Shown: positions 1 through 64,000, counted from the first letter of the stretch. The stretch: 64,000 nt of DNA from Candidatus Latescibacterota bacterium (GCA_963707635.1 OY970173.1:2408882-2472881); one strand, 5' to 3'. Notes: generated from the sequence alone by a model not told the origin. Made by a program: numbers and translations.

Positions 1-752
1 TCCCGCAGCGGCATCACGCCCACGTCGAAGCCGCGCAGCTCGTCCGCCTCCCGCTCGTACTCCCACGCCCGCGCCTCCAGCTCGATCCCGGCGGCGGCGA
101 AGCGTTCGTCGCCGACGACGCGCAGCACGAAGTCGGCGCGCGCCTGTGCGCGCGCGAGCGCCGGGACCGCGTCGGCGAGAAAGCGCGCCGTCTCCGGGCT
201 TCCCATCCACCCCACCACCACCGGCCCGGCCGCTGGGCGGGCGGCGCGCGGCGTGAAGCGCTCCGCGTCGACCACGGTCGGAAAGTGGACGGTGTGGGGG
301 TTGAACGCGCGCGCGTAGTCGGCCAGCCAGCGGTTTCCGGCCAGGACCAGCGAGGCGCGCGCGATGGCAGTGGGGATCTTTCGCGCCAGCAGCGGACGCC
401 CCCGGTACGGGAGGTGGATCGCGTCGTCGATGTCCAGGATCACGCGCGCGCGGGCGATCGACAGCACCCATTCGACGATCGGGGGCGCCCACGGAAACAG
501 TTCCTTCTGGACGAAGACGACGTCGAAACGCCGCGACGCCAGCAGCACGCGCGCGCGATAGAGCGAGCGCGCCGCGAGATACCTGGGCCCCGGTCGCCAC
601 CCCGCAAACCGGGCGGCCAGGTAGCGATCGTCGAGCAGCGGTTCGAGCCGGTACTCGATGCCCGCGCGGTCGAGGTGGGGTAGAAACTGGACGACGCGAT
701 AGCGGCTGCTGGGACCGCCGGCGGCGTAGCGGGTGAGGAAGAGGACGCGCAC
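1..752 (-). CDS. glycosyltransferase (GT-B fold, family 4-like); 3' end lies beyond the window edge
   Basis: Absent from the ORF track because its stop is outside the window. My own minus-strand translation from GTG at 752 gives VRVLFLTRYAAGGPSSRYRVVQFLPHLDRAGIEYRLEPLLDDRYL...VVVGWMGSPETARFL and stays open to position 1. The composition is typical of a GT4 N-terminal half. It starts 13 nt downstream of the gmhA stop. Confidence 0.6.
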   Translation of the reverse strand, partial: MRVLFLTRYAAGGPSSRYRVVQFLPHLDRAGIEYRLEPLLDDRYLAARFAGWRPGPRYLAARSLYRARVLLASRRFDVVFVQKELFPWAPPIVEWVLSIARARVILDIDDAIHLPYRGRPLLARKIPTAIARASLVLAGNRWLADYARAFNPHTVHFPTVVDAERFTPRAARPAAGPVVVGWMGSPETARFLADAVPALARAQARADFVLRVVGDERFAAAGIELEARAWEYEREADELRGFDVGVMPLR

Positions 753-765
753 GCGGCCTCGCCCG

Positions 766-1362
766 TCAGGGCGCGCCCGCGCCGCCGGGGCCGGCGAGCG
801 CGCGCTCGACCATCTCGCACAGGAGATGGATCACCAGCAGGTGGATCTCCTGCACGCGCGGCGTGTCCGTGTCCGGAACCCGGATCGCCAGCGTGCACGC
901 CTCGGCGGCGCGACCCCCGCTTTCCCCGGTGAGCGCGATCGCGGCGGCGCCGGCCGCGCGGGCCGCGGCGCACGCGCGCACCACGTTCTCCGAGTTGCCG
1001 CTGGTGGAGAGCGCGAGCAGGCAGTCGCCGGGCCGGATCACCCCGGCGAGCTGGCGCGAAAACACCTCCGCGAATTCATAGTCGTTGGCGATCGAGGTCA
1101 GCGTGGCCGCGTTGTCGACCAGCGACACGGCGCGCAACGCGCGCCGTTCGCGCTTGAACCGTCCCACCAGCTCGGCCACGAAGTGCGCCGCCTGCGACGC
1201 GCTGCCGCCGTTTCCGCACGCGTACACCATCCCGCCGCCGCGGAGACAGGCCGTGATCGCGTCCGCCGCCTGCTCGATACGCCCCGCCAGAACCGCGGCT
1301 CGCTCGAGCGACTGCGCGCGCGCGGCGAAGGCGGCGCGAATATCGTCGCCGGTCGCGCTCAC
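766..1362 (-). CDS. gmhA: phosphoheptose isomerase (SIS domain)
   Basis: C-terminal 199 codons of track ORF 766..3240: ...GGMVYACGNGGSASQAAHFVAELVGRF...LLALSTSGNSENV...IALTGESGG, a GmhA/SIS signature. GTG start at 1362 overlaps the upstream stop (GTGA). The rest of the 824-aa ORF is Arg-rich off-frame read-through. Confidence 0.8.
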   Translation of the reverse strand: MSATGDDIRAAFAARAQSLERAAVLAGRIEQAADAITACLRGGGMVYACGNGGSASQAAHFVAELVGRFKRERRALRAVSLVDNAATLTSIANDYEFAEVFSRQLAGVIRPGDCLLALSTSGNSENVVRACAAARAAGAAAIALTGESGGRAAEACTLAIRVPDTDTPRVQEIHLLVIHLLCEMVERALAGPGGAGAP

Positions 1363-2414
1363 AGCACCGTGATCTCGCTGTTGTCCCCGACCATCAGGCG
1401 GTAGGCGCGGGGCGGCTTGGTGCCGCGGCGCACGACGACGTTCTTGCCGATGAGGCTGTCGCTCATGCGGCTCCCGATATCGAGAATTGTGCAGTGCTCG
1501 AGGATGATGCTGTTCTCCACCTCGCTGCTCTCGATGTGCGAGCCGGGTCCGATGCTGGTAAAGGGACCCACGTAGGCATTGATGATGCGCGAGCCCCGCC
1601 CGATGATGCACGGGCCGCGCAGAATGCTCCCGCGCACCTCGACGTCGTCGTCGAGGTGGACGTGGCCGTGGATCTCCGAGTCCTCCAGCTGCTTCGACTC
1701 GACGCGCGTCGCCATCCCGGTGAGCACCATCCGGTTGGCGTCGAGCATGTCCTCCAGCTTGCCGGTGTCCTTCCACCAGCCCTCGACGATGTGGGACTGG
1801 ACGTGGTAGCCGTGCTCGATCAGGTACTGGATGGCGTCGGTGATCTCGAGCTCGCCCCGCCCGCTGGGCTTGATCTTGTCGGTGGCTTCGAAGATCGAGG
1901 TCGTGAACATGTACACCCCCACCAGCGCGTAGTCGCTCTTGGGCCGCTTCGGCTTCTCCTCGAGGCCGACCACGCGGTCGCCCTTGAGCTCCGCGACGCC
2001 GAAGTCGCTCGGGTTCTTGACCCGGGTCAGCAGAATCTGCGCGTCGTACTTGCCGCGCGTGAATTCGTCGACGAAATTCTTGATGCCGCCCGAGAGCAGG
2101 TTGTCGCCCAGGTACATGACGAACGGGTCTTCCCCCATGTAGTCGCGCGATATCTTGACCGCGTGCGCGAGGCCGAGCGGCGCCTCCTGGCGAATGTATT
2201 GCACGCGCGCGCCGAACTGCGACCCGTCCCCCACCGCCTGTTTCACTTCGTCCGCGGTGTCGCCCACGATGATCGCGATGTCCTCGATGCCCGCCGCGCG
2301 GATCGCCTCGATGCCGTAGAAGAGGATCGGCTTGTTCGCGATCGGCACCAGCTGCTTGGCGCTGGTGTGGGTGATCGGGCGCAGCCGGGTGCCTTTGCCG
2401 CCGGCGAGGATCAA
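1359..2414 (-). CDS. rmlA: sugar-1-phosphate nucleotidyltransferase, long-form glucose-1-phosphate thymidylyltransferase type (N-terminal NTP-transferase plus C-terminal left-handed beta-helix)
   Basis: MILAGGKGTRLRPITHTSAKQLVPIANKPILFYGIEAI is the canonical G-G-x-G-T-R-L motif. The 351-aa length and hexapeptide-repeat C-terminus fit the long form. Confidence 0.7.
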   Translation of the reverse strand: MILAGGKGTRLRPITHTSAKQLVPIANKPILFYGIEAIRAAGIEDIAIIVGDTADEVKQAVGDGSQFGARVQYIRQEAPLGLAHAVKISRDYMGEDPFVMYLGDNLLSGGIKNFVDEFTRGKYDAQILLTRVKNPSDFGVAELKGDRVVGLEEKPKRPKSDYALVGVYMFTTSIFEATDKIKPSGRGELEITDAIQYLIEHGYHVQSHIVEGWWKDTGKLEDMLDANRMVLTGMATRVESKQLEDSEIHGHVHLDDDVEVRGSILRGPCIIGRGSRIINAYVGPFTSIGPGSHIESSEVENSIILEHCTILDIGSRMSDSLIGKNVVVRRGTKPPRAYRLMVGDNSEITVL

Positions 2415-2453
2415 TGCTTTGATGGTCGGTCCCTCCCTCGGGAACGGTCGGGG

Positions 2454-3953
2454 TCAGTCCTTGATGACGGCGTACACGGACAGGAACAGGCTGGTCAGCG
2501 TCACCGCACCGATGAACAGGTTGCCCAGGATCACGCCCGTGCGCCGTTTGACCAGGATCGTCTCGCCGCGGTACACGACGCTGTCGTGGTTGCCCGAGCG
2601 CGTGTGACCGTGGTTGTCGTAGATCTCGAGCTTGTTGATGCTGCCGCGGTCGCCCGGTCCGCCCGCCATGGCGATGTAACGCCCCGCGGGCAGACCGCGC
2701 TGGAATTCGATCGGCCCCGGGTCGACCACTTCGCCGGAAACGAACACCACGTCGTCGAGCCGCGGGATGTTGATCACGTCGCCCGACAGGAGTGCGATGC
2801 TCGTCGTGGTGTCGCCCTCGACCAGCCGGGAGAGGTCCACCGGGATGAACTCTGCGCTGCCGTCGGACTTGATGCGCTCGATGCGCGAGTTGGCGAGGTC
2901 GTGGTCGTTGCGCAAGCGGATGAACCGGGGCAGGAATGACGCGATCGTCTCGCCCGGCTCCAGATAGATGCGCCCGTCGCGCCCGCCACCGCCCTGCACG
3001 CGCACGAAGTCGATCCCGGGAAAACTGCGCAGGTCGGGAACGACAATCACGTCGCGGTCGCGCACGGTGGTCGTGCGGGCGCCGGCTTCGTCCAGCGCGA
3101 TGATCGAAACGTCGCCGCTGTCGCTCACGCGCTCGAGCACGAGCCGGCCGAGATCCGCGTTGGTGGTGAACCCGCCGCCCAGATTGATCAGGTCCATCAG
3201 GGTCTCGCCCTCCACGATCTCGTAGACCTCGGTGCGCCACACTTCGCCCGCCACCTCCGCCGTCGCGCCGCGCGACGGCACGAACACGCTCTGTCCCTCG
3301 TGCAGCATCGGGTTCTGCGTCAGGTCGCCGAGCCGCTGGAACTTCAGCAGGTCGTAGCGCGCAACCGTGCCGTCGTTCACCCGGACCTCGACCTTGCGCT
3401 GGGACCCGGTCCCGAGCGCTCCACCCGCCGCCCGGATCACGCTGTCGAGGCGAAACGGAGCCGAGAGCTCGACCGGTCCCGGGTTGCGAATGCCGCCCAG
3501 CACGTAGACCACGAAGGTGCGCGGGATCACCAGCTCGACGTACACTTCGCCGGAGCGATAGAACGACCCGAGTGATTTCGATAGCTCGGCCCGAAACGCC
3601 GTGATCGTCAGTCCCGCCGCCCGGACGAGTCCGGCGTTGGGCACGAGCACGGTTCCCTCCGGCAGCACGCGCAGCGGGACTTCGGTCCCGGCCGCCTTCA
3701 TGAACAGCACGAACTGGTCGCCTGGCCCGATCACGTACTGGTCGGGGTTGATCGGCGCATCCAAACCTTTGGGCACCAGCGCCAGCGCGGCCGCCGCCGA
3801 GTCGGCCGCTGTCACGCCCGGCGTTGTCGATGTCGACGGCGCCTGCCGAAACGGATCCCGTGTGCGGCGCGGCGTCGTGAACATCTGCGCCGGCGCGGCG
3901 GTGGTAACGACCATCACCAGAATCATCATCGAAGCGGTCACCCGAAACAGCAT
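2454..3953 (-). CDS. polysaccharide export protein (Wza-like Poly_export plus repeated SLBB domains)
   Basis: N-terminal signal peptide, YVIGPGDQFVLFM motif, and repeated V.V.G.V..PG blocks (VYVLGGIRNPGPVEL, VFVSGEVVDPGPIEF). Confidence 0.7.
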   Translation of the reverse strand: MLFRVTASMMILVMVVTTAAPAQMFTTPRRTRDPFRQAPSTSTTPGVTAADSAAAALALVPKGLDAPINPDQYVIGPGDQFVLFMKAAGTEVPLRVLPEGTVLVPNAGLVRAAGLTITAFRAELSKSLGSFYRSGEVYVELVIPRTFVVYVLGGIRNPGPVELSAPFRLDSVIRAAGGALGTGSQRKVEVRVNDGTVARYDLLKFQRLGDLTQNPMLHEGQSVFVPSRGATAEVAGEVWRTEVYEIVEGETLMDLINLGGGFTTNADLGRLVLERVSDSGDVSIIALDEAGARTTTVRDRDVIVVPDLRSFPGIDFVRVQGGGGRDGRIYLEPGETIASFLPRFIRLRNDHDLANSRIERIKSDGSAEFIPVDLSRLVEGDTTTSIALLSGDVINIPRLDDVVFVSGEVVDPGPIEFQRGLPAGRYIAMAGGPGDRGSINKLEIYDNHGHTRSGNHDSVVYRGETILVKRRTGVILGNLFIGAVTLTSLFLSVYAVIKD

Positions 3954-3976
3954 GTCGACCTCTCGAATAGGGGGAG

Positions 3977-6664
3977 CTACGCGGCTTCGAGCGCCGCTTT
4001 CAGGAACGCGCGCACCCGGCCGAATTCCGACACGTTGGGGATTCCGAACTGGGCCATGTGTGGCTTGCCGCCGCCGCGGTATCCCAGCCCCTCCGCGACC
4101 CGTTTCGCCAGGTCGTCGGCCCGGACCCCCCGCTCATTTATAGCAGAGTCGCTGGAGACTAACAAACAGACCGGTTTCTCGACTCCCGATTGACACACCA
4201 GCGCCACACCGAGTCCGATCTTCCCGCGCAGCGCGTCTCCGTAGGTGCGCAGGGCATTCACGTCCGGGGCCTCCACCGTGGTTGCGACGAAGCGGATACC
4301 GCCCACGTCCTCGCCGGCCGAGAGCGCTTCCACCGCTTCCGATTGCGCCCGGCGGGCGTCGTCCTTCTTGCGTTCGCGCTGCAGTGCTTCGTGCTCGTCG
4401 AGCAGCGCGCGGACCCGTTTCTCCACCTCGGCGGGCGCGACCCGCAGCAGCGCCGCCACCTGGTTCCACTCGCCCAGCGCGCGCCGCGCGCTGTCGAGCG
4501 CCACCGTGCCGGTGATCGCCTCCACCCGGCGCACGCCCGAGGCCACCGCGGCCTCCTGCCGGATGAAGAACGCTCCGATCTCGCCGGTGCGCTTGAGGTG
4601 GGTTCCTCCGCAGAGCTCTTTCGAAAAACCTTCGATGGACACGACCCGGACCACGTCGCCGTATTTCTCGCCGAAGAGCGCCATCGCGCCGGTCTTCATC
4701 GCCTCCGCGTACGGCAAATTGGCGGTGGTGACCGCCAGGTCTTCCATCACCTTCTCGTTCACCAGCCGCTCCACCTCCGCCACCTCGTCGGGCTTCATGG
4801 CCTGGAAATGGTGGAAGTCGAAACGCATCCGGTCGGGCGCCACCAGCGAGCCGGCCTGCGCCACGTGGTCGCCGAGCACCTTGCGCAGCGCGGCGTGGAC
4901 CAGGTGGGTCGCGGTGTGGTTACGCATGGTCGCGAAGCGGCGTTCGCGATCGACGTGGAGGCGTCCCATGGGCCGGTCGGAGATGCCCTTGCTTACCTGC
5001 GTGAGCATGTCGTCCGCGACTCGCGCAAGGTGGGCAATACGTTCGCCGGAACGATACGCGTCGACGACGTCCAGTTTGCTCTCAGCAAACGACACGGAGC
5101 CGGCGTCGCCCACCTGACCCCCGCCTTCGGGATAAAACACGGAACGGTCGGTCGTGAACTCGACGAAAGGTCCGTCTGTCCCCTGGCGTGCCACGCGATC
5201 CGGTCGCGCCGAACCCAGCGTCACCACCTCCGCGTCACAGTCCAGCGCGTCGTAGCCCAAGAACTCGGTGCGCGGCACGTCGCGAAACACGACCTCCCCG
5301 CGGAATGCCTCGGTGAAGGTCACCTTCTCGTCGACGCGATGAAAGCTCGCCCCCCGCGCGCGTTCCTTCTGTTCCTTCATCGCCTGCTCGAAGCCTTTGG
5401 TGTCGATTTCGAGCCCGCGGTCCTGCGCCATTTCGCTCGTCAACTCGGGCGGGAAGCCGAAGGTGTCGTACAGTTGAAACACGTCCGCTCCGGCCACCCG
5501 CTTCGATCGCCTGGCCGCGTCGAAGAGGACCTCGAGGCGGTTCATCCCCAGCTCGAGCGTGTCGAGGAAGCGCGTCTCCTCCGCGGTGATGACTTCCCTG
5601 ACCAGTGACGCGCGCGGGGCCAGCTCGGGGTAGCGCGGGCCCATCGCTTTCACCACCGCGTCCACCGCGCGCGCCAGAAACGGTTCGCGCACGCCGAACG
5701 GGTGCATCTTGGTGAGCGCGCGCCGCAGGAGGCGCCGCAGCACGTAGCCGCGCCCGTCGTTGGACGGCATGATTCCCTCCGCGAGCGCGAAGGTCAGCGC
5801 GCGGACGTGGTCCGAGGCGGCGTTGATCGCCAGCGCGGCTTTCGCCGCGTCCGCGCCGCGCGGGAGCGCCGCCGCGATCGCGCTGCGGATGGGGAGAAAC
5901 TCGTCGGTGTGAAAATTGTCCTCGGCGCCCTGCAGGATGAACGCGAGGCGTTCGAGCCCGAGCCCGGTGTCGATACCCGGCTTCGGGAGCGGGTCGTAGA
6001 CGCCCTGGTCGGTATAAAAGAACTGGGGAAATACCAGATTCCAGTACTCGATGTAGCGATCGTTGTCGTCGTGGTGGCCGGGGCCCCCGTCCGGGCCGGG
6101 ACGCCCGGTGTCGTAGTGCAGCTCCGACGACGGGCCGCACACCCCGGTGTCCCCCACCGGGCCCCAGAAGTTGTCTTTTCTGCCCAGCCGCTTGATGCGC
6201 GCCTTCGGGAAACCGATGTGCGCAGACCACAGCTCGAACGCCTCGTCGTCGTTCTCGAAGATCGTGACCCAGATGCGCTCGCGGTCGAGCTTCCACACGT
6301 CGATCGACAGCTCCCACCCCCACTCGATCGCCTCGCGCTTGAAATAGTCTCCGAACGAGAAATTTCCCAGCATCTCGAAGAAGGTGTGGTGACGCAGCGT
6401 CCGGCCCACGTTCTCGAGGTCGCTCTGCTTGCCGCCGGCGCGCAGACACTTCTGCACGCTGGCCGCGCGGCGGTACGGCGCCCGCGACGGATCGCGGTAG
6501 TACGCCTTGAACGGGACCATCCCCGCCGCGGTGAACAGGAGCGTCGGGTCCTCGGGCAACAGCGGCGCGCTCGGCACGACGGTATGGCCGCGGGACTCGA
6601 AGAACGAGAGATAGTCCTTCACCAGCCGCGCGACCGCGTAGCGATTCTTCGTTTCATTCACCAT
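3977..6664 (-). CDS. alaS: alanine--tRNA ligase
   Basis: 895 aa with FTAAGMVPFK, QKCLRAGGKQSDLENVG, HHTFFEMLGNFSFGDYFK, and an editing domain with HTATHLVHAAL...CGGTH. Confidence 0.97.
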   Translation of the reverse strand: MVNETKNRYAVARLVKDYLSFFESRGHTVVPSAPLLPEDPTLLFTAAGMVPFKAYYRDPSRAPYRRAASVQKCLRAGGKQSDLENVGRTLRHHTFFEMLGNFSFGDYFKREAIEWGWELSIDVWKLDRERIWVTIFENDDEAFELWSAHIGFPKARIKRLGRKDNFWGPVGDTGVCGPSSELHYDTGRPGPDGGPGHHDDNDRYIEYWNLVFPQFFYTDQGVYDPLPKPGIDTGLGLERLAFILQGAEDNFHTDEFLPIRSAIAAALPRGADAAKAALAINAASDHVRALTFALAEGIMPSNDGRGYVLRRLLRRALTKMHPFGVREPFLARAVDAVVKAMGPRYPELAPRASLVREVITAEETRFLDTLELGMNRLEVLFDAARRSKRVAGADVFQLYDTFGFPPELTSEMAQDRGLEIDTKGFEQAMKEQKERARGASFHRVDEKVTFTEAFRGEVVFRDVPRTEFLGYDALDCDAEVVTLGSARPDRVARQGTDGPFVEFTTDRSVFYPEGGGQVGDAGSVSFAESKLDVVDAYRSGERIAHLARVADDMLTQVSKGISDRPMGRLHVDRERRFATMRNHTATHLVHAALRKVLGDHVAQAGSLVAPDRMRFDFHHFQAMKPDEVAEVERLVNEKVMEDLAVTTANLPYAEAMKTGAMALFGEKYGDVVRVVSIEGFSKELCGGTHLKRTGEIGAFFIRQEAAVASGVRRVEAITGTVALDSARRALGEWNQVAALLRVAPAEVEKRVRALLDEHEALQRERKKDDARRAQSEAVEALSAGEDVGGIRFVATTVEAPDVNALRTYGDALRGKIGLGVALVCQSGVEKPVCLLVSSDSAINERGVRADDLAKRVAEGLGYRGGGKPHMAQFGIPNVSEFGRVRAFLKAALEAA

Positions 6665-6672
6665 TGCTTCGG

Positions 6673-7329
6673 TCAGTCCCTCGCGGCGTCGGGCGCTTCG
6701 TCGGCGTCGTCGCGCTTCACCCGGCGCGCGAGGTCGTAGCCCACGCGGTTGACCACCGCGAAATCGTAGCCCTTGCGCGCGAGCATTCCCATGATCCGGC
6801 GCACGGTCTTCTCGTTCACCCCGCCCGCGCCCACCTGTCGCTCGGCCAGGGCGCGCGCCATGGCTTCCTGCTCGTCGGCCGAGAACGCGTGCAGCGCGCC
6901 GTCGACGACGTCCCGGCTCACCCCGAGCTTCTTCAGGTCGGAGCGGAGCCGGTGCGGCCCCAGCCGCCGCACGTCTTTCTTGACGGAAACGAATTCGCGG
7001 GCGAAGCGCGCGTCGTCGACGAGTCCGGACTCCTCGAGTTCGGCCAGGAGGCCGCGCCGCACCGCGTCGGACAACCCGAGCGCGCGCAGCGCGTCGTCGA
7101 CCTCGCGGCGCGAGCGGGCGCGGATCGCGAGCATGCGCATGGCCTTGTCGCGCCCGCGCAGGCTCTGGTCGATGCCGTCCAGCCGTGCGATGTCCTCGTC
7201 GGACAACTCGGCCCCGACCGCCAGCGCCGCCGCCGCTTCCTCCGGAATGGCAAAAAACCGCCCCCCGGAGAGTCGGATGACCACTCGGTCCCGGGGGCGC
7301 GGTTTTCGCTCGACGATGTGCTCGGACAT
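6673..7329 (-). CDS. recX: recombination regulator RecX
   Basis: 218-aa helical-repeat protein immediately downstream of recA (adjacent codons), with RecX-like repeats (RSRREVDDALRALGLSD...). Confidence 0.85.
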   Translation of the reverse strand: MSEHIVERKPRPRDRVVIRLSGGRFFAIPEEAAAALAVGAELSDEDIARLDGIDQSLRGRDKAMRMLAIRARSRREVDDALRALGLSDAVRRGLLAELEESGLVDDARFAREFVSVKKDVRRLGPHRLRSDLKKLGVSRDVVDGALHAFSADEQEAMARALAERQVGAGGVNEKTVRRIMGMLARKGYDFAVVNRVGYDLARRVKRDDADEAPDAARD

Positions 7330-8493
7330 CTACGTTCGCGCGCGAACGACACCCGGCTTCCGGCGCGGGTTGGCCGACAGCGCGTCTCCACCGCCGCCTT
7401 CCGACGGATCCACCGTGACGGCGGCCGCCAGCGCCTCGGTGGTAGCCGCGCCCGCAACCGCCGGCGCAGGCTTGGCGTCCACGTCGAAGTGGCTGCGGAT
7501 CCGGTCGGCGATCTCGGTGGCGATCGCGGGGTGTTCCTTCAGGAACCGGCGCGCCGCCTCCTTGCCCTGCCCCAGGCGCTCGTCGCCGTAGGCGAACCAG
7601 GTCCCGCTCTTCTTGACGATGTCGACGCTCGCGCCGATGTCGACGATGTCGCCTTCCAGGCTGATGCCTTCGCCGTAGATGATGTCGAACTCGCAGGTGC
7701 GAAACGGCGCCGCCACCTTGTTCTTCACGACCTTCACCTTGGTGCGGCTCCCGGAGACGACCTCGCCTTCCTTGATGGCCGCGATGCGGCGAATGTCCAT
7801 GCGGACGCTGGAGTAGAACTTGAGCGCGTTGCCGCCCGACGTCGTCTCGGGGTTTCCGAACATGACGCCGATCTTCATGCGAATCTGGTTGGTGAAGATC
7901 AAGCAGGTCTTGGTCTTGCTGACCGTGCCGGTGAGCTTACGCAGCGCCTGCGACATGAGCCGCGCCTGCAGCCCCACGTGCTGGTCGCCCATTTCGCCGT
8001 TGATCTCGGCCTGCGGCACCAGCGCCGCCACCGAGTCGACGACGATCACGTCGAGCGCACCGCTGCGGATCAGGACCTCGGCGATCTCGAGCGCCTGCTC
8101 GCCCGTATCGGGCTGCGAGATGAGGAGATTGTCGATGTCGAGGCCGATCTTCTTGGCGTAGCCGACGTCGAACGCGTGCTCGGCGTCGATGAACGCCGCC
8201 AGGCCGCCGCGGCGCTGGGCGTTGGCGATGATCGAACACGTGAGCGTGGTCTTGCCGGACCCTTCCGGCCCGAAGATCTCGACGATGCGTCCCCGCGGCA
8301 CCCCGCCCACGCCGAGTGCGAGGTCGAGCGCCAGGCTCCCGGTCGGGATGATCTCGACCGGCACGACGGCGTAGTTGGCACCCAGGCGCATGATCGACCC
8401 CTGACCGAACTGCTTTTCGATCTGCTGCACGGCGAGTTCGATCGCCTTGCCTTTTTCTTCCGACGTCCCCGTTGTCTGTGGTCTGGTTGACAT
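7330..8493 (-). CDS. recA: recombinase RecA (with an Ala/Gly/Pro-rich C-terminal extension of ~35 aa)
   Basis: [17 protein letters not shown] Walker [49 protein letters not shown] upstream. Confidence 0.97.
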
Positions 8494-8576
8494 TATCGTC
8501 TCCCTTGCAAATACTCGAGTGGCTGGCCCATCCCATCCGCACCGCGCCCCCGCGTCCAGCCGCTCGCGGGGCGCAT

Positions 8577-8592
8577 CAACAAATATGTGTTC
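8577..8592. promoter_or_regulatory. candidate LexA-type operator (imperfect palindrome GAACAcatattTGTTG) upstream of recA
   Basis: On the recA strand the sequence reads GAACACATATTTGTTG, about 85 nt upstream of the recA ATG. It is an AT-rich island in GC-rich intergenic DNA with an AACA-N6-TGTT inverted repeat reminiscent of GAAC/GTTC SOS boxes. Confidence 0.25.
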
Positions 8593-8626
8593 CGACCAAC
8601 GTGCAGCCGGATACTAGCACGGGGTT

Positions 8627-9184
8627 TCACGGCAAGGCAAAGGGTTTGACCACCGAATACTGGGCGCCGGTACGGCCCAAACGGCTTTCCGTGAGCGTGA
8701 AGGTGGAAACGCGGAAGACGGGAGTGACAAGCGCGGGGACAGTCGCCAGCCTCGCCGCCACCGACGCCGGCAGCGGCTCCTTGACGCGCGCCACCGTCAC
8801 GTGGGCGTGGAAAGGACGCGATTCCGGTTTCAATCCGATCGCGGCCTCGAGCGCGGTGTCGATTTCACGCGCCAGCGCGGCGAGCGCGGGCGCACCCTGC
8901 TCCACCCGGTAGAAGAGCACGCGCGGCGAGCGCAGGTCGGGAAACGCCCCGAAGCGGCCGAGCGTCCCGTCGAAGGCAGCGTGGTGTGAGCGCACGTCCT
9001 CGAGCGCCACCAGCGCGCGTTCGAGCTGGTCGCTTGATGTCTCGCCCAGGAACTTGAGGGTCAGGTGCCAGGTCTCCGGCGAGGACCACCTCCACGGGGG
9101 CCGCTCGACCGGGAATCGATCGATCGCGTCGCGAATCGCGGCGCGGATGGTGTCGTCGAAGTCGACGGCGACGAAAAGGCGCAT
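8627..9184 (-). CDS. thpR: RNA 2',3'-cyclic phosphodiesterase (2H phosphoesterase, ThpR/LigT)
   Basis: From the internal ATG at 9184: MRLFVAVDF...WHLTLKFLG...FHAHVTVAR, giving two H-x-T-x motifs. The upstream part of the track ORF is Arg/Ser-rich off-frame sequence. Confidence 0.8.
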   Translation of the reverse strand: MRLFVAVDFDDTIRAAIRDAIDRFPVERPPWRWSSPETWHLTLKFLGETSSDQLERALVALEDVRSHHAAFDGTLGRFGAFPDLRSPRVLFYRVEQGAPALAALAREIDTALEAAIGLKPESRPFHAHVTVARVKEPLPASVAARLATVPALVTPVFRVSTFTLTESRLGRTGAQYSVVKPFALP

Positions 9185-9185
9185 C

Positions 9186-10448
9186 TCACCCCCGGCGTCG
9201 CAACTGGTCGTACAGGAGCCACAGCGCGCCGTGGGCGGCGCGGTCGCGGATGGCGCCGCGGTCGCCCGGATAGATGACGCGCCGGACCTGCGAGCCGCCC
9301 TCCCACGCGACACCGATGAACGTGAGTCCAACCGGCTTGTGCGGCGTGGCCCCGCCGGGTCCCGCGATGCCGGTGGTGGCGATCCCGTACGTCGCCTTCC
9401 CTCGCCGGCGGATGCCATGCGCCATTTCCGTGCACGTCTCCTCGCTCACGGCGCCGAATTGTTCCAGGGTTTCGCCTCGCACGCCGAGAAGGTCCACCTT
9501 GCTCTCGTTCGAGTACGCGACCACGCCTGCGCGGAAGTAGTCGCTGCTGCCCGTGTGCTCGGTGGCGAGGCGACCGATGGTTCCACCGGTGAGCGACTCC
9601 GCGGCGGCGAGGGTCTCGCCGCGCGCCTTGAGGAGGTCGCCGACCACCTGCGCCAGAGTGCGCTCTCCGCGTTCGTAACACTTCGTGCCCAGGACTTCCT
9701 CGAGCCGGGCGTGCAGCCGTGCCGCCTCCGCGTCGAGGTGCTCCGTGTCCGCGCCCGGCTTCTGCGTCAATACGACGTCGACGCCGGCCACGTTGGGCAG
9801 CCACGAGATCGAGTACGCGTTCACACGCCAGGCGTCGGCGCCGACAGCGTCCACCAGCTGGGACTCGCCCACGCCGATGGTCCGAAACGTCTCCACCCGC
9901 AGCCTCGGCCGGGCGAACGCGCGCTCGAGGCGCGCGAGCACGAACGACTCCACCATCGGTTGCAGCTCTCCCGGCGGGCCCGGCAGCACGAACACCAGCG
10001 TGTCGCCCGCCGCCGCGCAGAAACCGGACGCGGTGCCGCGCTCGTTCACGATGATCTCGGCTCCGACCGGAAAGTGGGCCTGGCGGCGATTGGCCTCGGT
10101 GGCGACCCGCCCGCGTGTGCCGAAGAACGCCTCGATGCGTTTCCATTCGTCCTCGTGAAACTCGAGCACCGCGTCCAGCGCCTCGGCCACGCCTTCGCGG
10201 GTGGTGTCGTCGTCGGTGGGGCCGAGGCCGCCGGTCACCACCAGCGCCCGCGTGTGCGATATCCGGGAGCGCACCACCTCCGCAATCTTCGCCACATCGT
10301 CGCCGACGGTGTGCGCCGCGTGTACCCGCACCCCGTGGCGCGCGCACGCGCGCGCAATGAACGGCAGGTGGGCGTCGCGGCGTTCGCCGCGCAGGAGCTC
10401 GTCGCCGACCAGGACGACTTCGACATCGTGCATCACGTGGGGTGTCAT
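9186..10448 (-). CDS. cinA: CinA family protein (MoCF-binding domain plus nicotinamide-nucleotide amidohydrolase PncC domain)
   Basis: VEVVLVGDELLRGERRD...ALVVTGGLGPTDDDTTRE...SLTGGTIG...TGIAGPGGATPHKPVGL. ATG at 10448 chosen (alternative at 10433). Confidence 0.85.
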   Translation of the reverse strand: MTPHVMHDVEVVLVGDELLRGERRDAHLPFIARACARHGVRVHAAHTVGDDVAKIAEVVRSRISHTRALVVTGGLGPTDDDTTREGVAEALDAVLEFHEDEWKRIEAFFGTRGRVATEANRRQAHFPVGAEIIVNERGTASGFCAAAGDTLVFVLPGPPGELQPMVESFVLARLERAFARPRLRVETFRTIGVGESQLVDAVGADAWRVNAYSISWLPNVAGVDVVLTQKPGADTEHLDAEAARLHARLEEVLGTKCYERGERTLAQVVGDLLKARGETLAAAESLTGGTIGRLATEHTGSSDYFRAGVVAYSNESKVDLLGVRGETLEQFGAVSEETCTEMAHGIRRRGKATYGIATTGIAGPGGATPHKPVGLTFIGVAWEGGSQVRRVIYPGDRGAIRDRAAHGALWLLYDQLRRRG

Positions 10449-10464
10449 CGGGTCGGGGGGGTGA

Positions 10465-10872
10465 TCACGGTTGCGCGTCCGGAGCACCATCCAGCCACGC
10501 CAGCGCTTCGTCCATGGTCCGAAACACGCGCACCGCTTTCGTGCTGCGAGGATCGAGCTCGCGATACGTCGAGTACATGCGCCCCAGCCCGAACGCGAGG
10601 TCGCCCGGGGCCACGATCGCAAACCGGGACGCCTGGCTCGGGTGGTCCATGCCGGCCGCCAGCGCGGCCAGGTCCCGCATCCCGTCCGCCGACGGCGCTG
10701 GCACGTCGATGTGATCGGCGGCGCTCACGTCGACGATCTGGTCGAACCCGGCGACCTCGGGCCGCGCCCACACGTCGTGCTGGTAGGCGTAGATGTCCTG
10801 CTCGGTCACGACCCCCGACCCGCGCGCGACCACGCGGCGGCGGTCATGGTCGATCTGGTATTCGATTGGCAT
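10465..10872 (-). CDS. hypothetical protein (135 aa; small alpha/beta, STAS-like fold suspected)
   Basis: Coding-like composition starts only from ATG 10872 (MPIEYQIDHDRRRVVARGSG...). No motif recognised. Confidence 0.5.
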   Translation of the reverse strand: MPIEYQIDHDRRRVVARGSGVVTEQDIYAYQHDVWARPEVAGFDQIVDVSAADHIDVPAPSADGMRDLAALAAGMDHPSQASRFAIVAPGDLAFGLGRMYSTYRELDPRSTKAVRVFRTMDEALAWLDGAPDAQP

Positions 10873-10919
10873 ATGACCCTGATGATACCGCCGCGCGCGC
10901 GTTTCGGGGACCCGGGATT

Positions 10920-11387
10920 TCAGACCAAGAAACGGCCGAGCACCGGGGTGACGAACGAGGCCAGCACGAGCGCGGCGCGCGAGTACACCCCCGCCAGCAC
11001 GTCGTCGGCCACGACTCCCCACCCACCCGGGAAGGACTGTAGCCGGTCGATCGGAAACGGCTTCCACACGTCGAAAATCCGGAAGAGCGCGAACGCTGCA
11101 ATCACCCCGGCGAACGTCGGCTCGGCGGCGACGAGCACGATTTGGATGCCGACGATCTCGTCGATCACGACGCAGTGCGGGTCCTTGCCGTACCTCGTCT
11201 CCATGGCCGTGGAAGCGGGAACCGAGAGGATGGCGGTGACCAGGCATACCAGCGGATGCACCAGCCACTCGCCACCGGGCACGAGCCGGTATACAAGGAG
11301 GAACACCGCGGTCGCGAACGTCGCCGGGGCGAACGGAAAATGTCCGCTGTAAGCGAACGTGGCGAACGCGCGGACAAGCGCCTTCAC
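10920..11387 (-). CDS. pgpA: phosphatidylglycerophosphatase A
   Basis: FAYSGHFPFAPATFAT...VVIDEIVG...FRIFDVWKPFPI...GGWGVVADDVLAGVY is a PgpA family signature. Confidence 0.8.
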   Translation of the reverse strand: MKALVRAFATFAYSGHFPFAPATFATAVFLLVYRLVPGGEWLVHPLVCLVTAILSVPASTAMETRYGKDPHCVVIDEIVGIQIVLVAAEPTFAGVIAAFALFRIFDVWKPFPIDRLQSFPGGWGVVADDVLAGVYSRAALVLASFVTPVLGRFLV

Positions 11388-11536
11388 CCGACCACCTGGC
11401 CACGTGCGCGCGCGAGGCGGCGAAGGCGTGGAGTGGGCGCTGGAGATGACGCGTGGTTCGTCATGAAGAAAAACTCGTTGCGGGGCGACGACGGAATAGT
11501 ATCACGTTTGACAGACGGACGGTATACTGGCACGCG

Positions 11537-12427
11537 ATGCAATTCGCCGACCCGCCGAGTCCGCGCCGCACGGTCGCCCTCACGGCCCTCACGATGGTGG
11601 CATTCGCCTCCAATTCGATTCTCTGCCGCCTCGCCCTGCAGACGCGCGCCATCGATCCGGCCAGCTTCACGCTGGTGCGCATTCTCGCGGGCGCCGTCGC
11701 CCTGCTGGTCATCGTACGGATGGTCAATCCGGCTGCGCGCGTAGTCTCGCTCCGGCGGTGGACCGGCGCGGCGTTCCTGTTTCTTTACGCGGCGGCGTTC
11801 TCGTTCGCGTACACGAGCTTGAGCGCCGGGACGGGTGCGCTGATTCTGTTCGGGTGCGTACAGGCGACCATGCTCGCGGTCGCGCTCCGCTCGGGCGAAC
11901 GACCGCGCCCGCTGGAATGGATCGGGCTGGCGATCGCGGTGGCGGGGCTCGTCTACCTGGTCGCGCCGGGCCTCCAGGCGCCCGCCCCCGTGGGGTGTGC
12001 GTTGATGGCGATCGCGGGAGTGGCGTGGGGCTTCTACAGCCTCACCGGGCGCGGGAGCACGAACCCGCTAGCCGACACGAGCCGCAACTTCACCCGTGCC
12101 GCGCCGCTGGCGCTGGCGGTCGCCCTCGTGGCGCGCCTGGCCGGCGCGGACGTCCACGCGACGCGCGCGGGCGTGCTCTTGGCGATCGCCTCCGGCGCGC
12201 TCTCCTCCGGCCTCGGCTACGCCATCTGGTACGCGGCGCTGCGCGGGCTCTCCGCCACGCGCGCCGCCACCGTCCAGCTCTCGGTGCCGGTGATCGCCGC
12301 GCTCGGCGGCGTTTCGTTTCTCTCGGAGACAATTACGCTGCGGCTGGTGCTGTCCGCGATCCTGATCCTGGGCGGCGTGGGCGCCGCCCTCGCCGGGCGA
12401 TCGTCGGGGCGGACCGCGGCGCGCTAG
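11537..12427 (+). CDS. EamA/DMT family transporter
   Basis: About 10 hydrophobic helices and a duplicated EamA pattern (NSILCRLAL... / ...GYAIWYAALRGLSATRAATVQLSVPV). ATG at 11537 preferred over the longer track start. Confidence 0.75.
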   Translation: MQFADPPSPRRTVALTALTMVAFASNSILCRLALQTRAIDPASFTLVRILAGAVALLVIVRMVNPAARVVSLRRWTGAAFLFLYAAAFSFAYTSLSAGTGALILFGCVQATMLAVALRSGERPRPLEWIGLAIAVAGLVYLVAPGLQAPAPVGCALMAIAGVAWGFYSLTGRGSTNPLADTSRNFTRAAPLALAVALVARLAGADVHATRAGVLLAIASGALSSGLGYAIWYAALRGLSATRAATVQLSVPVIAALGGVSFLSETITLRLVLSAILILGGVGAALAGRSSGRTAAR

Positions 12428-12750
12428 CGGCGACGGCGGCGGCGCGGCTCCCAACCAAAACGATCGAGCGCGATGCGGTCATTGGCTCCGAACCGGACTC
12501 CCTCCGCTTCCAACAGCGCGCGCTGGAGCGAGTCGGCGCCGGGACTCGATCGAATGCTCACCCGCCCGGCCGCGTTCACGATCCGGTACCACGGCACCGG
12601 CGCCTGCGCCGGGAGCGCGTGCAGCGCGTAGCCCACCTGGCGCGGACCCGACGCGCGCGCGATCTCCGCAATCTGTCCATAGGTCGCCACGCGCCCCCGG
12701 GGAACGCGACGGATCGCGGCATAAATCCGACGATAGACTTCCGAGGTCAT
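12424..12750 (-). CDS. alkyltransferase-like (ATL) protein, MGMT-family DNA-binding domain without the acceptor cysteine
   Basis: YGQIAEIA...VGYAL...VPWYRIVNAAG: Trp sits where MGMT has the PCHR cysteine. Confidence 0.75.
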   Translation of the reverse strand: MTSEVYRRIYAAIRRVPRGRVATYGQIAEIARASGPRQVGYALHALPAQAPVPWYRIVNAAGRVSIRSSPGADSLQRALLEAEGVRFGANDRIALDRFGWEPRRRRRR

Positions 12751-12904
12751 CGGCCAACACCCTCCGCGAAGGAGTCTAGCGCACGCGGCGCGCGCGCAAA
12801 ACCACCTTGACGATTCCGCTCCGGTGCCGTCTTATTGAGGAAGCCGCACATCCGCCGGCCCCGGCGCCGGACCCGTTCTCACGACCGAATCAAGGACACC
12901 TTCC

Positions 12905-14308
12905 ATGCCGAGTCAACGTTCCTGGGCCGAGCCCTGGAAAGTGAAGATGGTCGAGCACCTGCGCATGACCACGCGCGAGGAACGAACGCGCGAGCTCGCC
13001 GCCGCCGGCTTCAACACCTTCCTCCTCCCGAGCCAGTACGTCTACATCGACCTCCTGACCGACTCCGGGACCTCCGCCATGAGCGACACCCAATGGGCCG
13101 GACTCATGAAGGGCGACGAGGCCTACGCCGGCTCGATGAACTTCTATCACCTGGAGTCGGCCGTGCAGAAGGTCTACGGGTACCGCCACCTGATTCCCAC
13201 CCACCAGGGGCGCGGCGCGGAACACATCTTGAGCCAGCTGTGCATCCGGCCGGGCCAGGTCGTCCCCGGCAACATGTACTTCACCACCACCAAGGTGCAC
13301 CAGGAGCTCGCGGGCGGGAAATTCGTTGACGTCATCGTCGACGAGGCCCACGACCCGGACAGCGAGTTCCCCTTCAAGGGCAACGTCGACCTGGAGAAGC
13401 TGGAGCGGCTCATCCGCGACACCGGCGCCGGGAACATCGCCTACCTCTCGCTCGAGACCAACGTGAACATGGCGGGCGGCCAGCCGTGCAGCATGGAGAA
13501 CATCCGCGCCGCGTGTGCGCTCTGCCACCGCCATGGCATCGCCGTCTACCTCGACGCCACTCGCGCGGTCGAGAACACCTATTTCATCAAGATGCGCGAG
13601 GCGGCGCACGCGTCGCGCTCGCTCGGCGAGATCCTGCGCGAAATCTGCGACCAGACCGACGGGTGCACGATGTCCGCCAAGAAGGACGCGCTGGTCAACA
13701 TTGGCGGCTTTCTCGCCGTCAACGACGACGATCTTGCCGAGCGCGCGCGCAACATGGTGGTCATCTACGAAGGGCTGCACACCTACGGCGGCCTGGCGGG
13801 GCGCGACATGGAGGCAATGGCGATCGGGATCGAGGAATCCGTGCACCTCGACCACATGCACGCCCGCGTGGGCCAGGTGGAATACCTGGGAGAGAAGCTG
13901 CAGCAAGCCGGGATTCCCATCGTGCGCCCGATCGGCGGGCACGGCGTGTTCATCAACGCCGCCAGGTTCCTGCCGCACATCCCGCGCGACCAGTTCCCCG
14001 CCCAGGCGCTCGCGGCCGCGCTGTACGTGGATTCCGGCGTACGCGCCATGGAGCGCGGCGCCGTGTCCGCGGGTCGCGACGCCCAGACCGGAGAAAACCT
14101 GTTTCCCGCGCTCGAACTGGTTCGGCTCACGATCCCGCGCCGGGTCTACACCCAGGCGCACATGGACGTCACCGCCGAGTCGGTGATCGCGCTTTACGAG
14201 AATCGGGACAGGATCGTCGGGCTGCGCTTCACCCACGAACCGAAACACCTGCGCTTCTTCCAGGCGCGGTTCGAGCCGGTGAGCGGCGATGCCGTGCTCC
14301 GAGGATGA
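12905..14308 (+). CDS. beta-eliminating lyase, tryptophanase / tyrosine phenol-lyase family (PLP-dependent), intact copy
   Basis: 467 aa with [54 protein letters not shown] (PLP lysine region), YGGLAGRDMEAMA, LTIPRRVYT. Confidence 0.85.
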   Translation: MPSQRSWAEPWKVKMVEHLRMTTREERTRELAAAGFNTFLLPSQYVYIDLLTDSGTSAMSDTQWAGLMKGDEAYAGSMNFYHLESAVQKVYGYRHLIPTHQGRGAEHILSQLCIRPGQVVPGNMYFTTTKVHQELAGGKFVDVIVDEAHDPDSEFPFKGNVDLEKLERLIRDTGAGNIAYLSLETNVNMAGGQPCSMENIRAACALCHRHGIAVYLDATRAVENTYFIKMREAAHASRSLGEILREICDQTDGCTMSAKKDALVNIGGFLAVNDDDLAERARNMVVIYEGLHTYGGLAGRDMEAMAIGIEESVHLDHMHARVGQVEYLGEKLQQAGIPIVRPIGGHGVFINAARFLPHIPRDQFPAQALAAALYVDSGVRAMERGAVSAGRDAQTGENLFPALELVRLTIPRRVYTQAHMDVTAESVIALYENRDRIVGLRFTHEPKHLRFFQARFEPVSGDAVLRG

Positions 14309-14405
14309 GGCGGGTGGCATCGAGCCGGGGTCCCCGCGGACGAAGTCCCGCGGGGTGGCGAGATGACAGGACCCGCAAGATGACAGGACCCGCGCTATCC
14401 GTTCT

Positions 14406-15770
14406 ATGAAAACCATCATCGAACCGTTTCGCATCAAGGTCGTCGAGCCGATTCGCATGACCACGCCCGCGGAGCGCGAAGACATCCTGCGCCGGGCCGA
14501 CTTCAACCTGTTTCGGATCCACGCCGACGACGTGCTCATCGACCTGTTGACCGACAGCGGCACCGGCGCCATGAGCAGCCTGCAGTGGGCCGGCATGCAT
14601 GCGCGGCGACGAATCGTACGCGGGGGCGAAGAGCTGGTTCGTGCTTCGAGTCGTCGGTGCGCGAGTTGACCGGCTTGCAGCACATTCTGCCCACCCACCA
14701 GGGGCGGGCCAGCGAGCGCATCCTCTTCGAGCTGGTCGGCGGGCCCGGGAAGGTCGTCCCCAACAACAGCCACTTCGACACCACCCGCGCCAACGTCGAG
14801 CATTCCGGGCGCGCGCGCCGTCGACCTGCTCGATCCCCGAGGGCAAGGATCCGCGTTCGCGCCACCCGTTCAAGGGCAATATGGACGTCGCCGCGCTGGA
14901 GCGTCTGATCGCCGAGCACGGCGCCGGCGCGATTCCGCTGGTGATGGTGACGGTGACCAACAACACGGGCGGCGGCCAGCCGGTGAGCCTGGCCAACCTC
15001 CGCGCCGTGCGCGCGGTCTGCGACCGGCACGGCGTTCCGCTCTTTCTCGACGCCTGCCGGTTCGCGGAGAACGCCTACCTGATCAAGAAGCGCGAGCCAG
15101 GGCAGGAGATCGCGCGCGGTCAACGAGATCGTCCGCGAGATGTTCGACCTGGCCGACGGCGCCACGATCAGCGCCAAGAAGGACGGGCTGGTCAACATCG
15201 GCGGGGTCCTGCTTGCTGCGCGACGCCGCGCTGGTCGCGCGCGCCGACGAACTCGCTGATCCTGACCGAGGGCTTCGTCACCTACGGCGGCCTCGCCGGC
15301 CGCGATCTGGAAGCGATGGCCCAGGGGTTTCGCGAAGTGCTCGACGAGGACTACCTGCACTACCGCATTCGCAGCGTCGAGTACCTCGGCGAACGGCTGC
15401 TGCGGGCCGGGATCCAGATCGTCGAGCCGCCGGGCGGGCACGCGATCTACATCGACGCGGCGGCCTTCGCGCCGCACATCCCGCCGGAGCAGCTTCCCCG
15501 GGCAGGCGCTGGCGGTGGCGCTGTACCGCGCGGCGGGCATCCGCGCGTGCGAGATCGGGAGCGTCATGTTCGGCAAGGGACGGCAATCGGCCGGCGATGG
15601 AACTGGTGCGGCTCGCCATTCCGCGCCGCGTGTACACGCAGAGCCACATCGACTACGTGATCGAGGCGATGGAGGAGATCGTCGGGCGGCGCGAGACGCT
15701 GCGCGGGCTCAAGATCGTCGAGGAGCCACCCTCATTGCGTCACTTCACGGCGCGCTTCGAGGAGGTCTGA
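14406..15770 (+). pseudogene. second tryptophanase / tyrosine phenol-lyase paralog, reading frame broken about nine times
   Basis: Family-conserved segments appear successively in frames 0,1,2,0,1,2,0,1,2,0: [18 protein letters not shown]...[18 protein letters not shown] / [15 protein letters not shown] / [23 protein letters not shown] / GARAVDLL / IPEGKDPRSRHPFKGNMD...KKREPGQE / [31 protein letters not shown] / [10 protein letters not shown] / [22 protein letters not shown]...PPEQLP / GQALAVALYRAAGIRACEIGSVMFGK / DGNRPAMELVRLAIPRRVYTQSHIDY...FTARFEEV. Confidence 0.8.
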
Positions 15771-15856
15771 CAGTATCCGCCCGGGGGCTTGACGTGGTGT
15801 TAAGCGCGAGCTTACAATCGCGAGTGTCGACGGCCGCCAGGTTTGGAGATGGTCTC

Positions 15857-16564
15857 ATGAAGACTCTTGCGGTCGCGTGCTGCGTTCTTCTTTTCGCTGT
15901 GGGTGCAACAGGCGACGTCCTCTACCCTGCCGCACTGACGTTCGAACCCGGTTACGCGAGCGGCCCTCCCGCGGGCTTTCCAGTGCACGACGTGGCTCCC
16001 CACTACGGTGACCCTCTCACGATCGTCGGTCGCGTGGCCGAAGTAAAACAGCCGTTCGACGACCTCCTGCCCGCGGACACGTACGAACTCACCTTTGTGT
16101 TCGAAGGGACCACATGCACACAGTGGGGCATGTGGGACGACATACCGTGTGCCGGAGGGATTTTCGGGACCTTCCAGGGTGGTACCGTGGCGATCTACCT
16201 AGACGCGTCTCCGGACGCCGACTTCGCGAACCCCCAGACATTCCATGACGGCGACCTCGTCCTGCTCGGCAGTTTGTCTATTGTGTCGGTGCTTGACAGC
16301 GACCCCTACATAGCCTGCCCACCTCGGTCGGATGAGCCAGACGTAGGTGCGTTTTTCACGTTCATCGGCGGCACGTGGTTTTCGCGCGTGAGCAACGACG
16401 GCGTCGGCTTCGATGCGATAAGCGAGGGGGAACTGGACGACAACGTATCGGCGGAACTTCGAGCTCTGGGCTATACGTTCCGTGTGGACGGCACGGTGGA
16501 CATCTACGGTCCCGTGGCTACCGAGCCCGTCACCTGGGGCCGCGTCAAGGCGCTGTACCGGTAG
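15857..16564 (+). CDS. secreted hypothetical protein (235 aa) with signal peptide and C-terminal TWGRVKALYR tail
   Basis: ATG at 15857: MKTLAVACCVLLFAVGATGD. No recognisable domain. GC is lower than neighbouring genes (about 59% in the first 100 nt by hand count). Confidence 0.6.
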   Translation: MKTLAVACCVLLFAVGATGDVLYPAALTFEPGYASGPPAGFPVHDVAPHYGDPLTIVGRVAEVKQPFDDLLPADTYELTFVFEGTTCTQWGMWDDIPCAGGIFGTFQGGTVAIYLDASPDADFANPQTFHDGDLVLLGSLSIVSVLDSDPYIACPPRSDEPDVGAFFTFIGGTWFSRVSNDGVGFDAISEGELDDNVSAELRALGYTFRVDGTVDIYGPVATEPVTWGRVKALYR

Positions 16565-16573
16565 TCCGCGATG

Positions 16574-17158
16574 TCAGTTCTGGGATAGCTTCTTGAGGAC
16601 GCCCTTCGCCACGCACTTGAGCGTGTCGAAGACCCCGTCGCCCTTGACCGCCACCGCCGGAAAGCTGGGAAACTTCTCCGGGTTGAGTTCCTGCTCCAGT
16701 TCCTCCACCGCGATCACGTCCGGCATGTCGCGCTTGTTGTACTGGAGAACGAACGGAACGTCGTCCAGCTTGAGCTTGTACTCCTCCAGATTCTCGTGGA
16801 GGTTGTAGAGACTCTCGATGTTGGCGTCATAGCGCGCCGTCTGCGAATCGGCCACGAACACGATGCCGTCCACGCCGCGCAGAATCAGCTTGCGGGACGC
16901 ATCGTAGTAGACCTGCCCCGGCACCGTGTACAGGTGGAAGCGCGTCTTGAATCCCTTCACCGTCCCGAGCTCGAGCGGGAGGAAGTCGAAGAACAATGTT
17001 CGGTCCATCTCCGTCGCCAGGGTGATGAGCTTGCCCTTGGTCGAGGGATCGACCTTCTGGTACACGTACTGGAGATTCGTCGTCTTGCCGCACAGCCCGG
17101 GGCCGTAGTAGACGATCTTGCAGTTGATCTCCCGGGAGGAGTAGTTGATGAGCGACAT
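16574..17158 (-). CDS. mglA: Ras-like small GTPase MglA (motility/polarity regulator)
   Basis: [33 protein letters not shown]...[33 protein letters not shown]...QYNKRD is near-identical in pattern to Myxococcus MglA, including the TVPGQ switch II. Confidence 0.92.
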
Positions 17159-17192
17159 GTCGCTTGCCTCGACGTCGGTGCGTTAGTCTACG

Positions 17193-17690
17193 TTAGTCTT
17201 TGAACAGCGAATCGATCTCTTTGTTGAGCTCGTCGGCAAAGCCGGCGTCGAACTGCTTCAAGTCCTCGTTCTCGTACTCCAGTTTGTTGAACAACCGGTT
17301 GAGCACGTTGTCGAGGTTGTCGACGGCTTTCTTGACGCGCAGGCGCACGAGACCGAGCGTGGTGCGCTTGTTGAACAGCACCACGAGGATGATGTGCTGG
17401 GCGACGCGGGAGAGATACATGCTCTCGTCGACGCCCTGGTGGTACAGGGTGGAGAAATCTTTCTCCCCGATCAGCTTGGCGAGTTGGGCGTTGGCCTCGA
17501 AGTCGGCCGCGCACAGCGACGCGAAGCTCATCAGGTCGAACTCGGGCTCCATGCCGACGCTCGCGATGAGCTGGCCGGTCTTGTCGATCAAGAGGACGCT
17601 CGTCGAGTTGGAATTCTCGATGAGCTCCTTCAGGACCGAGTTTATCGCCCAGTAGTCCTGTTCGTAGATTGTCCAGTCGGCACGTACCAT
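17193..17690 (-). CDS. mglB: MglB, Roadblock/LC7-domain GTPase-activating partner of MglA
   Basis: 165 aa: ...SVLLIDKTGQLIASVG...ILVVLFNKRTTLGLVRLRVKKAVDNL... matches the MglB pattern. It lies directly upstream of mglA. Confidence 0.85.
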   Translation of the reverse strand: MVRADWTIYEQDYWAINSVLKELIENSNSTSVLLIDKTGQLIASVGMEPEFDLMSFASLCAADFEANAQLAKLIGEKDFSTLYHQGVDESMYLSRVAQHIILVVLFNKRTTLGLVRLRVKKAVDNLDNVLNRLFNKLEYENEDLKQFDAGFADELNKEIDSLFKD

Positions 17691-17765
17691 AGTCGCTCCG
17701 AAGGTCGGGGGGGTCGCCGCCGGTCGGGGCCCGGGATCGGTCCGTCCGATCCAGACCCGAAAGAA

Positions 17766-18365
17766 CTAGAGCGTTTCCCGGCGGTCGATGGCTCGGGCGA
17801 GGGTGATATCGTCAACGAATTCAAGGGCCCCGCCCATCGGAAGCCCTCTAGCAAGTCTCGTGACAGTGCACCCGTAGGGAGCGACGGCGCGGGCGATGAA
17901 GAGGGCGGTGGCGTCGCCCTCCACGGTAGGATTCGTGGCCACAATGAGTTCCCGGACGGCGCCGTCCCGGACCCGGGCCTCCAGGGTTCGCAGGTTCAGA
18001 TTTTCCGGCCCCACCCCGTCTACCGGAGACAGGACCCCATGCAATACGTGGTAGCGCCCCCGGAACCGCCGGGTCCGCTCCATGACGATCACGTCCTGGG
18101 GCTGTTCGACGACGCAGATCAGGTCGGTGGTCCGGGACTTATCTTCGCAAATTGCACACTCTTGGGCCTCGGTGATCGAGCCGCAGATCGAACAGAACCG
18201 GACCTTTTGCTTGAGGTCGACCAGTAGCTGCGAGATCCTCTCGGCCTCCGTGTTATCGGGGCGGAGCAGGTGCAGGGCGAGGCGCAGGGCGGTCTTGGTG
18301 CCGATTCCAGGCAGCCGCGACAGGGACTTTACCAGGGCGGTCAGCGTCTCGGAGCCGAGATCCAT
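17766..18365 (-). CDS. recR: recombination protein RecR
   Basis: From ATG 18365: LPGIGTKTALRLALHLL, zinc finger CSICGSITEAQECAIC, and a Toprim region ICVVEQPQDV...ELIVATNPTVEGDATA. The upstream part of the 580-aa track ORF is off-frame. Confidence 0.95.
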   Translation of the reverse strand: MDLGSETLTALVKSLSRLPGIGTKTALRLALHLLRPDNTEAERISQLLVDLKQKVRFCSICGSITEAQECAICEDKSRTTDLICVVEQPQDVIVMERTRRFRGRYHVLHGVLSPVDGVGPENLNLRTLEARVRDGAVRELIVATNPTVEGDATALFIARAVAPYGCTVTRLARGLPMGGALEFVDDITLARAIDRRETL

Positions 18366-18385
18366 CGCCGGACGCCTCCCGTTTC

Positions 18386-18697
18386 CTAGGTCAGTCCGGG
18401 GATGTTCATGCCCCCGGTGATGGCGGCGATTCGCTCCCGGGCGAGCTCGGACGCCTTCTCGTGCGCCTCGTTCACGGCGGCGGTGATCAAGTCCTCGAGC
18501 ATCTCGCGGTCGCCGTCCTTGAAGACGTCGTCGCGGATCGAAAGGCGCACCAGCTTCTGCTTCCCGTTCATGCGCACGGTGACGGCCCCACCCCCGCTCG
18601 AGACGTCGAACTCTTCGGCGGCAAGCTCTTCCTCGAGCTTCGCCATCTTCGACTGCATCTGCTGCGCCTGCTTGACCATCTTCATGAAGTCCGCCAT
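18386..18697 (-). CDS. ybaB: nucleoid-associated protein YbaB/EbfC
   Basis: 103 aa: MADFMKMVKQAQQMQSKMAKLEEELA...GGGAVTVRMNGKQKL...; lies between dnaX and recR. Confidence 0.9.
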   Translation of the reverse strand: MADFMKMVKQAQQMQSKMAKLEEELAAEEFDVSSGGGAVTVRMNGKQKLVRLSIRDDVFKDGDREMLEDLITAAVNEAHEKASELARERIAAITGGMNIPGLT

Positions 18698-18709
18698 GCG
18701 AATGCCCCT

Positions 18710-20509
18710 CTAGGTTTGGTAGCGAACGATTTCGCCGTCGAATTCGCTGATGAGTTTCTGGAGCACGGGACGCTTGTCGTCGGAGATGTCGCGAAAGCGC
18801 TCCTCGGGCGCCTTCTGCTGCTCGAGCGCCTGTTCCAGCGCCACGGTCCGCTCCTCGCCCTCGGAGAAACACGCGATCTCGGCGGCCCGCCCGAAGTAGC
18901 GCGCGAACGACTCCTGCACGAACTGGATGCTCTCGGGCCGGGAGGCCTGCTCGCGCTGTAGCGCGAAGCTCTTCAGGAACCGGATGAGGAGACGGTTGCC
19001 GTCGAAGGAGTGCGGGCGCCCCGAGATGAGGCACACGCCGAGCGAGACGCGTTTCTGACGCACGAAGGTGACGAAGCCCTCCCACAATTCCTGGATCTTG
19101 GCCAGATCGAGCTCGCCGTCCGCGAGGCTCGCGGGCCGTTCGCGGTCGGCCGCTTCCTCCTCGCGGTCCTCGCGGCGCCGTCCGCCCACGAGTGCCTCGG
19201 GTCCAACCAACGGAGGCATTCCCACCTTCGCGGCACCCACGGGTCCTGCGGCCGCGCGCGCGGCGCCACCCGGCACCGGGTCCAGCGCGGGCTCGTGCGA
19301 CGGGCCTGCCGCCGGCGACGCCGACTTGCCAGGGCGCTTCGTGGCGCCCGCCCCGTCGGCCGGCCCGCCGGCGTTCGTCTCGCCGTCGAGACGGGCGATC
19401 AGCGTGCGGATGTCCGTCTGGCGGTCGAGTAGCGCCAGATCGACCAGGACGCCTTCGAGAAAAATGCGCGGGTCGGACATGCCGCGCAGGCGCCCGGCCG
19501 CGTTGCACAGCCGCTCGACCACGACGACGAGATCGGCGAGCTCGTAGTGCGCGAGGCTCTGGCGCAGGTGGTCGATCTCGCTCTGCGACCGGAACAGGAG
19601 CGACGTCAGGTCGCCCGGCACCGCGAGCACCATCAGGTCGCGGTAGCCTTCGATCAGGGCGGAGAGCAGATCGGGCAGGTCCACGCCCTCGTTCACCGCC
19701 TGCTCCAGCAGCACGAGCGGCGCCGACGCGTCCCCGCTCGCGATGCCGTCGACGAACGCGAGCACCTTCTCCTGGTCGATGAGACCGAGAATGTCGCGCA
19801 CCGCCGCGGCGGTCACGTTACCGCCCGACGCCGTCACGCACTGGTCGAGCAGGCTGGTGCCGTCGCGCATGCTCCCGTCGGCCTTGCGGGCCAAGAGGCG
19901 CAGGCCGTCGGCCTCGTACTGGACCTTCTCCGCCCGGCAGATGACTTCCAGCTGGCCGGCGATCTCGGCGTTCTCTAGCCGCTTGAAATGGTGGCGCTGG
20001 CAGCGGGACTTGATCGTGTCGGGGATCTTCTGCGGCGAAGTGGTCGCGAAGACGAAATAGACGTGCGCGGGCGGCTCTTCCAGCGTCTTGAGCAGCGCGT
20101 TGAACGCGTGCGTCGAGAGCATGTGCACTTCGTCGATCACGTACACCTTGTTGCGACTCTGGCTCGGCGTGAAGCCGATGCTCTCCTGGAGCTCGCGCAC
20201 CTCGCCCACACCGGTGTGCGAGGCGCCGTCGATTTCCATCACGTCGAGGTGGTTGCCGCGCATGACCGCGACGCACGACGGGCACTGGTTGCAGGGGTTA
20301 CCGTTCTGGAGATTCTCGCAGTTGATGACGCGGGCGAGTATGCGCGCCGTGCTGGTCTTGCCGCACCCGCGCGGGCCCGAAAAGAGATACGCGTGCGACA
20401 CACGCCCGCTCTCGACCGCCTTCTTGAGCGTGCGCGTGATGTGCTCCTGGCCGACGACGTCGTCGAAGGTCAGGGGTCGCCACTTGCGGGCCAGGACCTC
20501 GTAGCTCAT
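18710..20509 (-). CDS. dnaX: DNA polymerase III subunit gamma/tau
   Basis: YEVLARKWRPLTFDDVVGQEH, GPRGCGKTSTARILA, zinc module CNQCPSC, VYVIDEVHMLS. ATG 20509 is preferred because the longer track start (20557) overlaps the SRP RNA hairpin. Confidence 0.93.
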   Translation of the reverse strand: MSYEVLARKWRPLTFDDVVGQEHITRTLKKAVESGRVSHAYLFSGPRGCGKTSTARILARVINCENLQNGNPCNQCPSCVAVMRGNHLDVMEIDGASHTGVGEVRELQESIGFTPSQSRNKVYVIDEVHMLSTHAFNALLKTLEEPPAHVYFVFATTSPQKIPDTIKSRCQRHHFKRLENAEIAGQLEVICRAEKVQYEADGLRLLARKADGSMRDGTSLLDQCVTASGGNVTAAAVRDILGLIDQEKVLAFVDGIASGDASAPLVLLEQAVNEGVDLPDLLSALIEGYRDLMVLAVPGDLTSLLFRSQSEIDHLRQSLAHYELADLVVVVERLCNAAGRLRGMSDPRIFLEGVLVDLALLDRQTDIRTLIARLDGETNAGGPADGAGATKRPGKSASPAAGPSHEPALDPVPGGAARAAAGPVGAAKVGMPPLVGPEALVGGRRREDREEEAADRERPASLADGELDLAKIQELWEGFVTFVRQKRVSLGVCLISGRPHSFDGNRLLIRFLKSFALQREQASRPESIQFVQESFARYFGRAAEIACFSEGEERTVALEQALEQQKAPEERFRDISDDKRPVLQKLISEFDGEIVRYQT

Positions 20510-20556
20510 TCGATCCTTCCGGACGACGGCGCGGCGCCCGCGGCGGCGCCGCGTCA

Positions 20557-20669
20557 CGAGTGGCGGTCAGGCGTGTCCACGTCACATGAGCAGATCCGCT
20601 TACCGCTGCTACCTTCCGGTCCTGACGGAATTCACGGCAACTCATTGCGTGGGACCCGACCGCCACTCG
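20557..20669 (-). ncRNA. ffs: signal recognition particle RNA (small 4.5S-type)
   Basis: The minus strand reads ...CCGUCAGGACCGGAAGGUAGCAGC..., matching the universally conserved domain IV motif (E. coli GUCAGGUCCGGAAGGAAGCAGC). It is enclosed by a long closing helix CGAGUGGCGGUCGGG / CCUGACCGCCACUCG. The position upstream of dnaX-ybaB-recR is the classical synteny. Confidence 0.75.
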
Positions 20670-20725
20670 TGCACGCGAGCACGGCCGCCGCGCTGCCGGA
20701 CCCGCGGGCCCGGCGTGGAGAAAAA

Positions 20726-20801
20726 TGGTGGAGATGAGCGGGCTCGAACCGCCGACCTCCTCGTTGCGAACGAGGCGCTCTCCCAGCTGAGCTACATCCC
20801 C
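20726..20801 (-). tRNA. tRNA-Ala (anticodon CGC)
   Basis: Minus strand GGGGATGTAGCTCAGCTGGGAGAGCGCCTCGTTCGCAACGAGGAGGTCGGCGGTTCGAGCCCGCTCATCTCCACCA, with a G3:U70 pair, anticodon loop TTCGCAA and encoded CCA. Confidence 0.9.
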
Positions 20802-20849
20802 ACCTGCCCGGCCGATCGCCCCGGGGTGGTGTCAAATCTAACAAAAAAA

Positions 20850-20939
20850 TGGCGGAGAGAGAGGGATTCGAACCCTCGGAACGCTTGCGCGCTCAACGGT
20901 TTTCGAGACCGCCCCATTCAACCGCTCTGGCATCTCTCC
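20850..20939 (-). tRNA. tRNA-Ser (anticodon CGA)
   Basis: Minus strand GGAGAGATGCCAGAGCGGTTGAATGG...GGTCTCGAAAACC...long variable arm...GGTTCGAATCCCTCTCTCTCCGCCA. Confidence 0.9.
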
Positions 20940-21010
20940 GGGCGGATACTACTAGAGGTCGAACGCGAAGGCAAGTCTCGACATCGCCGCCAGAACCGCG
21001 GCGCGTGGCC

Positions 21011-21220
21011 TCATTCGAGGGGTGGGCGCTTCGCTTCTTCCCGGCGGGCGCGGCGCGTGGAAACCGAATCGAGCACAAGGAGCTTTTCTTCCGGAGTCAT
21101 CCCCGACCACATCGCGATCTCGTCGAGTGTGCGCAGACAGCCGGCGCAGAGGTCGGTGACGGGATCGACCGAGCACAGGTTGGTGCACGGAGACGGCGGG
21201 TGCGGCATCGAGTCCGACAT
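21011..21220 (-). CDS. DUF1289 domain protein (small Cys-rich, YdhL-like)
   Basis: SPCTNLCSVDPVTDLCAGCLRTLDEIAMWSGMTPEEK matches the DUF1289 pattern. Confidence 0.7.
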   Translation of the reverse strand: MSDSMPHPPSPCTNLCSVDPVTDLCAGCLRTLDEIAMWSGMTPEEKLLVLDSVSTRRARREEAKRPPLE

Positions 21221-21229
21221 GAGAGCAAA

Positions 21230-22300
21230 CTAGGCCGATTCCAGCCGGCGAGCAAACCCCTTCGAGACCTCGAGCGCCAGCTCGAACGAGCGGCGGCAGG
21301 TCGCTTCGCTCGACCCCGCCAGGCCGCACGACGCCGTCACCAGCGACCGGGCGCGAATGCGATCGAGGTCGACTCCCTCCCCCGCGTCCACCAGCCGCCG
21401 GGCCGAATCGAACCAGCGCGCGGCCAGCGCGTCGGCGTCGACACCGCTCAAGTCGTCGAGGGTGGGGATCCATCCCCAGGCGACGTTCCCACCGCCCGCC
21501 ACGTAGCGGCGGGCGTCCGCGTCGCGCGCGAAGTCGCCTCCCCCGCGGTAGGCATCGAACGAATAGAGGTCCGGCTCGAGGTCGGCGATGACCGACAGAG
21601 GAACTTGATCGCAGCAGTGCAGTCCGACCAGGACGCCGGGCCGGCGCACGCGCAGGATGACGGAACGCAGCAGGTCGACGATCGCCGCGCGCCGGTCCGG
21701 CTCCCGGCGCAGCGCGACGCCGAGATAGGCGTCGTCGAGCACCAGCAGCACCGACGGGGCGTGGCGGAGCAGGGCCTCCGACTGCCAGCGGGCGAGGCGA
21801 ACGATGTAGTTGCCTATCGCCGCGCGCGCCTCCGGGCGATCGAGCAGCGGCGAGCCTTCGGCGAGCAGCATGCACGCCACCGTGACCGGCCCCATCACCT
21901 GTCCCTTGATGGCGCGCGCGCGCGCAAACATCCCGCGCTCGAGCCCCTCCACGAACGCGAAGTAGCCGGAGGCGGCGCCCGGCTCGAAACGTGCCTCCCC
22001 GTTCTCGAGCGCCGCGAGCAGTCGATCGATGCGCTCGACCGGCACCGCGAACGCGTGCTCGCCGCGCACGGCGACGACGTGGCGAAAAGCGGCGCCCAGG
22101 GTCTGCGGAATCATGGCCTCACGGGTGCACTTGCGGCGCAGCTGCGGCCAGAACGGAACCTCGGGCGCGTACTCGGCGACGAACCGGACCGCGGCGGCGG
22201 GGTCGAGGAACGGGAGGCTTCCCACGCCGGAAACCGAACCGTCGCCGCAGAACCACACGGATGGTGCGCGTATCGGAACGTCGTCGCCCTGAACAGTCAT
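21230..22300 (-). CDS. hypothetical protein; cobalamin-independent methionine synthase C-terminal / URO-D-like TIM-barrel suspected
   Basis: 356 aa with good coding composition. GSLPFLDPAAAVRFVAEYAPEVPFWPQLRR resembles MetE-core-like proteins. The family assignment is from memory only. Confidence 0.45.
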   Translation of the reverse strand: MTVQGDDVPIRAPSVWFCGDGSVSGVGSLPFLDPAAAVRFVAEYAPEVPFWPQLRRKCTREAMIPQTLGAAFRHVVAVRGEHAFAVPVERIDRLLAALENGEARFEPGAASGYFAFVEGLERGMFARARAIKGQVMGPVTVACMLLAEGSPLLDRPEARAAIGNYIVRLARWQSEALLRHAPSVLLVLDDAYLGVALRREPDRRAAIVDLLRSVILRVRRPGVLVGLHCCDQVPLSVIADLEPDLYSFDAYRGGGDFARDADARRYVAGGGNVAWGWIPTLDDLSGVDADALAARWFDSARRLVDAGEGVDLDRIRARSLVTASCGLAGSSEATCRRSFELALEVSKGFARRLESA

Positions 22301-22362
22301 TTGTCCCTTGTGGCTCGATCGACGAACGCAGCCGACTCGAGCCCCATCAGCGGTAAATACTA

Positions 22363-22452
22363 TGGCGGAGAGAGAGGGATTCGAACCCTCGGAACGCTTT
22401 CGCGCTCACACGATTTCCAATCGTGCCGATTAAACCACTCTCGCATCTCTCC
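22363..22452 (-). tRNA. tRNA-Ser (anticodon GGA)
   Basis: Minus strand GGAGAGATGCGAGAGTGGTTTAATCGGCACGATTGGAAATCGTG...long variable arm...GGTTCGAATCCCTCTCTCTCCGCCA. Confidence 0.9.
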
Positions 22453-22477
22453 CTAAGACCATGGCCGACGCCGCGCG

Positions 22478-22933
22478 TTACGCGCGGCGCGCCTCGAAAA
22501 ACCGTTGCATGAGTTCACGGCACCGCGCTTCCTCCACCCCACCGATGACGGTCACGCGGTGGAGCAGACGCGGTTCGTTGGGTATCGCCAGGACGCTTTC
22601 ACACGCGCCCATTTTCGGCTCGCGCGCGCCGAAGACGACGCGCGGCAGCCGGGCGAGGAGCACCGCACCGATGCACATGACGCAGGGCTCGATGGTCGAA
22701 TAGAGCACCGCCTGCCCGAGATCGTGCGCGCCAACGGTTGCGACCGCCTGCCACAGCGCGAGAATCTCCGCGTGCTCGAAGGGCTGGCCGGTGCGAACGC
22801 TGCGATTGTGCCCCCGACCGACCACCCGCTCTTCCAGCACCACCACCGCTCCCACCGGAACTTCGCCGGCCTCGTACGCCGTCTCCGCCTCGCGGATGGC
22901 CTCGGCCATCCACCGCGCGTCCGAGTCCGTCAT
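22478..22933 (-). CDS. tadA: tRNA-specific adenosine deaminase
   Basis: W.AEAIREAE...GEVPVGAVVV...HAEILAL...EPCVMCIGAV gives the CDA zinc motifs H-A-E and P-C-x-x-C. ATG at 22933. Confidence 0.9.
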   Translation of the reverse strand: MTDSDARWMAEAIREAETAYEAGEVPVGAVVVLEERVVGRGHNRSVRTGQPFEHAEILALWQAVATVGAHDLGQAVLYSTIEPCVMCIGAVLLARLPRVVFGAREPKMGACESVLAIPNEPRLLHRVTVIGGVEEARCRELMQRFFEARRA

Positions 22934-22949
22934 AACGCCTTTGAGCCGC

Positions 22950-23654
22950 TCACCGGGCCGGGAGGCTCGCCGCCAGCGACTGTGCAACCTTGATCGCCAC
23001 GTCCTCGAACGGGGGCGCGCGATGGACCTTCTTCCCCAGGTCGGCGTAGACGGCTCCCGACCCGCTGGTCACGAGCGAGCGATCCGCCGTCTCGGAACGG
23101 GCCCCCTCAATATAGTCCTCGTCAGTGGCCCGGAACAGCGTCGTGCCGTCCTTCGCATCCACCACCGTGATGGTGGCGCCGACGTAGGTCGCAGGCGTGG
23201 CGTTCTCGGTGATGTCGACCTCGTCTTTCTGCCACAGGTCGACTACCGGGATCAGAAATGCATCGCACTGCAACTGGCGGGCGAGCTCGCCCAGGAACTT
23301 CATATCCGGCTTGTCCGTGTTCGCATACGACGTCAGGCAGTTCGCGTACGCGGCGGTCCACTGGTTCTGCTCGACGGCGTAGTCGACCGTGCCCGGGGCG
23401 ATGAACTTGTAGTCCTTGCGCGTCGCCAGCGCCTCATCCAGGTATCGCTCCAACGTCTTCGGCGCGACGCCGTCGGGATCGTCCTGATGATTGAGCGAGC
23501 TCGCAAACCGCAGCACCGCGATCTTGCTGAATTGTTGCGCGACCGGGACTTTGGTGTCGGTGAAGCGCGGGTCGACGAAGACGTTGATCGGGTGCTGCTT
23601 GCGGCAGGACACCAACGCCACCAGGAGGATCGCGGCAACGACCAAACGCCTCAT
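22950..23654 (-). CDS. hypothetical lipoprotein
   Basis: From ATG 23654: MRRLVVAAILLVALVSC has a lipobox (LVS-C). No catalytic motif recognised. Confidence 0.6.
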   Translation of the reverse strand: MRRLVVAAILLVALVSCRKQHPINVFVDPRFTDTKVPVAQQFSKIAVLRFASSLNHQDDPDGVAPKTLERYLDEALATRKDYKFIAPGTVDYAVEQNQWTAAYANCLTSYANTDKPDMKFLGELARQLQCDAFLIPVVDLWQKDEVDITENATPATYVGATITVVDAKDGTTLFRATDEDYIEGARSETADRSLVTSGSGAVYADLGKKVHRAPPFEDVAIKVAQSLAASLPAR

Positions 23655-23769
23655 TCGTGAACTCCTTCTCGCCGTTGCGACGGTCGACGGCGAAGGCATC
23701 TAGAGTATCCCCCGCGCCAGCGCCTGTCAACCGCACGGCGACTTCGATAGTGGGTCCGAGTCCTGCTTT

Positions 23770-23799
23770 TTGACAACCGTCCCCGCGCACGCGTACACT
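23770..23799 (+). promoter_or_regulatory. candidate sigma70-type promoter TTGACA-N18-TACACT for the downstream glycosyltransferase
   Basis: TTGACA at 23770-23775 and TACACT at 23794-23799. This favours ATG 23840 over GTG 23807 as the start. Confidence 0.35.
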
Positions 23800-23839
23800 C
23801 GCCCGGGTGAGTACGTCCCGGGGTGACGAGCGACCGCGC

Positions 23840-24907
23840 ATGCTGCTGCTCGGTGACGCGCGCCAGGTGCATCTGCGACGCTGGGCGGCGTATTTCACGG
23901 AGCACGGCTACGATGTGCTCACGCTCTCGCTCGAGCCGGGAGAGGGATTTCCCTCGCGATTCCGGAAACTCTCCGTCCCCGACCTGCTTCCCGACGCGCT
24001 GCGCTACCCGCTCGCGGCGGTCGCGGTGCGCCGCGCCTGCCGGGAGTTTCGTCCCCACGTCGTGAGCGCGCATTTCGTCCCCAACTACGGACTGATCGCG
24101 GCATTGGTGCGGCCGCGCTCATGGGTCTTGAGCACCTGGGGCAGCGACGTGATGACCGACCCGGACAAGAGCGCGTTTCACCGCTGGCGCGCCGGCTTCG
24201 TGCTTCGCCGCGCGCCCTACGTGACCTCGGACGCGCGGGTGCTCACCGAACGAATCCGCAGCTTCGGCGTCGACGAGCAGAAGATCCTCACCTTCCCCTA
24301 CGGGGTCGACGAGCGGTTGTTCTACCCGGCCACCACCACTCCGGCCGCCGGTCCCCGGATCGTGAGCAACCGCAAACTCGAGCCCCTCTACCGCGTCGAT
24401 ACCGTAATCGACGCCTTCGCCGGGGTCCGCGAGGCCCTGCCCGACGCGGCGTTGACCGTCGCCGGCGACGGGGGGAGCCGAGCCGTGCTGGCCCGCCGCG
24501 CGGAGCGCTCCACCGCGTCGGCGGCGATCACCTTCGTCGGCGCGCTGGACCACGCGCGCATGCCGGCGCTGCTGCGCGAACACCACCTCTATGTGTCCGC
24601 CTCGCCGCACGACACCACCTCGGTCTCTCTGCTCGAGGCGATGGCGTGCGGCCTGTTTCCGGTGGTGACCGACATTCCCGCGAACCGGGAGTGGATCGTC
24701 GACGGCGAGAATGGAAGGCTGGTGGCGGCTGGTCAGGCGACGCGCTTCGCCGTCACCCTGATCGATTCGTGGCGCGACACGGGGCTGCGGGAACGCGCCC
24801 GGCGGCGAAACCTGGAGATCATCGCGGCCCGCGGGCGCTGGGAAGATTCCATGCAGCCCGCCCGCGATCTGTTCGATTCGCTGGTCGAACGTTCCGGCCT
24901 CACTTGA
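23840..24907 (+). CDS. glycosyltransferase family 4 (GT-B)
   Basis: MLLLGDARQVHLRRWAAYF...; C-terminal half ...LYVSASPHDTTSVSLLEAMACGLFPVVTDIPANREWI is the E-x7-E-type GT4 signature region. Confidence 0.75.
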   Translation: MLLLGDARQVHLRRWAAYFTEHGYDVLTLSLEPGEGFPSRFRKLSVPDLLPDALRYPLAAVAVRRACREFRPHVVSAHFVPNYGLIAALVRPRSWVLSTWGSDVMTDPDKSAFHRWRAGFVLRRAPYVTSDARVLTERIRSFGVDEQKILTFPYGVDERLFYPATTTPAAGPRIVSNRKLEPLYRVDTVIDAFAGVREALPDAALTVAGDGGSRAVLARRAERSTASAAITFVGALDHARMPALLREHHLYVSASPHDTTSVSLLEAMACGLFPVVTDIPANREWIVDGENGRLVAAGQATRFAVTLIDSWRDTGLRERARRRNLEIIAARGRWEDSMQPARDLFDSLVERSGLT

Positions 24908-24950
24908 CAACCGGCCTCCGCTCGGCAAGAATACCTGCTCTCTATCCACC

Positions 24951-25415
24951 ATGTCGACGTCACGCACCCCCGGCATCGTTCTGGTAGTCATCGGCGGCCT
25001 CCTGCTGGGCGCCGGGGTCACCGCCTACTCGAGCGCGAGCCGAAAGGCGATCCCGATCCGCCAGCGCATCGAGTCCGACCAGGCGCTGCTCGACAGCACG
25101 CGCACCGAGTTGCGCGAAGTCAGCCTTCGCTACCAGGGTTTCTCGAAGAGCGGCCAGGAAGTGCCGGACTCCATCCGGCGCTACGAAGCGGGCACGGTAT
25201 GGAAGCTGGATAAGAAGTACGGAAACCGAATCTACCTCCTCGAGAGGAAAGAACGGGACTTGACGTTCGAGATGACGAGGCTACGCATGCGCGAGGGCGC
25301 CGCGAAGCGGCGCGGGCTGGTGGTTTCGGTACCGCTGGCCGTGTTCGGAGCCGGCGTGTCGCTCGCCGGAGTCCTCATGCTGAAGCGTTCGCGGCCCCGC
25401 CCGGTTGCGGCTTGA
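24951..25415 (+). CDS. hypothetical membrane protein (N- and C-terminal TM helices flanking a coiled-coil-like segment)
   Basis: GIVLVVIGGLLLGAGVTAYSS ... GLVVSVPLAVFGAGVSLAGVLML. Confidence 0.5.
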   Translation: MSTSRTPGIVLVVIGGLLLGAGVTAYSSASRKAIPIRQRIESDQALLDSTRTELREVSLRYQGFSKSGQEVPDSIRRYEAGTVWKLDKKYGNRIYLLERKERDLTFEMTRLRMREGAAKRRGLVVSVPLAVFGAGVSLAGVLMLKRSRPRPVAA

Positions 25416-25506
25416 CGAGTCGCCAGGCCGCGGCATACGCTCCCGTGGTTATGCGCGCCCACGCAGGCGCGTGCCGCGCGTCTCGATTTCCCTGCAAGGA
25501 GCCAGC

Positions 25507-25812
25507 ATGACGTACGTCGTCACAGGCAACTGTCAGCGGTGCCGCTACACGGATTGTGTCGTCGTGTGTCCCGTGGACTGTTTCCACGCTGACGCCGAGA
25601 TGCTCTACATTGACCCGGATTCGTGCATCGACTGCGACGCGTGCGCGCCCGAGTGCCCGGTCGAGGCGATCTATCCGGAAGAAGACGTGCCCGACGACCA
25701 GAAGCAGTGGATCGAGATCAACCGGGATCGCGCCGCCGCGAACCCGATCATCACCGACAAGCAGCCCCCGCTCCCCACCGCCGAGGCGCGGAAGAAGGAA
25801 CTGGGCTTCTAG
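25507..25812 (+). CDS. fdxA: 7Fe ferredoxin ([3Fe-4S][4Fe-4S], Azotobacter FdI type)
   Basis: MTYVVTGNCQRCRYTDCVVVCPVDCFHADAEMLYIDPDSCIDCDACAPECPVEAIY has collinear Cys spacing with FdI. GGAG RBS before ATG 25507. Confidence 0.9.
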   Translation: MTYVVTGNCQRCRYTDCVVVCPVDCFHADAEMLYIDPDSCIDCDACAPECPVEAIYPEEDVPDDQKQWIEINRDRAAANPIITDKQPPLPTAEARKKELGF

Positions 25813-25829
25813 CGCGTCTCAAAGACGGG

Positions 25830-25872
25830 AAGAAAAACGGGCCCCGATCGCATGGTCGGGGCCCGTTCTCGT
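25830..25872. terminator. bidirectional intrinsic terminator between convergent fdxA and the DUF4340/ABC operon
   Basis: 11-bp GC stem ACGGGCCCCGA / TCGGGGCCCGT (25837-25847 / 25856-25866), flanked by A-rich 5' sequence (T-run on the minus strand) and TCTCGTT on the 3' side. Confidence 0.5.
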
Positions 25873-25981
25873 TCCGGTTCCGCTAAGGAGGAATGCACTC
25901 CCTCCGACGCCAATCCGCAGTCGCGCATTTCAACAATGTGCGCGGGCGGACGGCGGCAGAGGGAGTGCATTCCTCCCTTTC

Positions 25982-27346
25982 TCAACTCGCCTTCGGCTTG
26001 TCTTTCACCAGGTCCGCGCGCCGCAGGCGCAGCCCGTCGTAGCTGTCCGCCGAGATCACGTAGTACCACTTCGCGAACCGTGCGTTGAGCGCGTCCGCGC
26101 GCTTGCGCCCCGCTTCGACCTTCTGGCTCCAGCGATCGTGCACGTCCTGGATGTCCTTCTGCCGGCGATCCACCGGGGTCCACGTGCTGTCCGGCTTCGT
26201 CTGGAACGCGAGGATCGTGGCCTTCGCCGGCTCCGGGAACCGTGACGGATCGAACGACGCTGTGATCATGAGGTAGCGGTTCTCGCCGGCCGCGCCCTCG
26301 CCCGGCGCGGTGCTGCCCGCGCTGACCGCTTCGCCGTCGCCAAAGGCCACCTCGCCGAACCGGAGCGTGTACGACACGCCGTCGTTGGTGCGCACCTGCA
26401 ACTCGCCTTCGTTCGACACCAGGCGTCCGTCCCGGGCAAAGTAGAAGCCGTGGCTCTGGAGCGATACCATGTCGGCCTGGGTGATGGATACGCCGGCAGC
26501 CGCCCGCGAGAGCGACGCGGTGACGCCTTCCGGCTTCGGACGCACGCCCTCGATCGAAAGCTCGTCGACCGCCTTCAGCAGGTTGTTGACCTTGTAGGTG
26601 TCGAGCTCCTTGCCGGCGGGTGTTCCCGCCATCGCCCACTGCTCGCCGTTCTTCGTCACCACGATGTCGTCGCGAACGTCGAGCCGGCCCGACCGCTCGT
26701 CGATGGAGTAGTCCTTCAGGTCGAAGCGCTCGATCTCCTCTTTCTCGATCTGCATCAGATCCGCTTCGATCCAATCCTTGAACTTGGTGGAGATATCGAG
26801 GTTCACCCGCGCGCCATACACCCGCTTCTGGCCGGGCACGCGCACGAGCCGGAACCCTTCGCGCCCTTCGAACGACTTGCCGATGATGAGATCGGCCAGC
26901 ACCACGTCGTTCTCCCCCTTGATGGTCACGCGCTTGCCGCGCCCCTTGAGGCTCGGGCTGGTCATGTCGAGGGGGTCGATGACGCCGCACGCCTCGTGGT
27001 CGGTGACGTTGTCGGTGCGGAAATCGTCCTTGGTGATCCCGATCATTCCGGCGGCCGTCTTGGCCAGACGGTCCTTGCCGTCGGCCGGGTAGCCGTGGTG
27101 CGAGGGGATCGTCCACTTCCCGCCCTGAAACGTCACCTTGAACGGCACCGCCGCGCCGGTCTGCTCGTCCCAGTCCACGACTTCCAGCGTCCGCGCGGCG
27201 TTGGGGTCAGTGAAATCCGGGAAGAACGCTTCGCCCTGATCGAAGAACGCTTCCGGCGTCTTCTGACGCGGCGCCGTCAATATGGACAAGGCCGCGAGCA
27301 CCACCGCACCGGCGGCAAAATAGATCGTCTTGCGCATCTCGCTCAT
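25982..27346 (-). CDS. DUF4340-like periplasmic protein, third gene of the GldA/GldFG-like ABC operon
   Basis: N-terminal anchor MSEMRKTIYFAAGAVVLAALSILTA. Repetitive beta-rich body. Position directly downstream of a GldG-like gene is the usual DUF4340 context. Confidence 0.6.
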   Translation of the reverse strand: MSEMRKTIYFAAGAVVLAALSILTAPRQKTPEAFFDQGEAFFPDFTDPNAARTLEVVDWDEQTGAAVPFKVTFQGGKWTIPSHHGYPADGKDRLAKTAAGMIGITKDDFRTDNVTDHEACGVIDPLDMTSPSLKGRGKRVTIKGENDVVLADLIIGKSFEGREGFRLVRVPGQKRVYGARVNLDISTKFKDWIEADLMQIEKEEIERFDLKDYSIDERSGRLDVRDDIVVTKNGEQWAMAGTPAGKELDTYKVNNLLKAVDELSIEGVRPKPEGVTASLSRAAAGVSITQADMVSLQSHGFYFARDGRLVSNEGELQVRTNDGVSYTLRFGEVAFGDGEAVSAGSTAPGEGAAGENRYLMITASFDPSRFPEPAKATILAFQTKPDSTWTPVDRRQKDIQDVHDRWSQKVEAGRKRADALNARFAKWYYVISADSYDGLRLRRADLVKDKPKAS

Positions 27347-27361
27347 CGTCGTCCTCCGTGC

Positions 27362-30031
27362 CTACCCGCGCAGCCGGTGGGCGGCTGCGGCGCCTTCCCG
27401 CTCGCGCCGTCGGCGCTTCATGAAGATGAACACCCCGAGCACGAACACCGGCACGGGGGGAAGCAGCCCGGCCAGCGTCTTGATGCCGCTCTGGATGCGC
27501 CGCACCTGCGACTCCATGTCTTCCTTGCTGCGCTCGATCTTCACGTCGCGCTCGGATTCGATGGTCGCCTTCATGGTCTCGAAGCGCCGGTTCTCGGTCT
27601 CCTGCAGGCTGCGCGCCATGATCTGCTTGGTGGTCGCGTCGAGGTCGGTGCGGCTCTCCACCTCGCTGACGCGCTCGTTCAGCCGCTGCTGCGCCTCCGC
27701 CAGCGCGGCCTGGGCGTCGGCCTGCGCCTGCTGCTCTTCCCCGGCCCGGCGTTCCGCGAACGCGCGGGTGCGCGACTCGACGGCGGTCAGGGTCCGGTGC
27801 TGGACCCGCCGGCGGCGCAGATCGACGAACGACTGGTCGCCGACCAGCACGTCGATGCAGTTGAGGAAGAACGAAACGTTGTCAAAATCCAGGTTCTCCA
27901 ACCCGCGCCGCCGGATCTCGAAGAACTGGTCGGAGATGAAGTCCAGGTCGGCGATGAAGATGACGTTCACGTGGGTGGTGTCGCCGGCCGCGACTTTCTC
28001 GCCGGTCACGCGCGCGGCGATCGGGTAGTCGGTCGAGGTCGCGTAGCGCGGTCCCTGGTAGGGCACCAGCCCCACGCCGAAGAAGCTCTTCTGCACGACC
28101 TGGCTGTAGTCGGTCGTCCCCGACGACGTGCTGCTCTTGATGATGGGCTCGAACGAAAACGGCGAGCCGCTCACCTTGGTAATGGCGCCGGGGAACAGGA
28201 ACACGAGCTCCTGCAGCCCCTTCGACGCCGGGAAGGCGTCGTTGAAGGATTCGTTGTTGCCGTTGCCGCGTCCGACGAACACCACTTCGGGCGGAAGGTT
28301 CGCGAGCTCGGGGTGCGGGTTGTAGCGGTCCCACACGATCTGGGTCTTGCTCCAGAGCAACCCGAAGTTCCCCAGGAAGGTGCCGATGCCGCCCTTGGGC
28401 TTGGGTTGAGGGCCACGGTTGCGCATGAACGGGTTCACGTTGGCGCCGCTCTCCTCGTTCGGCCCGAGCCCAATGTCGAAGACCGGTACGGGGTCGTCGA
28501 TCAGGAGCGCCGGGTGCCCGCGCCCGATGTATTCCTCGACGTGGTCCATCTCCTCCTGCGACAACGACGACGGGAGTGCCACCACCAGCGCGTCCAGCTT
28601 CTCCTGGATCGAATCCTGCGCCGAGACCTGCACCACCTCGTACTGTTTCTGCAACTCACCGACCACCGGCCACGGAGGCGTGCTCTGGAAGGTGTTGAAG
28701 TCCAGGCCGCCGAACATGCGCACCTGGGTCGTGACCACTCCCACCCGCTTGCGCGACGTGCGCGCAACCACCCGGATCGAACGCGCGATCTCGTACTCGG
28801 TCGGGAGCCCGCGGTCGAAGAAGCTGATCACGCTCTCTTCGCCGCCGCAGGTGAAGGCGACCCCCATGAACACCTTCATCACGTTGGCCTGCGAGCCTTC
28901 GATGTCGGGCACGTCCATCGGCAGGATGCCGAACTTCTCGCGCGCGTCGCGCGCCTCCTGGCTGTACGGCTCGGTGTCGTGGATCACCAGGTGGATCCGG
29001 TTGCCGCCGACCGCGTCGAACTCGCGCAAGAACCCGAGCAGGTTCTCCCTCGGCTGCACGTACGCCCGCGGCACGTTCTTGCTGACGTAGGCCTGGATGA
29101 AGACCGGGCGATCGCCGGAGATCTCGTGGATCAGGCTCCGGCTCTCACCGGAAAGCGAATGCAGCCGCTCCGCGGTGACGTCGACACGCGCGCCCGCGCG
29201 CGTGAGCAGCGCGTGCGCGCTGATCAGCGCCACCGCGATCGCCACCGTGCGGATCGCAAAATGGAATCCCATGCGGTGCCCGCCGGCCGTCGGCGGCCAG
29301 TGGCGGCGCCCCACCAGCACGACGTTGAGATAGAGCATCACGGCGACGATGCCCGCGAAATAGACGATCCCGGAGAGGCTCACCACGCCGCGCGCAAAGT
29401 CGCCGAAATAGTCGAACACGGCCAGGCGCGCGCCGAAATCTGCGGCCGCCGGTCCGAAAACGCCCAGGACCCGCTCGACGTACACGAACCCGGCGCAGAA
29501 GATCGCCCCCAGAATGAACGCAACCGTCACGTTCGCGCTCAAGCGCGACGCCAGCATCCCCACCGAGATGAACGCGGCGCCGATCAGCCAGTACCCCAGG
29601 TAGTTCCCGAGCATGAGCCCCAGGTCGGGGCGGCCGAGCCAGAACAGGACCAGCAGGTGGCTCAAGGACAGCAGTACCGCGCCGGTGAACACGCCGAGCG
29701 TCGCCAGATACTTGCCCAGCACCACCTCGAGGTCGGTGGCGGGCAGGGTGAGCAGGAGTTCCTCCGTCCCCTGCTTGCGCTCCTCGGACCACACCCCCAT
29801 GGTGATGGCCGGCACGAAGAAGAGGAGCAGGTACGGGAACACGTCGTTGAGCTGCGACAGATTGGCGAGGTTGTTGAGGAAGAAGCGATCCTGCCAGAAC
29901 GCAGCGGCCGCCGACAGGAATATGAACAGCGTGATGAAGACGTACCCCGTCGGGTTGGAAAAATAGAGGCGAAGGTCGCGGCGGACGATCGCCCGGGTCA
30001 CCACCCAGTTGATGGATCTCATCGCTCCCAC
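27362..30031 (-). CDS. fused ABC-2 permease (GldF-like) and GldG-like auxiliary domain protein
   Basis: The N-terminal ~240 aa has 6 TM helices with WSEERKQGTEELLLTLP (ABC-2/GldF motif). A large soluble GldG-type domain follows, ending in a coiled coil plus a final TM helix. Confidence 0.75.
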   Translation of the reverse strand: MGAMRSINWVVTRAIVRRDLRLYFSNPTGYVFITLFIFLSAAAAFWQDRFFLNNLANLSQLNDVFPYLLLFFVPAITMGVWSEERKQGTEELLLTLPATDLEVVLGKYLATLGVFTGAVLLSLSHLLVLFWLGRPDLGLMLGNYLGYWLIGAAFISVGMLASRLSANVTVAFILGAIFCAGFVYVERVLGVFGPAAADFGARLAVFDYFGDFARGVVSLSGIVYFAGIVAVMLYLNVVLVGRRHWPPTAGGHRMGFHFAIRTVAIAVALISAHALLTRAGARVDVTAERLHSLSGESRSLIHEISGDRPVFIQAYVSKNVPRAYVQPRENLLGFLREFDAVGGNRIHLVIHDTEPYSQEARDAREKFGILPMDVPDIEGSQANVMKVFMGVAFTCGGEESVISFFDRGLPTEYEIARSIRVVARTSRKRVGVVTTQVRMFGGLDFNTFQSTPPWPVVGELQKQYEVVQVSAQDSIQEKLDALVVALPSSLSQEEMDHVEEYIGRGHPALLIDDPVPVFDIGLGPNEESGANVNPFMRNRGPQPKPKGGIGTFLGNFGLLWSKTQIVWDRYNPHPELANLPPEVVFVGRGNGNNESFNDAFPASKGLQELVFLFPGAITKVSGSPFSFEPIIKSSTSSGTTDYSQVVQKSFFGVGLVPYQGPRYATSTDYPIAARVTGEKVAAGDTTHVNVIFIADLDFISDQFFEIRRRGLENLDFDNVSFFLNCIDVLVGDQSFVDLRRRRVQHRTLTAVESRTRAFAERRAGEEQQAQADAQAALAEAQQRLNERVSEVESRTDLDATTKQIMARSLQETENRRFETMKATIESERDVKIERSKEDMESQVRRIQSGIKTLAGLLPPVPVFVLGVFIFMKRRRREREGAAAAHRLRG

Positions 30032-30035
30032 CCCC

Positions 30036-30785
30036 CTAGCGGCTCGCCGACGCTCGCGCGTCGGACCCGGTGAGCCGGTAAAACGTCTGCTCGAGTGTGC
30101 CCGCCTGGCGCAACTGCGCGGGCGGCCCGTCGAGGACCAGGCGGCCGTCGTTGATCAGGATCACGCGATCCGCGACTGCCTCGACTTCCTGGAGAATGTG
30201 CGTGGAGATGAGGATCGTCTTGGTGCGGCCGAGTACCTTGATGTTTTCGCGAAAGTCCCGGATCTGGTTGGGGTCAAGCCCGGCTGTCGGCTCGTCCATG
30301 ATGAGCACGGCGGGGTCGTGGAGGAGCGCTTGCGCCAGCCCCACCCGCTGCCGGTACCCGCGCGAAAGCTTGCCGATGGGCTTCTCGATCACGTCGCGCA
30401 GCGCGCACTGGGTCACGACCACGTCGATGCGCTCCTTGCACTTCGCCCCGAGCTCGCGCGCCTCGCCGAAGAAGCGCAGCAGCTCCAGCGGCGTCATGTC
30501 GTTGTACAGCGGCCCGTTCTCGGGCAGGTACCCGAGTGCGCGCGCGCCCTGGAGCCGCTGGCGGGTCATGTCGAAACCCGCAATGCGCGCGATCCCCGCG
30601 CTCGCCGCCAGGTAGCCGGAGAGGATCTTCATGGTGGTGGATTTCCCGGCGCCATTGGGCCCGAGAAACGACACGATCTGCCCCTCCGGGATGGAGAAGC
30701 TGACATCCTTTATAGCGACGAACGGCCCGTAGTATTTCGACAGGCCCTCCGCCTCGATCATTACGCGACGCGGGGCATCCGCCAT
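30036..30785 (-). CDS. ABC transporter ATP-binding protein (GldA-like)
   Basis: Walker A GPNGAGKST, signature LSRGYRQR, Walker B VLIMDEPTAGLD. GAGGAG RBS. Confidence 0.9.
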   Translation of the reverse strand: MADAPRRVMIEAEGLSKYYGPFVAIKDVSFSIPEGQIVSFLGPNGAGKSTTMKILSGYLAASAGIARIAGFDMTRQRLQGARALGYLPENGPLYNDMTPLELLRFFGEARELGAKCKERIDVVVTQCALRDVIEKPIGKLSRGYRQRVGLAQALLHDPAVLIMDEPTAGLDPNQIRDFRENIKVLGRTKTILISTHILQEVEAVADRVILINDGRLVLDGPPAQLRQAGTLEQTFYRLTGSDARASASR

Positions 30786-30996
30786 GGGCGACTCCTCAAA
30801 GACGACGGTTCATACCGGGATGAGCGAGAGAATTGACCGCTTATACAGAGGCCACCCCGAGAAGTTCACAAAGACTTTGCGCTCGTCTCAAGATGGCCTT
30901 CCAGGAACGAATCGGTATGGTAGCCGGGGCACCCCCATCCCGCAACCCCCTTTTCCGGGAACGCTCGCCGATGGCGGATAATCGCATAGATGACGA

Positions 30997-32088
30997 CTAC
31001 AAAGCCGGTTGCACGGACGGCTTCAAGTCGATTCCGGGTCCGCTCCATACCGTCAGGCGCGGGCCTTCATAGCCGTACCCGCCCTCGTGGGGGTCGGCGT
31101 CCATGAGCAGCGGCGTGTCGAGATCGAGGTGGTCCACCCCGCCGAGCCCGAGCGCCAGCGCGTACGAGAACGACATCGCCAGGCGGGTCTCCATCATGCC
31201 GCCGACCATGAGGCCCAGCCCCGCCTTGCGCACGGCGCGCGCGATCGCGATCGTCTCCGCCAGACCGCACTTCATGATCTTGAGGTTGACGCAATCCGCC
31301 GCGCCGGCAGCAATGACCGCGTGCGCGTCGTCGAGGGTGAAGACCGATTCGTCGGCCGCGATCGGAGCCACCCGCGCGGCTCGCAGTCCGGCCATGCCCT
31401 CGAGGTCGCCGCGCGGCAGCGGTTGCTCGATGAGCCGGATCCGTCGCTTCAATGCGGCCACTCCGTGCACGAATGCGTGCGCCTGCGACCGGTCGAAGCC
31501 CTGGTTGGCATCGAGGACGAACGAAACGTCGGCAAATCGTTCGGCGAGTCGGGCGACCCGTGCCACGTCCGCGTCCACGTCGCCGCCCACCTTGAGTTTG
31601 AAGGTCCGGAATCCGCGCCCGTGCCACTGCGCCGCCAGTTGATCGACCCGCGCCTCGTCCAGTATCGGTATGGTGATGTCGGTTTCGCGCGCGCGCACGT
31701 CGGCGCCGCCGAAGAAAGCGTAGAGCGTCTGCCCGCGCAGGCGGGCGAGCGCGTCGACCACGGCGCATTCGATTCCGGTCCGCGCGGCGGGCTCGCCCGG
31801 CGCCCGGGCCGCCAGGGTGGCGCCCAGCGCGGGCCACTCTGACGCGCGCGCGCCCACGACGGTGACGCCCAGCCGGCGCGCGGCCTCGAGGCTCGCGTCG
31901 CGGGTTTCGCCGGTCAGGGCTTCGAAGGGCGCGATTTCCCCGAACCCCACCACTCCGTCCGCCAGGCGCACCCGCACCACGGCGACTTCCGCTTTCGCCA
32001 GCGCGCCGCGCGCAATGACGAATCGGTCGGTCAGGGGAACGTCGAGGGGCCAGACCGCTACGGCCGTGATCGCGTCGGGGTGGGTCAT
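30997..32088 (-). CDS. dipeptide epimerase (enolase superfamily, MR/MLE; L-Ala-D/L-Glu epimerase-like)
   Basis: From ATG 32088: ...FKLKVGGDVDADVARV...LDANQGF...IEQPLPRGD...IAADESV...NLKIMKCG gives the KxK, D/E/D metal ligands and second catalytic Lys pattern. Confidence 0.8.
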   Translation of the reverse strand: MTHPDAITAVAVWPLDVPLTDRFVIARGALAKAEVAVVRVRLADGVVGFGEIAPFEALTGETRDASLEAARRLGVTVVGARASEWPALGATLAARAPGEPAARTGIECAVVDALARLRGQTLYAFFGGADVRARETDITIPILDEARVDQLAAQWHGRGFRTFKLKVGGDVDADVARVARLAERFADVSFVLDANQGFDRSQAHAFVHGVAALKRRIRLIEQPLPRGDLEGMAGLRAARVAPIAADESVFTLDDAHAVIAAGAADCVNLKIMKCGLAETIAIARAVRKAGLGLMVGGMMETRLAMSFSYALALGLGGVDHLDLDTPLLMDADPHEGGYGYEGPRLTVWSGPGIDLKPSVQPAL

Positions 32089-32145
32089 GGGAGATCCGAA
32101 CGCGGCGCGCACGAGGACGCCGCGGGGTTCCAATCCGTCAGGATT

Positions 32146-32179
32146 TTCGCCGTTAAGACTTTCGCCGCTAAGACTTTCG
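32146..32179. repeat. short tandem repeat, 15-mer TTCGCCG(T/C)TAAGACT x2.3
   Basis: 32146-32160 TTCGCCGTTAAGACT, 32161-32175 TTCGCCGCTAAGACT, then TTCG. It spans the stop of the upstream minus-strand gene and the intergenic gap. Confidence 0.6.
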
Positions 32180-33154
32180 AAAGATGCGCCCGAACTCTTC
32201 CGCCAGCTCGAACGACGCGTCCACCGAACGCGGGTTGCGCGAATCGAGGTACTCGACGTTGACACCCAGCCGATCCTCCGGAAACCCGATCTGGGTGGCG
32301 AACGACGAGAGCCGGTCCCACACCCCGGTCAGACACGAGATCGACGCCTCGCGCATGCTGCGCGCGCCTTTGAGCATCCTCTCGACGTCGCGGGGCATGA
32401 ACACGCCGAGCGTCTTCTTGGCGAAGGTGATGTCCTCGGGTGCCACGAACGGCGAGAAGGTGAGGAACACCTTGGGCAGCTCGGACACCTCGAGCCGCTG
32501 CACCAGATCGAGCAGCAGACAGCACATCCACTCGCTCTCGTATAGAATCTGCGTGCTGAAGAAGCGAAACCCGTGCGCCTGGATCTTCTGGATGACGCGA
32601 TCCACTTCGTCTTCGGAGGCGGGGCGGGCGACGAACTGGCGCCGTCGCGTCGGGATGATGATGCCGCCGCAGCGAAAGCCGCGCGCGGCGGCGAGTGCCG
32701 CGGCCGCGCCCAGCGTCAGCGCGCCGTCCGGATAGGCCTTCGCACCCGAATCTCCACCCACCACGAAGATGTCCCGGCACCCGATCGCCGCGGCGCGGTC
32801 CAGCCACACTTCCATCTCGGCGGGGGTGACGCCGGCAGCCACCTTGTACAGGCTGAGCGGCTTTTCGGTCAGCTCGCGAATCCAGCGCGCGAATTCCTCG
32901 TTGGGGACGCGCTCGCGCTCGCGCTGGAACTCGCCCGAGTCCTGCAGGTCGGGGACGCTCACGGCGTGGAACGAGTTGTAGCACGCGAAGCTCTGGCGCA
33001 GGACGGCGTACGCCTTGTCGCGGTCCGCGAGCGGCGGCGGACACGCCTCCAGGATGACACGAACGTTGGTAATTTCGGACACGTCAGTCGACAGCAGACA
33101 CCGGCGTCGGGCGGGCGCTCCCCCGGCCTTCAGGGGGGCGTAGCCACGCCGCAA
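32168..33154 (-). CDS. methylenetetrahydrofolate reductase-like protein (MetF/FAD-linked oxidoreductase fold suspected); start uncertain (TTG 33154 or GTG 33082)
   Basis: Coding-like composition from about VSEITNVRVILE... Loose resemblance to MTHFR TIM-barrel (..FHAVSVPD.., ..DIFVVGGD.., ..FFSTQILYE..). No firm motif. Confidence 0.45.
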   Translation of the reverse strand: MRRGYAPLKAGGAPARRRCLLSTDVSEITNVRVILEACPPPLADRDKAYAVLRQSFACYNSFHAVSVPDLQDSGEFQRERERVPNEEFARWIRELTEKPLSLYKVAAGVTPAEMEVWLDRAAAIGCRDIFVVGGDSGAKAYPDGALTLGAAAALAAARGFRCGGIIIPTRRRQFVARPASEDEVDRVIQKIQAHGFRFFSTQILYESEWMCCLLLDLVQRLEVSELPKVFLTFSPFVAPEDITFAKKTLGVFMPRDVERMLKGARSMREASISCLTGVWDRLSSFATQIGFPEDRLGVNVEYLDSRNPRSVDASFELAEEFGRIFRKS

Positions 33155-33365
33155 GAGGCGGTAGTATGCGTGAAGTCGCGCGAATACTACTGCACGCGAC
33201 CGCGGGGCACAACAGGAAACCCGGGTGGGAAAAAGCTCGGGTCCGGCGCGTCAACCGACCCAGAACGGACGAGGTGGGTCCGCGTAAGCATCGATTCTCC
33301 AATCGACTCGCCGGTGGCACGCGCGTTGCCCCGTACCCTGGCGGTGGTCCGCCGCCACCGTCACG

Positions 33366-36300
33366 ATGCACATCCGCCCAGTCATCGCCGCCGCCCTGGT
33401 GGCGGTCGCGCTCGCCGCCGACCTCCACGCCCAGACCCTGCCCGGGGGATTCTACGTCGAGAATGCCGCTTCCGGCGCGACTTTCGACACGCCGGTCGCG
33501 GTGGCGTTCGCGGCGGATGGCCGCGTCTTCGTGGCGGAAAAGTCAGGCGTGGTCTACGTCATCCAGAACGGGATCAAACTCGCGGCGCCGTTCATCGACC
33601 TCTCGTGGGACGTGCTGAACCACCACGATCGGGGACTGCTGGGCATCGCCCTTGACCCGAGTTTTACGACCAACGGCCATGTCTACTTCCTCTATACCTT
33701 CGACTGGAACCAGGCCGGCGACACGCAGCGCACCGACGTGCCGGGTCGCCTCGTCCGTTACACGGCGAGTACAGCCAACCCAAACCTGGCCGACATCAAT
33801 TCGCGGCTGGTGTTGCTGGGAAGCTCGTTTGCGAACGCGATTCCCGCGTGCTACTTCTCGCACGCGCCGGGTGCCCTGCGCTTCGGCACGGACGGCACCC
33901 TGCTGATCGCGGCCGGCGACGGTGCCAGCTACAACGAGGTGGACCCGGGCGGTCTGTACCCGGACTGCTTCGGGTCCGGAAAGCTCCCGACCACCCAGGA
34001 CATCGGTGCGTTCCGCGCCCAGTGGATTCAGAGCTACGCGGGCAAGATTCTCCGCGTCGATCCGGCGACGGGCAACGGGCTCCCGTCGAATCCGTATTAC
34101 ACGGGTAATGCCGCCGACATCCAGTCGAAGGTGTGGGCGTACGGCCTGCGCAACCCCTATCGTTTCGGCGTACGGCCCAACGGCAGCGGGAATCCCGCCG
34201 ACGGCAACCCGGGTTCCTTGTATATCGGCGACGTGGGCTGGAACACTTACGAAGAAATCAACGTCGCGCGCGCCGGTGGCGGCGAGAACTTCGGCTGGCC
34301 GTGCTACGAGGGCCCGAATCCAAACGGCGCCTACCAGGCCGCGAACCCCGCGCACCACGGCTGCGCGACGATCGGGACCCCGCAGAATCCGTCGCCGCAA
34401 GTCCCCCCGCTCACCTACTGGCACCACGACAACGGCGGGCTGTCGTTCCCGCCCGGTGTCACCGGCGCCACGTCGATCGGCGGCGCGTTCTACACCGGCA
34501 CGAAGTACCCGCCGTCGTACCAGGGCGCCTACTTCTACGGCGACTACTCCGGCCAGTGGATCAAGGCGCTGGTGGTCAACACCAGCGACGATTACGTCTC
34601 CCAGTCCGACTTCGGCTCGTCGATGGGAGGGATCGTCGACATTCAGTACAACCCGGTCGACCAGTACCTCTATTACATCGATATCTTCAACGGGCAGGTC
34701 TTCCAGATCCGCCACGTCGACGGAGACGCCAACAGCCCGCCAGTGGTGAGCGCGGCCGTCACGCCGCGCTGGGGCTACGCGCCGCTCCTGGTCCAGTTCG
34801 ACGGAACCGCGTCGTACGACCCGGATCAGGACCCGATCACCTTTGCATGGGATTTCGGCGACGGGGCGAGTGCCACCGGCGCCGTGACGTCCCACTCCTA
34901 CGCCACCAACGGGACCTACGTAGCCACGCTCACCGTGCGCGACGACTTCGGTGCCACCGCCACGGGGGTGGTCTCCATTTCGGTCGGCAATACCCCACCG
35001 CACGGGATCATCCGCTCCCCGGATAATGGCGCCAGCGCCTCGGTCGGTGACCAGATGCTGCTCTGGGCCCAGGCGACCGACGCCGAGTCGCCGGGGCAAC
35101 TTTCCTTCCACTGGGAAGTGATTCAGACCCACAACCATCACGACCATCCGAACTTCTTCACCGCCGACGGTCCGATCGCGCAGTTCTACATCGCGGAACA
35201 CGGACTCCCGAACGAGGTGAACTTCCTGCGCGTCGAACTGCGCGTGACCGACGCCGGCGGCCTGACCGACACCAGCCGGGTGTACATCGCGCTCAATCGC
35301 AACGGCGAGGCCGACATCACGGACGAGGGCGCGGCCGGAGCACTCGTCACTTCGCCCGGCGGGTCCGGCAGCCCCGACCTCGCGGTGATTCACGACGGCG
35401 TGTTCCCCCCGGCCGGCAGCGGCGACCCGCTCGCGCAGTACGACACGTTCACCGACGGATCGCCGCGCGCACAGGACTGGGTTGAATACACCTTCCCGGG
35501 AACGCGCTATTTCTCGAAGCTGGTCTTTCAGGAGGGAATGCATTTCCCCAACGGAGGGTGGTTCGAAGCGCCCGGAGTCGAAGTGTTTGCCGACGGTATC
35601 TGGTCACCGGTCGAGTTCCTCCAGGCGGTCCCGCCCTACCGCGGCAACGACGGGGTCAGTTACGACATTTACGCCCTCACGTTCAAGGCGCACGCCGGAA
35701 CCGGGATCCGCCTCATCGGGGCCCCGGGCGGGTCCGGCGACTACATCTCGATCGGCGAGCTCCGGGTCTTCGAGATCCCGCGCGCCCAGTTCAGCGCTGA
35801 CACCCGAGCCGGCTCCAACCCGCTCACGGTCCACTTCACCGACGAGTCGAACGTGACCGAACCCGAATCGTGGCTGTGGCGCTTCGGCGACGGCGCGACC
35901 AGCACCGAACAGCACGCTGCCCACGTGTACACGGTGCCCGGTCCCCACACGGTGAGCCTGACGGTGACGAGTGCGCAGGGCACCTACTTCGAGGAGAAAC
36001 ACGCGTACATCCTGGTGGGAGCGCCAGGGCTCGCCGCGGAGTACTTCGACGATCTCGGCCTGGCGACTCCCCGGCTGGCGCGTATCGACGCGGCGATCGA
36101 CTTCAACTGGGGTACCGCTTCGCCCGACCCGTCCATCGGCGCGGACTCGTTCTCCGTGCGCTGGTCCGGATGGCTCCAGCCGCGGTACACGGAGACCTAC
36201 CTGCTCCGCACGACGACCGACGACGGGGTTCGCCTCTGGGTTGACGGTGCGCTCGTCATCGACAAGTGGGTCGATCAGTCCGCCACGGAGTGGAGCGCGT

Positions 36301-37388
36301 CGCTTCCACTGGTCGCCGACGAGTTGCACGAGATCCGGATGGAATACTATGAGAAGGGAGGGGGCGCCACTGCACGGCTGCGATGGTCCTCGCCTGGCCA
36401 GGCGCTCGAGGTCATTCCGCAGTCGCGGCTGTGGGCGCGCGAGTGCGGAGCCGGTACCGGCGACATGGACGGCAACGGCACGCTGACCCCCGGCGACGCG
36501 TTGTGCGCGTTCAGCACATTCTTGAACGGCCAGACGGTGCCTCCCTCGTGCGACGCGGCGAATTACGACTGCGAACGGGCGGCCGCGGACACCGATTGCA
36601 ACGGCGCCGTCACTCCGGCGGATGCGCTGGCGGTCTATCAGCACTACCTCGCCGGACTCCCGCTCCAGATCTGCCTGGGACAGGCTGCGCCGGCGTCCTT
36701 CACGTCCAGCGTGGCAACGCCCCGGGTGTCGGTGGCGGTCGTGTCGTCGCCGGTCGACGGCTCGGTAGAGGTGTCGGCCACGGCGCTGGACGCGAGCGGG
36801 CTCGACGCCTTCGGCGCACGCGTGGTCTTTCCCGCCGACGAGTTCACCTTCGATCGTCTGCTGCCCTCGCCGGATACCGGCGACTGGCTGATGCTGGACG
36901 CGCGGGCCACCGTCGCCGGGTCCGCTCAGGTCGGCGGCTGCAACCGCCACGGCCTCGGCAGCGAACCCGCGGAGCTGTTCCGGGTACGACTCCTTCCCGC
37001 CGGTGCCAACGCGCAGGCGAGTCACATCGTCGTTACGGATTTCGTCGACGACCTCGCGGGCGCCGTCGTGACCGATGCCCCCCCATCCGCGGCGCCGTCA
37101 TCCGCGTTTCGCCTCCACCAGAATCGCCCGAATCCGTTCAACCCGGTCACGCGTATCTCCTTCGAAGTGCCCGCCGGCGCGGGGCGGGTGCCGGTCCGGC
37201 TGGCCGTGTACTCGGTGCGCGGCGAACTCGTGCGGGTGCTCGCGGACGGCGAACGCGCGCCCGGACCCTACGAAGCCACGTGGGACGGCCGTGACGAGCG
37301 CGGCGCGCCCGTGACCTCCGGCATCTACTTCTACCATCTGCGCGCCGGGACGTATTCCGCGTCGCGGCGCATGGTGCTGCTCAAATGA
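33366..37388 (+). CDS. 1340-aa secreted modular surface protein: PQQ-dependent sugar dehydrogenase propeller, 2 PKD, galactose-binding-like domain, PKD, PA14, dockerin-like pair, cohesin-like domain, T9SS/FlgD-type C-terminal domain
   Basis: - Signal peptide.
- Propeller: GLLGIALDPSFTTNGHVYFLYT and IGDVGWNTYEEIN...GENFGWPCYEG.
- PKD: WDFGDGASATGAVTSHSYATNGTYVATLTVRDD.
- PA14: FSVRWSGWLQPRYTETYLLRTTTDDGVRLWVDG.
- Dockerin EF-hand-like repeats: GDMDGNGTLTPGDAL / DTDCNGAVTPADAL.
- CTD: LHQNRPNPFNPVTRISFEVP...VYSVRGELVRVL...WDGRDERGAPVTSGIYFYHLRAG...RRMVLLK. Confidence 0.8.
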   Translation: MHIRPVIAAALVAVALAADLHAQTLPGGFYVENAASGATFDTPVAVAFAADGRVFVAEKSGVVYVIQNGIKLAAPFIDLSWDVLNHHDRGLLGIALDPSFTTNGHVYFLYTFDWNQAGDTQRTDVPGRLVRYTASTANPNLADINSRLVLLGSSFANAIPACYFSHAPGALRFGTDGTLLIAAGDGASYNEVDPGGLYPDCFGSGKLPTTQDIGAFRAQWIQSYAGKILRVDPATGNGLPSNPYYTGNAADIQSKVWAYGLRNPYRFGVRPNGSGNPADGNPGSLYIGDVGWNTYEEINVARAGGGENFGWPCYEGPNPNGAYQAANPAHHGCATIGTPQNPSPQVPPLTYWHHDNGGLSFPPGVTGATSIGGAFYTGTKYPPSYQGAYFYGDYSGQWIKALVVNTSDDYVSQSDFGSSMGGIVDIQYNPVDQYLYYIDIFNGQVFQIRHVDGDANSPPVVSAAVTPRWGYAPLLVQFDGTASYDPDQDPITFAWDFGDGASATGAVTSHSYATNGTYVATLTVRDDFGATATGVVSISVGNTPPHGIIRSPDNGASASVGDQMLLWAQATDAESPGQLSFHWEVIQTHNHHDHPNFFTADGPIAQFYIAEHGLPNEVNFLRVELRVTDAGGLTDTSRVYIALNRNGEADITDEGAAGALVTSPGGSGSPDLAVIHDGVFPPAGSGDPLAQYDTFTDGSPRAQDWVEYTFPGTRYFSKLVFQEGMHFPNGGWFEAPGVEVFADGIWSPVEFLQAVPPYRGNDGVSYDIYALTFKAHAGTGIRLIGAPGGSGDYISIGELRVFEIPRAQFSADTRAGSNPLTVHFTDESNVTEPESWLWRFGDGATSTEQHAAHVYTVPGPHTVSLTVTSAQGTYFEEKHAYILVGAPGLAAEYFDDLGLATPRLARIDAAIDFNWGTASPDPSIGADSFSVRWSGWLQPRYTETYLLRTTTDDGVRLWVDGALVIDKWVDQSATEWSASLPLVADELHEIRMEYYEKGGGATARLRWSSPGQALEVIPQSRLWARECGAGTGDMDGNGTLTPGDALCAFSTFLNGQTVPPSCDAANYDCERAAADTDCNGAVTPADALAVYQHYLAGLPLQICLGQAAPASFTSSVATPRVSVAVVSSPVDGSVEVSATALDASGLDAFGARVVFPADEFTFDRLLPSPDTGDWLMLDARATVAGSAQVGGCNRHGLGSEPAELFRVRLLPAGANAQASHIVVTDFVDDLAGAVVTDAPPSAAPSSAFRLHQNRPNPFNPVTRISFEVPAGAGRVPVRLAVYSVRGELVRVLADGERAPGPYEATWDGRDERGAPVTSGIYFYHLRAGTYSASRRMVLLK

Positions 37389-37398
37389 GGCCGGAGCG

Positions 37399-39225
37399 AT
37401 GAGAACGACGATCCTTTTCGCCGCCGTCGGTGTCGTCCTCGCGGCGTCCGTCGCACGCGCGCAGATTTCCGTCAACCCGGCCGCATCGACCGCCGGCTCC
37501 GGCGGTCAGTACGCCTACGTCGCGCTCGACCTCGACAACCCGGCGGGGACACCGATCGATGCGTTCGGCTTCCAGATCGCGTATCCGACGAACCTGCTCA
37601 CGTTCCAGTCGATGTCCAGCGCCGCGACGCTGACCCAGGGCTGGTTCGTCGTCTCGGGGTCCGAGAATTCCCCCGGTGTCGTGCAGGTCGGAGGCTTTCA
37701 CTCGACGGCGACCACCGGCACGGGCGTGCTCGTCTACGCGGTGTTCCTGGTGAAACCGAATGCGCTCGGCACCGGCGCCATCGCGCTGTCCGACTTCGTC
37801 GACGACTTCGCCGGTGCCACCACCGTGAACGGTGTCTTCCAGGCGGGTGTCGCGCCCGGCGCCGCGGGGTTGCTCGGACACTACTACGACAACATCAACT
37901 TCACCGGCGCGTTGCTCACCCGCGTCGATCCCGTCGTCAACTTCGACTGGGCCAGCGGCGCACCCGACCCGTCGATGGGAATCAACGATTTCTCGGTTCG
38001 GTGGACGGGCTGGGTACGGCCCGCTTTCACCGAGACCTACACGTTCTACAGCCAGACCGACGACGGCGTACGCGTGTGGGTAAACAACCAGCAGATCATC
38101 AACCACTGGGTCGACCAGTCCGTCACCGAATGGAACGGGAGCATCGCGCTCACCGCCGGAGCGCTGGTGCCGATCACGATGGAGTTCTACGAACGCGGCG
38201 GGACGGCGGTGGCGCGGCTCCTGTGGTCCTCCCCGAGCCTCGCGAAGCAGGTGATTCCCAGTTTGCGACTGCAGGCGACGCCGTGCGCGCAGGGCGTGGG
38301 CGACGTCGATGGAGACGGCCTCCTCGAGACGAGCGACGCCGTCTGCGCGTTCAGCGTGTTCCTGGAAGGCCAGCAACTCGCGCCCGGGTGTGACTATTCG
38401 ACCAACGCGTGCGAGCTCGCCGCCGCCGACGCGAACTGCGACGGCGAGGTGACCCCGGGCGATGCCCAGGCCATCGAGCAGCGGCGCGCGGCCGGCCTTC
38501 CGCCCGCCGCGTGCTTCGCCACCGCGGCGGCGCCGGCCCAACCTCTCCAGCTTGCGCTCACGCAGGATGTGGTCGACGACGCGGGTACGCCGCGCCTTCT
38601 CGTCACGATCGCGGCGCAGGATGCGGCTGGCCTCGACGCCTTCGGCGGCAGACTCGTCTTTCCGGCGGCGGAGCTAACGTTCCAACGCGTCGAGTCCGGG
38701 TATGCCACCCGCGACTGGCTCGCCGTGGACGCGCGAATCGCCGACGCCGGTCAGCTTCGGATCGGCGGGTACGAACCCGTGGTCGCGGCCGAACCCGGCC
38801 CCGCTGTCATCTGCCACCTTTATTTCGACTTCAGCGGCCCGCCCCACGTCGTCGGCGGGCTCGCTTTCTCCGATCTGGTAGACGACTTTGCCGGGGCGAC
38901 GATCGTGGGCACGGTCACCGCGGTGCCGTCGCTCACCGGCGAGTACCGACTGCACCAGAATCGGCCCAACCCGTTCAACCCGTCGACCCAGATCCCATAC
39001 GAGGTGGCGGGCCCCCGCTCGGGAGAACACGTTCGCATCGCCATCTACGACGTGCGTGGGGCACTCATCCGCCTCCTGGTCGACGCCGACCACCCACCCG
39101 GCTCCTACCTCGCCACCTGGGATGGGCGTGCGAACGACGGGGCCGAAGTGTCCTCGGGAGTCTATTTCTGCTCGATGCGGGCGGGAGGGTATGCGCAGTC
39201 GCGTCGGATGGTCCTGCTCAAGTAG
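37399..39225 (+). CDS. 608-aa secreted modular surface protein: cohesin-like, PA14, dockerin-like pair, cohesin-like, T9SS/FlgD-type C-terminal domain
   Basis: - Signal peptide MRTTILFAAVGVVLAASVARAQ.
- Cohesin-like: IDAFGFQIAYPTNLLTFQS...GVVQVGGF...GAIALSDFVDDFAG.
- PA14: FSVRWTGWVRPAFTETYTFYSQTDDGVRVWVNN.
- Dockerin: GDVDGDGLLETSDAV / DANCDGEVTPGDAQ.
- CTD: LHQNRPNPFNPSTQIPYEV...IYDVRGALIRLL...WDGRANDGAEVSSGVYFCSMRAG...RRMVLLK. Confidence 0.8.
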   Translation: MRTTILFAAVGVVLAASVARAQISVNPAASTAGSGGQYAYVALDLDNPAGTPIDAFGFQIAYPTNLLTFQSMSSAATLTQGWFVVSGSENSPGVVQVGGFHSTATTGTGVLVYAVFLVKPNALGTGAIALSDFVDDFAGATTVNGVFQAGVAPGAAGLLGHYYDNINFTGALLTRVDPVVNFDWASGAPDPSMGINDFSVRWTGWVRPAFTETYTFYSQTDDGVRVWVNNQQIINHWVDQSVTEWNGSIALTAGALVPITMEFYERGGTAVARLLWSSPSLAKQVIPSLRLQATPCAQGVGDVDGDGLLETSDAVCAFSVFLEGQQLAPGCDYSTNACELAAADANCDGEVTPGDAQAIEQRRAAGLPPAACFATAAAPAQPLQLALTQDVVDDAGTPRLLVTIAAQDAAGLDAFGGRLVFPAAELTFQRVESGYATRDWLAVDARIADAGQLRIGGYEPVVAAEPGPAVICHLYFDFSGPPHVVGGLAFSDLVDDFAGATIVGTVTAVPSLTGEYRLHQNRPNPFNPSTQIPYEVAGPRSGEHVRIAIYDVRGALIRLLVDADHPPGSYLATWDGRANDGAEVSSGVYFCSMRAGGYAQSRRMVLLK

Positions 39226-39262
39226 GCGCTCGTCTCCGGTCGGGGCGCGGCGGCAAAGAAAA

Positions 39263-39338
39263 TGGTGCGAAGGGACGGAATTGAACCGCCGACACAGGGA
39301 TTTTCAGTCCCTTGCTCTACCAACTGAGCTACCTTCGC
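39263..39338 (-). tRNA. tRNA-Phe (anticodon GAA)
   Basis: Minus strand GCGAAGGTAGCTCAGTTGGTAGAGCAAGGGACTGAAAATCCCTGTGTCGGCGGTTCAATTCCGTCCCTTCGCACCA. Confidence 0.9.
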
Positions 39339-39434
39339 ACCTGGGAATGGGATTCTGGAGCACTGGATCGTAGGAGAACGGGACCGGCCCCGTCAACCGG
39401 AATGCGTTTGGCGCCGCCGGCGCGGGCCCCTCCG

Positions 39435-39473
39435 GCCACAAAGACACGGCGGGGCCCCCGAGGGGGCCCCGCC
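39435..39473 (-). terminator. candidate intrinsic terminator after the cytochrome/porin operon
   Basis: About 12-bp GC stem CGGCGGGGCCCC / GGGGCCCCGCCG (39446-39473), followed on the minus strand by TGTCTTTGTGG. It sits ~40 nt downstream of the stop at 39510. Confidence 0.4.
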
Positions 39474-39509
39474 GCGCGGGAAACCACAATTCACGGATCT
39501 GCGCGTCGT

Positions 39510-40547
39510 CTAGCGCGAGCCCTCTCCTCCGTCTTCCTTGCGCGCCGCAATCGGTGCCGGCGGCGGCGGCGGGTTGTTGTTCAGGTAGTCGATCGCCGAC
39601 AGCAGGAGCCCGCTCATGTACTGGCGGTTGTGCACGCCGATACTCCGGTCCTCCTCGACCAGCAGGAAGTTCCAGATCGCCCCGGCCTCGTCCGAGGTTC
39701 TGGTTCCGGCCGTGGGCAAGCCGGTCGAGGCATTGAGGAAGCCCCGCCCGACGAGGAGGGTGCGCAGCGAATCCACGAGTTCGGCGGTCTCGGTCTGCAC
39801 CCCATCGATGTCAAAGTTGGTCGTGGTGCCGTGGCAAGGCACACAGGCAGCGGTGTTGAGGATCTCGCCCTCCTCGTCCACCCAGCGCATGTTCCAGGTG
39901 TGACCGCCCACCTTGCTGTTCCGCGTGTATTTCATGTGACAGTCCCAGCACCCGTTCTCGGTGGCAGAACGGTGCTCGGTTTGCTGGTACGAGTAGCCCG
40001 CATACTCGTATCCGTTCGAGCCCATGATCATGTCGCCCTGCACGCTGTGGTGGGGACCCCAGCGATTGTTGGCGATGGTGACGGTTCCGCCCTCCACGTA
40101 CGTTTCGACATTCTCGCGTGCGTGGTGGCACGAGGCGCACAGGTTTCCGAAGCCGAGGTCGAACTTGAACCCGTTCTGCAACGCCTGCGTCTCTGTCACG
40201 CGGAGTCTGAAGTCGCCGTTGGTGTGCGGCGCGTGGCAGGTGAAGCAGTGGATTGCGGTGGGGTTATCGACGTTGGCCGGCATCGTCCCGGTTTCGATCC
40301 GCGACACAAACCCCTCGCTGGTATGACACCCGTTGCACGGCGTCGTGCTGCGGTTGGTGTTGAGACTGCTCCCGTGAACGGAATGCTCCCATTGCAAGGT
40401 ATTTGCAATGATCTCCGTGTCCTGGTCCGAGTGACAGTTGAAACACGTTTGTGGAGTGGTGTCCTCGGCCACGGTCGTCACGCTACGGTCACACGCGTAG
40501 AGCGACGCCGCGGCTGCGACACACACCCAGATTCGAAGTTGTTTCAT
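39510..40547 (-). CDS. hexahaem c-type cytochrome lipoprotein (putative outer-surface component of a porin-cytochrome conduit)
   Basis: ATG 40547 preceded by a GGAGGG RBS. MKQLRIWVCVAAAASLYAC carries a lipobox. Six CXXCH motifs: CFNCH, CNGCH, CFTCH, CASCH, CWDCH, CVPCH. Pro-rich C-terminal tail NNNPPPPPAP. Confidence 0.8.
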   Translation of the reverse strand: MKQLRIWVCVAAAASLYACDRSVTTVAEDTTPQTCFNCHSDQDTEIIANTLQWEHSVHGSSLNTNRSTTPCNGCHTSEGFVSRIETGTMPANVDNPTAIHCFTCHAPHTNGDFRLRVTETQALQNGFKFDLGFGNLCASCHHARENVETYVEGGTVTIANNRWGPHHSVQGDMIMGSNGYEYAGYSYQQTEHRSATENGCWDCHMKYTRNSKVGGHTWNMRWVDEEGEILNTAACVPCHGTTTNFDIDGVQTETAELVDSLRTLLVGRGFLNASTGLPTAGTRTSDEAGAIWNFLLVEEDRSIGVHNRQYMSGLLLSAIDYLNNNPPPPPAPIAARKEDGGEGSR

Positions 40548-40588
40548 CGTGGTTTCCCTCCTGCAGCGCCGGCTCATCGCCGGCTGTC

Positions 40589-42181
40589 TCACTCCGTTGA
40601 AAAATCGTATCCGACGTTCAGCCAGACGACGTTCGCCGTGTAGTAGCGAGCGGCGACGAGGTAATCGTCGTAGTTGTAGACGTTGTACTTCGCATCGACG
40701 CTGAAACCCCGCGGAAGCGCGCAGCCGAGGTCGAACGAGAGGATCGACTTGACGATGTCCAGATCGTCGGTGATGCTCACGACGGTGACGCCGGCGCCCG
40801 CCGTGAGCCTGTCGAACACATCCGCGTGGACGCGCCCGGTGACAAAGTCGCTCTTCACGTGGTACCCACCCACGGTGTTGACATAATCGTCATCCGAATA
40901 CTGATAGCTCACTTCCACGTGGGCCGCGTCGAGGCCGGCGTCGCCCGAGAACTCGTGGTCGTAGCGGCCGTAGGCCGAGGCGTAGAAGCCATCCGCCTGC
41001 GAGCCGATATCCGGCATCTCGCGGTTGCGCTCGGCGAGGCGACCGCCCACCGTGATGCCCGTTACGGGTTTGGTTTCGATGCGCGCGTCCCAGCGGTCGT
41101 ACTCGGTGTCGCGCAGGAGCGTCTGGTCCTCTTCGTCTTCCTTGCTGCGCGTCGACCAGGAGAATCGGGCCGAAACCTTGTCCGCGCGCAGTGCGAGGGC
41201 CGCGCGGAGGTTGTCGTACGTGGTCACCGAGCGGTCGTCGTCCCACGCCTCCCAGCCGTACCCGCCCGAGAGCGTCGCGATGCGGTAGCGCACCTCGATG
41301 TCGCCGTCGTGGATATACCGGTTGGTCCGGAGATTCGTCGCCTCGTCGTCGACCTGTCCGCCGTAGAAGCGGTATTTCGCGCGCAGCGCCGGCCACAGCG
41401 CGAGCACGCCCGTGTACTGGATCGTCTCCATGTCGTACCCGAGGCCCGACTCCTTGAGTTCGTTGCGTCCGATCGACGCGCGCACCACGTGGGTGAGTCG
41501 GTCGAAGAACAGGCCCGGGACGTGCAGGTTCGCGGAATACACCCGCCCCTCGCGCTCGTTGAGCGCCGACACGTGGTCGGTCAGATTGGCGACGTCGGCC
41601 GCGATGGTCCCGCCGATGCCGTTGGACGCGCGCATCTGGGCCTCGATGCGGTAACGGTTCAGGTCGAAGTCGTAGGTCGTGCCCAGCGCGCTCTGGACAC
41701 CGGACGGGTACCCGATCCGGTCGCCCTCCCGCGTCTGGAGGCCGTAGTCGGCCGAGAGCCAGATCCACTTCGCCGGGGTGAGCGACAGCGTCGACCAGAA
41801 GTCGCGCCGCATCGCGTCCACCGCGCCCGCCGGGTCGAACACAAAGCGGCTCTCGTCGTAGCGCGACCGGAAGTGCAGCATCCCGGTACGGCGGAAGTCG
41901 AGCGTGCCGTTACGATCGTCGAGGTTGATGTCGTTGAGGTTGAAGCGAAGGTGCGTCTTCGGATTGAATCGGCCCTTGAGGTAGAGCGAGGTGACCGAGT
42001 AGCCCTCGTAGACGTTGAACGTCTCCTGCATCACGCTCTGGTCGCCGACTTCGTCCTTGACGATACCGCCCATGCGGATCCCTCCGTCCCACACCGAGGT
42101 GGAATCGGCCCGGGCGCTCCCCGCGATCAGCATCGCGCTCGCCCATGCAAGGAGAATCAGGATCCGTCTCATGGTCATCAC
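40589..42181 (-). CDS. outer-membrane beta-barrel protein (porin-like partner of the flanking multihaem cytochromes; MtrB/PioB-like role)
   Basis: Signal peptide MMTMRRILILLAWASAMLIAGSARA. 530 aa with pervasive alternating hydrophobic/polar strands rich in Y/R/D/G turns, ending ...NVVWLNVGYDFSTE. No haem or cofactor motif. Only 3 nt from the upstream decahaem gene. Confidence 0.7.
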   Translation of the reverse strand: MMTMRRILILLAWASAMLIAGSARADSTSVWDGGIRMGGIVKDEVGDQSVMQETFNVYEGYSVTSLYLKGRFNPKTHLRFNLNDINLDDRNGTLDFRRTGMLHFRSRYDESRFVFDPAGAVDAMRRDFWSTLSLTPAKWIWLSADYGLQTREGDRIGYPSGVQSALGTTYDFDLNRYRIEAQMRASNGIGGTIAADVANLTDHVSALNEREGRVYSANLHVPGLFFDRLTHVVRASIGRNELKESGLGYDMETIQYTGVLALWPALRAKYRFYGGQVDDEATNLRTNRYIHDGDIEVRYRIATLSGGYGWEAWDDDRSVTTYDNLRAALALRADKVSARFSWSTRSKEDEEDQTLLRDTEYDRWDARIETKPVTGITVGGRLAERNREMPDIGSQADGFYASAYGRYDHEFSGDAGLDAAHVEVSYQYSDDDYVNTVGGYHVKSDFVTGRVHADVFDRLTAGAGVTVVSITDDLDIVKSILSFDLGCALPRGFSVDAKYNVYNYDDYLVAARYYTANVVWLNVGYDFSTE

Positions 42182-42184
42182 CCG

Positions 42185-43138
42185 CTAGAACTGATGGCAC
42201 CCCACCACCGTGCAGCCCTGCGCCGCCAGCGAGGGGTCGAGCAGTTTCGCGTTGTCATACGAGCCGTGGACGTCCACGTGACAATCGTTGCACGGCACAC
42301 CCGCCCACGAGGTGCCATGATTCACGTTGTTCAGGTGCTTGGGCACAGCGTGACACTGCAAACACAACGCGAAGTCCGGCGATTCATAGCTCTGTTTGAG
42401 CAGGCGCGGCTGCGTCGACCCGTGTGCCGCGTGGCAATTCAAGCACCCGCCCTCTTCCGTGGAGTAGTCGACGGCCGCCTGGTGCTCGTACGGGAACGGC
42501 CCCTCGAATTGCGCGTGGCACGTGGTGCAGGTCGTCCCCGGCCCGGTGTAAACGTGCTGCTTGGAGCTCTGCGCCACCGACAGATGGCAGTCGCTGCACG
42601 CCACCACACCCTCCATCACCGGATGGTGGGACGGCATGGCAAAGTCGCCCTGCGCGGACGCGTGGCACGAAAAGCACAGCGTGGGCTGCTCGTCCTTGAG
42701 CAGACCGAGGTGGGCGCTGCTGTGAACCTGGTGACAGCCCGTACAGGAAACGTCCGCGTCCGCGTGCGGATCCCGCTCGAAGAGATTCAGCGTGTGTGGG
42801 TGCTCGTGGCAGGTCGTGCACACCGCCGTCACCGAGTCGGCTCGCATGTGGGCCGGATTGACCGCCGGGTTCTCGTCCGGGTCGTCGAGGTGCTGGTCGG
42901 TCGCCGCGCCGGCGTGGCAGCCCAGGCACGACACGACCTTCCCGGCGGCAGGATCGTGGGGAGTGCCGGCCATGGCGTGCACCTGTGATTCGTGGCAATC
43001 CAAGCACGCCTCGTCGGAAGCTGCATCGGTCTGGGTGGAACGCGCTCCACCGATCGCGAAAACGAACGCGAAACTCAAGAGGATGAGGGCGAAGGCGAAG
43101 ATGGTGCGACGAGGGTGTCTCATTGCAAGTTCTTGCAT
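42185..43138 (-). CDS. periplasmic decahaem c-type cytochrome, MtrA/DmsE/PioA-like
   Basis: Signal/anchor RRTIFAFALILLSFAFVFAIGG. Ten CXXCH motifs (CLDCH, CLGCH, CTTCH, CTGCH, CFSCH, CSDCH, CTTCH, CLNCH, CLQCH, CNDCH) in ~300 aa. CNDCHVDVHGS resembles the MtrA-family C-terminal motif. An extra CTVVGCH lies at the extreme C-terminus. The start may be ATG 43123. Confidence 0.8.
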   Translation of the reverse strand: MQELAMRHPRRTIFAFALILLSFAFVFAIGGARSTQTDAASDEACLDCHESQVHAMAGTPHDPAAGKVVSCLGCHAGAATDQHLDDPDENPAVNPAHMRADSVTAVCTTCHEHPHTLNLFERDPHADADVSCTGCHQVHSSAHLGLLKDEQPTLCFSCHASAQGDFAMPSHHPVMEGVVACSDCHLSVAQSSKQHVYTGPGTTCTTCHAQFEGPFPYEHQAAVDYSTEEGGCLNCHAAHGSTQPRLLKQSYESPDFALCLQCHAVPKHLNNVNHGTSWAGVPCNDCHVDVHGSYDNAKLLDPSLAAQGCTVVGCHQF

Positions 43139-43139
43139 C

Positions 43140-43167
43140 AGTATATTCCGGTCCGATTCTCTGTCAA
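43140..43167 (-). promoter_or_regulatory. candidate sigma70-type promoter TTGACA-N16-TATACT for the decahaem/porin/lipoprotein operon
   Basis: Minus strand TTGACAgagaatcggaccggaaTATACT inside a 199-bp AT-rich spacer. The -10 ends 1 nt before ATG 43138, implying use of ATG 43123 with a very short leader. Confidence 0.35.
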
Positions 43168-43337
43168 TAAACTACTGACTGTCCTGTATAGGTTTGCGTA
43201 GAGTTTCACAAAGAAAAATTGAATCACATATACCCATGACATTATATGCGCGCTGGCATACGGCGATCGAGGCGTGCGCGCTGAGTCGGTCTGCGTCCTG
43301 ACGCCGTCCTTCCCAACCGAAATCGGATCGGACACCG

Positions 43338-44660
43338 TTAGCGTGAATCGAGCTGCCGTATCTTGAGAAACAGCGCGAGCGCGAGGATGGTCGTAAACAG
43401 GGTCGCCATCCCGAACCCGCGCCGGCGCACGTGGAAGTCCTTGATCTGTCGGGCGGCGAGATCGAGGGCTTCGTTCGCCTTGGCGAGACCCTCCGACGTC
43501 TTGGCCCCTACCTTCTCGGGGTCGAACGTGTGCACGAGCGTTCGCGATTCGATCAGGCTCTGGTGCGATTCCTGAAGGAGGAACCCGATGTCGACGTCGT
43601 CCATGCCGATGCGCTGGACTTCGGCCTGACGGTTGAGAGCATCCTCCTGCGCCGCGGAAAGCGACGCGAGACTGACATGGATCTTCCCGGCGGTCTCGAA
43701 ACCGACGTCACCCTCCGAATGGCAATCGATGCAGACCGCGCCGCTGACGTTCCCGACCATGGAATCGGAGGTCTTTTTCACGCCATGGTTGCCGTGACAC
43801 TCCTCACAGCCATGGTAGCCCTCCTCCACGAACGCGCGGCCCATTCGTGACTCGGTGAAATACCGCATATTGTTGGCATGGCATTGTCCGCACACCTGGG
43901 TGATGGACGTGATCCCCGGCGGCGTCGCGCCGTGGTTTCCGTGGCAGTCGTTGCACGCGGGAGCACCGGTATCCTCTTTCTCGAGCAGCGCGACCCCGTG
44001 CACGCTGTGCTTGAACTCCTCGAGCTGATTGGTGGGGATGCCGTAGGGCGCCATGTACTCCGCGTCCCCGTGACACCTCCCGCACGTTGCCGGGACGTTC
44101 ATCGCGTTCACCGTCGATCGAGTGTCGGACGCGGGGAGGATTCCGTGGGCGGTGTGGCAGCTCGTGCAATCCGCGACCTTCTGGTCGTGCTGCTTCAGCT
44201 TGTGTCCGTGCACGGAGGAGGCATACTGGCTCTCCTGGTCGGTCGGAATGCGCGGCTGGTACTGCCGCATGAAGTCGATGTCCGAATGACAGCGACCGCA
44301 GAACGCGGGGATTTGTTCCTTCGAAGGGACGCCCCGAAACCCGGCCGTGGCGCTCATGGCGCGATCCTGATCGTCCTCGGCGGGGTTGCCGCCGTGACAC
44401 CCCGCGCACGACAACCCGGGCTTCATGTGGATGTCGGCCTCGAGGAAGTGCTCGGGCAGATTGTCGTCCTCGGTGTGACACGCGACGCAATGATCGACCG
44501 CGGGTTCCTTCGCCGACACTTCGGCCGCCTCGTCTTTGCGCGCTGCTTCATCTTCTTCGTCGGCCAGACCCGGGCCGACGACGAGGATCGACAGCCCGAG
44601 CCACACCACCACTGTCCACGCCCGCCCGTGGCGGGCCACGGCCGCACGACCGGTCGTCAT
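43338..44660 (-). CDS. membrane-anchored nonahaem c-type cytochrome, co-transcribed with Rieske/cytochrome b (takes the place of cytochrome c1/f)
   Basis: Signal peptide. Nine CXXCH motifs: CVACH, CAGCH, CGRCH, CTSCH, CGRCH, CNDCH, CGQCH, CEECH, CIDCH. Helical C-terminal region and terminal TM helix [22 protein letters not shown] overlap with the cytochrome b stop. Confidence 0.8.
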
Positions 44661-45781
44661 ACCAGGTACCCCCAGACGGTCATCGCGATGATGTAGAGGA
44701 TCGCGATCACGCCGACCAGCGTCATGGGCCGCACGCGATCACCCGGCCGGCGCCGGGCCTCCCAGAACGGCACCAACAGCCACGCGAGCGCCAGCAGCCC
44801 GAACCCCAGGATGCCCAGCACCTCTCCTTCCATGAAAAGCACGTGCGCGGGCAGGAGCTTGAGCGTCTGGAACATGAACATGAAATACCACTCCGGGCGG
44901 ATGCCCTTCGGGGCCGACGTGAACGGGTCGGCCTTCTCCCCCAGCTCCCACGGAAAGAAGACGGCCAGAAAAAGGAGCACGTTCAGCACCAGCAGCCATA
45001 GGAGCATGTCGCGCAGGAGAAAGTTCGGAAAGAACGGGATGGTCCTGCGGCGCGCTGGTTCGAGCCGCTGCACGTACTCGGGCTCGTGCATCCCCTGTCT
45101 CTGCACGAACAGGAGATGCGCGAACAGAATGGCCGTGAAGATGGCCGGCAAGAGGGCGATGTGAATGGCGTAGAAACGGGTGAGAGTCGCGCCGGTAACG
45201 TCCTCCCCTCCACGCAGCAGAATCTTGATGGGATTGCCCAGGAGCGGCACCACCCCCGCGATATCGGTCCCCACTTTGGTCGCGAAGAACGCCAGCTGGT
45301 TCCAGGGAAGGAGGTAGCCGGTGAATCCGAACCCGAGCGCAAGGCACATGAGCACGAACCCGGTGACCCAGGTCAGCTCCCGCGGCGCGCGGAACGCCCG
45401 GGTGAAGAACGTGCTGAACATGTGAATGAAGACGAACAAGACCATGAGGTTGGCCGACCAGCTGTGGACCGATCGCATCAGCCAGCCAAACGACACCTTG
45501 GTCGTGATGAAACGCACACTCTCGAAGGCGTTCGCTTCGTCGGGCTTATAGTAGAGAACGAGCAGAATCCCGGACGCCACCTGCACCATGAAAAGGAAGA
45601 GCGCGACACCGCCCATGTAATACCACACGGTGTGGCGGTGGACCGGCACCTGCTTGTGCCGCATGAAATCGATCAGCGGGGTGATGTGGAAGCGATCGTC
45701 GAGCCAGCGGTAGACCCGGCGGGCTGCCCCGACGGGTGCTCGGCGTTGTCGCGTGACCGAGTCTCTGGGTGCGTCAGCCAT
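44657..45781 (-). CDS. cytochrome b (fused b6 plus subunit IV type) of a Rieske/cyt b complex
   Basis: [75 protein letters not shown], then three further C-terminal helices. Confidence 0.9.
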
Positions 45782-45787
45782 CGGCGC

Positions 45788-46219
45788 TCACGCCATCCTG
45801 GAAACGAGGATTTCGCCCGCGATTACGTTGACGGCGTATTCGTCGAGTGGCCGCGGCGGCGGCCCGGAAACGTTGCGCCCCTTGAGGTCATAGAGACCGT
45901 TGTGGCACGCGCACCAGATCTGCTTGAGGTCGCCGCGGTACTGCACGATGCACTCGAGGTGGGTGCAGGTGGCGGAGAACGCGCGGAACTCGCCGGACTC
46001 CTCGCGGATGAGGATCACGGGCTTGCGGCCGAACTTCACGATTTGCGCCGTGTTGACGGCAAAGGCTGACTCGGGGCCCGCCTTGACGGCCTGCACGGTC
46101 GCCTCGGGGACTCGCGGGGGGCGCAGGTAGGAGAACACCGGGTACAACACGCTCCCCAACCACCCGAGGGCTCCGCCGGTCAGGAGCAGTTGAGTGAATT
46201 CTCGGCGCGTCATACCCAT
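45788..46219 (-). CDS. Rieske [2Fe-2S] iron-sulfur subunit
   Basis: Tat-like N-terminus MGMTRREFTQLLLTGGALG. Cluster ligand boxes CTHLEC and CACHNG. Confidence 0.9.
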   Translation of the reverse strand: MGMTRREFTQLLLTGGALGWLGSVLYPVFSYLRPPRVPEATVQAVKAGPESAFAVNTAQIVKFGRKPVILIREESGEFRAFSATCTHLECIVQYRGDLKQIWCACHNGLYDLKGRNVSGPPPRPLDEYAVNVIAGEILVSRMA

Positions 46220-46230
46220 TAACGAATCCG

Positions 46231-46260
46231 ATTATCCGGTATACGAGGCAGTCTATTCAA
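46231..46260 (-). promoter_or_regulatory. candidate promoter TTGAAT-N18-GATAAT for the Rieske/cyt b/nonahaem operon
   Basis: Minus strand TTGAATagactgcctcgtataccgGATAAT. The -10 ends 11 nt before the Rieske ATG (46219). Confidence 0.3.
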
Positions 46261-46334
46261 GTGGGCCCGTAACGTCCACCGGTAATTCGCGTAAACTCGG
46301 GCCCGCGTGTCCGGGCGGGAACCGGAGCCCGAGG

Positions 46335-46364
46335 TTGACAGGGCCGCCGGTGCCGTCATAGCAT
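46335..46364 (+). promoter_or_regulatory. candidate promoter TTGACA-N18-TAGCAT for the 13-haem cytochrome gene
   Basis: TTGACA at 46335-46340 and TAGCAT at 46359-46364. The -10 overlaps the first ATG (46363), so ATG 46387 (MRPPAILF...) may be the real start. Confidence 0.3.
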
Positions 46365-48519
46365 GCAGAACAGCCGCTCGTCATTCATGCGCCCTCCAGC
46401 CATCCTCTTTGGCAGCCGGCACGTGCCGCGCAACCGCGTCGTCACGGCGCTGACGCTCCTTGCGGTCACCCTCCTTGCGCCCGGGGCGCTCCCGGTCCGC
46501 GCCCAGGTGGACACCGCCGCCTGTCTCGATTGCCACGACGACGCGTCGATGAAATCGGACGCCGGGCGCCCCATCGGCGTGGTGGCGAAGGCGTTCCACG
46601 CCGGAGCGCACGGCGGGCAGGAATGCGTGGACTGCCACGCGGCGCCCGGCAACTACGACGACGCCCCCCACTACGCGAAATACACGCCGGTCGATTGCTC
46701 CCGGTGCCACGACGATGTCGGGCCGGAGTTCAAGGGGTCGATCCACGAGAGCCTCTTTACCGATGGCGACATGGCGTGCACGACTTGCCACTCGATCCAC
46801 GACCGCACCCCGACTCCGCGCGAGGCGCTCGCCGCGTGCGGCGGCTGTCACGAAGATGCCGCGGCCGACTACGCCACCAGCGTTCATCACGCGGGCCGCA
46901 AGCGCAACGGGCAGAGCGCGGCGACGTGCACCAGCTGCCACGGGAGCCACCACGTCGTCGCGGTGACCGACTCGACGTCACCGGTGCATCCACGCAACGT
47001 GCCGCGGCTGTGCGGGGAATGTCACGCCAAGGAGTCGCCCATCACCGCTGACTTCGTCCGGCTTCCGATTTCGGTACCCGCGTATCTCAAGTCGGTGCAC
47101 GGCCAGGGGTGGCAGCAGGGCAAGAAGACCGCCGTCTGCACGGACTGTCACGGCGCCCACGACTCGCGCCCCGCGTCCGACCCGAAGTCCCACATCAACC
47201 GGCTGAACGTGGCGGCGACCTGTGGACGGTGTCACGACCAGATCGGCGCTGAATTCGCAAGCTCGATCCACGGGAAAGCGGTTGCGCTCGGCATTACGGA
47301 CTCTCCGACCTGCATCGACTGCCACAACGAGCACCTGATCCAGCGACCCCAGGATCCAACCGCCGCGATCAGTCCCGAGCACCGCGCGCGCGAGTTGTGC
47401 GGCAACTGCCACACCGACCCCGAGCTGATCGCGAAGTACGGGATCGCGTCCGGAGTCGTGGAGACATACCTCGACAGCTACCACGGCTGGGCAGTCGCTC
47501 GCGGCAGCGACCTGGTCGCGACCTGCACGGACTGCCACAACGTCCACGAGATCAGAAGCCCGCTCGACTCGCTTTCGACGGTGCACCCCGCCAACGTGGC
47601 CAGGACCTGCACGAAATGCCACGCCGGTGCCACCGAGCGCTTCGCGCAGAGCTACACCCACCTGGGTGCCCTCGCGGCGCGCGGCCCGCACGGGTGGGTC
47701 CGCACGATCTATCTCTGGCTGATCGGTGCGGTGCTCGGGGGCATGGCGCTGCACAACGCCGTCATCGTCCGCCACGAAATGAAACGGCACATCGCGCACG
47801 TGCGCCGCGAGCCGTATGTCCGCCGCTGGCACAGCGCCGAGAAGATCCAGCACCTGGTCCTGTTCTTGAGCTTCGCCGGGCTGGCCGTCACCGGCTTCGC
47901 GCTGCGTTTTCCCGACGCCTGGTGGGTCCGGCTCGTGGGCCTCGAGAGCCATGAAGGGCTGCGAGCCAACCTGCACCGGGCGTTCGCGGTCGTGCTCGTG
48001 GCCTCGGCGATCTACCACGCGGCGTGGATCGTCGCCACTCGACGTGGGCGCGTCTCGCTGCGCGCGATGGCGCCGGCCTTCCACGACCTGCGCCAGGCGG
48101 GCGAGAATATCGCCTATCACATCGGCCGCCGCCCATCGCGCCCCGCCTTTGGCACGTTCGACTATACGCAGAAGGCGGAGTACTGGGCGCTGGTCTGGGG
48201 AACGGGGATCATGGCGTTGACGGGGCTCGTGCTCTGGTACCCGGCGCTGGCGACGAACCGATTCCCGGTGTGGATCGTGCGCGTCGCCGAAGTGATTCAC
48301 TTCTACGAGGCGATTCTCGCCGTTTCCGCCATCTTCATCTGGCATTTCTTCTTCGTGATCTTCCTGCCGGCGGTATACCCCATGAGTACCACCTGGCTCG
48401 ACGGCCGCATCCCCGCCCGCGAATGGAAGGAGTTCCACGCCGGGGAATACGCGGAGAAAGGCGATCGGGAAATCCTGGAACCCGGGGAGGACGATCCCTC
48501 CCCACCCGGCGGCGCGTGA
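46363..48519 (+). CDS. CbcL-like fusion: 13-haem periplasmic c-type cytochrome domain plus C-terminal dihaem b-type cytochrome membrane domain (FdnI/HydC-like)
   Basis: Thirteen CXXCH motifs: CLDCH, CVDCH, CSRCH, CTTCH, CGGCH, CTSCH, CGECH, CTDCH, CGRCH, CIDCH, CGNCH, CTDCH, CTKCH. Then ~5 TM helices with conserved His pairs: IQHLVLFLSF, HRAFAVVLVASAIYH, VIHFYEAILAVSAIFIWH. Confidence 0.8.
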   Translation: MQNSRSSFMRPPAILFGSRHVPRNRVVTALTLLAVTLLAPGALPVRAQVDTAACLDCHDDASMKSDAGRPIGVVAKAFHAGAHGGQECVDCHAAPGNYDDAPHYAKYTPVDCSRCHDDVGPEFKGSIHESLFTDGDMACTTCHSIHDRTPTPREALAACGGCHEDAAADYATSVHHAGRKRNGQSAATCTSCHGSHHVVAVTDSTSPVHPRNVPRLCGECHAKESPITADFVRLPISVPAYLKSVHGQGWQQGKKTAVCTDCHGAHDSRPASDPKSHINRLNVAATCGRCHDQIGAEFASSIHGKAVALGITDSPTCIDCHNEHLIQRPQDPTAAISPEHRARELCGNCHTDPELIAKYGIASGVVETYLDSYHGWAVARGSDLVATCTDCHNVHEIRSPLDSLSTVHPANVARTCTKCHAGATERFAQSYTHLGALAARGPHGWVRTIYLWLIGAVLGGMALHNAVIVRHEMKRHIAHVRREPYVRRWHSAEKIQHLVLFLSFAGLAVTGFALRFPDAWWVRLVGLESHEGLRANLHRAFAVVLVASAIYHAAWIVATRRGRVSLRAMAPAFHDLRQAGENIAYHIGRRPSRPAFGTFDYTQKAEYWALVWGTGIMALTGLVLWYPALATNRFPVWIVRVAEVIHFYEAILAVSAIFIWHFFFVIFLPAVYPMSTTWLDGRIPAREWKEFHAGEYAEKGDREILEPGEDDPSPPGGA

Positions 48520-48644
48520 ACCGCGCTGCGCCGGAGCCTATCCAAAACTATGCAACGAATCTGTTGGTGAAGCGCGCCTCGCGCGCTATGCTATCATTGG
48601 CTGCATTGGACTGCCGCCTCTGCGGCGCCGAAAGGAGAAACGCA

Positions 48645-49235
48645 ATGAAACGAGTTGGCGGGGGTGTCATCGCGCTGTGGGCCGCAGGTGCCTTCGTGGT
48701 CGCGCAAACCGGGGCAGCCGCGGCGGCCGACCACGCGTTCGTGGGAGCGGCGAAGTGCGCGACCTGTCACAAGACGGTCGCGCAGGGCGAGCAGTTCCCG
48801 AAGTGGCAGGCGAGCATGCACGCGAAGGCCTACGAGACCCTGGCCGGTGAAAAAGCCAAGGAGATCGCGAAGGCCAAAGGCATCGCCGACCCGCAGAAGG
48901 CTCCCGAGTGCCTCAAGTGCCACGTGACCGGATACGGAGCCGCGGCGGCGCTGCTCGGCGAGAAGTACGCGGTCACCGACGGCGTCGGGTGCGAGTCCTG
49001 CCACGGCGCCGGCGGCGACTACGTCAAGAAGGCGACGATGGAAGGCGTCATGAACGGCACCATCACGGCCGCGTCCGTCGGCCTGGTGAAGCCCGACAAG
49101 GCGACGTGTGAGAAGTGCCACAACAAGGAGAGCCCATCGTTTACCTCGTTCGACTTCGACAAGTCGTACGCGAAGATCAAGCACGAGATGCCGGCGGAGC
49201 GCAAAGCGAAGTACAAGGCGCCTGCGGGCGGCTAG
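48645..49235 (+). CDS. tetrahaem c-type cytochrome (cytochrome c554-family-like), periplasmic
   Basis: AAAGGAG RBS before ATG 48645, then a signal peptide. Four CXXCH motifs: CATCH, CLKCH, CESCH, CEKCH. Confidence 0.8.
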   Translation: MKRVGGGVIALWAAGAFVVAQTGAAAAADHAFVGAAKCATCHKTVAQGEQFPKWQASMHAKAYETLAGEKAKEIAKAKGIADPQKAPECLKCHVTGYGAAAALLGEKYAVTDGVGCESCHGAGGDYVKKATMEGVMNGTITAASVGLVKPDKATCEKCHNKESPSFTSFDFDKSYAKIKHEMPAERKAKYKAPAGG

Positions 49236-49296
49236 GCACCGGCGGGTGCGCGGCTCCCCGGGCAGAGCGAAAGCCGGGCGTCGACCAGAACCAGAC

Positions 49297-49334
49297 GGGC
49301 GGGTTCATCGAGAACCCGCCCGATCTTTTTTTTC
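49297..49334 (+). terminator. intrinsic terminator after the tetrahaem cytochrome gene
   Basis: Stem GGGCGGGTT / AACCCGCCC (49297-49305 / 49313-49321), 7-nt loop, then a T8 run at 49326-49333. Confidence 0.65.
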
Positions 49335-49352
49335 CCCCCGGCCCCGTGCCGT

Positions 49353-52134
49353 CTACTTGTAGCCGAAAATCACCGAATAGATGATGAGCGCGATCAGGAT
49401 CAGCCCCACGCCGAGGAAGAGCGACCCCGCCACGCGTACGCCGATTTCCCACCGGCGCGACAGCGCCCCTTTCACGAGGCGACGGCGGAGTTCACCCGTG
49501 CGCTTCATCTCCTCGTATTCGACGGGACGATCTTTGATGTAGTCCTCTAGCGGGGTCAGCCCGGTGAAGACCACGGTGTCCATCGGGAAGGCTTCGGGGC
49601 GCAGGTGCGTATTGAAGAAATGGATGGTAAAGATGAAACCCACCGCGAGCAATGCCTCGTCGCTGTGGATGATCGTCGCCACGTTGATCAGCGCGCCGGG
49701 AAGGAAGCGCGTAAAGAGTACCGGGAGCCACAGCATCAGCCCGGACGCCCCGATGATCGCGACCCCCCAGAACACCGCGAGGTAGTCGAATTTCTCCCAG
49801 TAGGTCCAGCGCCCGTAGCGCGGACGCGCTCCCGCGCCGAAGAACCACTTGAGCGTCCCGACGAAGTCATTTAGGTCCTTGCGGTTGAACATCAGCGAGT
49901 TCGGCCCGAAGGCGAGCTCTCGCCAGCTCAACCGCCGCTCGCGCTTGTGTCGCACCAGCGATGCGACGTGGAAGCTGAAGTACCCGAACGTCGCCACCGC
50001 GGCAATGCGGTGGATGACGCCAGCGACGCGGACGCCGCCGAGCACGCCGGAGAGGAAGGCCGCCCACGGCATCGCGGAGAACTTCAGTATCATGCCGGTG
50101 AGGGCCAGCGAGAGGAAGCTGGTGATGACGAACAAGTGCGTGATCCGCTGCGCACGCGTAAAACGCCGTATGTAATATTTCGTCTCGCGTTTTTGCGCCC
50201 CGCGCTTGCGTTCGAGCATGTGGCGGAACGAACGCGGCAGCCACAGCACCGTGTGCAACCCGAAAAAACTGAACACACCCACCAGCAGGAACGTCATCGC
50301 CCAGTACGAATAGTAGAGGAACGGATACTTGTCCGGGTCGTGGTGCGTCGCGTGCGTCAGGTAGCCGGTGAAGCGCTGGTTTGCGTCCTCGTGACACTGA
50401 CGGCACGTCCCCACGATGTTCTTGAATCCCACCTTCGAATTCGGATTGTTGGTCGCAAGGATCTCGTGCGCGCCGTGACAATCGGAACACCTCGCCGCCT
50501 TGAAATAGCCAAGCCGGTAGGCCTTGCCGTGCATCGTCTCGAGGTAGGTCTTGGACAGCTCGCCGTGGCACGAGCCGCACTGCTGCGTCACCTCGAAGAG
50601 AAAATCGTCTTTCTCGACGTCGCCGATGGTATGGGACGAGTGACAGCTTGCACAGTTGGGCAGCTTGTCCACGTCTTTCCCGCTCGCCGCGTAGTGAACG
50701 CTCTTGATAAACTGCTTGTAGATCCCGCGGTGGCACACTGCGCACGTCGCGGGCAGGTTCTGCTTCGAGACTGTTGAGCGCTCGTCCGTGTGCTTGAGCA
50801 CCATGTGGGACGAGTGGCAGTCGATGCAGATCGCGCTGGGAAGCAGCCCTTTTTCCGTGAGCGCCCGCCCGTGCACGCTCTGCGAGTAGTCGGCGAACGC
50901 CGACACCTGCGAGAGGGTCGCGACCTTCGACGCTTTCCCCTCCTCCCGGTGGCAATCGCCGCACAACGCCGGCACCGCTGCGCGATACGTGCGCGACGAT
51001 TCCTGCAGGTGGGAAAGCGTGCCGTGAGATCCATGGCAGGTCGTGCAGTAGGGGGCCTCCTCGACGCCCCGCGCGTGCGCCTGGCCGTGCCCACTCACCG
51101 TGTACTCCTCCGAGATTTTCGCGTGACAGTTCGAGCAGTCTACGCGTCCGGACGTTTCGCACGGGCGCTTGCGGCGCGGGTCGACGTCCGCGTGGCACTT
51201 CACGCACGGTATGGTCTGGTGGACCGACGACGCAAGTTCTTCACGGTCGACCGTCATCGAAACCGTGTCGCCGGCCTCGACCCCGAACAGGTTGGGCTGT
51301 TCGTGACAGCGCAGGCAGTCGCGGTCGGCGATGGCGAGCGACGCCGCCTCCTTGCGCACCTTGTGCGGCACATGGCAGTCGGTGCACGCGGGGATCGCGC
51401 CCGGCGCCTTTTCCCACAGTTCCCCCCGGATGACCTTGGTGTGGACCTCTTCGATCTTCGCGTGGCACTTCATGCAGGTCGCGGTGATGTTGCGGGGCGA
51501 GATCGAAGCGCGCGGCTCCGTGTGCGGAAGGATCAGGTGCGCATTGTGGCAGTCCGCGCACGCCGCGGTCACGATCAGGCCCTTCTTGAACAGGCCCTCT
51601 CCATGAATGCTCTCGCTGTAGTTCTCCAGGATGTTGTGCGCCGAGATTTCGTACGTGTTCGCGACGGGTGCACCCTCCCGGTGGCATTTCCCGCACAAGT
51701 ACGGCACGTTCATCTTGTATGCGGTCGAACGCCCGTCCCGGGGCGAGAGGATGTCGTGCACCCCGTGACAGTCCTTGCACGACGGTGCGTACGGCGCGTG
51801 GCGCTTCAGCGCCTGGCCGTGGATGCTGGCGTCGAAGTCGAGTTGCTCGTCGTCGTGGCAGGTCCCGCAGTAGACGGGGTGGAGGTCGTCGGCGTGCGGC
51901 AGGTCCTCGGGGTCGACGTCCGCGTGGCAGGCTGTGCAGTTCAGGTCCCGGTGAACGGACGCCCCGAAGATCTTCGCGTCGAAGAACGGTGTCTCGTCGT
52001 CGTGCTCGCCGTGGCACTCGAGACAGGTGTCGTGGTCCGTGGCGGATGCGTTGGCGTCCGGAAGGAGGAGGAGCGGGACCAGCAAAGCGATCGGGAGCAG
52101 AACACGCCGAATGGCGATGCGGCGCGCCGAGGGA

Positions 52135-52163
<29 letters not shown>
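49353..52163 (-). CDS. CbcL-like fusion: 19-haem periplasmic c-type cytochrome domain plus C-terminal b-type cytochrome membrane domain
   Basis: From ATG 52163 (MSATREPS...LLPIALLVPLLLL). I counted 19 CXXCH motifs, from CLECH to CRQCH. C-terminal TM helices carry His pairs: ITHLFVITSF, VIHRIAAVATFGYFSFH, IIHSDEALLAVGFIFTIH. Confidence 0.8.
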
Positions 52164-53689
<1,526 letters not shown>

Positions 53690-53816
53690 TTTTCCGATAA
53701 TCGGCTCCGAATGTCAAGTCTAAAGCGGGACACGCGGCGGGGACGGCGGGCCCGCCTGACCGGACAAGCCGGGAAGCGGCGCCCGCGGCCCCGCGGTCTC
53801 ACCCGGCGCGTGTGAC

Positions 53817-54215
53817 TTACTTCGCGACCGGCTCGAGCAGCGCGTGAATCCGGTCGAGGAGCCCTTCGAGGTCGAAGGGTTTGTACAGGCAGGCGTCCGC
53901 CTTCGACCACGTCGACACGAACTCCTCCCGCACCGCGTGGTCGAGCTTGCGCGCCGTGATCAGAAGGATCTTGAACGGCGCCACGTCGCCGCGCGCCATG
54001 TCGTCCTTGAGCGCGCGCGATACTTCGTAGCCGTTCTTGCCGGGCAGCATCACGTCCAGGATCAGCACCGCGTAGTGCCCCGTGCGCGCCCGGCTCAACG
54101 CCGCGTTGCCGTCGTAGGCGACGTCGACTTCGAACCCGCGGAGTTCGAGACTGTACTTGACCGTGTCGACGATATCCTGCTCGTCATCCACCAGGAGAAT
54201 CCGCAGCTTGTTCAT
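53817..54215 (-). CDS. single-domain response regulator (receiver only)
   Basis: MNKLRILLVDDEQDIV...VLILDVMLPGKNGYEV...ILLITA...YKPFD. ATGA overlap with the upstream kinase stop. Confidence 0.9.
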   Translation of the reverse strand: MNKLRILLVDDEQDIVDTVKYSLELRGFEVDVAYDGNAALSRARTGHYAVLILDVMLPGKNGYEVSRALKDDMARGDVAPFKILLITARKLDHAVREEFVSTWSKADACLYKPFDLEGLLDRIHALLEPVAK

Positions 54216-55771
54216 GCTTGCTCCTCGGTGCCGGCGCGAACACCGGCCACCAACCAGTCCAGATCCACCGCGCTCGCCTCCAGCACCGACAGCGACGCGA
54301 GCGAACGGGCCATGCGCGCGGCCGCGCGGCTCAGCGCGGCCGCGATCGACGCGCCGTCGGCGACGCGCGCCGCACCCAGCGCATACCCGCCCATCGACCA
54401 GGCGCCCTCTTCGCAGCGCCGGACCCACGGGCCGACCACGCCGGCGATGTCGGCTTCGCTTTCGGCGGGAATGACCGCCAGCGCGAGGTCGTGCCGGATG
54501 GTCCACAGCGACGCGTCGGCGAACGCTTCGCCGCGCGCCGGGTTCAGCGCCGGCGGACACGCCCACGCGCGCGCGATGTCGGCCCAGTCCTCGCCGTCCG
54601 GCTTTCCGAGCACGAGCACGCTGGTCGAGCGTTTGGCGGCGCGCAGGCGCGCCATCGCCGTGGTGGCCGCGCGCGCGCGCGCCACCGACGTCGCGGTGCG
54701 CCGATCGGCGGGGACGACGAAGCTGACGGTGGTTCCCTCTCCCAGCCGGCTCTCCGCGCGCAGCCAGCCGTCGTGGGCCTCCACCAGCGCGCGCGAGATG
54801 TGCAGCCCGAGGTGGGCCCCGCCGCCTTCGCCGGTGTCGTGGTAGCGATCGAAGATGTGCGCGAGCGTGGCAGACGCCATCCCCAGCCCGCGGTCGACGA
54901 CGTCCACGCGCAGGAGCCGGGGATCGCCGAGCAGGTCCCACGGGAGCAGGCGCATGTCGTCGTCCATCGCTTCGCGGCCGGCCACCCCGACCCGCACGGT
55001 GACGCGCTCGCCGTTGGGGGTGAAGCGGATCGCGTTCGCGAGCAGATTCACCAGCACCTGCTCGATCCGATCGCGATCCAGGCACGCGGTGTCGACCTCG
55101 GACGCCATCTCGCAATCGATGCGCCGCTCCACGGCCGGGTTGAGCGCGACGAAGTCGTTGATCACGGCCTCCACGCAGGTGCGCACGTCGATCGGCTCGC
55201 GCTGGACGTGGAGCACGCCCGTCAGGTCGCGCGTGAGGTCGAGATAGCCGTCGACCATGCGCGCGAGCCGGAGCGTGGCGCGCTGGAGCGCGCTGACGAA
55301 GCGGCGTTGCGGGTCGGTGAGCGGCCCGGGTGCGCCGGAGGCCAGCAGGTCGAGCGCGTTGCGCATCGAGGTGAGCGGGTTGCGCAGCTCGTGCGCCACC
55401 GCGGCGACGGTCTCGTCGGTCCACAGTTCCCGCGCGAGGCGCTCCGCGGGAGCGTGAAAATGCAGAACCGAAAGCGTGCGCTCCCCCGGGCCCCGCACCG
55501 GCTCGACGTCCACCTGGATCCCGGTCGGTCGTCCGGCGCGGTCCGGCACGGCGATGGCGCGCGCACGCACGCTGCGCTGCACGAACCCCCGGAAGACGCC
55601 GGTATCGAGGACCAGGCGGCCCATGACGGTCGTCATGCCCGCGTTCTCGGCGAGACCGAACAGCCGCACCGCCGCCGCGTTGGCGGCGTGGACATCGCCG
55701 GTCTCGTCGACCACGATCAGCGGGTCGCGCACCGCGTCGAACACCATGCTCTGAAGACGGGTTGTTTCCAT
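54212..55771 (-). CDS. sensor histidine kinase (PAS, DHp/HisKA, HATPase_c) with an extra ~170-aa C-terminal domain
   Basis: PAS-like FDAVRDPLIVVDETGDVHAANAAA, H-box AVAHELRNPLTSM, N-box VLVNLLANAIRFTP, G-boxes VVDRGLGM / GGAHLGLHIS. C-terminal extension VLVLGKPDGEDW... looks like a degenerate receiver. ATG 55771 chosen. Confidence 0.85.
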   Translation of the reverse strand: METTRLQSMVFDAVRDPLIVVDETGDVHAANAAAVRLFGLAENAGMTTVMGRLVLDTGVFRGFVQRSVRARAIAVPDRAGRPTGIQVDVEPVRGPGERTLSVLHFHAPAERLARELWTDETVAAVAHELRNPLTSMRNALDLLASGAPGPLTDPQRRFVSALQRATLRLARMVDGYLDLTRDLTGVLHVQREPIDVRTCVEAVINDFVALNPAVERRIDCEMASEVDTACLDRDRIEQVLVNLLANAIRFTPNGERVTVRVGVAGREAMDDDMRLLPWDLLGDPRLLRVDVVDRGLGMASATLAHIFDRYHDTGEGGGAHLGLHISRALVEAHDGWLRAESRLGEGTTVSFVVPADRRTATSVARARAATTAMARLRAAKRSTSVLVLGKPDGEDWADIARAWACPPALNPARGEAFADASLWTIRHDLALAVIPAESEADIAGVVGPWVRRCEEGAWSMGGYALGAARVADGASIAAALSRAAARMARSLASLSVLEASAVDLDWLVAGVRAGTEEQA

Positions 55772-55970
55772 GGAGCGAATGCCTCGCGCCAGCCGGCGTC
55801 GAGGCGGTTCACCCGGTGAGGGCAAGGGGGGTGCCAGAGTGGCGCTTTGAGCGCGCAATCGATGTTTTCATAGCTGTTTATGCGCCAGACTTCGGGTCAA
55901 GTCTTCAAGTGGGTGGCAGCCGAAGTGGAAGAATCCTGCCCATGCCGCCCGGCTTCCGGCCGGCGGCGGT

Positions 55971-57857
55971 TCACGATCGGTCGCGCCGATCGCGGGGGCG
56001 GCGGCGGCGGTCGCTGCGCGTGTTGCGCCGGTCCCGGTTGGCGGAGATCGGAAACGTAATGGCGAGAATCGTCTTCCAGGACGCCGACGACTTGACCGTG
56101 ATCTCGCCGGCGTGCCGATGCAGGATGTCCCCCGCCAGCGCCATCGTGTCGGCGGGTTCCTGGCCCTGTCCGCGGGGTGCGAACGGGAGGAAGAGACGCG
56201 ACAACAGGGTGCCGTCCACCTTGCCCGCCGTGTCCGCGAACAGCAGCACCGCCTTTTCCGCGGACGCCGTGCACTCGAAGAGAACGCGGTCCCCCTTGCC
56301 GACGTGCTCCGCCAGGACGCGCACCACGCCGTCGAGCGCGCCGCGCACGCTCGCGCGATGCATGAGGAGCGTGGGCCCGTCGTCGGGAATGCGGATCGTC
56401 ACCTCGACGCCGGCGGCACGGAGCTTCGTCGCCCACACCTCCACCGTTTCCTTCGTCAGCGTGAACACGTCGACCAGTTCCAGCTCCGTCGCCGCGACAT
56501 CCGCTTCGAGACGATACGCTTCCGCTTCCGCCTCGACGCGGTCCATGATCTCGCGCACGCGCTCGACGCGCTTCTCGAACGCCGAGCGCGAGTCGACCGC
56601 CTGGCGGATCTCCTGCGCGCGGGTGATGAGCGCGTCGTACTGCTCGAGCGCTCGCGCGGCCGCGCGCGACGCCGCCTTCTCGCGGATCCAGTTCGACTGC
56701 GCCTCCTCCAGCATGCGCTCGGAGCGGCGGAGCCGGTCGGCCTTGTAGAGCGAATCGAGCCGTTCCGCCAGCATGCCCGCGCACAGCTCCAGGAAAAGCC
56801 GGTCGCGCGCGGTGAATTCGCGCGGGCCGGTGCCGGCGCCGTCGACCTCGGAATACACGGCGACCGCGCCCAGGCAGTCCCCCCCGGCCAGCAGTGGCAG
56901 CGCCACGAAGTGCTGGATCGCGCCCGCGGCGGCGTCGCTCAAGAGCGCGTGCCCGGAGTCTCCGCGCAGCGGGCGGGTCGAGCCCGCCACCCGGTCGAGA
57001 ATCTCTTCGAAGGATTCGGTGATGGAGATGTCGGTGTCGCGATCGGTGTCGTCGACATCGTCGACCGACTTGACGTGGGTGGTCTTGTTGCGCACGAGGT
57101 CCTTGAGCAGCACCCCGGTGCCGCCGGCGGCGCGCGCCATCATCGACAGCATCGCCGATAGACTGTCGCCGAAGCGCCGCGAGTCTTCCGCCGACGCGAG
57201 CACGTCCTGGAGCTTGCGCAGCACCCGGAACTTCCGCGAGTTGTCGGTCGAGTCGAGCAGGCGTTCGATCGCGGTGGCCGCCTGCTGCGACATGCTGTAC
57301 ACGAGCGAGATGTCCTCGAGGCCGATCGACTCGCCGTCTTCGCCGTTGTCGGCGGCCAGGACCGCGCTGATCCGGCCGCGCACGCGCAACGGAACCGCGA
57401 CATAGGCGGAGGTCTGAAAAAAGTCGAAGTAGGGGTCGCTCGCGAACTCGGTCAGGCGCCGGTCGGCCAGCGCGGGCATGCCGCTGTCGACGGCTTTCGC
57501 GATGCCGCAGCGCAACCAGTCCAGCGGGACGGTGAACGCGCGCGCCCGCAGCGTCAGGTCGTTGGTGTCGATCTGCTGGGTGGTGTCGACCACCCGGCGC
57601 GCCAGCGCCTCGAACGTGGCCGGCTCCGCGCCGGGCCCGTCGTCGGACGCGCGCTCGGCGGCGAGATGCCCGCGGACCGACCGGTTGCGCTCGTCGACCA
57701 CGAAGAAGAACGCGCGCCGCACGCCGATGGTGCGCCACGCCGTGCAGAAGGCGAGCAGCACTTGCTGGATGCGGGCGACGTTGTCCGCGTCCGGAATGAC
57801 CTGGATCATGCGGAGCAGCGAGGAGAGCTCCGCGACGGTGAGCTGGGTTTTTTCCAT
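55971..57857 (-). CDS. GAF-GAF-coiled-coil protein with degenerate HATPase-like C-terminal domain (pseudo-kinase) and Arg-rich tail
   Basis: Two GAF-like blocks (...AFFFVVDERNRSVRGHLA...YVAVPLRVRGRISAVLAADN...; ...HFVALPLLAGGDCLGAVAVYSE...). The long helical linker has no His. The C-terminal alpha/beta domain lacks clear N and G2 boxes. The protein ends NRDRRNTRSDRRRRPRDRRDRS. Confidence 0.65.
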   Translation of the reverse strand: MEKTQLTVAELSSLLRMIQVIPDADNVARIQQVLLAFCTAWRTIGVRRAFFFVVDERNRSVRGHLAAERASDDGPGAEPATFEALARRVVDTTQQIDTNDLTLRARAFTVPLDWLRCGIAKAVDSGMPALADRRLTEFASDPYFDFFQTSAYVAVPLRVRGRISAVLAADNGEDGESIGLEDISLVYSMSQQAATAIERLLDSTDNSRKFRVLRKLQDVLASAEDSRRFGDSLSAMLSMMARAAGGTGVLLKDLVRNKTTHVKSVDDVDDTDRDTDISITESFEEILDRVAGSTRPLRGDSGHALLSDAAAGAIQHFVALPLLAGGDCLGAVAVYSEVDGAGTGPREFTARDRLFLELCAGMLAERLDSLYKADRLRRSERMLEEAQSNWIREKAASRAAARALEQYDALITRAQEIRQAVDSRSAFEKRVERVREIMDRVEAEAEAYRLEADVAATELELVDVFTLTKETVEVWATKLRAAGVEVTIRIPDDGPTLLMHRASVRGALDGVVRVLAEHVGKGDRVLFECTASAEKAVLLFADTAGKVDGTLLSRLFLPFAPRGQGQEPADTMALAGDILHRHAGEITVKSSASWKTILAITFPISANRDRRNTRSDRRRRPRDRRDRS

Positions 57858-57924
57858 GGCAACGCGCGTGTCCGGGAGACGGGAACCGCCCCACGGATCG
57901 CAAGCTTCGTGCCACGGAAGCTGA

Positions 57925-58818
57925 TCAGGCGCGGACGCGGCCGCGGCGGTGGCGCTCGTAGAGCAGGTGGACGATTCCGTCCGAGAGACCCACCTGGGGC
58001 ACGAAAATGGTGTCGATCCGGCCCCACTTCATCACGGAGAGGTAAACCTCGGCCGCGTACACGATCACGTCCGCGCGGTCCGGCCGCAACCCCAGCGTCA
58101 CCACGCGCTCTTCCAGCGAGTGCGAACGGACCAGCCGGTGGATGTCGCGAACGGTTTCGAACGACAACGGCCGGCCCTGCTTGACGCGCGCCAGCTTGAA
58201 AATAGTGTTGATGTTGCCGCCGCTCCCGATGGCGGTCATGGGTCCGTATTCCTCGCGGTGCTGCTTGATCCATTTCTTCAGCCCGTCCATCGCGCGCTTC
58301 ACCGGCCGGCCGCGGAGCATTCGCACCGTGCCCACCGAGAAGGAACCGTCGCCCACGCGCTTGCCGCGCGCGATCAGCGACACCTCGGTGCTGCCGCCGC
58401 CCACGTCCACGTACAGGTAATTCTTCTTCGGGTCCAGCCGGTGCTCGATGTGATTCGCGTAGACGACTTCCGCCTCGCGCGAGCCCTCGATGATCTCGAT
58501 CGTGATCCCCGTCGCCTTGCGCACGCGTGCGACCACCTCGCGCGAGTTCCTCGCCTCGCGCATGGCGCTGGTCGCGTAGGCGGCAAAGTCCATGGCCGGG
58601 TATGCCGCGATGAGGTGCTTGAAGCCGACCATGGTCTCGACCAGGCGCCCGGCCATCGCGTCCGAGATCGCGCCGGCCCGGAATGCGTCGTCGCCCAGGC
58701 GCAACGGCATGCGCACCAGCACTTCCTTCTTGAAGAGGGGCTCGTCTCCCTCCTCGATCACCCGCGCCAAGAGGAGCCGAACCGCGTTGCTGCCGATGTC
58801 GATGGCGGCGAATTTCAC
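57925..58818 (-). CDS. Ppx/GppA family phosphatase (exopolyphosphatase, short form)
   Basis: GTG start. KFAAIDIGSNAVRLLLARV...YVDVGGGSTEVSL...IGSGGNINT gives ASKHA phosphate-binding motifs. GTGA overlap with the upstream gene. Confidence 0.85.
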   Translation of the reverse strand: MKFAAIDIGSNAVRLLLARVIEEGDEPLFKKEVLVRMPLRLGDDAFRAGAISDAMAGRLVETMVGFKHLIAAYPAMDFAAYATSAMREARNSREVVARVRKATGITIEIIEGSREAEVVYANHIEHRLDPKKNYLYVDVGGGSTEVSLIARGKRVGDGSFSVGTVRMLRGRPVKRAMDGLKKWIKQHREEYGPMTAIGSGGNINTIFKLARVKQGRPLSFETVRDIHRLVRSHSLEERVVTLGLRPDRADVIVYAAEVYLSVMKWGRIDTIFVPQVGLSDGIVHLLYERHRRGRVRA

Positions 58819-59588
58819 GACTTCCTCCCCGCTGTCCGCCGGCGCCCGCCGCTGGGCGCGCGCGGTTTCCTGGCGGCGGCCGGACCGGCGCCGCGCGACG
58901 AACGCGCGCCCCGGACGCGCGAGGGCTCCACGAACGGCCGCACCGCAGCGGCGACCCGCGCCCCGGCGCGCGCCACCGCCTTGACCACCTCGCGGTTCTC
59001 CGCGATTCCCAGCTCGCGGAGCGCGGCGAACACCGCCGTGCGCACCCGCCGCGCCAGCGCGTCGAGCAATTCCTCCTCGACCCGCTTCTGGTCCGCCGCC
59101 GCGGGCGGGCGCTCGAACGCGGCCAGTTTGCCGCCGCCGCGGCGCACGCCGCGCCAGGCCTTCCTCGGCACGTCGATCACGACGATTCCAGCCTTCGGGA
59201 TCACGTCGGCGAAACCCGGAACCAGGAAGGCGGCGAATTCGCTGAAGGACGGGTCGTGACCGAACAGCATCACGCTCGCGCAGGCGTCGTCGAATCCGTT
59301 GACGATGCGCTGAAAGTCGTCCGGCAGCAGTCCGCCGTAGAGCTCTTCGCGCACGACGATGCGGTTGTGGGCGCGGCCGAACCGGTCGGCGAAGGCGCGC
59401 GCCGTCTCGATCGCGCGGTCGGCCGGACTCGAAACCATGAGGTCGGGCGCGCCGGCGAGCGACGCCGCGCGATCCGCCATGATCGCCGCCTCCCGGCGGC
59501 CGCGCTTCTTCAGCCGGCGGTGGAAGTCCGACCCCTTGAACCCGGTATCGACCGCGGTCGCGTGCCGCACCAGCACGATTCTCTTCAT
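58815..59588 (-). CDS. histidine phosphatase superfamily protein (SixA-like) with ~100-aa Arg/Ala-rich C-terminal extension
   Basis: MKRIVLVRHATAV (RHG-type motif), RAIETA, MLFGHDPSFSEF. Tail ...RGARSSRGAGPAAARKPRAPSGGRRRTAGRKS. Confidence 0.75.
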   Translation of the reverse strand: MKRIVLVRHATAVDTGFKGSDFHRRLKKRGRREAAIMADRAASLAGAPDLMVSSPADRAIETARAFADRFGRAHNRIVVREELYGGLLPDDFQRIVNGFDDACASVMLFGHDPSFSEFAAFLVPGFADVIPKAGIVVIDVPRKAWRGVRRGGGKLAAFERPPAAADQKRVEEELLDALARRVRTAVFAALRELGIAENREVVKAVARAGARVAAAVRPFVEPSRVRGARSSRGAGPAAARKPRAPSGGRRRTAGRKS

Positions 59589-59601
59589 CGGTCTCACCCC
59601 T

Positions 59602-61145
59602 TCATTCGTTTGCGAGCAAACCGTCGAACACGCGCCGCGACTTCCGGCCGTCGAGCAACGCCAGGCGGCGCTCGCAGCGCGAACGCAGCCGCACCAGGCG
59701 CGCGTCGAGCGCGCCGATGATGGCGCCGACGGCGGCTGCCATCAGCGGCGAGTCCATCCCGGCGCCCGCGTCATCGCGCACCAGCGTCGACAGCTGGCGC
59801 ACCTGCACCGCCGCGTCGTTGTACTCGCCGAGCGCGTTCTGCACCCGGGCGAGCGACGCGATCGCGTCGTCGACGCCCGGGCCGAGCACGCCGGCGAAGA
59901 ACTCCAGCAGGTAGCGCACCTTCTTGCACTCGATGCGCGCGCGGTGCAGCGCGGCATCGTCGAGCGCTCCCGTCCGCCGCGCGATTCGGCGCAGGCGCGC
60001 ATAGCGCCGGCGCAGCAGCGCGCGTCCCGCGTCCGCGGAGCGGGATTCCGCCTCCACGCCGGCCTTCCTGCCGGCGGCGAGCCCGCGCACCTCGCGCTTC
60101 CAATCCCGCATCAGGCGCGCGTGCGAGGGGTGGTCCAGCACGTTCAGCAACGCCTCGCGCGCGTCCTCCCGTTCCCCTTCCACCCGCGCCGAGACCGGTT
60201 CGAATCCCCGGCGCAGCGACGCCGGCAGCGCGTTCGCGTACTCGTCGTGGCGAGCGAGCTGGACGTCGAGGTCGCGAAGCCGCCCCGTCGCGGCCACCAG
60301 GCGCGCGAAACGCGCCCGGTACTCCCGGGCCACCTCGGGCGTAAACGCGCCGCGAAACTGCGACAGCCCGGTCCGCGTGCGCCGCAACGCCACCCGGTAG
60401 TCGTGGAGGAATTCCGGGTCAATATCGTCGCGCACCCCGGGTTCGTTGCGCCGCATCACCTCCAGCAGGTGGGTGAACACGGCGGCGGCCACGGCGCGCA
60501 GCGGCGCGTCCGGCGCGAGCGTCACGCGCGGCCGGCCGAAATACGGCGGCGAACTCACCGCGGCCACCGCGTACACGCGATCCACGAAACCGCGGCTCGA
60601 GCGCCGAAAACCGGCCGCCGCGAGTGCGTCCGCCGTGGAGCGCAGCGCGCGCCGCGCCCGTCCGGCGCCCGCGACCGGGACGACCGTCAGCGTGCGCACG
60701 GATCGCGTCGACCCGCGCCGCCGCACCCGCGCCGATTGCAGCCGAACCCTCGCCACCACCGCGCCCCGCCGGGACAGCTCCAGCTCCTGCTCCCGCACCG
60801 TCGCCCGCGCCACTTCGAGCAGCGCCCGCGCGCCGATCAATTCCGGCACGCGCGTCGCCAGGTCGCTCCCGGCAAAGTCCCGCGCCTTCGGGGGGCGTTT
60901 CCGCCGCGGCTCCGCGCGGACCCCACCGCTTCGCCCGTGTTCCGGTCTTCGAGCACCAGCACGTTCGCGTGTGCCACCAGTGCGACGCCCGCCCGCTGCA
61001 ACCGGCGGTCGAACGTGTCGAGGAACACCCAGCGCCCCGACCGCCCCGCGACCGACTCGACCGCGAATTCGCCCGCCAGCGCGCGCCGCACGTTCCGCGC
61101 GGTCGCGCCGCGCGGCACCGTGAAAAAGCGAGCGTCCTCACTCAT
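59602..61145 (-). pseudogene. CYTH-CHAD domain protein, reading frame interrupted once near 60860-60920 (frameshift or sequence error)
   Basis: N-terminal part from ATG 61145 (MSEDARFFTVPRGATARNVRRALAGEFAVESV...LVLEDRNTGEAVGS) stops at 60837. A different frame continues ...PRRKRPPKARDFAGSDLATRVPELIGARALLEV... through a full CHAD domain (FLHDYRVALRRTRTGLSQF...HRARIECKKVRYLLEFF). ATGAGTGA overlap with the ppk1 stop. Confidence 0.65.
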
Positions 61146-63249
61146 CCGAGGCCCGGTGCGCCGCGGCGCGCGCCAGCCACCGGTAGATGTCCACCTGCGC
61201 GCGGTGATTGCGTGTTCCCCGCCGGTACGAGTTGTCCTGCGCGGCACCCAGCACCCGCGCCTTGCTGGTGTCACGCAACTGCAGGTTGAAGTAGTAGCGC
61301 AGCTCTTCCTTGATCGCGGGGTCCAGGATCGGAACCGCCACCTCCACCCGGTAGTCGAGGTTGCGCGTCATCCAGTCCGCCGAGCTCAAATAGCAGCGTT
61401 CGTTGCCGTCGTTGCAGAAGAAGAACACGCGCGAGTGCTCGAGGTAGCGGTCGACGATGCTGATCGCCTCGATGTTGTCGCTCTCCCCGGGCACGCCCGG
61501 CACGAGCGAACACACCCCGCGCACGATGAGCCGCACCTTCACCCCCGCGCGCCCCGCTTCGCACAGGAGTTCGATCATCTCGAGGTCCACCAGCGCGTTC
61601 ACCTTGGCGTCGATGTACGCCGCCTTGCCGTTGCGCGCGTTCTTGATCTCGCGCCGCACCAGCTTGCGCAGCTGGCCGCGCATGGCGAACGGCGACACCA
61701 GCAGTCGCTCGTACGACTGCGCGCGGTAGTTCGTCTCCAGGAACTCGAATACCTTCCTGACTTCATCCGTGACGCGGCGGTCGCGCGTGAGCAGGATATG
61801 GTCGGTGTACACGCGCGCGGTGACTTCGTTGAAGTTCCCCGTCCCCACCACGGCGTAGTCGACTTGCTTGCCCTCTTCCTTGCGCGTGATCAGGGCGAGT
61901 TTCGCGTGCACCTTGAGTCCGGGCACGCCGCCGATCAGGCGCGCCCCTTCGTCCTCCAGCTTGCGCGTCCACAGAATGTTCGCCTCCTCGTCGAAGCGCG
62001 CCTGCATCTCGAGCAGCACGGTGACCTTCTTGCCGTTCCGGGTCGCGTTGATCAGCGCATTCACCACCCGCGAGTCGTTCGCCACGCGGTAGAGCGTCAT
62101 GCTGATCGAGCGCACCTTCGGGTCGATCGCCGCCTCGCGCAGCAGATCGATGACGTGGTGGAAGGACTGATAGGGCATGTGCAGCAGCACGTCCTGCTTG
62201 CGGACCACGGCCAGCACGCTGCGCGAACCTTCCAGCGCCGGGTGGTGCAGCGCCGGCTGCGGCTCGTACTCGAACTTCGAGCCGCCGACGTTGGGAAACG
62301 ACACGAAGTCGCGCGCGTTGTGGTAGCGGCCGCCGGGGATCGAATTGCCCAGCTTGCCCAGGTCCGCACGCTTCATGATGTAGTCCAGCATGTCCCGGGG
62401 GATGTCGCGGTCGTAGACGAACCGGACCGGCAGCCCCTCTTTGCGCTTCTTGATCGATTTCGAGATCTTCTCCATCAGGCTCATGGTGACGTCGTCGTCG
62501 ATCTCGACCTCGGCATCGCGCGTGAGCTTGATTGTGTAGGCGTCCGCGCGCGTGATGTCGAATATGGAGAAGATGTCCTTGAGCCCCCAGCGGATGACGT
62601 CGTCGAGCATGATCACGTAGCGCTTCGCGCCGATCGGGGGCAGCACCAGGAAGCGGGTCAACAGTTCGGTCGACACTTCGATGAGCGCGTGGCGCGGCCG
62701 ATCACCGCCGCGCCCGGTCAGCAGCACGGCGAGATAGACCGCGCCGTTCTTGAGGTAGGGAAATGTGCCGAGCGAGTCGAGGATCACCGGCACCAGCGTC
62801 GGGCGGACCACCTCTTCGAAATAGGTCTGGACGAATTCGCTGTGCGCCGGCGTGAGGTTGCGCTCGTCGATGATGAAGATGTTCTCTTTTTCCAGCGCCG
62901 CGCGCACCTCGGCGAAAACGCTGTCGAAGCGGGCGCGCTGGGCGAGGACGGCCTCGTGGATCTGCTTCAGCACCTTGTGGGGGTTGCCGCCGTACACCAC
63001 CCGGTTCGACGAGATGCCGGCGTCGACCATGCGTTGCAGCGTGGCGACGCGGACGCGGAAGAACTCCTCGAGGTTGGCGGAGAAGATGCCGACGAACTTG
63101 AGCCGTTCGATCAGCGGCACCGACGGGTCGGCCGCCTCCTGGAGCACGCGGTCGTTGAACGAGAGCCAGCTGATCTCGCGGTTGATGAGGTTCGGCCTGG
63201 ACATAGGATCGAACGGGCGTATCGAACGGGCGGGTGGGCGGGCGGACAC
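61138..63249 (-). CDS. ppk1: polyphosphate kinase 1
   Basis: NREISWLSFNDRVLQEA, two PLD-like HKD regions (LKVHAKLALI..., YLEHSRVFFF), 703 aa. ATG 63204 is an alternative start. Confidence 0.95.
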   Translation of the reverse strand: MSARPPARSIRPFDPMSRPNLINREISWLSFNDRVLQEAADPSVPLIERLKFVGIFSANLEEFFRVRVATLQRMVDAGISSNRVVYGGNPHKVLKQIHEAVLAQRARFDSVFAEVRAALEKENIFIIDERNLTPAHSEFVQTYFEEVVRPTLVPVILDSLGTFPYLKNGAVYLAVLLTGRGGDRPRHALIEVSTELLTRFLVLPPIGAKRYVIMLDDVIRWGLKDIFSIFDITRADAYTIKLTRDAEVEIDDDVTMSLMEKISKSIKKRKEGLPVRFVYDRDIPRDMLDYIMKRADLGKLGNSIPGGRYHNARDFVSFPNVGGSKFEYEPQPALHHPALEGSRSVLAVVRKQDVLLHMPYQSFHHVIDLLREAAIDPKVRSISMTLYRVANDSRVVNALINATRNGKKVTVLLEMQARFDEEANILWTRKLEDEGARLIGGVPGLKVHAKLALITRKEEGKQVDYAVVGTGNFNEVTARVYTDHILLTRDRRVTDEVRKVFEFLETNYRAQSYERLLVSPFAMRGQLRKLVRREIKNARNGKAAYIDAKVNALVDLEMIELLCEAGRAGVKVRLIVRGVCSLVPGVPGESDNIEAISIVDRYLEHSRVFFFCNDGNERCYLSSADWMTRNLDYRVEVAVPILDPAIKEELRYYFNLQLRDTSKARVLGAAQDNSYRRGTRNHRAQVDIYRWLARAAAHRASDE

Positions 63250-63350
63250 GCTATGGCCGGCCCCCGTCTCGCGCGCCAGACGCGCCCACGGTTGCGACCG
63301 AACCGAGTTGGACTCTACCCCAGAAGTGTCAGAGTGTCAAGCGGTTGTCT

Positions 63351-64000
63351 TCAGCGGGGGTATCCGCGCGGGTGCGCGAGGCGCCACTCCAGCGCCGACG
63401 CGATGATGGACTCCAGGGCACTCGCGCGCGGCGTCCACCCGAGCACCTCCCGGGCGAGGCGCGAGGACGCGACCAGTGCCGGGGGGTCGCCGGGGCGCCG
63501 CGGGCCCACCTCCCGGCGGACCGGTCGTCCCGTGACGCGCTCGGTCTCGTGAATGACTTCGAGCACGGTGAAGCCGGACTCGCTGCCGAGGTTCAAGGCC
63601 CCGCCGAATCCCCGCGCGAGCGCGTCGAGCGCACGCACGTGCGCGTCGGCCAGGTCGACGACGTGGACGTAGTCGCGCAGGCAGGTCCCGTCGCGGGTCG
63701 GGTAGTCGCCGCCGAACACGGTGACGCTCGCGCGCGTCCCGAGAGCGGCGTCGAGGACGATCGGAATCAGGTGCGACTCGGGGCGGTGATCCTCGCCGAG
63801 CGTCCCGCTCGCCCCGCCCGCGTTGAAGTAGCGCAGCGCCACGTAGTCGAGCTTGCCCGCCGCGCGCGACGCCTCGAGCACGCGCTCGACCATCAGCTTC
63901 GAGCGGCCGTAGGGATTCTCCGGCTGGCAGGTGGCGGTTTCTTCGATGGGGAGCGCGGCCGGGGTCCCGTACACCGCCGCGGTCGACGAAAACACGAAGC
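63351..64000 (-). CDS. galE: UDP-glucose 4-epimerase (C-terminal portion; 5' end beyond window)
   Basis: SSTAAVYGTPAALPIEE...PYGRSKLMVE (YxxxK)...LRYFNAGGA...DYPTRDGTCLRDYVHVVDLADAH. The frame stays open to the window end. Confidence 0.85.
   Translation of the reverse strand, partial: FVFSSTAAVYGTPAALPIEETATCQPENPYGRSKLMVERVLEASRAAGKLDYVALRYFNAGGASGTLGEDHRPESHLIPIVLDAALGTRASVTVFGGDYPTRDGTCLRDYVHVVDLADAHVRALDALARGFGGALNLGSESGFTVLEVIHETERVTGRPVRREVGPRRPGDPPALVASSRLAREVLGWTPRASALESIIASALEWRLAHPRGYPR

Follow-up and report, generated by a model that had tools for sequence, protein, structure and literature searches.

In the MtrCAB system of Shewanella, MtrC has ten haems arranged in four domains. 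MtrB is a barrel of 26 strands, with a helix in the strand 1-2 loop (PMC7198977). The Pcc systems of Geobacter (OmbB-OmaB-OmcB, as well as ExtABCD, ExtEFG and ExtHIJKL) follow a logic that is shared by the cassette described here, combining a periplasmic cytochrome with a barrel and a lipoprotein cytochrome. Their barrels fall well short of MtrB in size (PMC4245776).

Among less studied bacteria, an MtrA/MtrB-like cluster with PetAB was described in Zixibacteria RBG-1 (Castelle et al. 2013, PMC3903129), and an MtrB-like porin-cytochrome cluster in Ignavibacteria (Arbour et al. 2020, PMC7399161). The passages of these papers that concern the clusters report MtrA/MtrB homologues and multihaem cytochromes with Rieske/cytochrome b genes nearby, as we see here, and both papers state there that no extracellular cytochrome homologue is present. 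The same passages make no mention of a hexahaem lipoprotein, a compact 26-strand barrel or the C-terminal motif described below. MtrAB-like clusters were already known from both groups, and we infer that the published ones are very likely the same cassette as ours, with its lipoprotein partner unrecognised.

In this study, we analysed a 64,000-nucleotide stretch of DNA (the window) from a Candidatus Latescibacterota bacterium. It contains 65 CXXCH motifs, all of them within 39.5-53.7 kb. Three of its genes (39510-43138) form a cassette in which a streamlined version of MtrAB, the ‘insulated wire’ of Shewanella, is joined by a lipoprotein other than MtrC, with six haems. Its initial reading as a porin-cytochrome module is supported, and we put the probability that it specifies an Mtr-type conduit for electrons through the outer membrane at roughly 0.7. 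As in MtrCAB (PDB 6R2Q), MtoAB and PioAB, an MtrA homologue and a predicted 26-strand barrel are encoded by adjacent genes, and as in MtrCAB a lipoprotein cytochrome is the third component.

Organisation and synteny of the cassette

Both the ORF calls and the sequence give the minus-strand order as a 317-aa decahaem cytochrome, a 530-aa barrel and a 345-aa lipoprotein cytochrome, with gaps of 3 nt between the first two genes and 41 nt between the last two. This A-B-lipoprotein arrangement differs from the C-A-B gene order of Shewanella. The initial annotation had recorded the same order, protein lengths and gaps, together with a GGAGGG ribosome-binding site, and every one of these sequence-level details was borne out. 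Upstream of the cassette, an AT-rich gap of 199 nt contains a sigma-70-like promoter match, TTGACA-16-TATACT (43140..43167, minus strand), which scored 11/12 in a consensus scan and is a pattern match only. Past the other end, 40 nt after the lipoprotein stop codon and ahead of a tRNA-Phe gene (39263-39338), a G+C-rich hairpin, GGGGCCCC-CTCG-GGGGCCCC (39451..39470, minus strand), was read from the sequence as a possible terminator; it was not called by the terminator scan because its T-run is weak.

Synteny in relatives, which had been suggested as a check on the module, is near-universal. From a sample of 193 species, 67 loci had enough flank to be assessed, and the decahaem-barrel-lipoprotein order is found on one strand in 65 of these; in one more, two ORFs share the barrel between them, giving 66/67 when it is counted. 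Conservation on this scale makes the arrangement more than a chance one. The syntenic loci span Krumholzibacteria, Eisenbacteria, Zixibacteria, Ignavibacteria and GN15, and the module is carried by 22 Zixibacteria and 20 Ignavibacteria species. Across these genomes the cassette travels as a unit, with or without Rieske/cytochrome b genes.

The MtrA-like cytochrome

The first gene (42185..43138, minus strand, with an alternative true start possible at the ATG at 43123) encodes the 317-aa MtrA-like protein, which has ten CXXCH motifs. Its alignment with MtrA (PDB 6r2q_A; E 8.7e-21) spans all ten. Against TIGR03508, the DmsE family model, it scored 155.7 bits (E 1.5e-45), and as this falls below the curated cut-off of 192.2, the protein is best described as a divergent member of the MtrA/DmsE family. 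Judged by these alignments it is a clear MtrA homologue, and it provides the periplasmic decahaem cytochrome of the MtrA/DmsE family that an Mtr-type conduit requires.

After haem motif 10, the protein carries the sequence CTVVGCH (CX4CH; 42194..42214, minus strand; residues 309-315), which had previously been missed. A C-terminal C-Xn-CH is present in all 76 of the 76 syntenic MtrA-like homologues, in the form of CX4CH in 59, CX1CH in 15 and CXXCH in two. The MtrA of S. baltica differs in this respect: it lacks such an extension and ends two residues past the aligned region. The conserved element is possibly an eleventh haem site, or else an interface element. CX1CH is not known to attach haem, so its occurrence in 15 homologues means that the idea of an eleventh haem may be wrong.

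A barrel with an MtrB-like fold and short loops

The second gene (40589..42181, minus strand) encodes a protein of 530 aa with a signal peptide ending in ARA, followed by D, and AlphaFold2, DSSP and Foldseek together point to an outer-membrane β-barrel sheath of MtrB-like fold. The AlphaFold2 model (pLDDT 88) has 26 strands by DSSP, a small helix in the strand 1-2 loop as in MtrB, and loops of no more than 14 residues. The top Foldseek match was MtrB (6r2q_B; E 5.1e-15, TM 0.72), which stood eight orders of magnitude ahead of the next matches (E about 1e-7, TM up to 0.53). A 26-strand sheath of the MtrB fold is a requirement of an Mtr-type conduit, and the model predicts just such a sheath.

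The protein had been described as a reduced-size sheath, shorter than MtrB and PioB, and a strand count below 16 had been named as grounds for doubt. It is indeed about 120-170 aa shorter than the barrels of MtrCAB, MtoAB and PioAB, but the 26 strands in the model equal the MtrB count, so the notion of a reduced sheath does not hold; short loops alone account for the smaller chain length. As modelled, the barrel is an MtrB-type sheath with trimmed loops and not a narrower pore. The reported absence of the N-terminal CXXC of Shewanella-type MtrB is correct, as the only Cys is at position 487. MtoB and PioB are not known to carry this motif either, and it therefore does not define the wider MtrB-type family.

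The window barrel gave no sequence match in Pfam, NCBIfam or the PDB, and none to PF11854 (MtrB_PioB) even at E 10. Weak, sub-threshold matches to PF11854 were seen for one of 47 close barrel relatives and eight of 40 diverse ones (best E 3.2e-5), and three relatives inspected singly scored 16-19 bits against a cut-off of 23. Two profiles of the barrel family (A1 and A3), searched against PDB sequences, did not find MtrB. That the window barrel has no significant sequence match to MtrB or PioB counts against the conduit reading.

On strand count, partner type and NCBIfam scores, we rejected assignment of the cassette to the Geobacter Pcc/Ext clusters. Its barrel has a predicted 26 strands, unlike the much smaller Pcc barrels, its periplasmic partner is of MtrA type and not OmaB or ExtA type, and the NCBIfam model ExtKL gave 16.4 bits against a cut-off of 250.

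The hexahaem lipoprotein

The third gene, called as an ORF at 39510-40592, has its real start at the ATG at 40547, giving a 345-aa product (39510..40547, minus strand) that begins MKQLRIWVCVAAAASLYAC...; the sequence ahead of this ATG is CAGGAGGGAAACCACG. As the initial annotation had described, this putative extracellular partner has only six CXXCH motifs, a lipobox and a poly-Pro tail, the last of which is disordered in the model (pLDDT < 50). The family of this protein has no name; grouped at 90% identity, it comprises at least 489 clusters, and it includes extended variants with 12-14 haems. Among 133 aligned family sequences, the lipobox residue Cys19 is present in 127 (95%), the six haem motifs are 100% conserved, and six further His residues are 99-100% conserved. 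Six invariant motifs with six invariant additional His fit six bis-His haems, and the conservation of these residues and of the lipobox Cys suggests an electron-transfer protein, not a catalytic one.

An MtrC/OmcA/UndA-type identity was rejected, as there are six haem motifs in 345 aa and not ten or eleven in a four-domain fold, and no MtrC-family structure was among the Foldseek matches for the lipoprotein model. The earlier statement that the protein is neither an MtrC/OmcA decahaem nor an OmcB-type dodecahaem thus stands. An OmcS-type identity was likewise rejected, with no OmcS found in the PDB profile search (E up to 1) or by Foldseek (E up to 10). Geobacter ExtC, ExtD, ExtF and ExtL are also small proteins. 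The comparison set of the initial annotation was too narrow in this regard, since small outer-membrane cytochromes are known in Pcc clusters, including a predicted six-haem one (PMC4245776).

The proposal of a new family holds in that the family is unnamed, but it is not unrelated to known proteins. In the N-terminal half, each of the 52 family members examined weakly matches PF22113 (MtrC/MtrF domain II/IV; best E 5.6e-11), the window lipoprotein scoring 30.8 bits against a cut-off of 30, a marginal match to one pentahaem-type domain. The C-terminal third aligns with OcwA (Thermincola potens, PDB 6I5B) and OmhA (Carboxydothermus, PDB 6QVM). The lipoprotein profile gave E 2.5e-7 with OcwA over the whole sequence, although only residues 202-326, which include a GVHN motif and long helices, align significantly; for OmhA the value was 0.04. 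OcwA was not among the Foldseek matches for the lipoprotein model. As the best solved relative, OcwA is a cell-surface terminal reductase, which supports a role in surface electron transfer. The two reference proteins come from Gram-positive bacteria, whereas the lipoprotein would be lipid-anchored in a diderm bacterium and is linked to a barrel. Its six haems compare with nine in OcwA and eleven in OmhA, and all six are apparently bis-His, in contrast to the open or Met coordination found among the haems of OcwA.

Like OcwA and OmhA, the lipoprotein shows remote structural kinship to NrfA, and it might belong to the NrfA/octahaem-reductase superfamily as an enzyme for nitrite, hydroxylamine, sulfite or a comparable substrate, and not be a simple relay. 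The window protein just passes the Pfam model Cytochrom_C552 (PF02335; 24.2 bits, cut-off 24.1), which 29 of 52 family members match, its profile finds NrfA sequences at E 1e-3 to 5e-3, and down to E 0.06 Foldseek matched its model to nothing but NrfA and octahaem nitrite reductases, with probabilities up to 0.99. Some family members are named ‘formate-dependent nitrite reductase cytochrome c552 subunit’ by JGI, and OcwA itself reduces nitrite and hydroxylamine in vitro. We nevertheless consider an enzymatic role very unlikely. The matches cover from 56 (PF02335) to about 130 C-terminal residues with TM values of only 0.32-0.40, there is no CXXCK, and with six haems the invariant His outside the motifs, exactly six in number, leave no obviously open coordination site. 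Nor would a soluble-substrate enzyme explain the strict linkage to the MtrAB-like pair. Assignment as an NrfA or octahaem nitrite reductase proper was rejected, as the protein has no CXXCK catalytic haem, has six invariant extra His and matches PF02335 over 56 residues only; the check proposed earlier, for homology to a periplasmic enzyme family, revealed only this remote resemblance. That the weak structural matches of the lipoprotein are to periplasmic nitrite reductases counts against the conduit reading.

The lipoprotein could also face the periplasm, anchored in the inner membrane or the inner leaflet of the outer membrane and feeding the MtrA-like protein, whose tip would then be the sole extracellular redox site. 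In this family the lipid-modified Cys is followed by Asp, Glu or Ser, which counts against the conduit reading. Lipoproteins of E. coli that have Asp there stay in the inner membrane, but this sorting rule is specific to enterobacteria and may not apply in these phyla. The very short extracellular loops of the barrel could leave the cytochrome tip and its extra C-Xn-CH directly exposed, and MtrAB should be capable of reducing extracellular substrates by itself (PMC7198977). On the other side, OcwA, the best homologue, acts as a reductase at the cell surface, the 12-14-haem variants resemble outer-surface cytochromes, many genomes have the cassette without any nearby inner-membrane partner, and no Mtr or Pcc system is known to have a periplasmic lipoprotein as its dedicated donor. 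We therefore regard a periplasmic location as improbable and favour an extracellular one.

Neighbouring genes and the direction of electron flow

Directly upstream of the cassette lie genes for a Rieske/cytochrome b complex. The nearest (43338..44660, minus strand) encodes a nonahaem cytochrome c with nine CXXCH, in which the terminal sequences indicate a signal peptide and a C-terminal membrane helix; it has a stop-start overlap with the cytochrome b gene and is likely the c-subunit of the complex. The cytochrome b (44657..45781, minus strand; PF00033 E 2e-53) is b6-type with a fused subunit-IV-like C-terminus, and scored 249.8 bits against the NCBIfam cytochrome b6 model and 220 bits against ExtP, both below the cut-offs. 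This resemblance to ExtP, and the proximity of a bc-type complex, recall the Ext clusters. A Rieske [2Fe-2S] protein follows (45788..46219, minus strand; PF00355 E 8.5e-14). Divergently oriented on the plus strand (46363..48519) is a CbcL-like fusion of a 13-haem cytochrome c (13 CXXCH) with an FdnI/HydC-type cytochrome b membrane domain (PF01292 at residues 488-667; TIGR01583 E 1.4e-15), relatives of which adjoin the cassette in at least ten other loci.

As Mtr complexes are reversible, the direction of flow is not readable from sequence. The same architecture could operate inward only, oxidising Fe(II), minerals or a cathode in the manner of MtoAB and PioAB, with electrons passing to the Rieske/cytochrome b complex and from there either running downhill to reductases for oxygen or nitrate, or being driven uphill in the reverse direction. 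Such a complex is directly upstream of the cassette in loci L007-L009 as well as here, and bc complexes take part in the electron chains of Fe(II) oxidisers such as Acidithiobacillus. Iron oxidation was proposed for the Zixibacteria MtrAB/PetAB cluster in the relevant passages of Castelle et al. (PMC3903129), and Cyc2 and oxygen reductases are reported from Krumholzibacteria genomes (PMC7914226). The published argument for oxidation relied on a missing extracellular cytochrome, yet a conserved lipoprotein cytochrome is in fact present. Moreover, MtoAB and PioAB are not known to have a lipoprotein partner of this kind, which solid-phase reducers do possess. Purely inward flow is thus a serious but unlikely alternative, and we prefer the outward direction.

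Proposed conduit and wider implications

In the outward conduit that we propose, electrons would come from the quinol pool, probably via the Rieske/cytochrome b/nonahaem complex or neighbouring CbcL-like fusions. They would enter the MtrA-like cytochrome, whose ten haems may be followed by an eleventh at the C-terminal tip, and which would be threaded through the 26-strand barrel and insulated by it from lipid. The hexahaem lipoprotein, with its six putative bis-His haems, would dock at the extracellular mouth of the barrel in the place of MtrC. From there it would pass electrons on to acceptors that are insoluble or cannot permeate the membrane, for instance minerals of Fe(III) or Mn(IV), humics or partner cells.

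More tentatively, the cassette may represent a distinct and ancient Mtr-type branch in the FCB group and allied candidate phyla, possibly combining a barrel pared down to its 26 strands, an eleventh, atypically attached haem at the extracellular tip, and a surface partner from the NrfA/OcwA lineage and not that of MtrC. If this were so, the branch would have solved the final step of extracellular electron transfer independently, and widespread uncultured phyla would be mineral reducers as well as oxidisers.

Gene organisation of the cassette

The three genes of the cassette run in the same direction along the minus strand and together encode about 1,190 residues. The ORF listing and direct translation place an MtrA-like cytochrome gene at window positions 42185-43138 (317 aa, ten CXXCH motifs), followed by a barrel gene at 40589-42181 (530 aa, no haem motif) that starts 3 nt past the preceding stop codon. 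The third gene, at 39510-40547, encodes a lipoprotein of 345 aa with six CXXCH motifs, as counted from an ATG that sits behind a GGAGGG Shine-Dalgarno sequence, 41 nt past the barrel stop codon. Gene order, sizes, both gaps and the GGAGGG site had all been described in the initial annotation and were borne out, as were the six CXXCH motifs, the LYAC lipobox and the poly-Pro/AARKEDGGEGSR tail of the lipoprotein. The barrel indeed lacks a CXXC motif, having a single Cys, at position 487.

Upstream of the cassette lie 199 nt of AT-rich gap sequence containing a strong promoter-like match, and downstream there is a G+C-rich hairpin and a tRNA-Phe gene. Just 2 nt separate the end of the promoter-like -10 hexamer from the ATG annotated for the MtrA-like gene (43123-43167, minus strand). 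A second ATG at 43123 (MRHPRR...) may be the true start, and the leader would be very short.

The barrel resembles MtrB in fold

The window barrel has no match in Pfam, NCBIfam or PDB sequences, and searches of PDB chains with the single protein and with two barrel-family sequence profiles (A1 and A3) returned nothing relevant. Fifty-five relatives came out of a word-indexed search; none of them has a name, and some belong to Candidatus Krumholzibacteria. A profile search run exhaustively over 1.8 billion representatives yielded 183, with lengths of about 504-557 aa for those matching over nearly the whole profile. Within the PDB, kinship to MtrB surfaced by fold comparison only. An AlphaFold2 model generated from a 47-sequence alignment (pLDDT 88, pTM 0.75) has 26 β-strands, and its top Foldseek match in the PDB was MtrB from the solved Shewanella Mtr complex (6r2q, chain B; E 5.1e-15, TM 0.72), with TonB-dependent receptors and LptD as runners-up (E ~1e-7, TM up to 0.53). 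Solved MtrB comprises 26 antiparallel strands, with a capping helix between strands 1 and 2 and extracellular loops that reach ~45 Å (PMC7198977). The modelled barrel likewise has 26 strands, with a small helix placed between the first and the second, whereas its loops are short, at 14 residues or fewer. Sub-threshold matches to the Pfam MtrB_PioB model were obtained for 8 of 40 diverse genome-derived barrel relatives (best E 3.2e-5), and three MtrB_PioB matches inspected one by one scored 16-19 bits against a cut-off of 23. Because of the 26-strand model, the top fold match and these weak sequence links, we interpret the barrel as a predicted MtrB-type sheath with its loops pared off and a pore no narrower than that of MtrB. 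On the 26 strands of the model, a reduced pore with fewer strands was rejected.

A conserved C-terminal motif in the MtrA-like cytochrome

The 317-aa cytochrome aligns to MtrA (6r2q, chain A) across all ten haem motifs (E 8.7e-21). Against the DmsE/MtrA NCBIfam model it reaches E 1.5e-45, yet falls under the curated cut-off. On these two grounds we consider it a divergent MtrA homologue. The label 'decahaem' in the initial annotation holds for the ten CXXCH motifs, but an additional C-terminal CX4CH (CTVVGCH; 42194-42214, minus strand) had been overlooked. All 76 syntenic MtrA-like proteins, from homologous loci L001-L084 of other genomes, have a C-Xn-CH at the C-terminus, some 20-25 residues past haem motif 10, in the form of CX4CH (59 proteins), CX1CH (15) or CXXCH (2); Shewanella MtrA is without this extension. 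Cytochromes c3 do bind haem c at CX4CH sites, whereas CX1CH is not known to be such a site.

Haem A10 and the C-terminal residues are the part of MtrA that meets MtrC on the cell surface in MtrCAB (PMC7198977), so the extension would be well placed to serve as an eleventh haem site or as a docking element for the lipoprotein.

The hexahaem lipoprotein is not of the MtrC family

The lipoprotein family includes at least 489 related clusters, whose members are unnamed, called 'hypothetical' or, wrongly, 'nitrite reductase c552 subunit'. Across 133 aligned sequences, the lipobox Cys is conserved in 95%, the six haem motifs in 100%, and extra His residues at positions 58, 108, 166, 192, 216 and 306 in 99-100%. 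The sixth haem motif takes the form CX4CH in Zixibacteria and Ignavibacteria.

The family profile matched OcwA, a surface reductase of Thermincola, with E 2.5e-7 over residues 202-326, as well as NrfA (~1e-3) and OmhA (0.04). An AlphaFold2 model (pLDDT 81.6) gave solely weak structural matches to NrfA and octahaem nitrite reductases (TM 0.32-0.40), and no MtrC or OmcS structure was matched. These NrfA similarities would suit a rival reading in which the lipoprotein has an NrfA-like enzymatic role. Against this, the protein contains no CXXCK and so lacks the catalytic signature, and the six extra His residues would supply each haem with a distal ligand, as is typical of electron-transfer proteins. 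The Pfam model for MtrC/MtrF domain II/IV was matched by 52 of 52 members tested, although the window protein is barely above the cut-off and such matches come partly from haem-motif spacing. Membership of the MtrC family was rejected on the structure comparison, an OmcS-like hexahaem identity on the lack of any profile or structure match, and a Geobacter Pcc/Ext identity on strand number and NCBIfam scores.

Some lipoproteins of Zixibacteria, Ignavibacteria and the FCB group carry an insertion of ~340 aa with 6-8 extra haems, which separates the hexahaem core from a conserved anchor peptide (C-[DE]-R-x-V-T), and have 11-14 CXXCH in the reading frame. Examples, given as positions within numbered homologous loci from other genomes, are L033:5897-8020, L040:5912-9028, L065:5861-7930 and L084:6143-7984; L041, L060 and L077 also have the insertion. 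The conservation of the anchor peptide suggests a role in sorting or docking.

Distribution and synteny

When a single genome was scanned for each GTDB species, 193 species proved to encode a lipoprotein relative. The best 80 loci are labelled Zixibacteria (22), Ignavibacteria (20), Krumholzibacteria (9), Eisenbacteria (7), and Latescibacteria, GN15, the FCB group and Vicinamibacterales (1 each), with 18 unlabelled. Where at least 2.7 kb of upstream sequence was available (67 loci), the order MtrA-like gene, barrel, lipoprotein is found on a single strand in 65; the other two are a split barrel and an orphan lipoprotein. The split barrel, in Zixibacteria (L059:5321-6924), lies in two ORFs through a frameshift or assembly error, and neither a barrel nor an MtrA-like gene lies within 7 kb of the orphan gene, in Eisenbacteria (L029). 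What stands of the initial reading is the observation itself and the claim of a non-MtrC lipoprotein family tightly coupled to the barrel and MtrA homologue; the reduced-size barrel does not survive.

Rieske, cytochrome b and nonahaem cytochrome genes lie directly upstream of the cassette in loci L007-L009, as in the window, and elsewhere in the locus in 8 further cases, but are absent from most loci. For this reason we regard the cassette as a self-contained module, often found beside inner-membrane quinol-oxidising complexes.

Genes neighbouring the cassette

Every multihaem ORF of the 64 kb lies within 39.5-53.7 kb, with 65 CXXCH altogether. The genes directly upstream of the cassette (43338-46219, minus strand) encode a Rieske protein, a b6-type cytochrome b of 374 aa that has a subunit-IV-like C-terminus and is also ExtP-like, and a nonahaem cytochrome c anchored to the membrane at its C-terminus; together they would form an unusual bc-type complex. 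Beyond it are two large fusions of multihaem cytochrome c to a membrane domain of FdnI/HydC-type cytochrome b, with 13 CXXCH (46363-48519, plus strand) and 19 CXXCH (49353-52394, minus strand), whose architecture recalls Geobacter CbcL. In at least 10 further genomes, relatives of the 13-haem fusion adjoin the cassette. The cluster also includes a NapC/NirT-family cytochrome, and taken together these genes could plausibly carry electrons all the way from quinol to the cell surface.

G+C content is 0.625-0.64 over the cassette and bc-type genes (40001-46000) vs 0.66-0.71 in most of the window, which may reflect haem-rich protein composition or horizontal acquisition. Two large secreted proteins are encoded on the plus strand at 33366-37388 and 37399-39225. 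They share a C-terminal domain, and both end in ...RRMVLLK; in the second this domain, when tested, gave an FlgD_ig match, and that protein has a PA14 domain as well. Both probably carry a sorting domain and are secreted or displayed on the cell surface, and they are unrelated to the cytochromes.

Discussion

The best-supported interpretation is that the MtrA-like protein would lie inside the 26-strand barrel as an Mtr-type insulated wire, with the hexahaem lipoprotein as extracellular terminal cytochrome. Homologies, fold, ligand pattern and synteny of the cassette are shown by the analysis; barrel insertion, surface exposure, flow direction and electron donor are inferred. A lipoprotein facing the periplasm is a rival to surface exposure. 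In another rival reading, the cassette is dedicated to electron uptake or Fe(II) oxidation. Castelle et al. (2013) describe MtrA and MtrB homologues in Zixibacteria RBG-1 with PetAB and multihaem cytochromes, report extracellular cytochrome homologues to be lacking, and on that basis favour iron oxidation (PMC3903129). The apparent absence of an extracellular cytochrome was the main published argument for a role in iron oxidation alone, and a conserved lipoprotein cytochrome beside the MtrAB-like genes takes that argument away.

Arbour et al. (2020) describe the first MtrB-like porin-cytochrome cluster in Ignavibacteria (PMC7399161), and Shi et al. (2014) showed that small outer-membrane cytochromes can occur in Pcc clusters, one predicted to have 6 haems (PMC4245776). 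The pcc cluster of Ignavibacterium album (IALB_1837-1840) includes a 14-haem periplasmic cytochrome and seems to be another system (PMC4245776). In the literature covered, which is incomplete, we found no prior account of a hexahaem lipoprotein with an MtrAB-like pair, nor descriptions of the lipoprotein's kinship to OcwA and NrfA, the compact 26-strand barrel or the C-terminal motif. The cassette represents a variation on the Mtr type and no separate kind of system, and it leaves current understanding intact.

Sediments, aquifers and the deep subsurface harbour abundant Krumholzibacteria, Eisenbacteria, Zixibacteria and Ignavibacteria, whose role in iron cycling has so far been inferred from partial marker matches. 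Databases leave the three cassette families unnamed or misname them, and nothing scores above cut-off against the standard MtrB/PioB model, so annotation would gain from a three-gene signature. The very compact size of this Mtr-type system makes it attractive for structural work and electron-conduit engineering. For several uncultured phyla that are abundant in nature, the cassette offers a three-gene signature of extracellular electron transfer that is concrete and can be tested.
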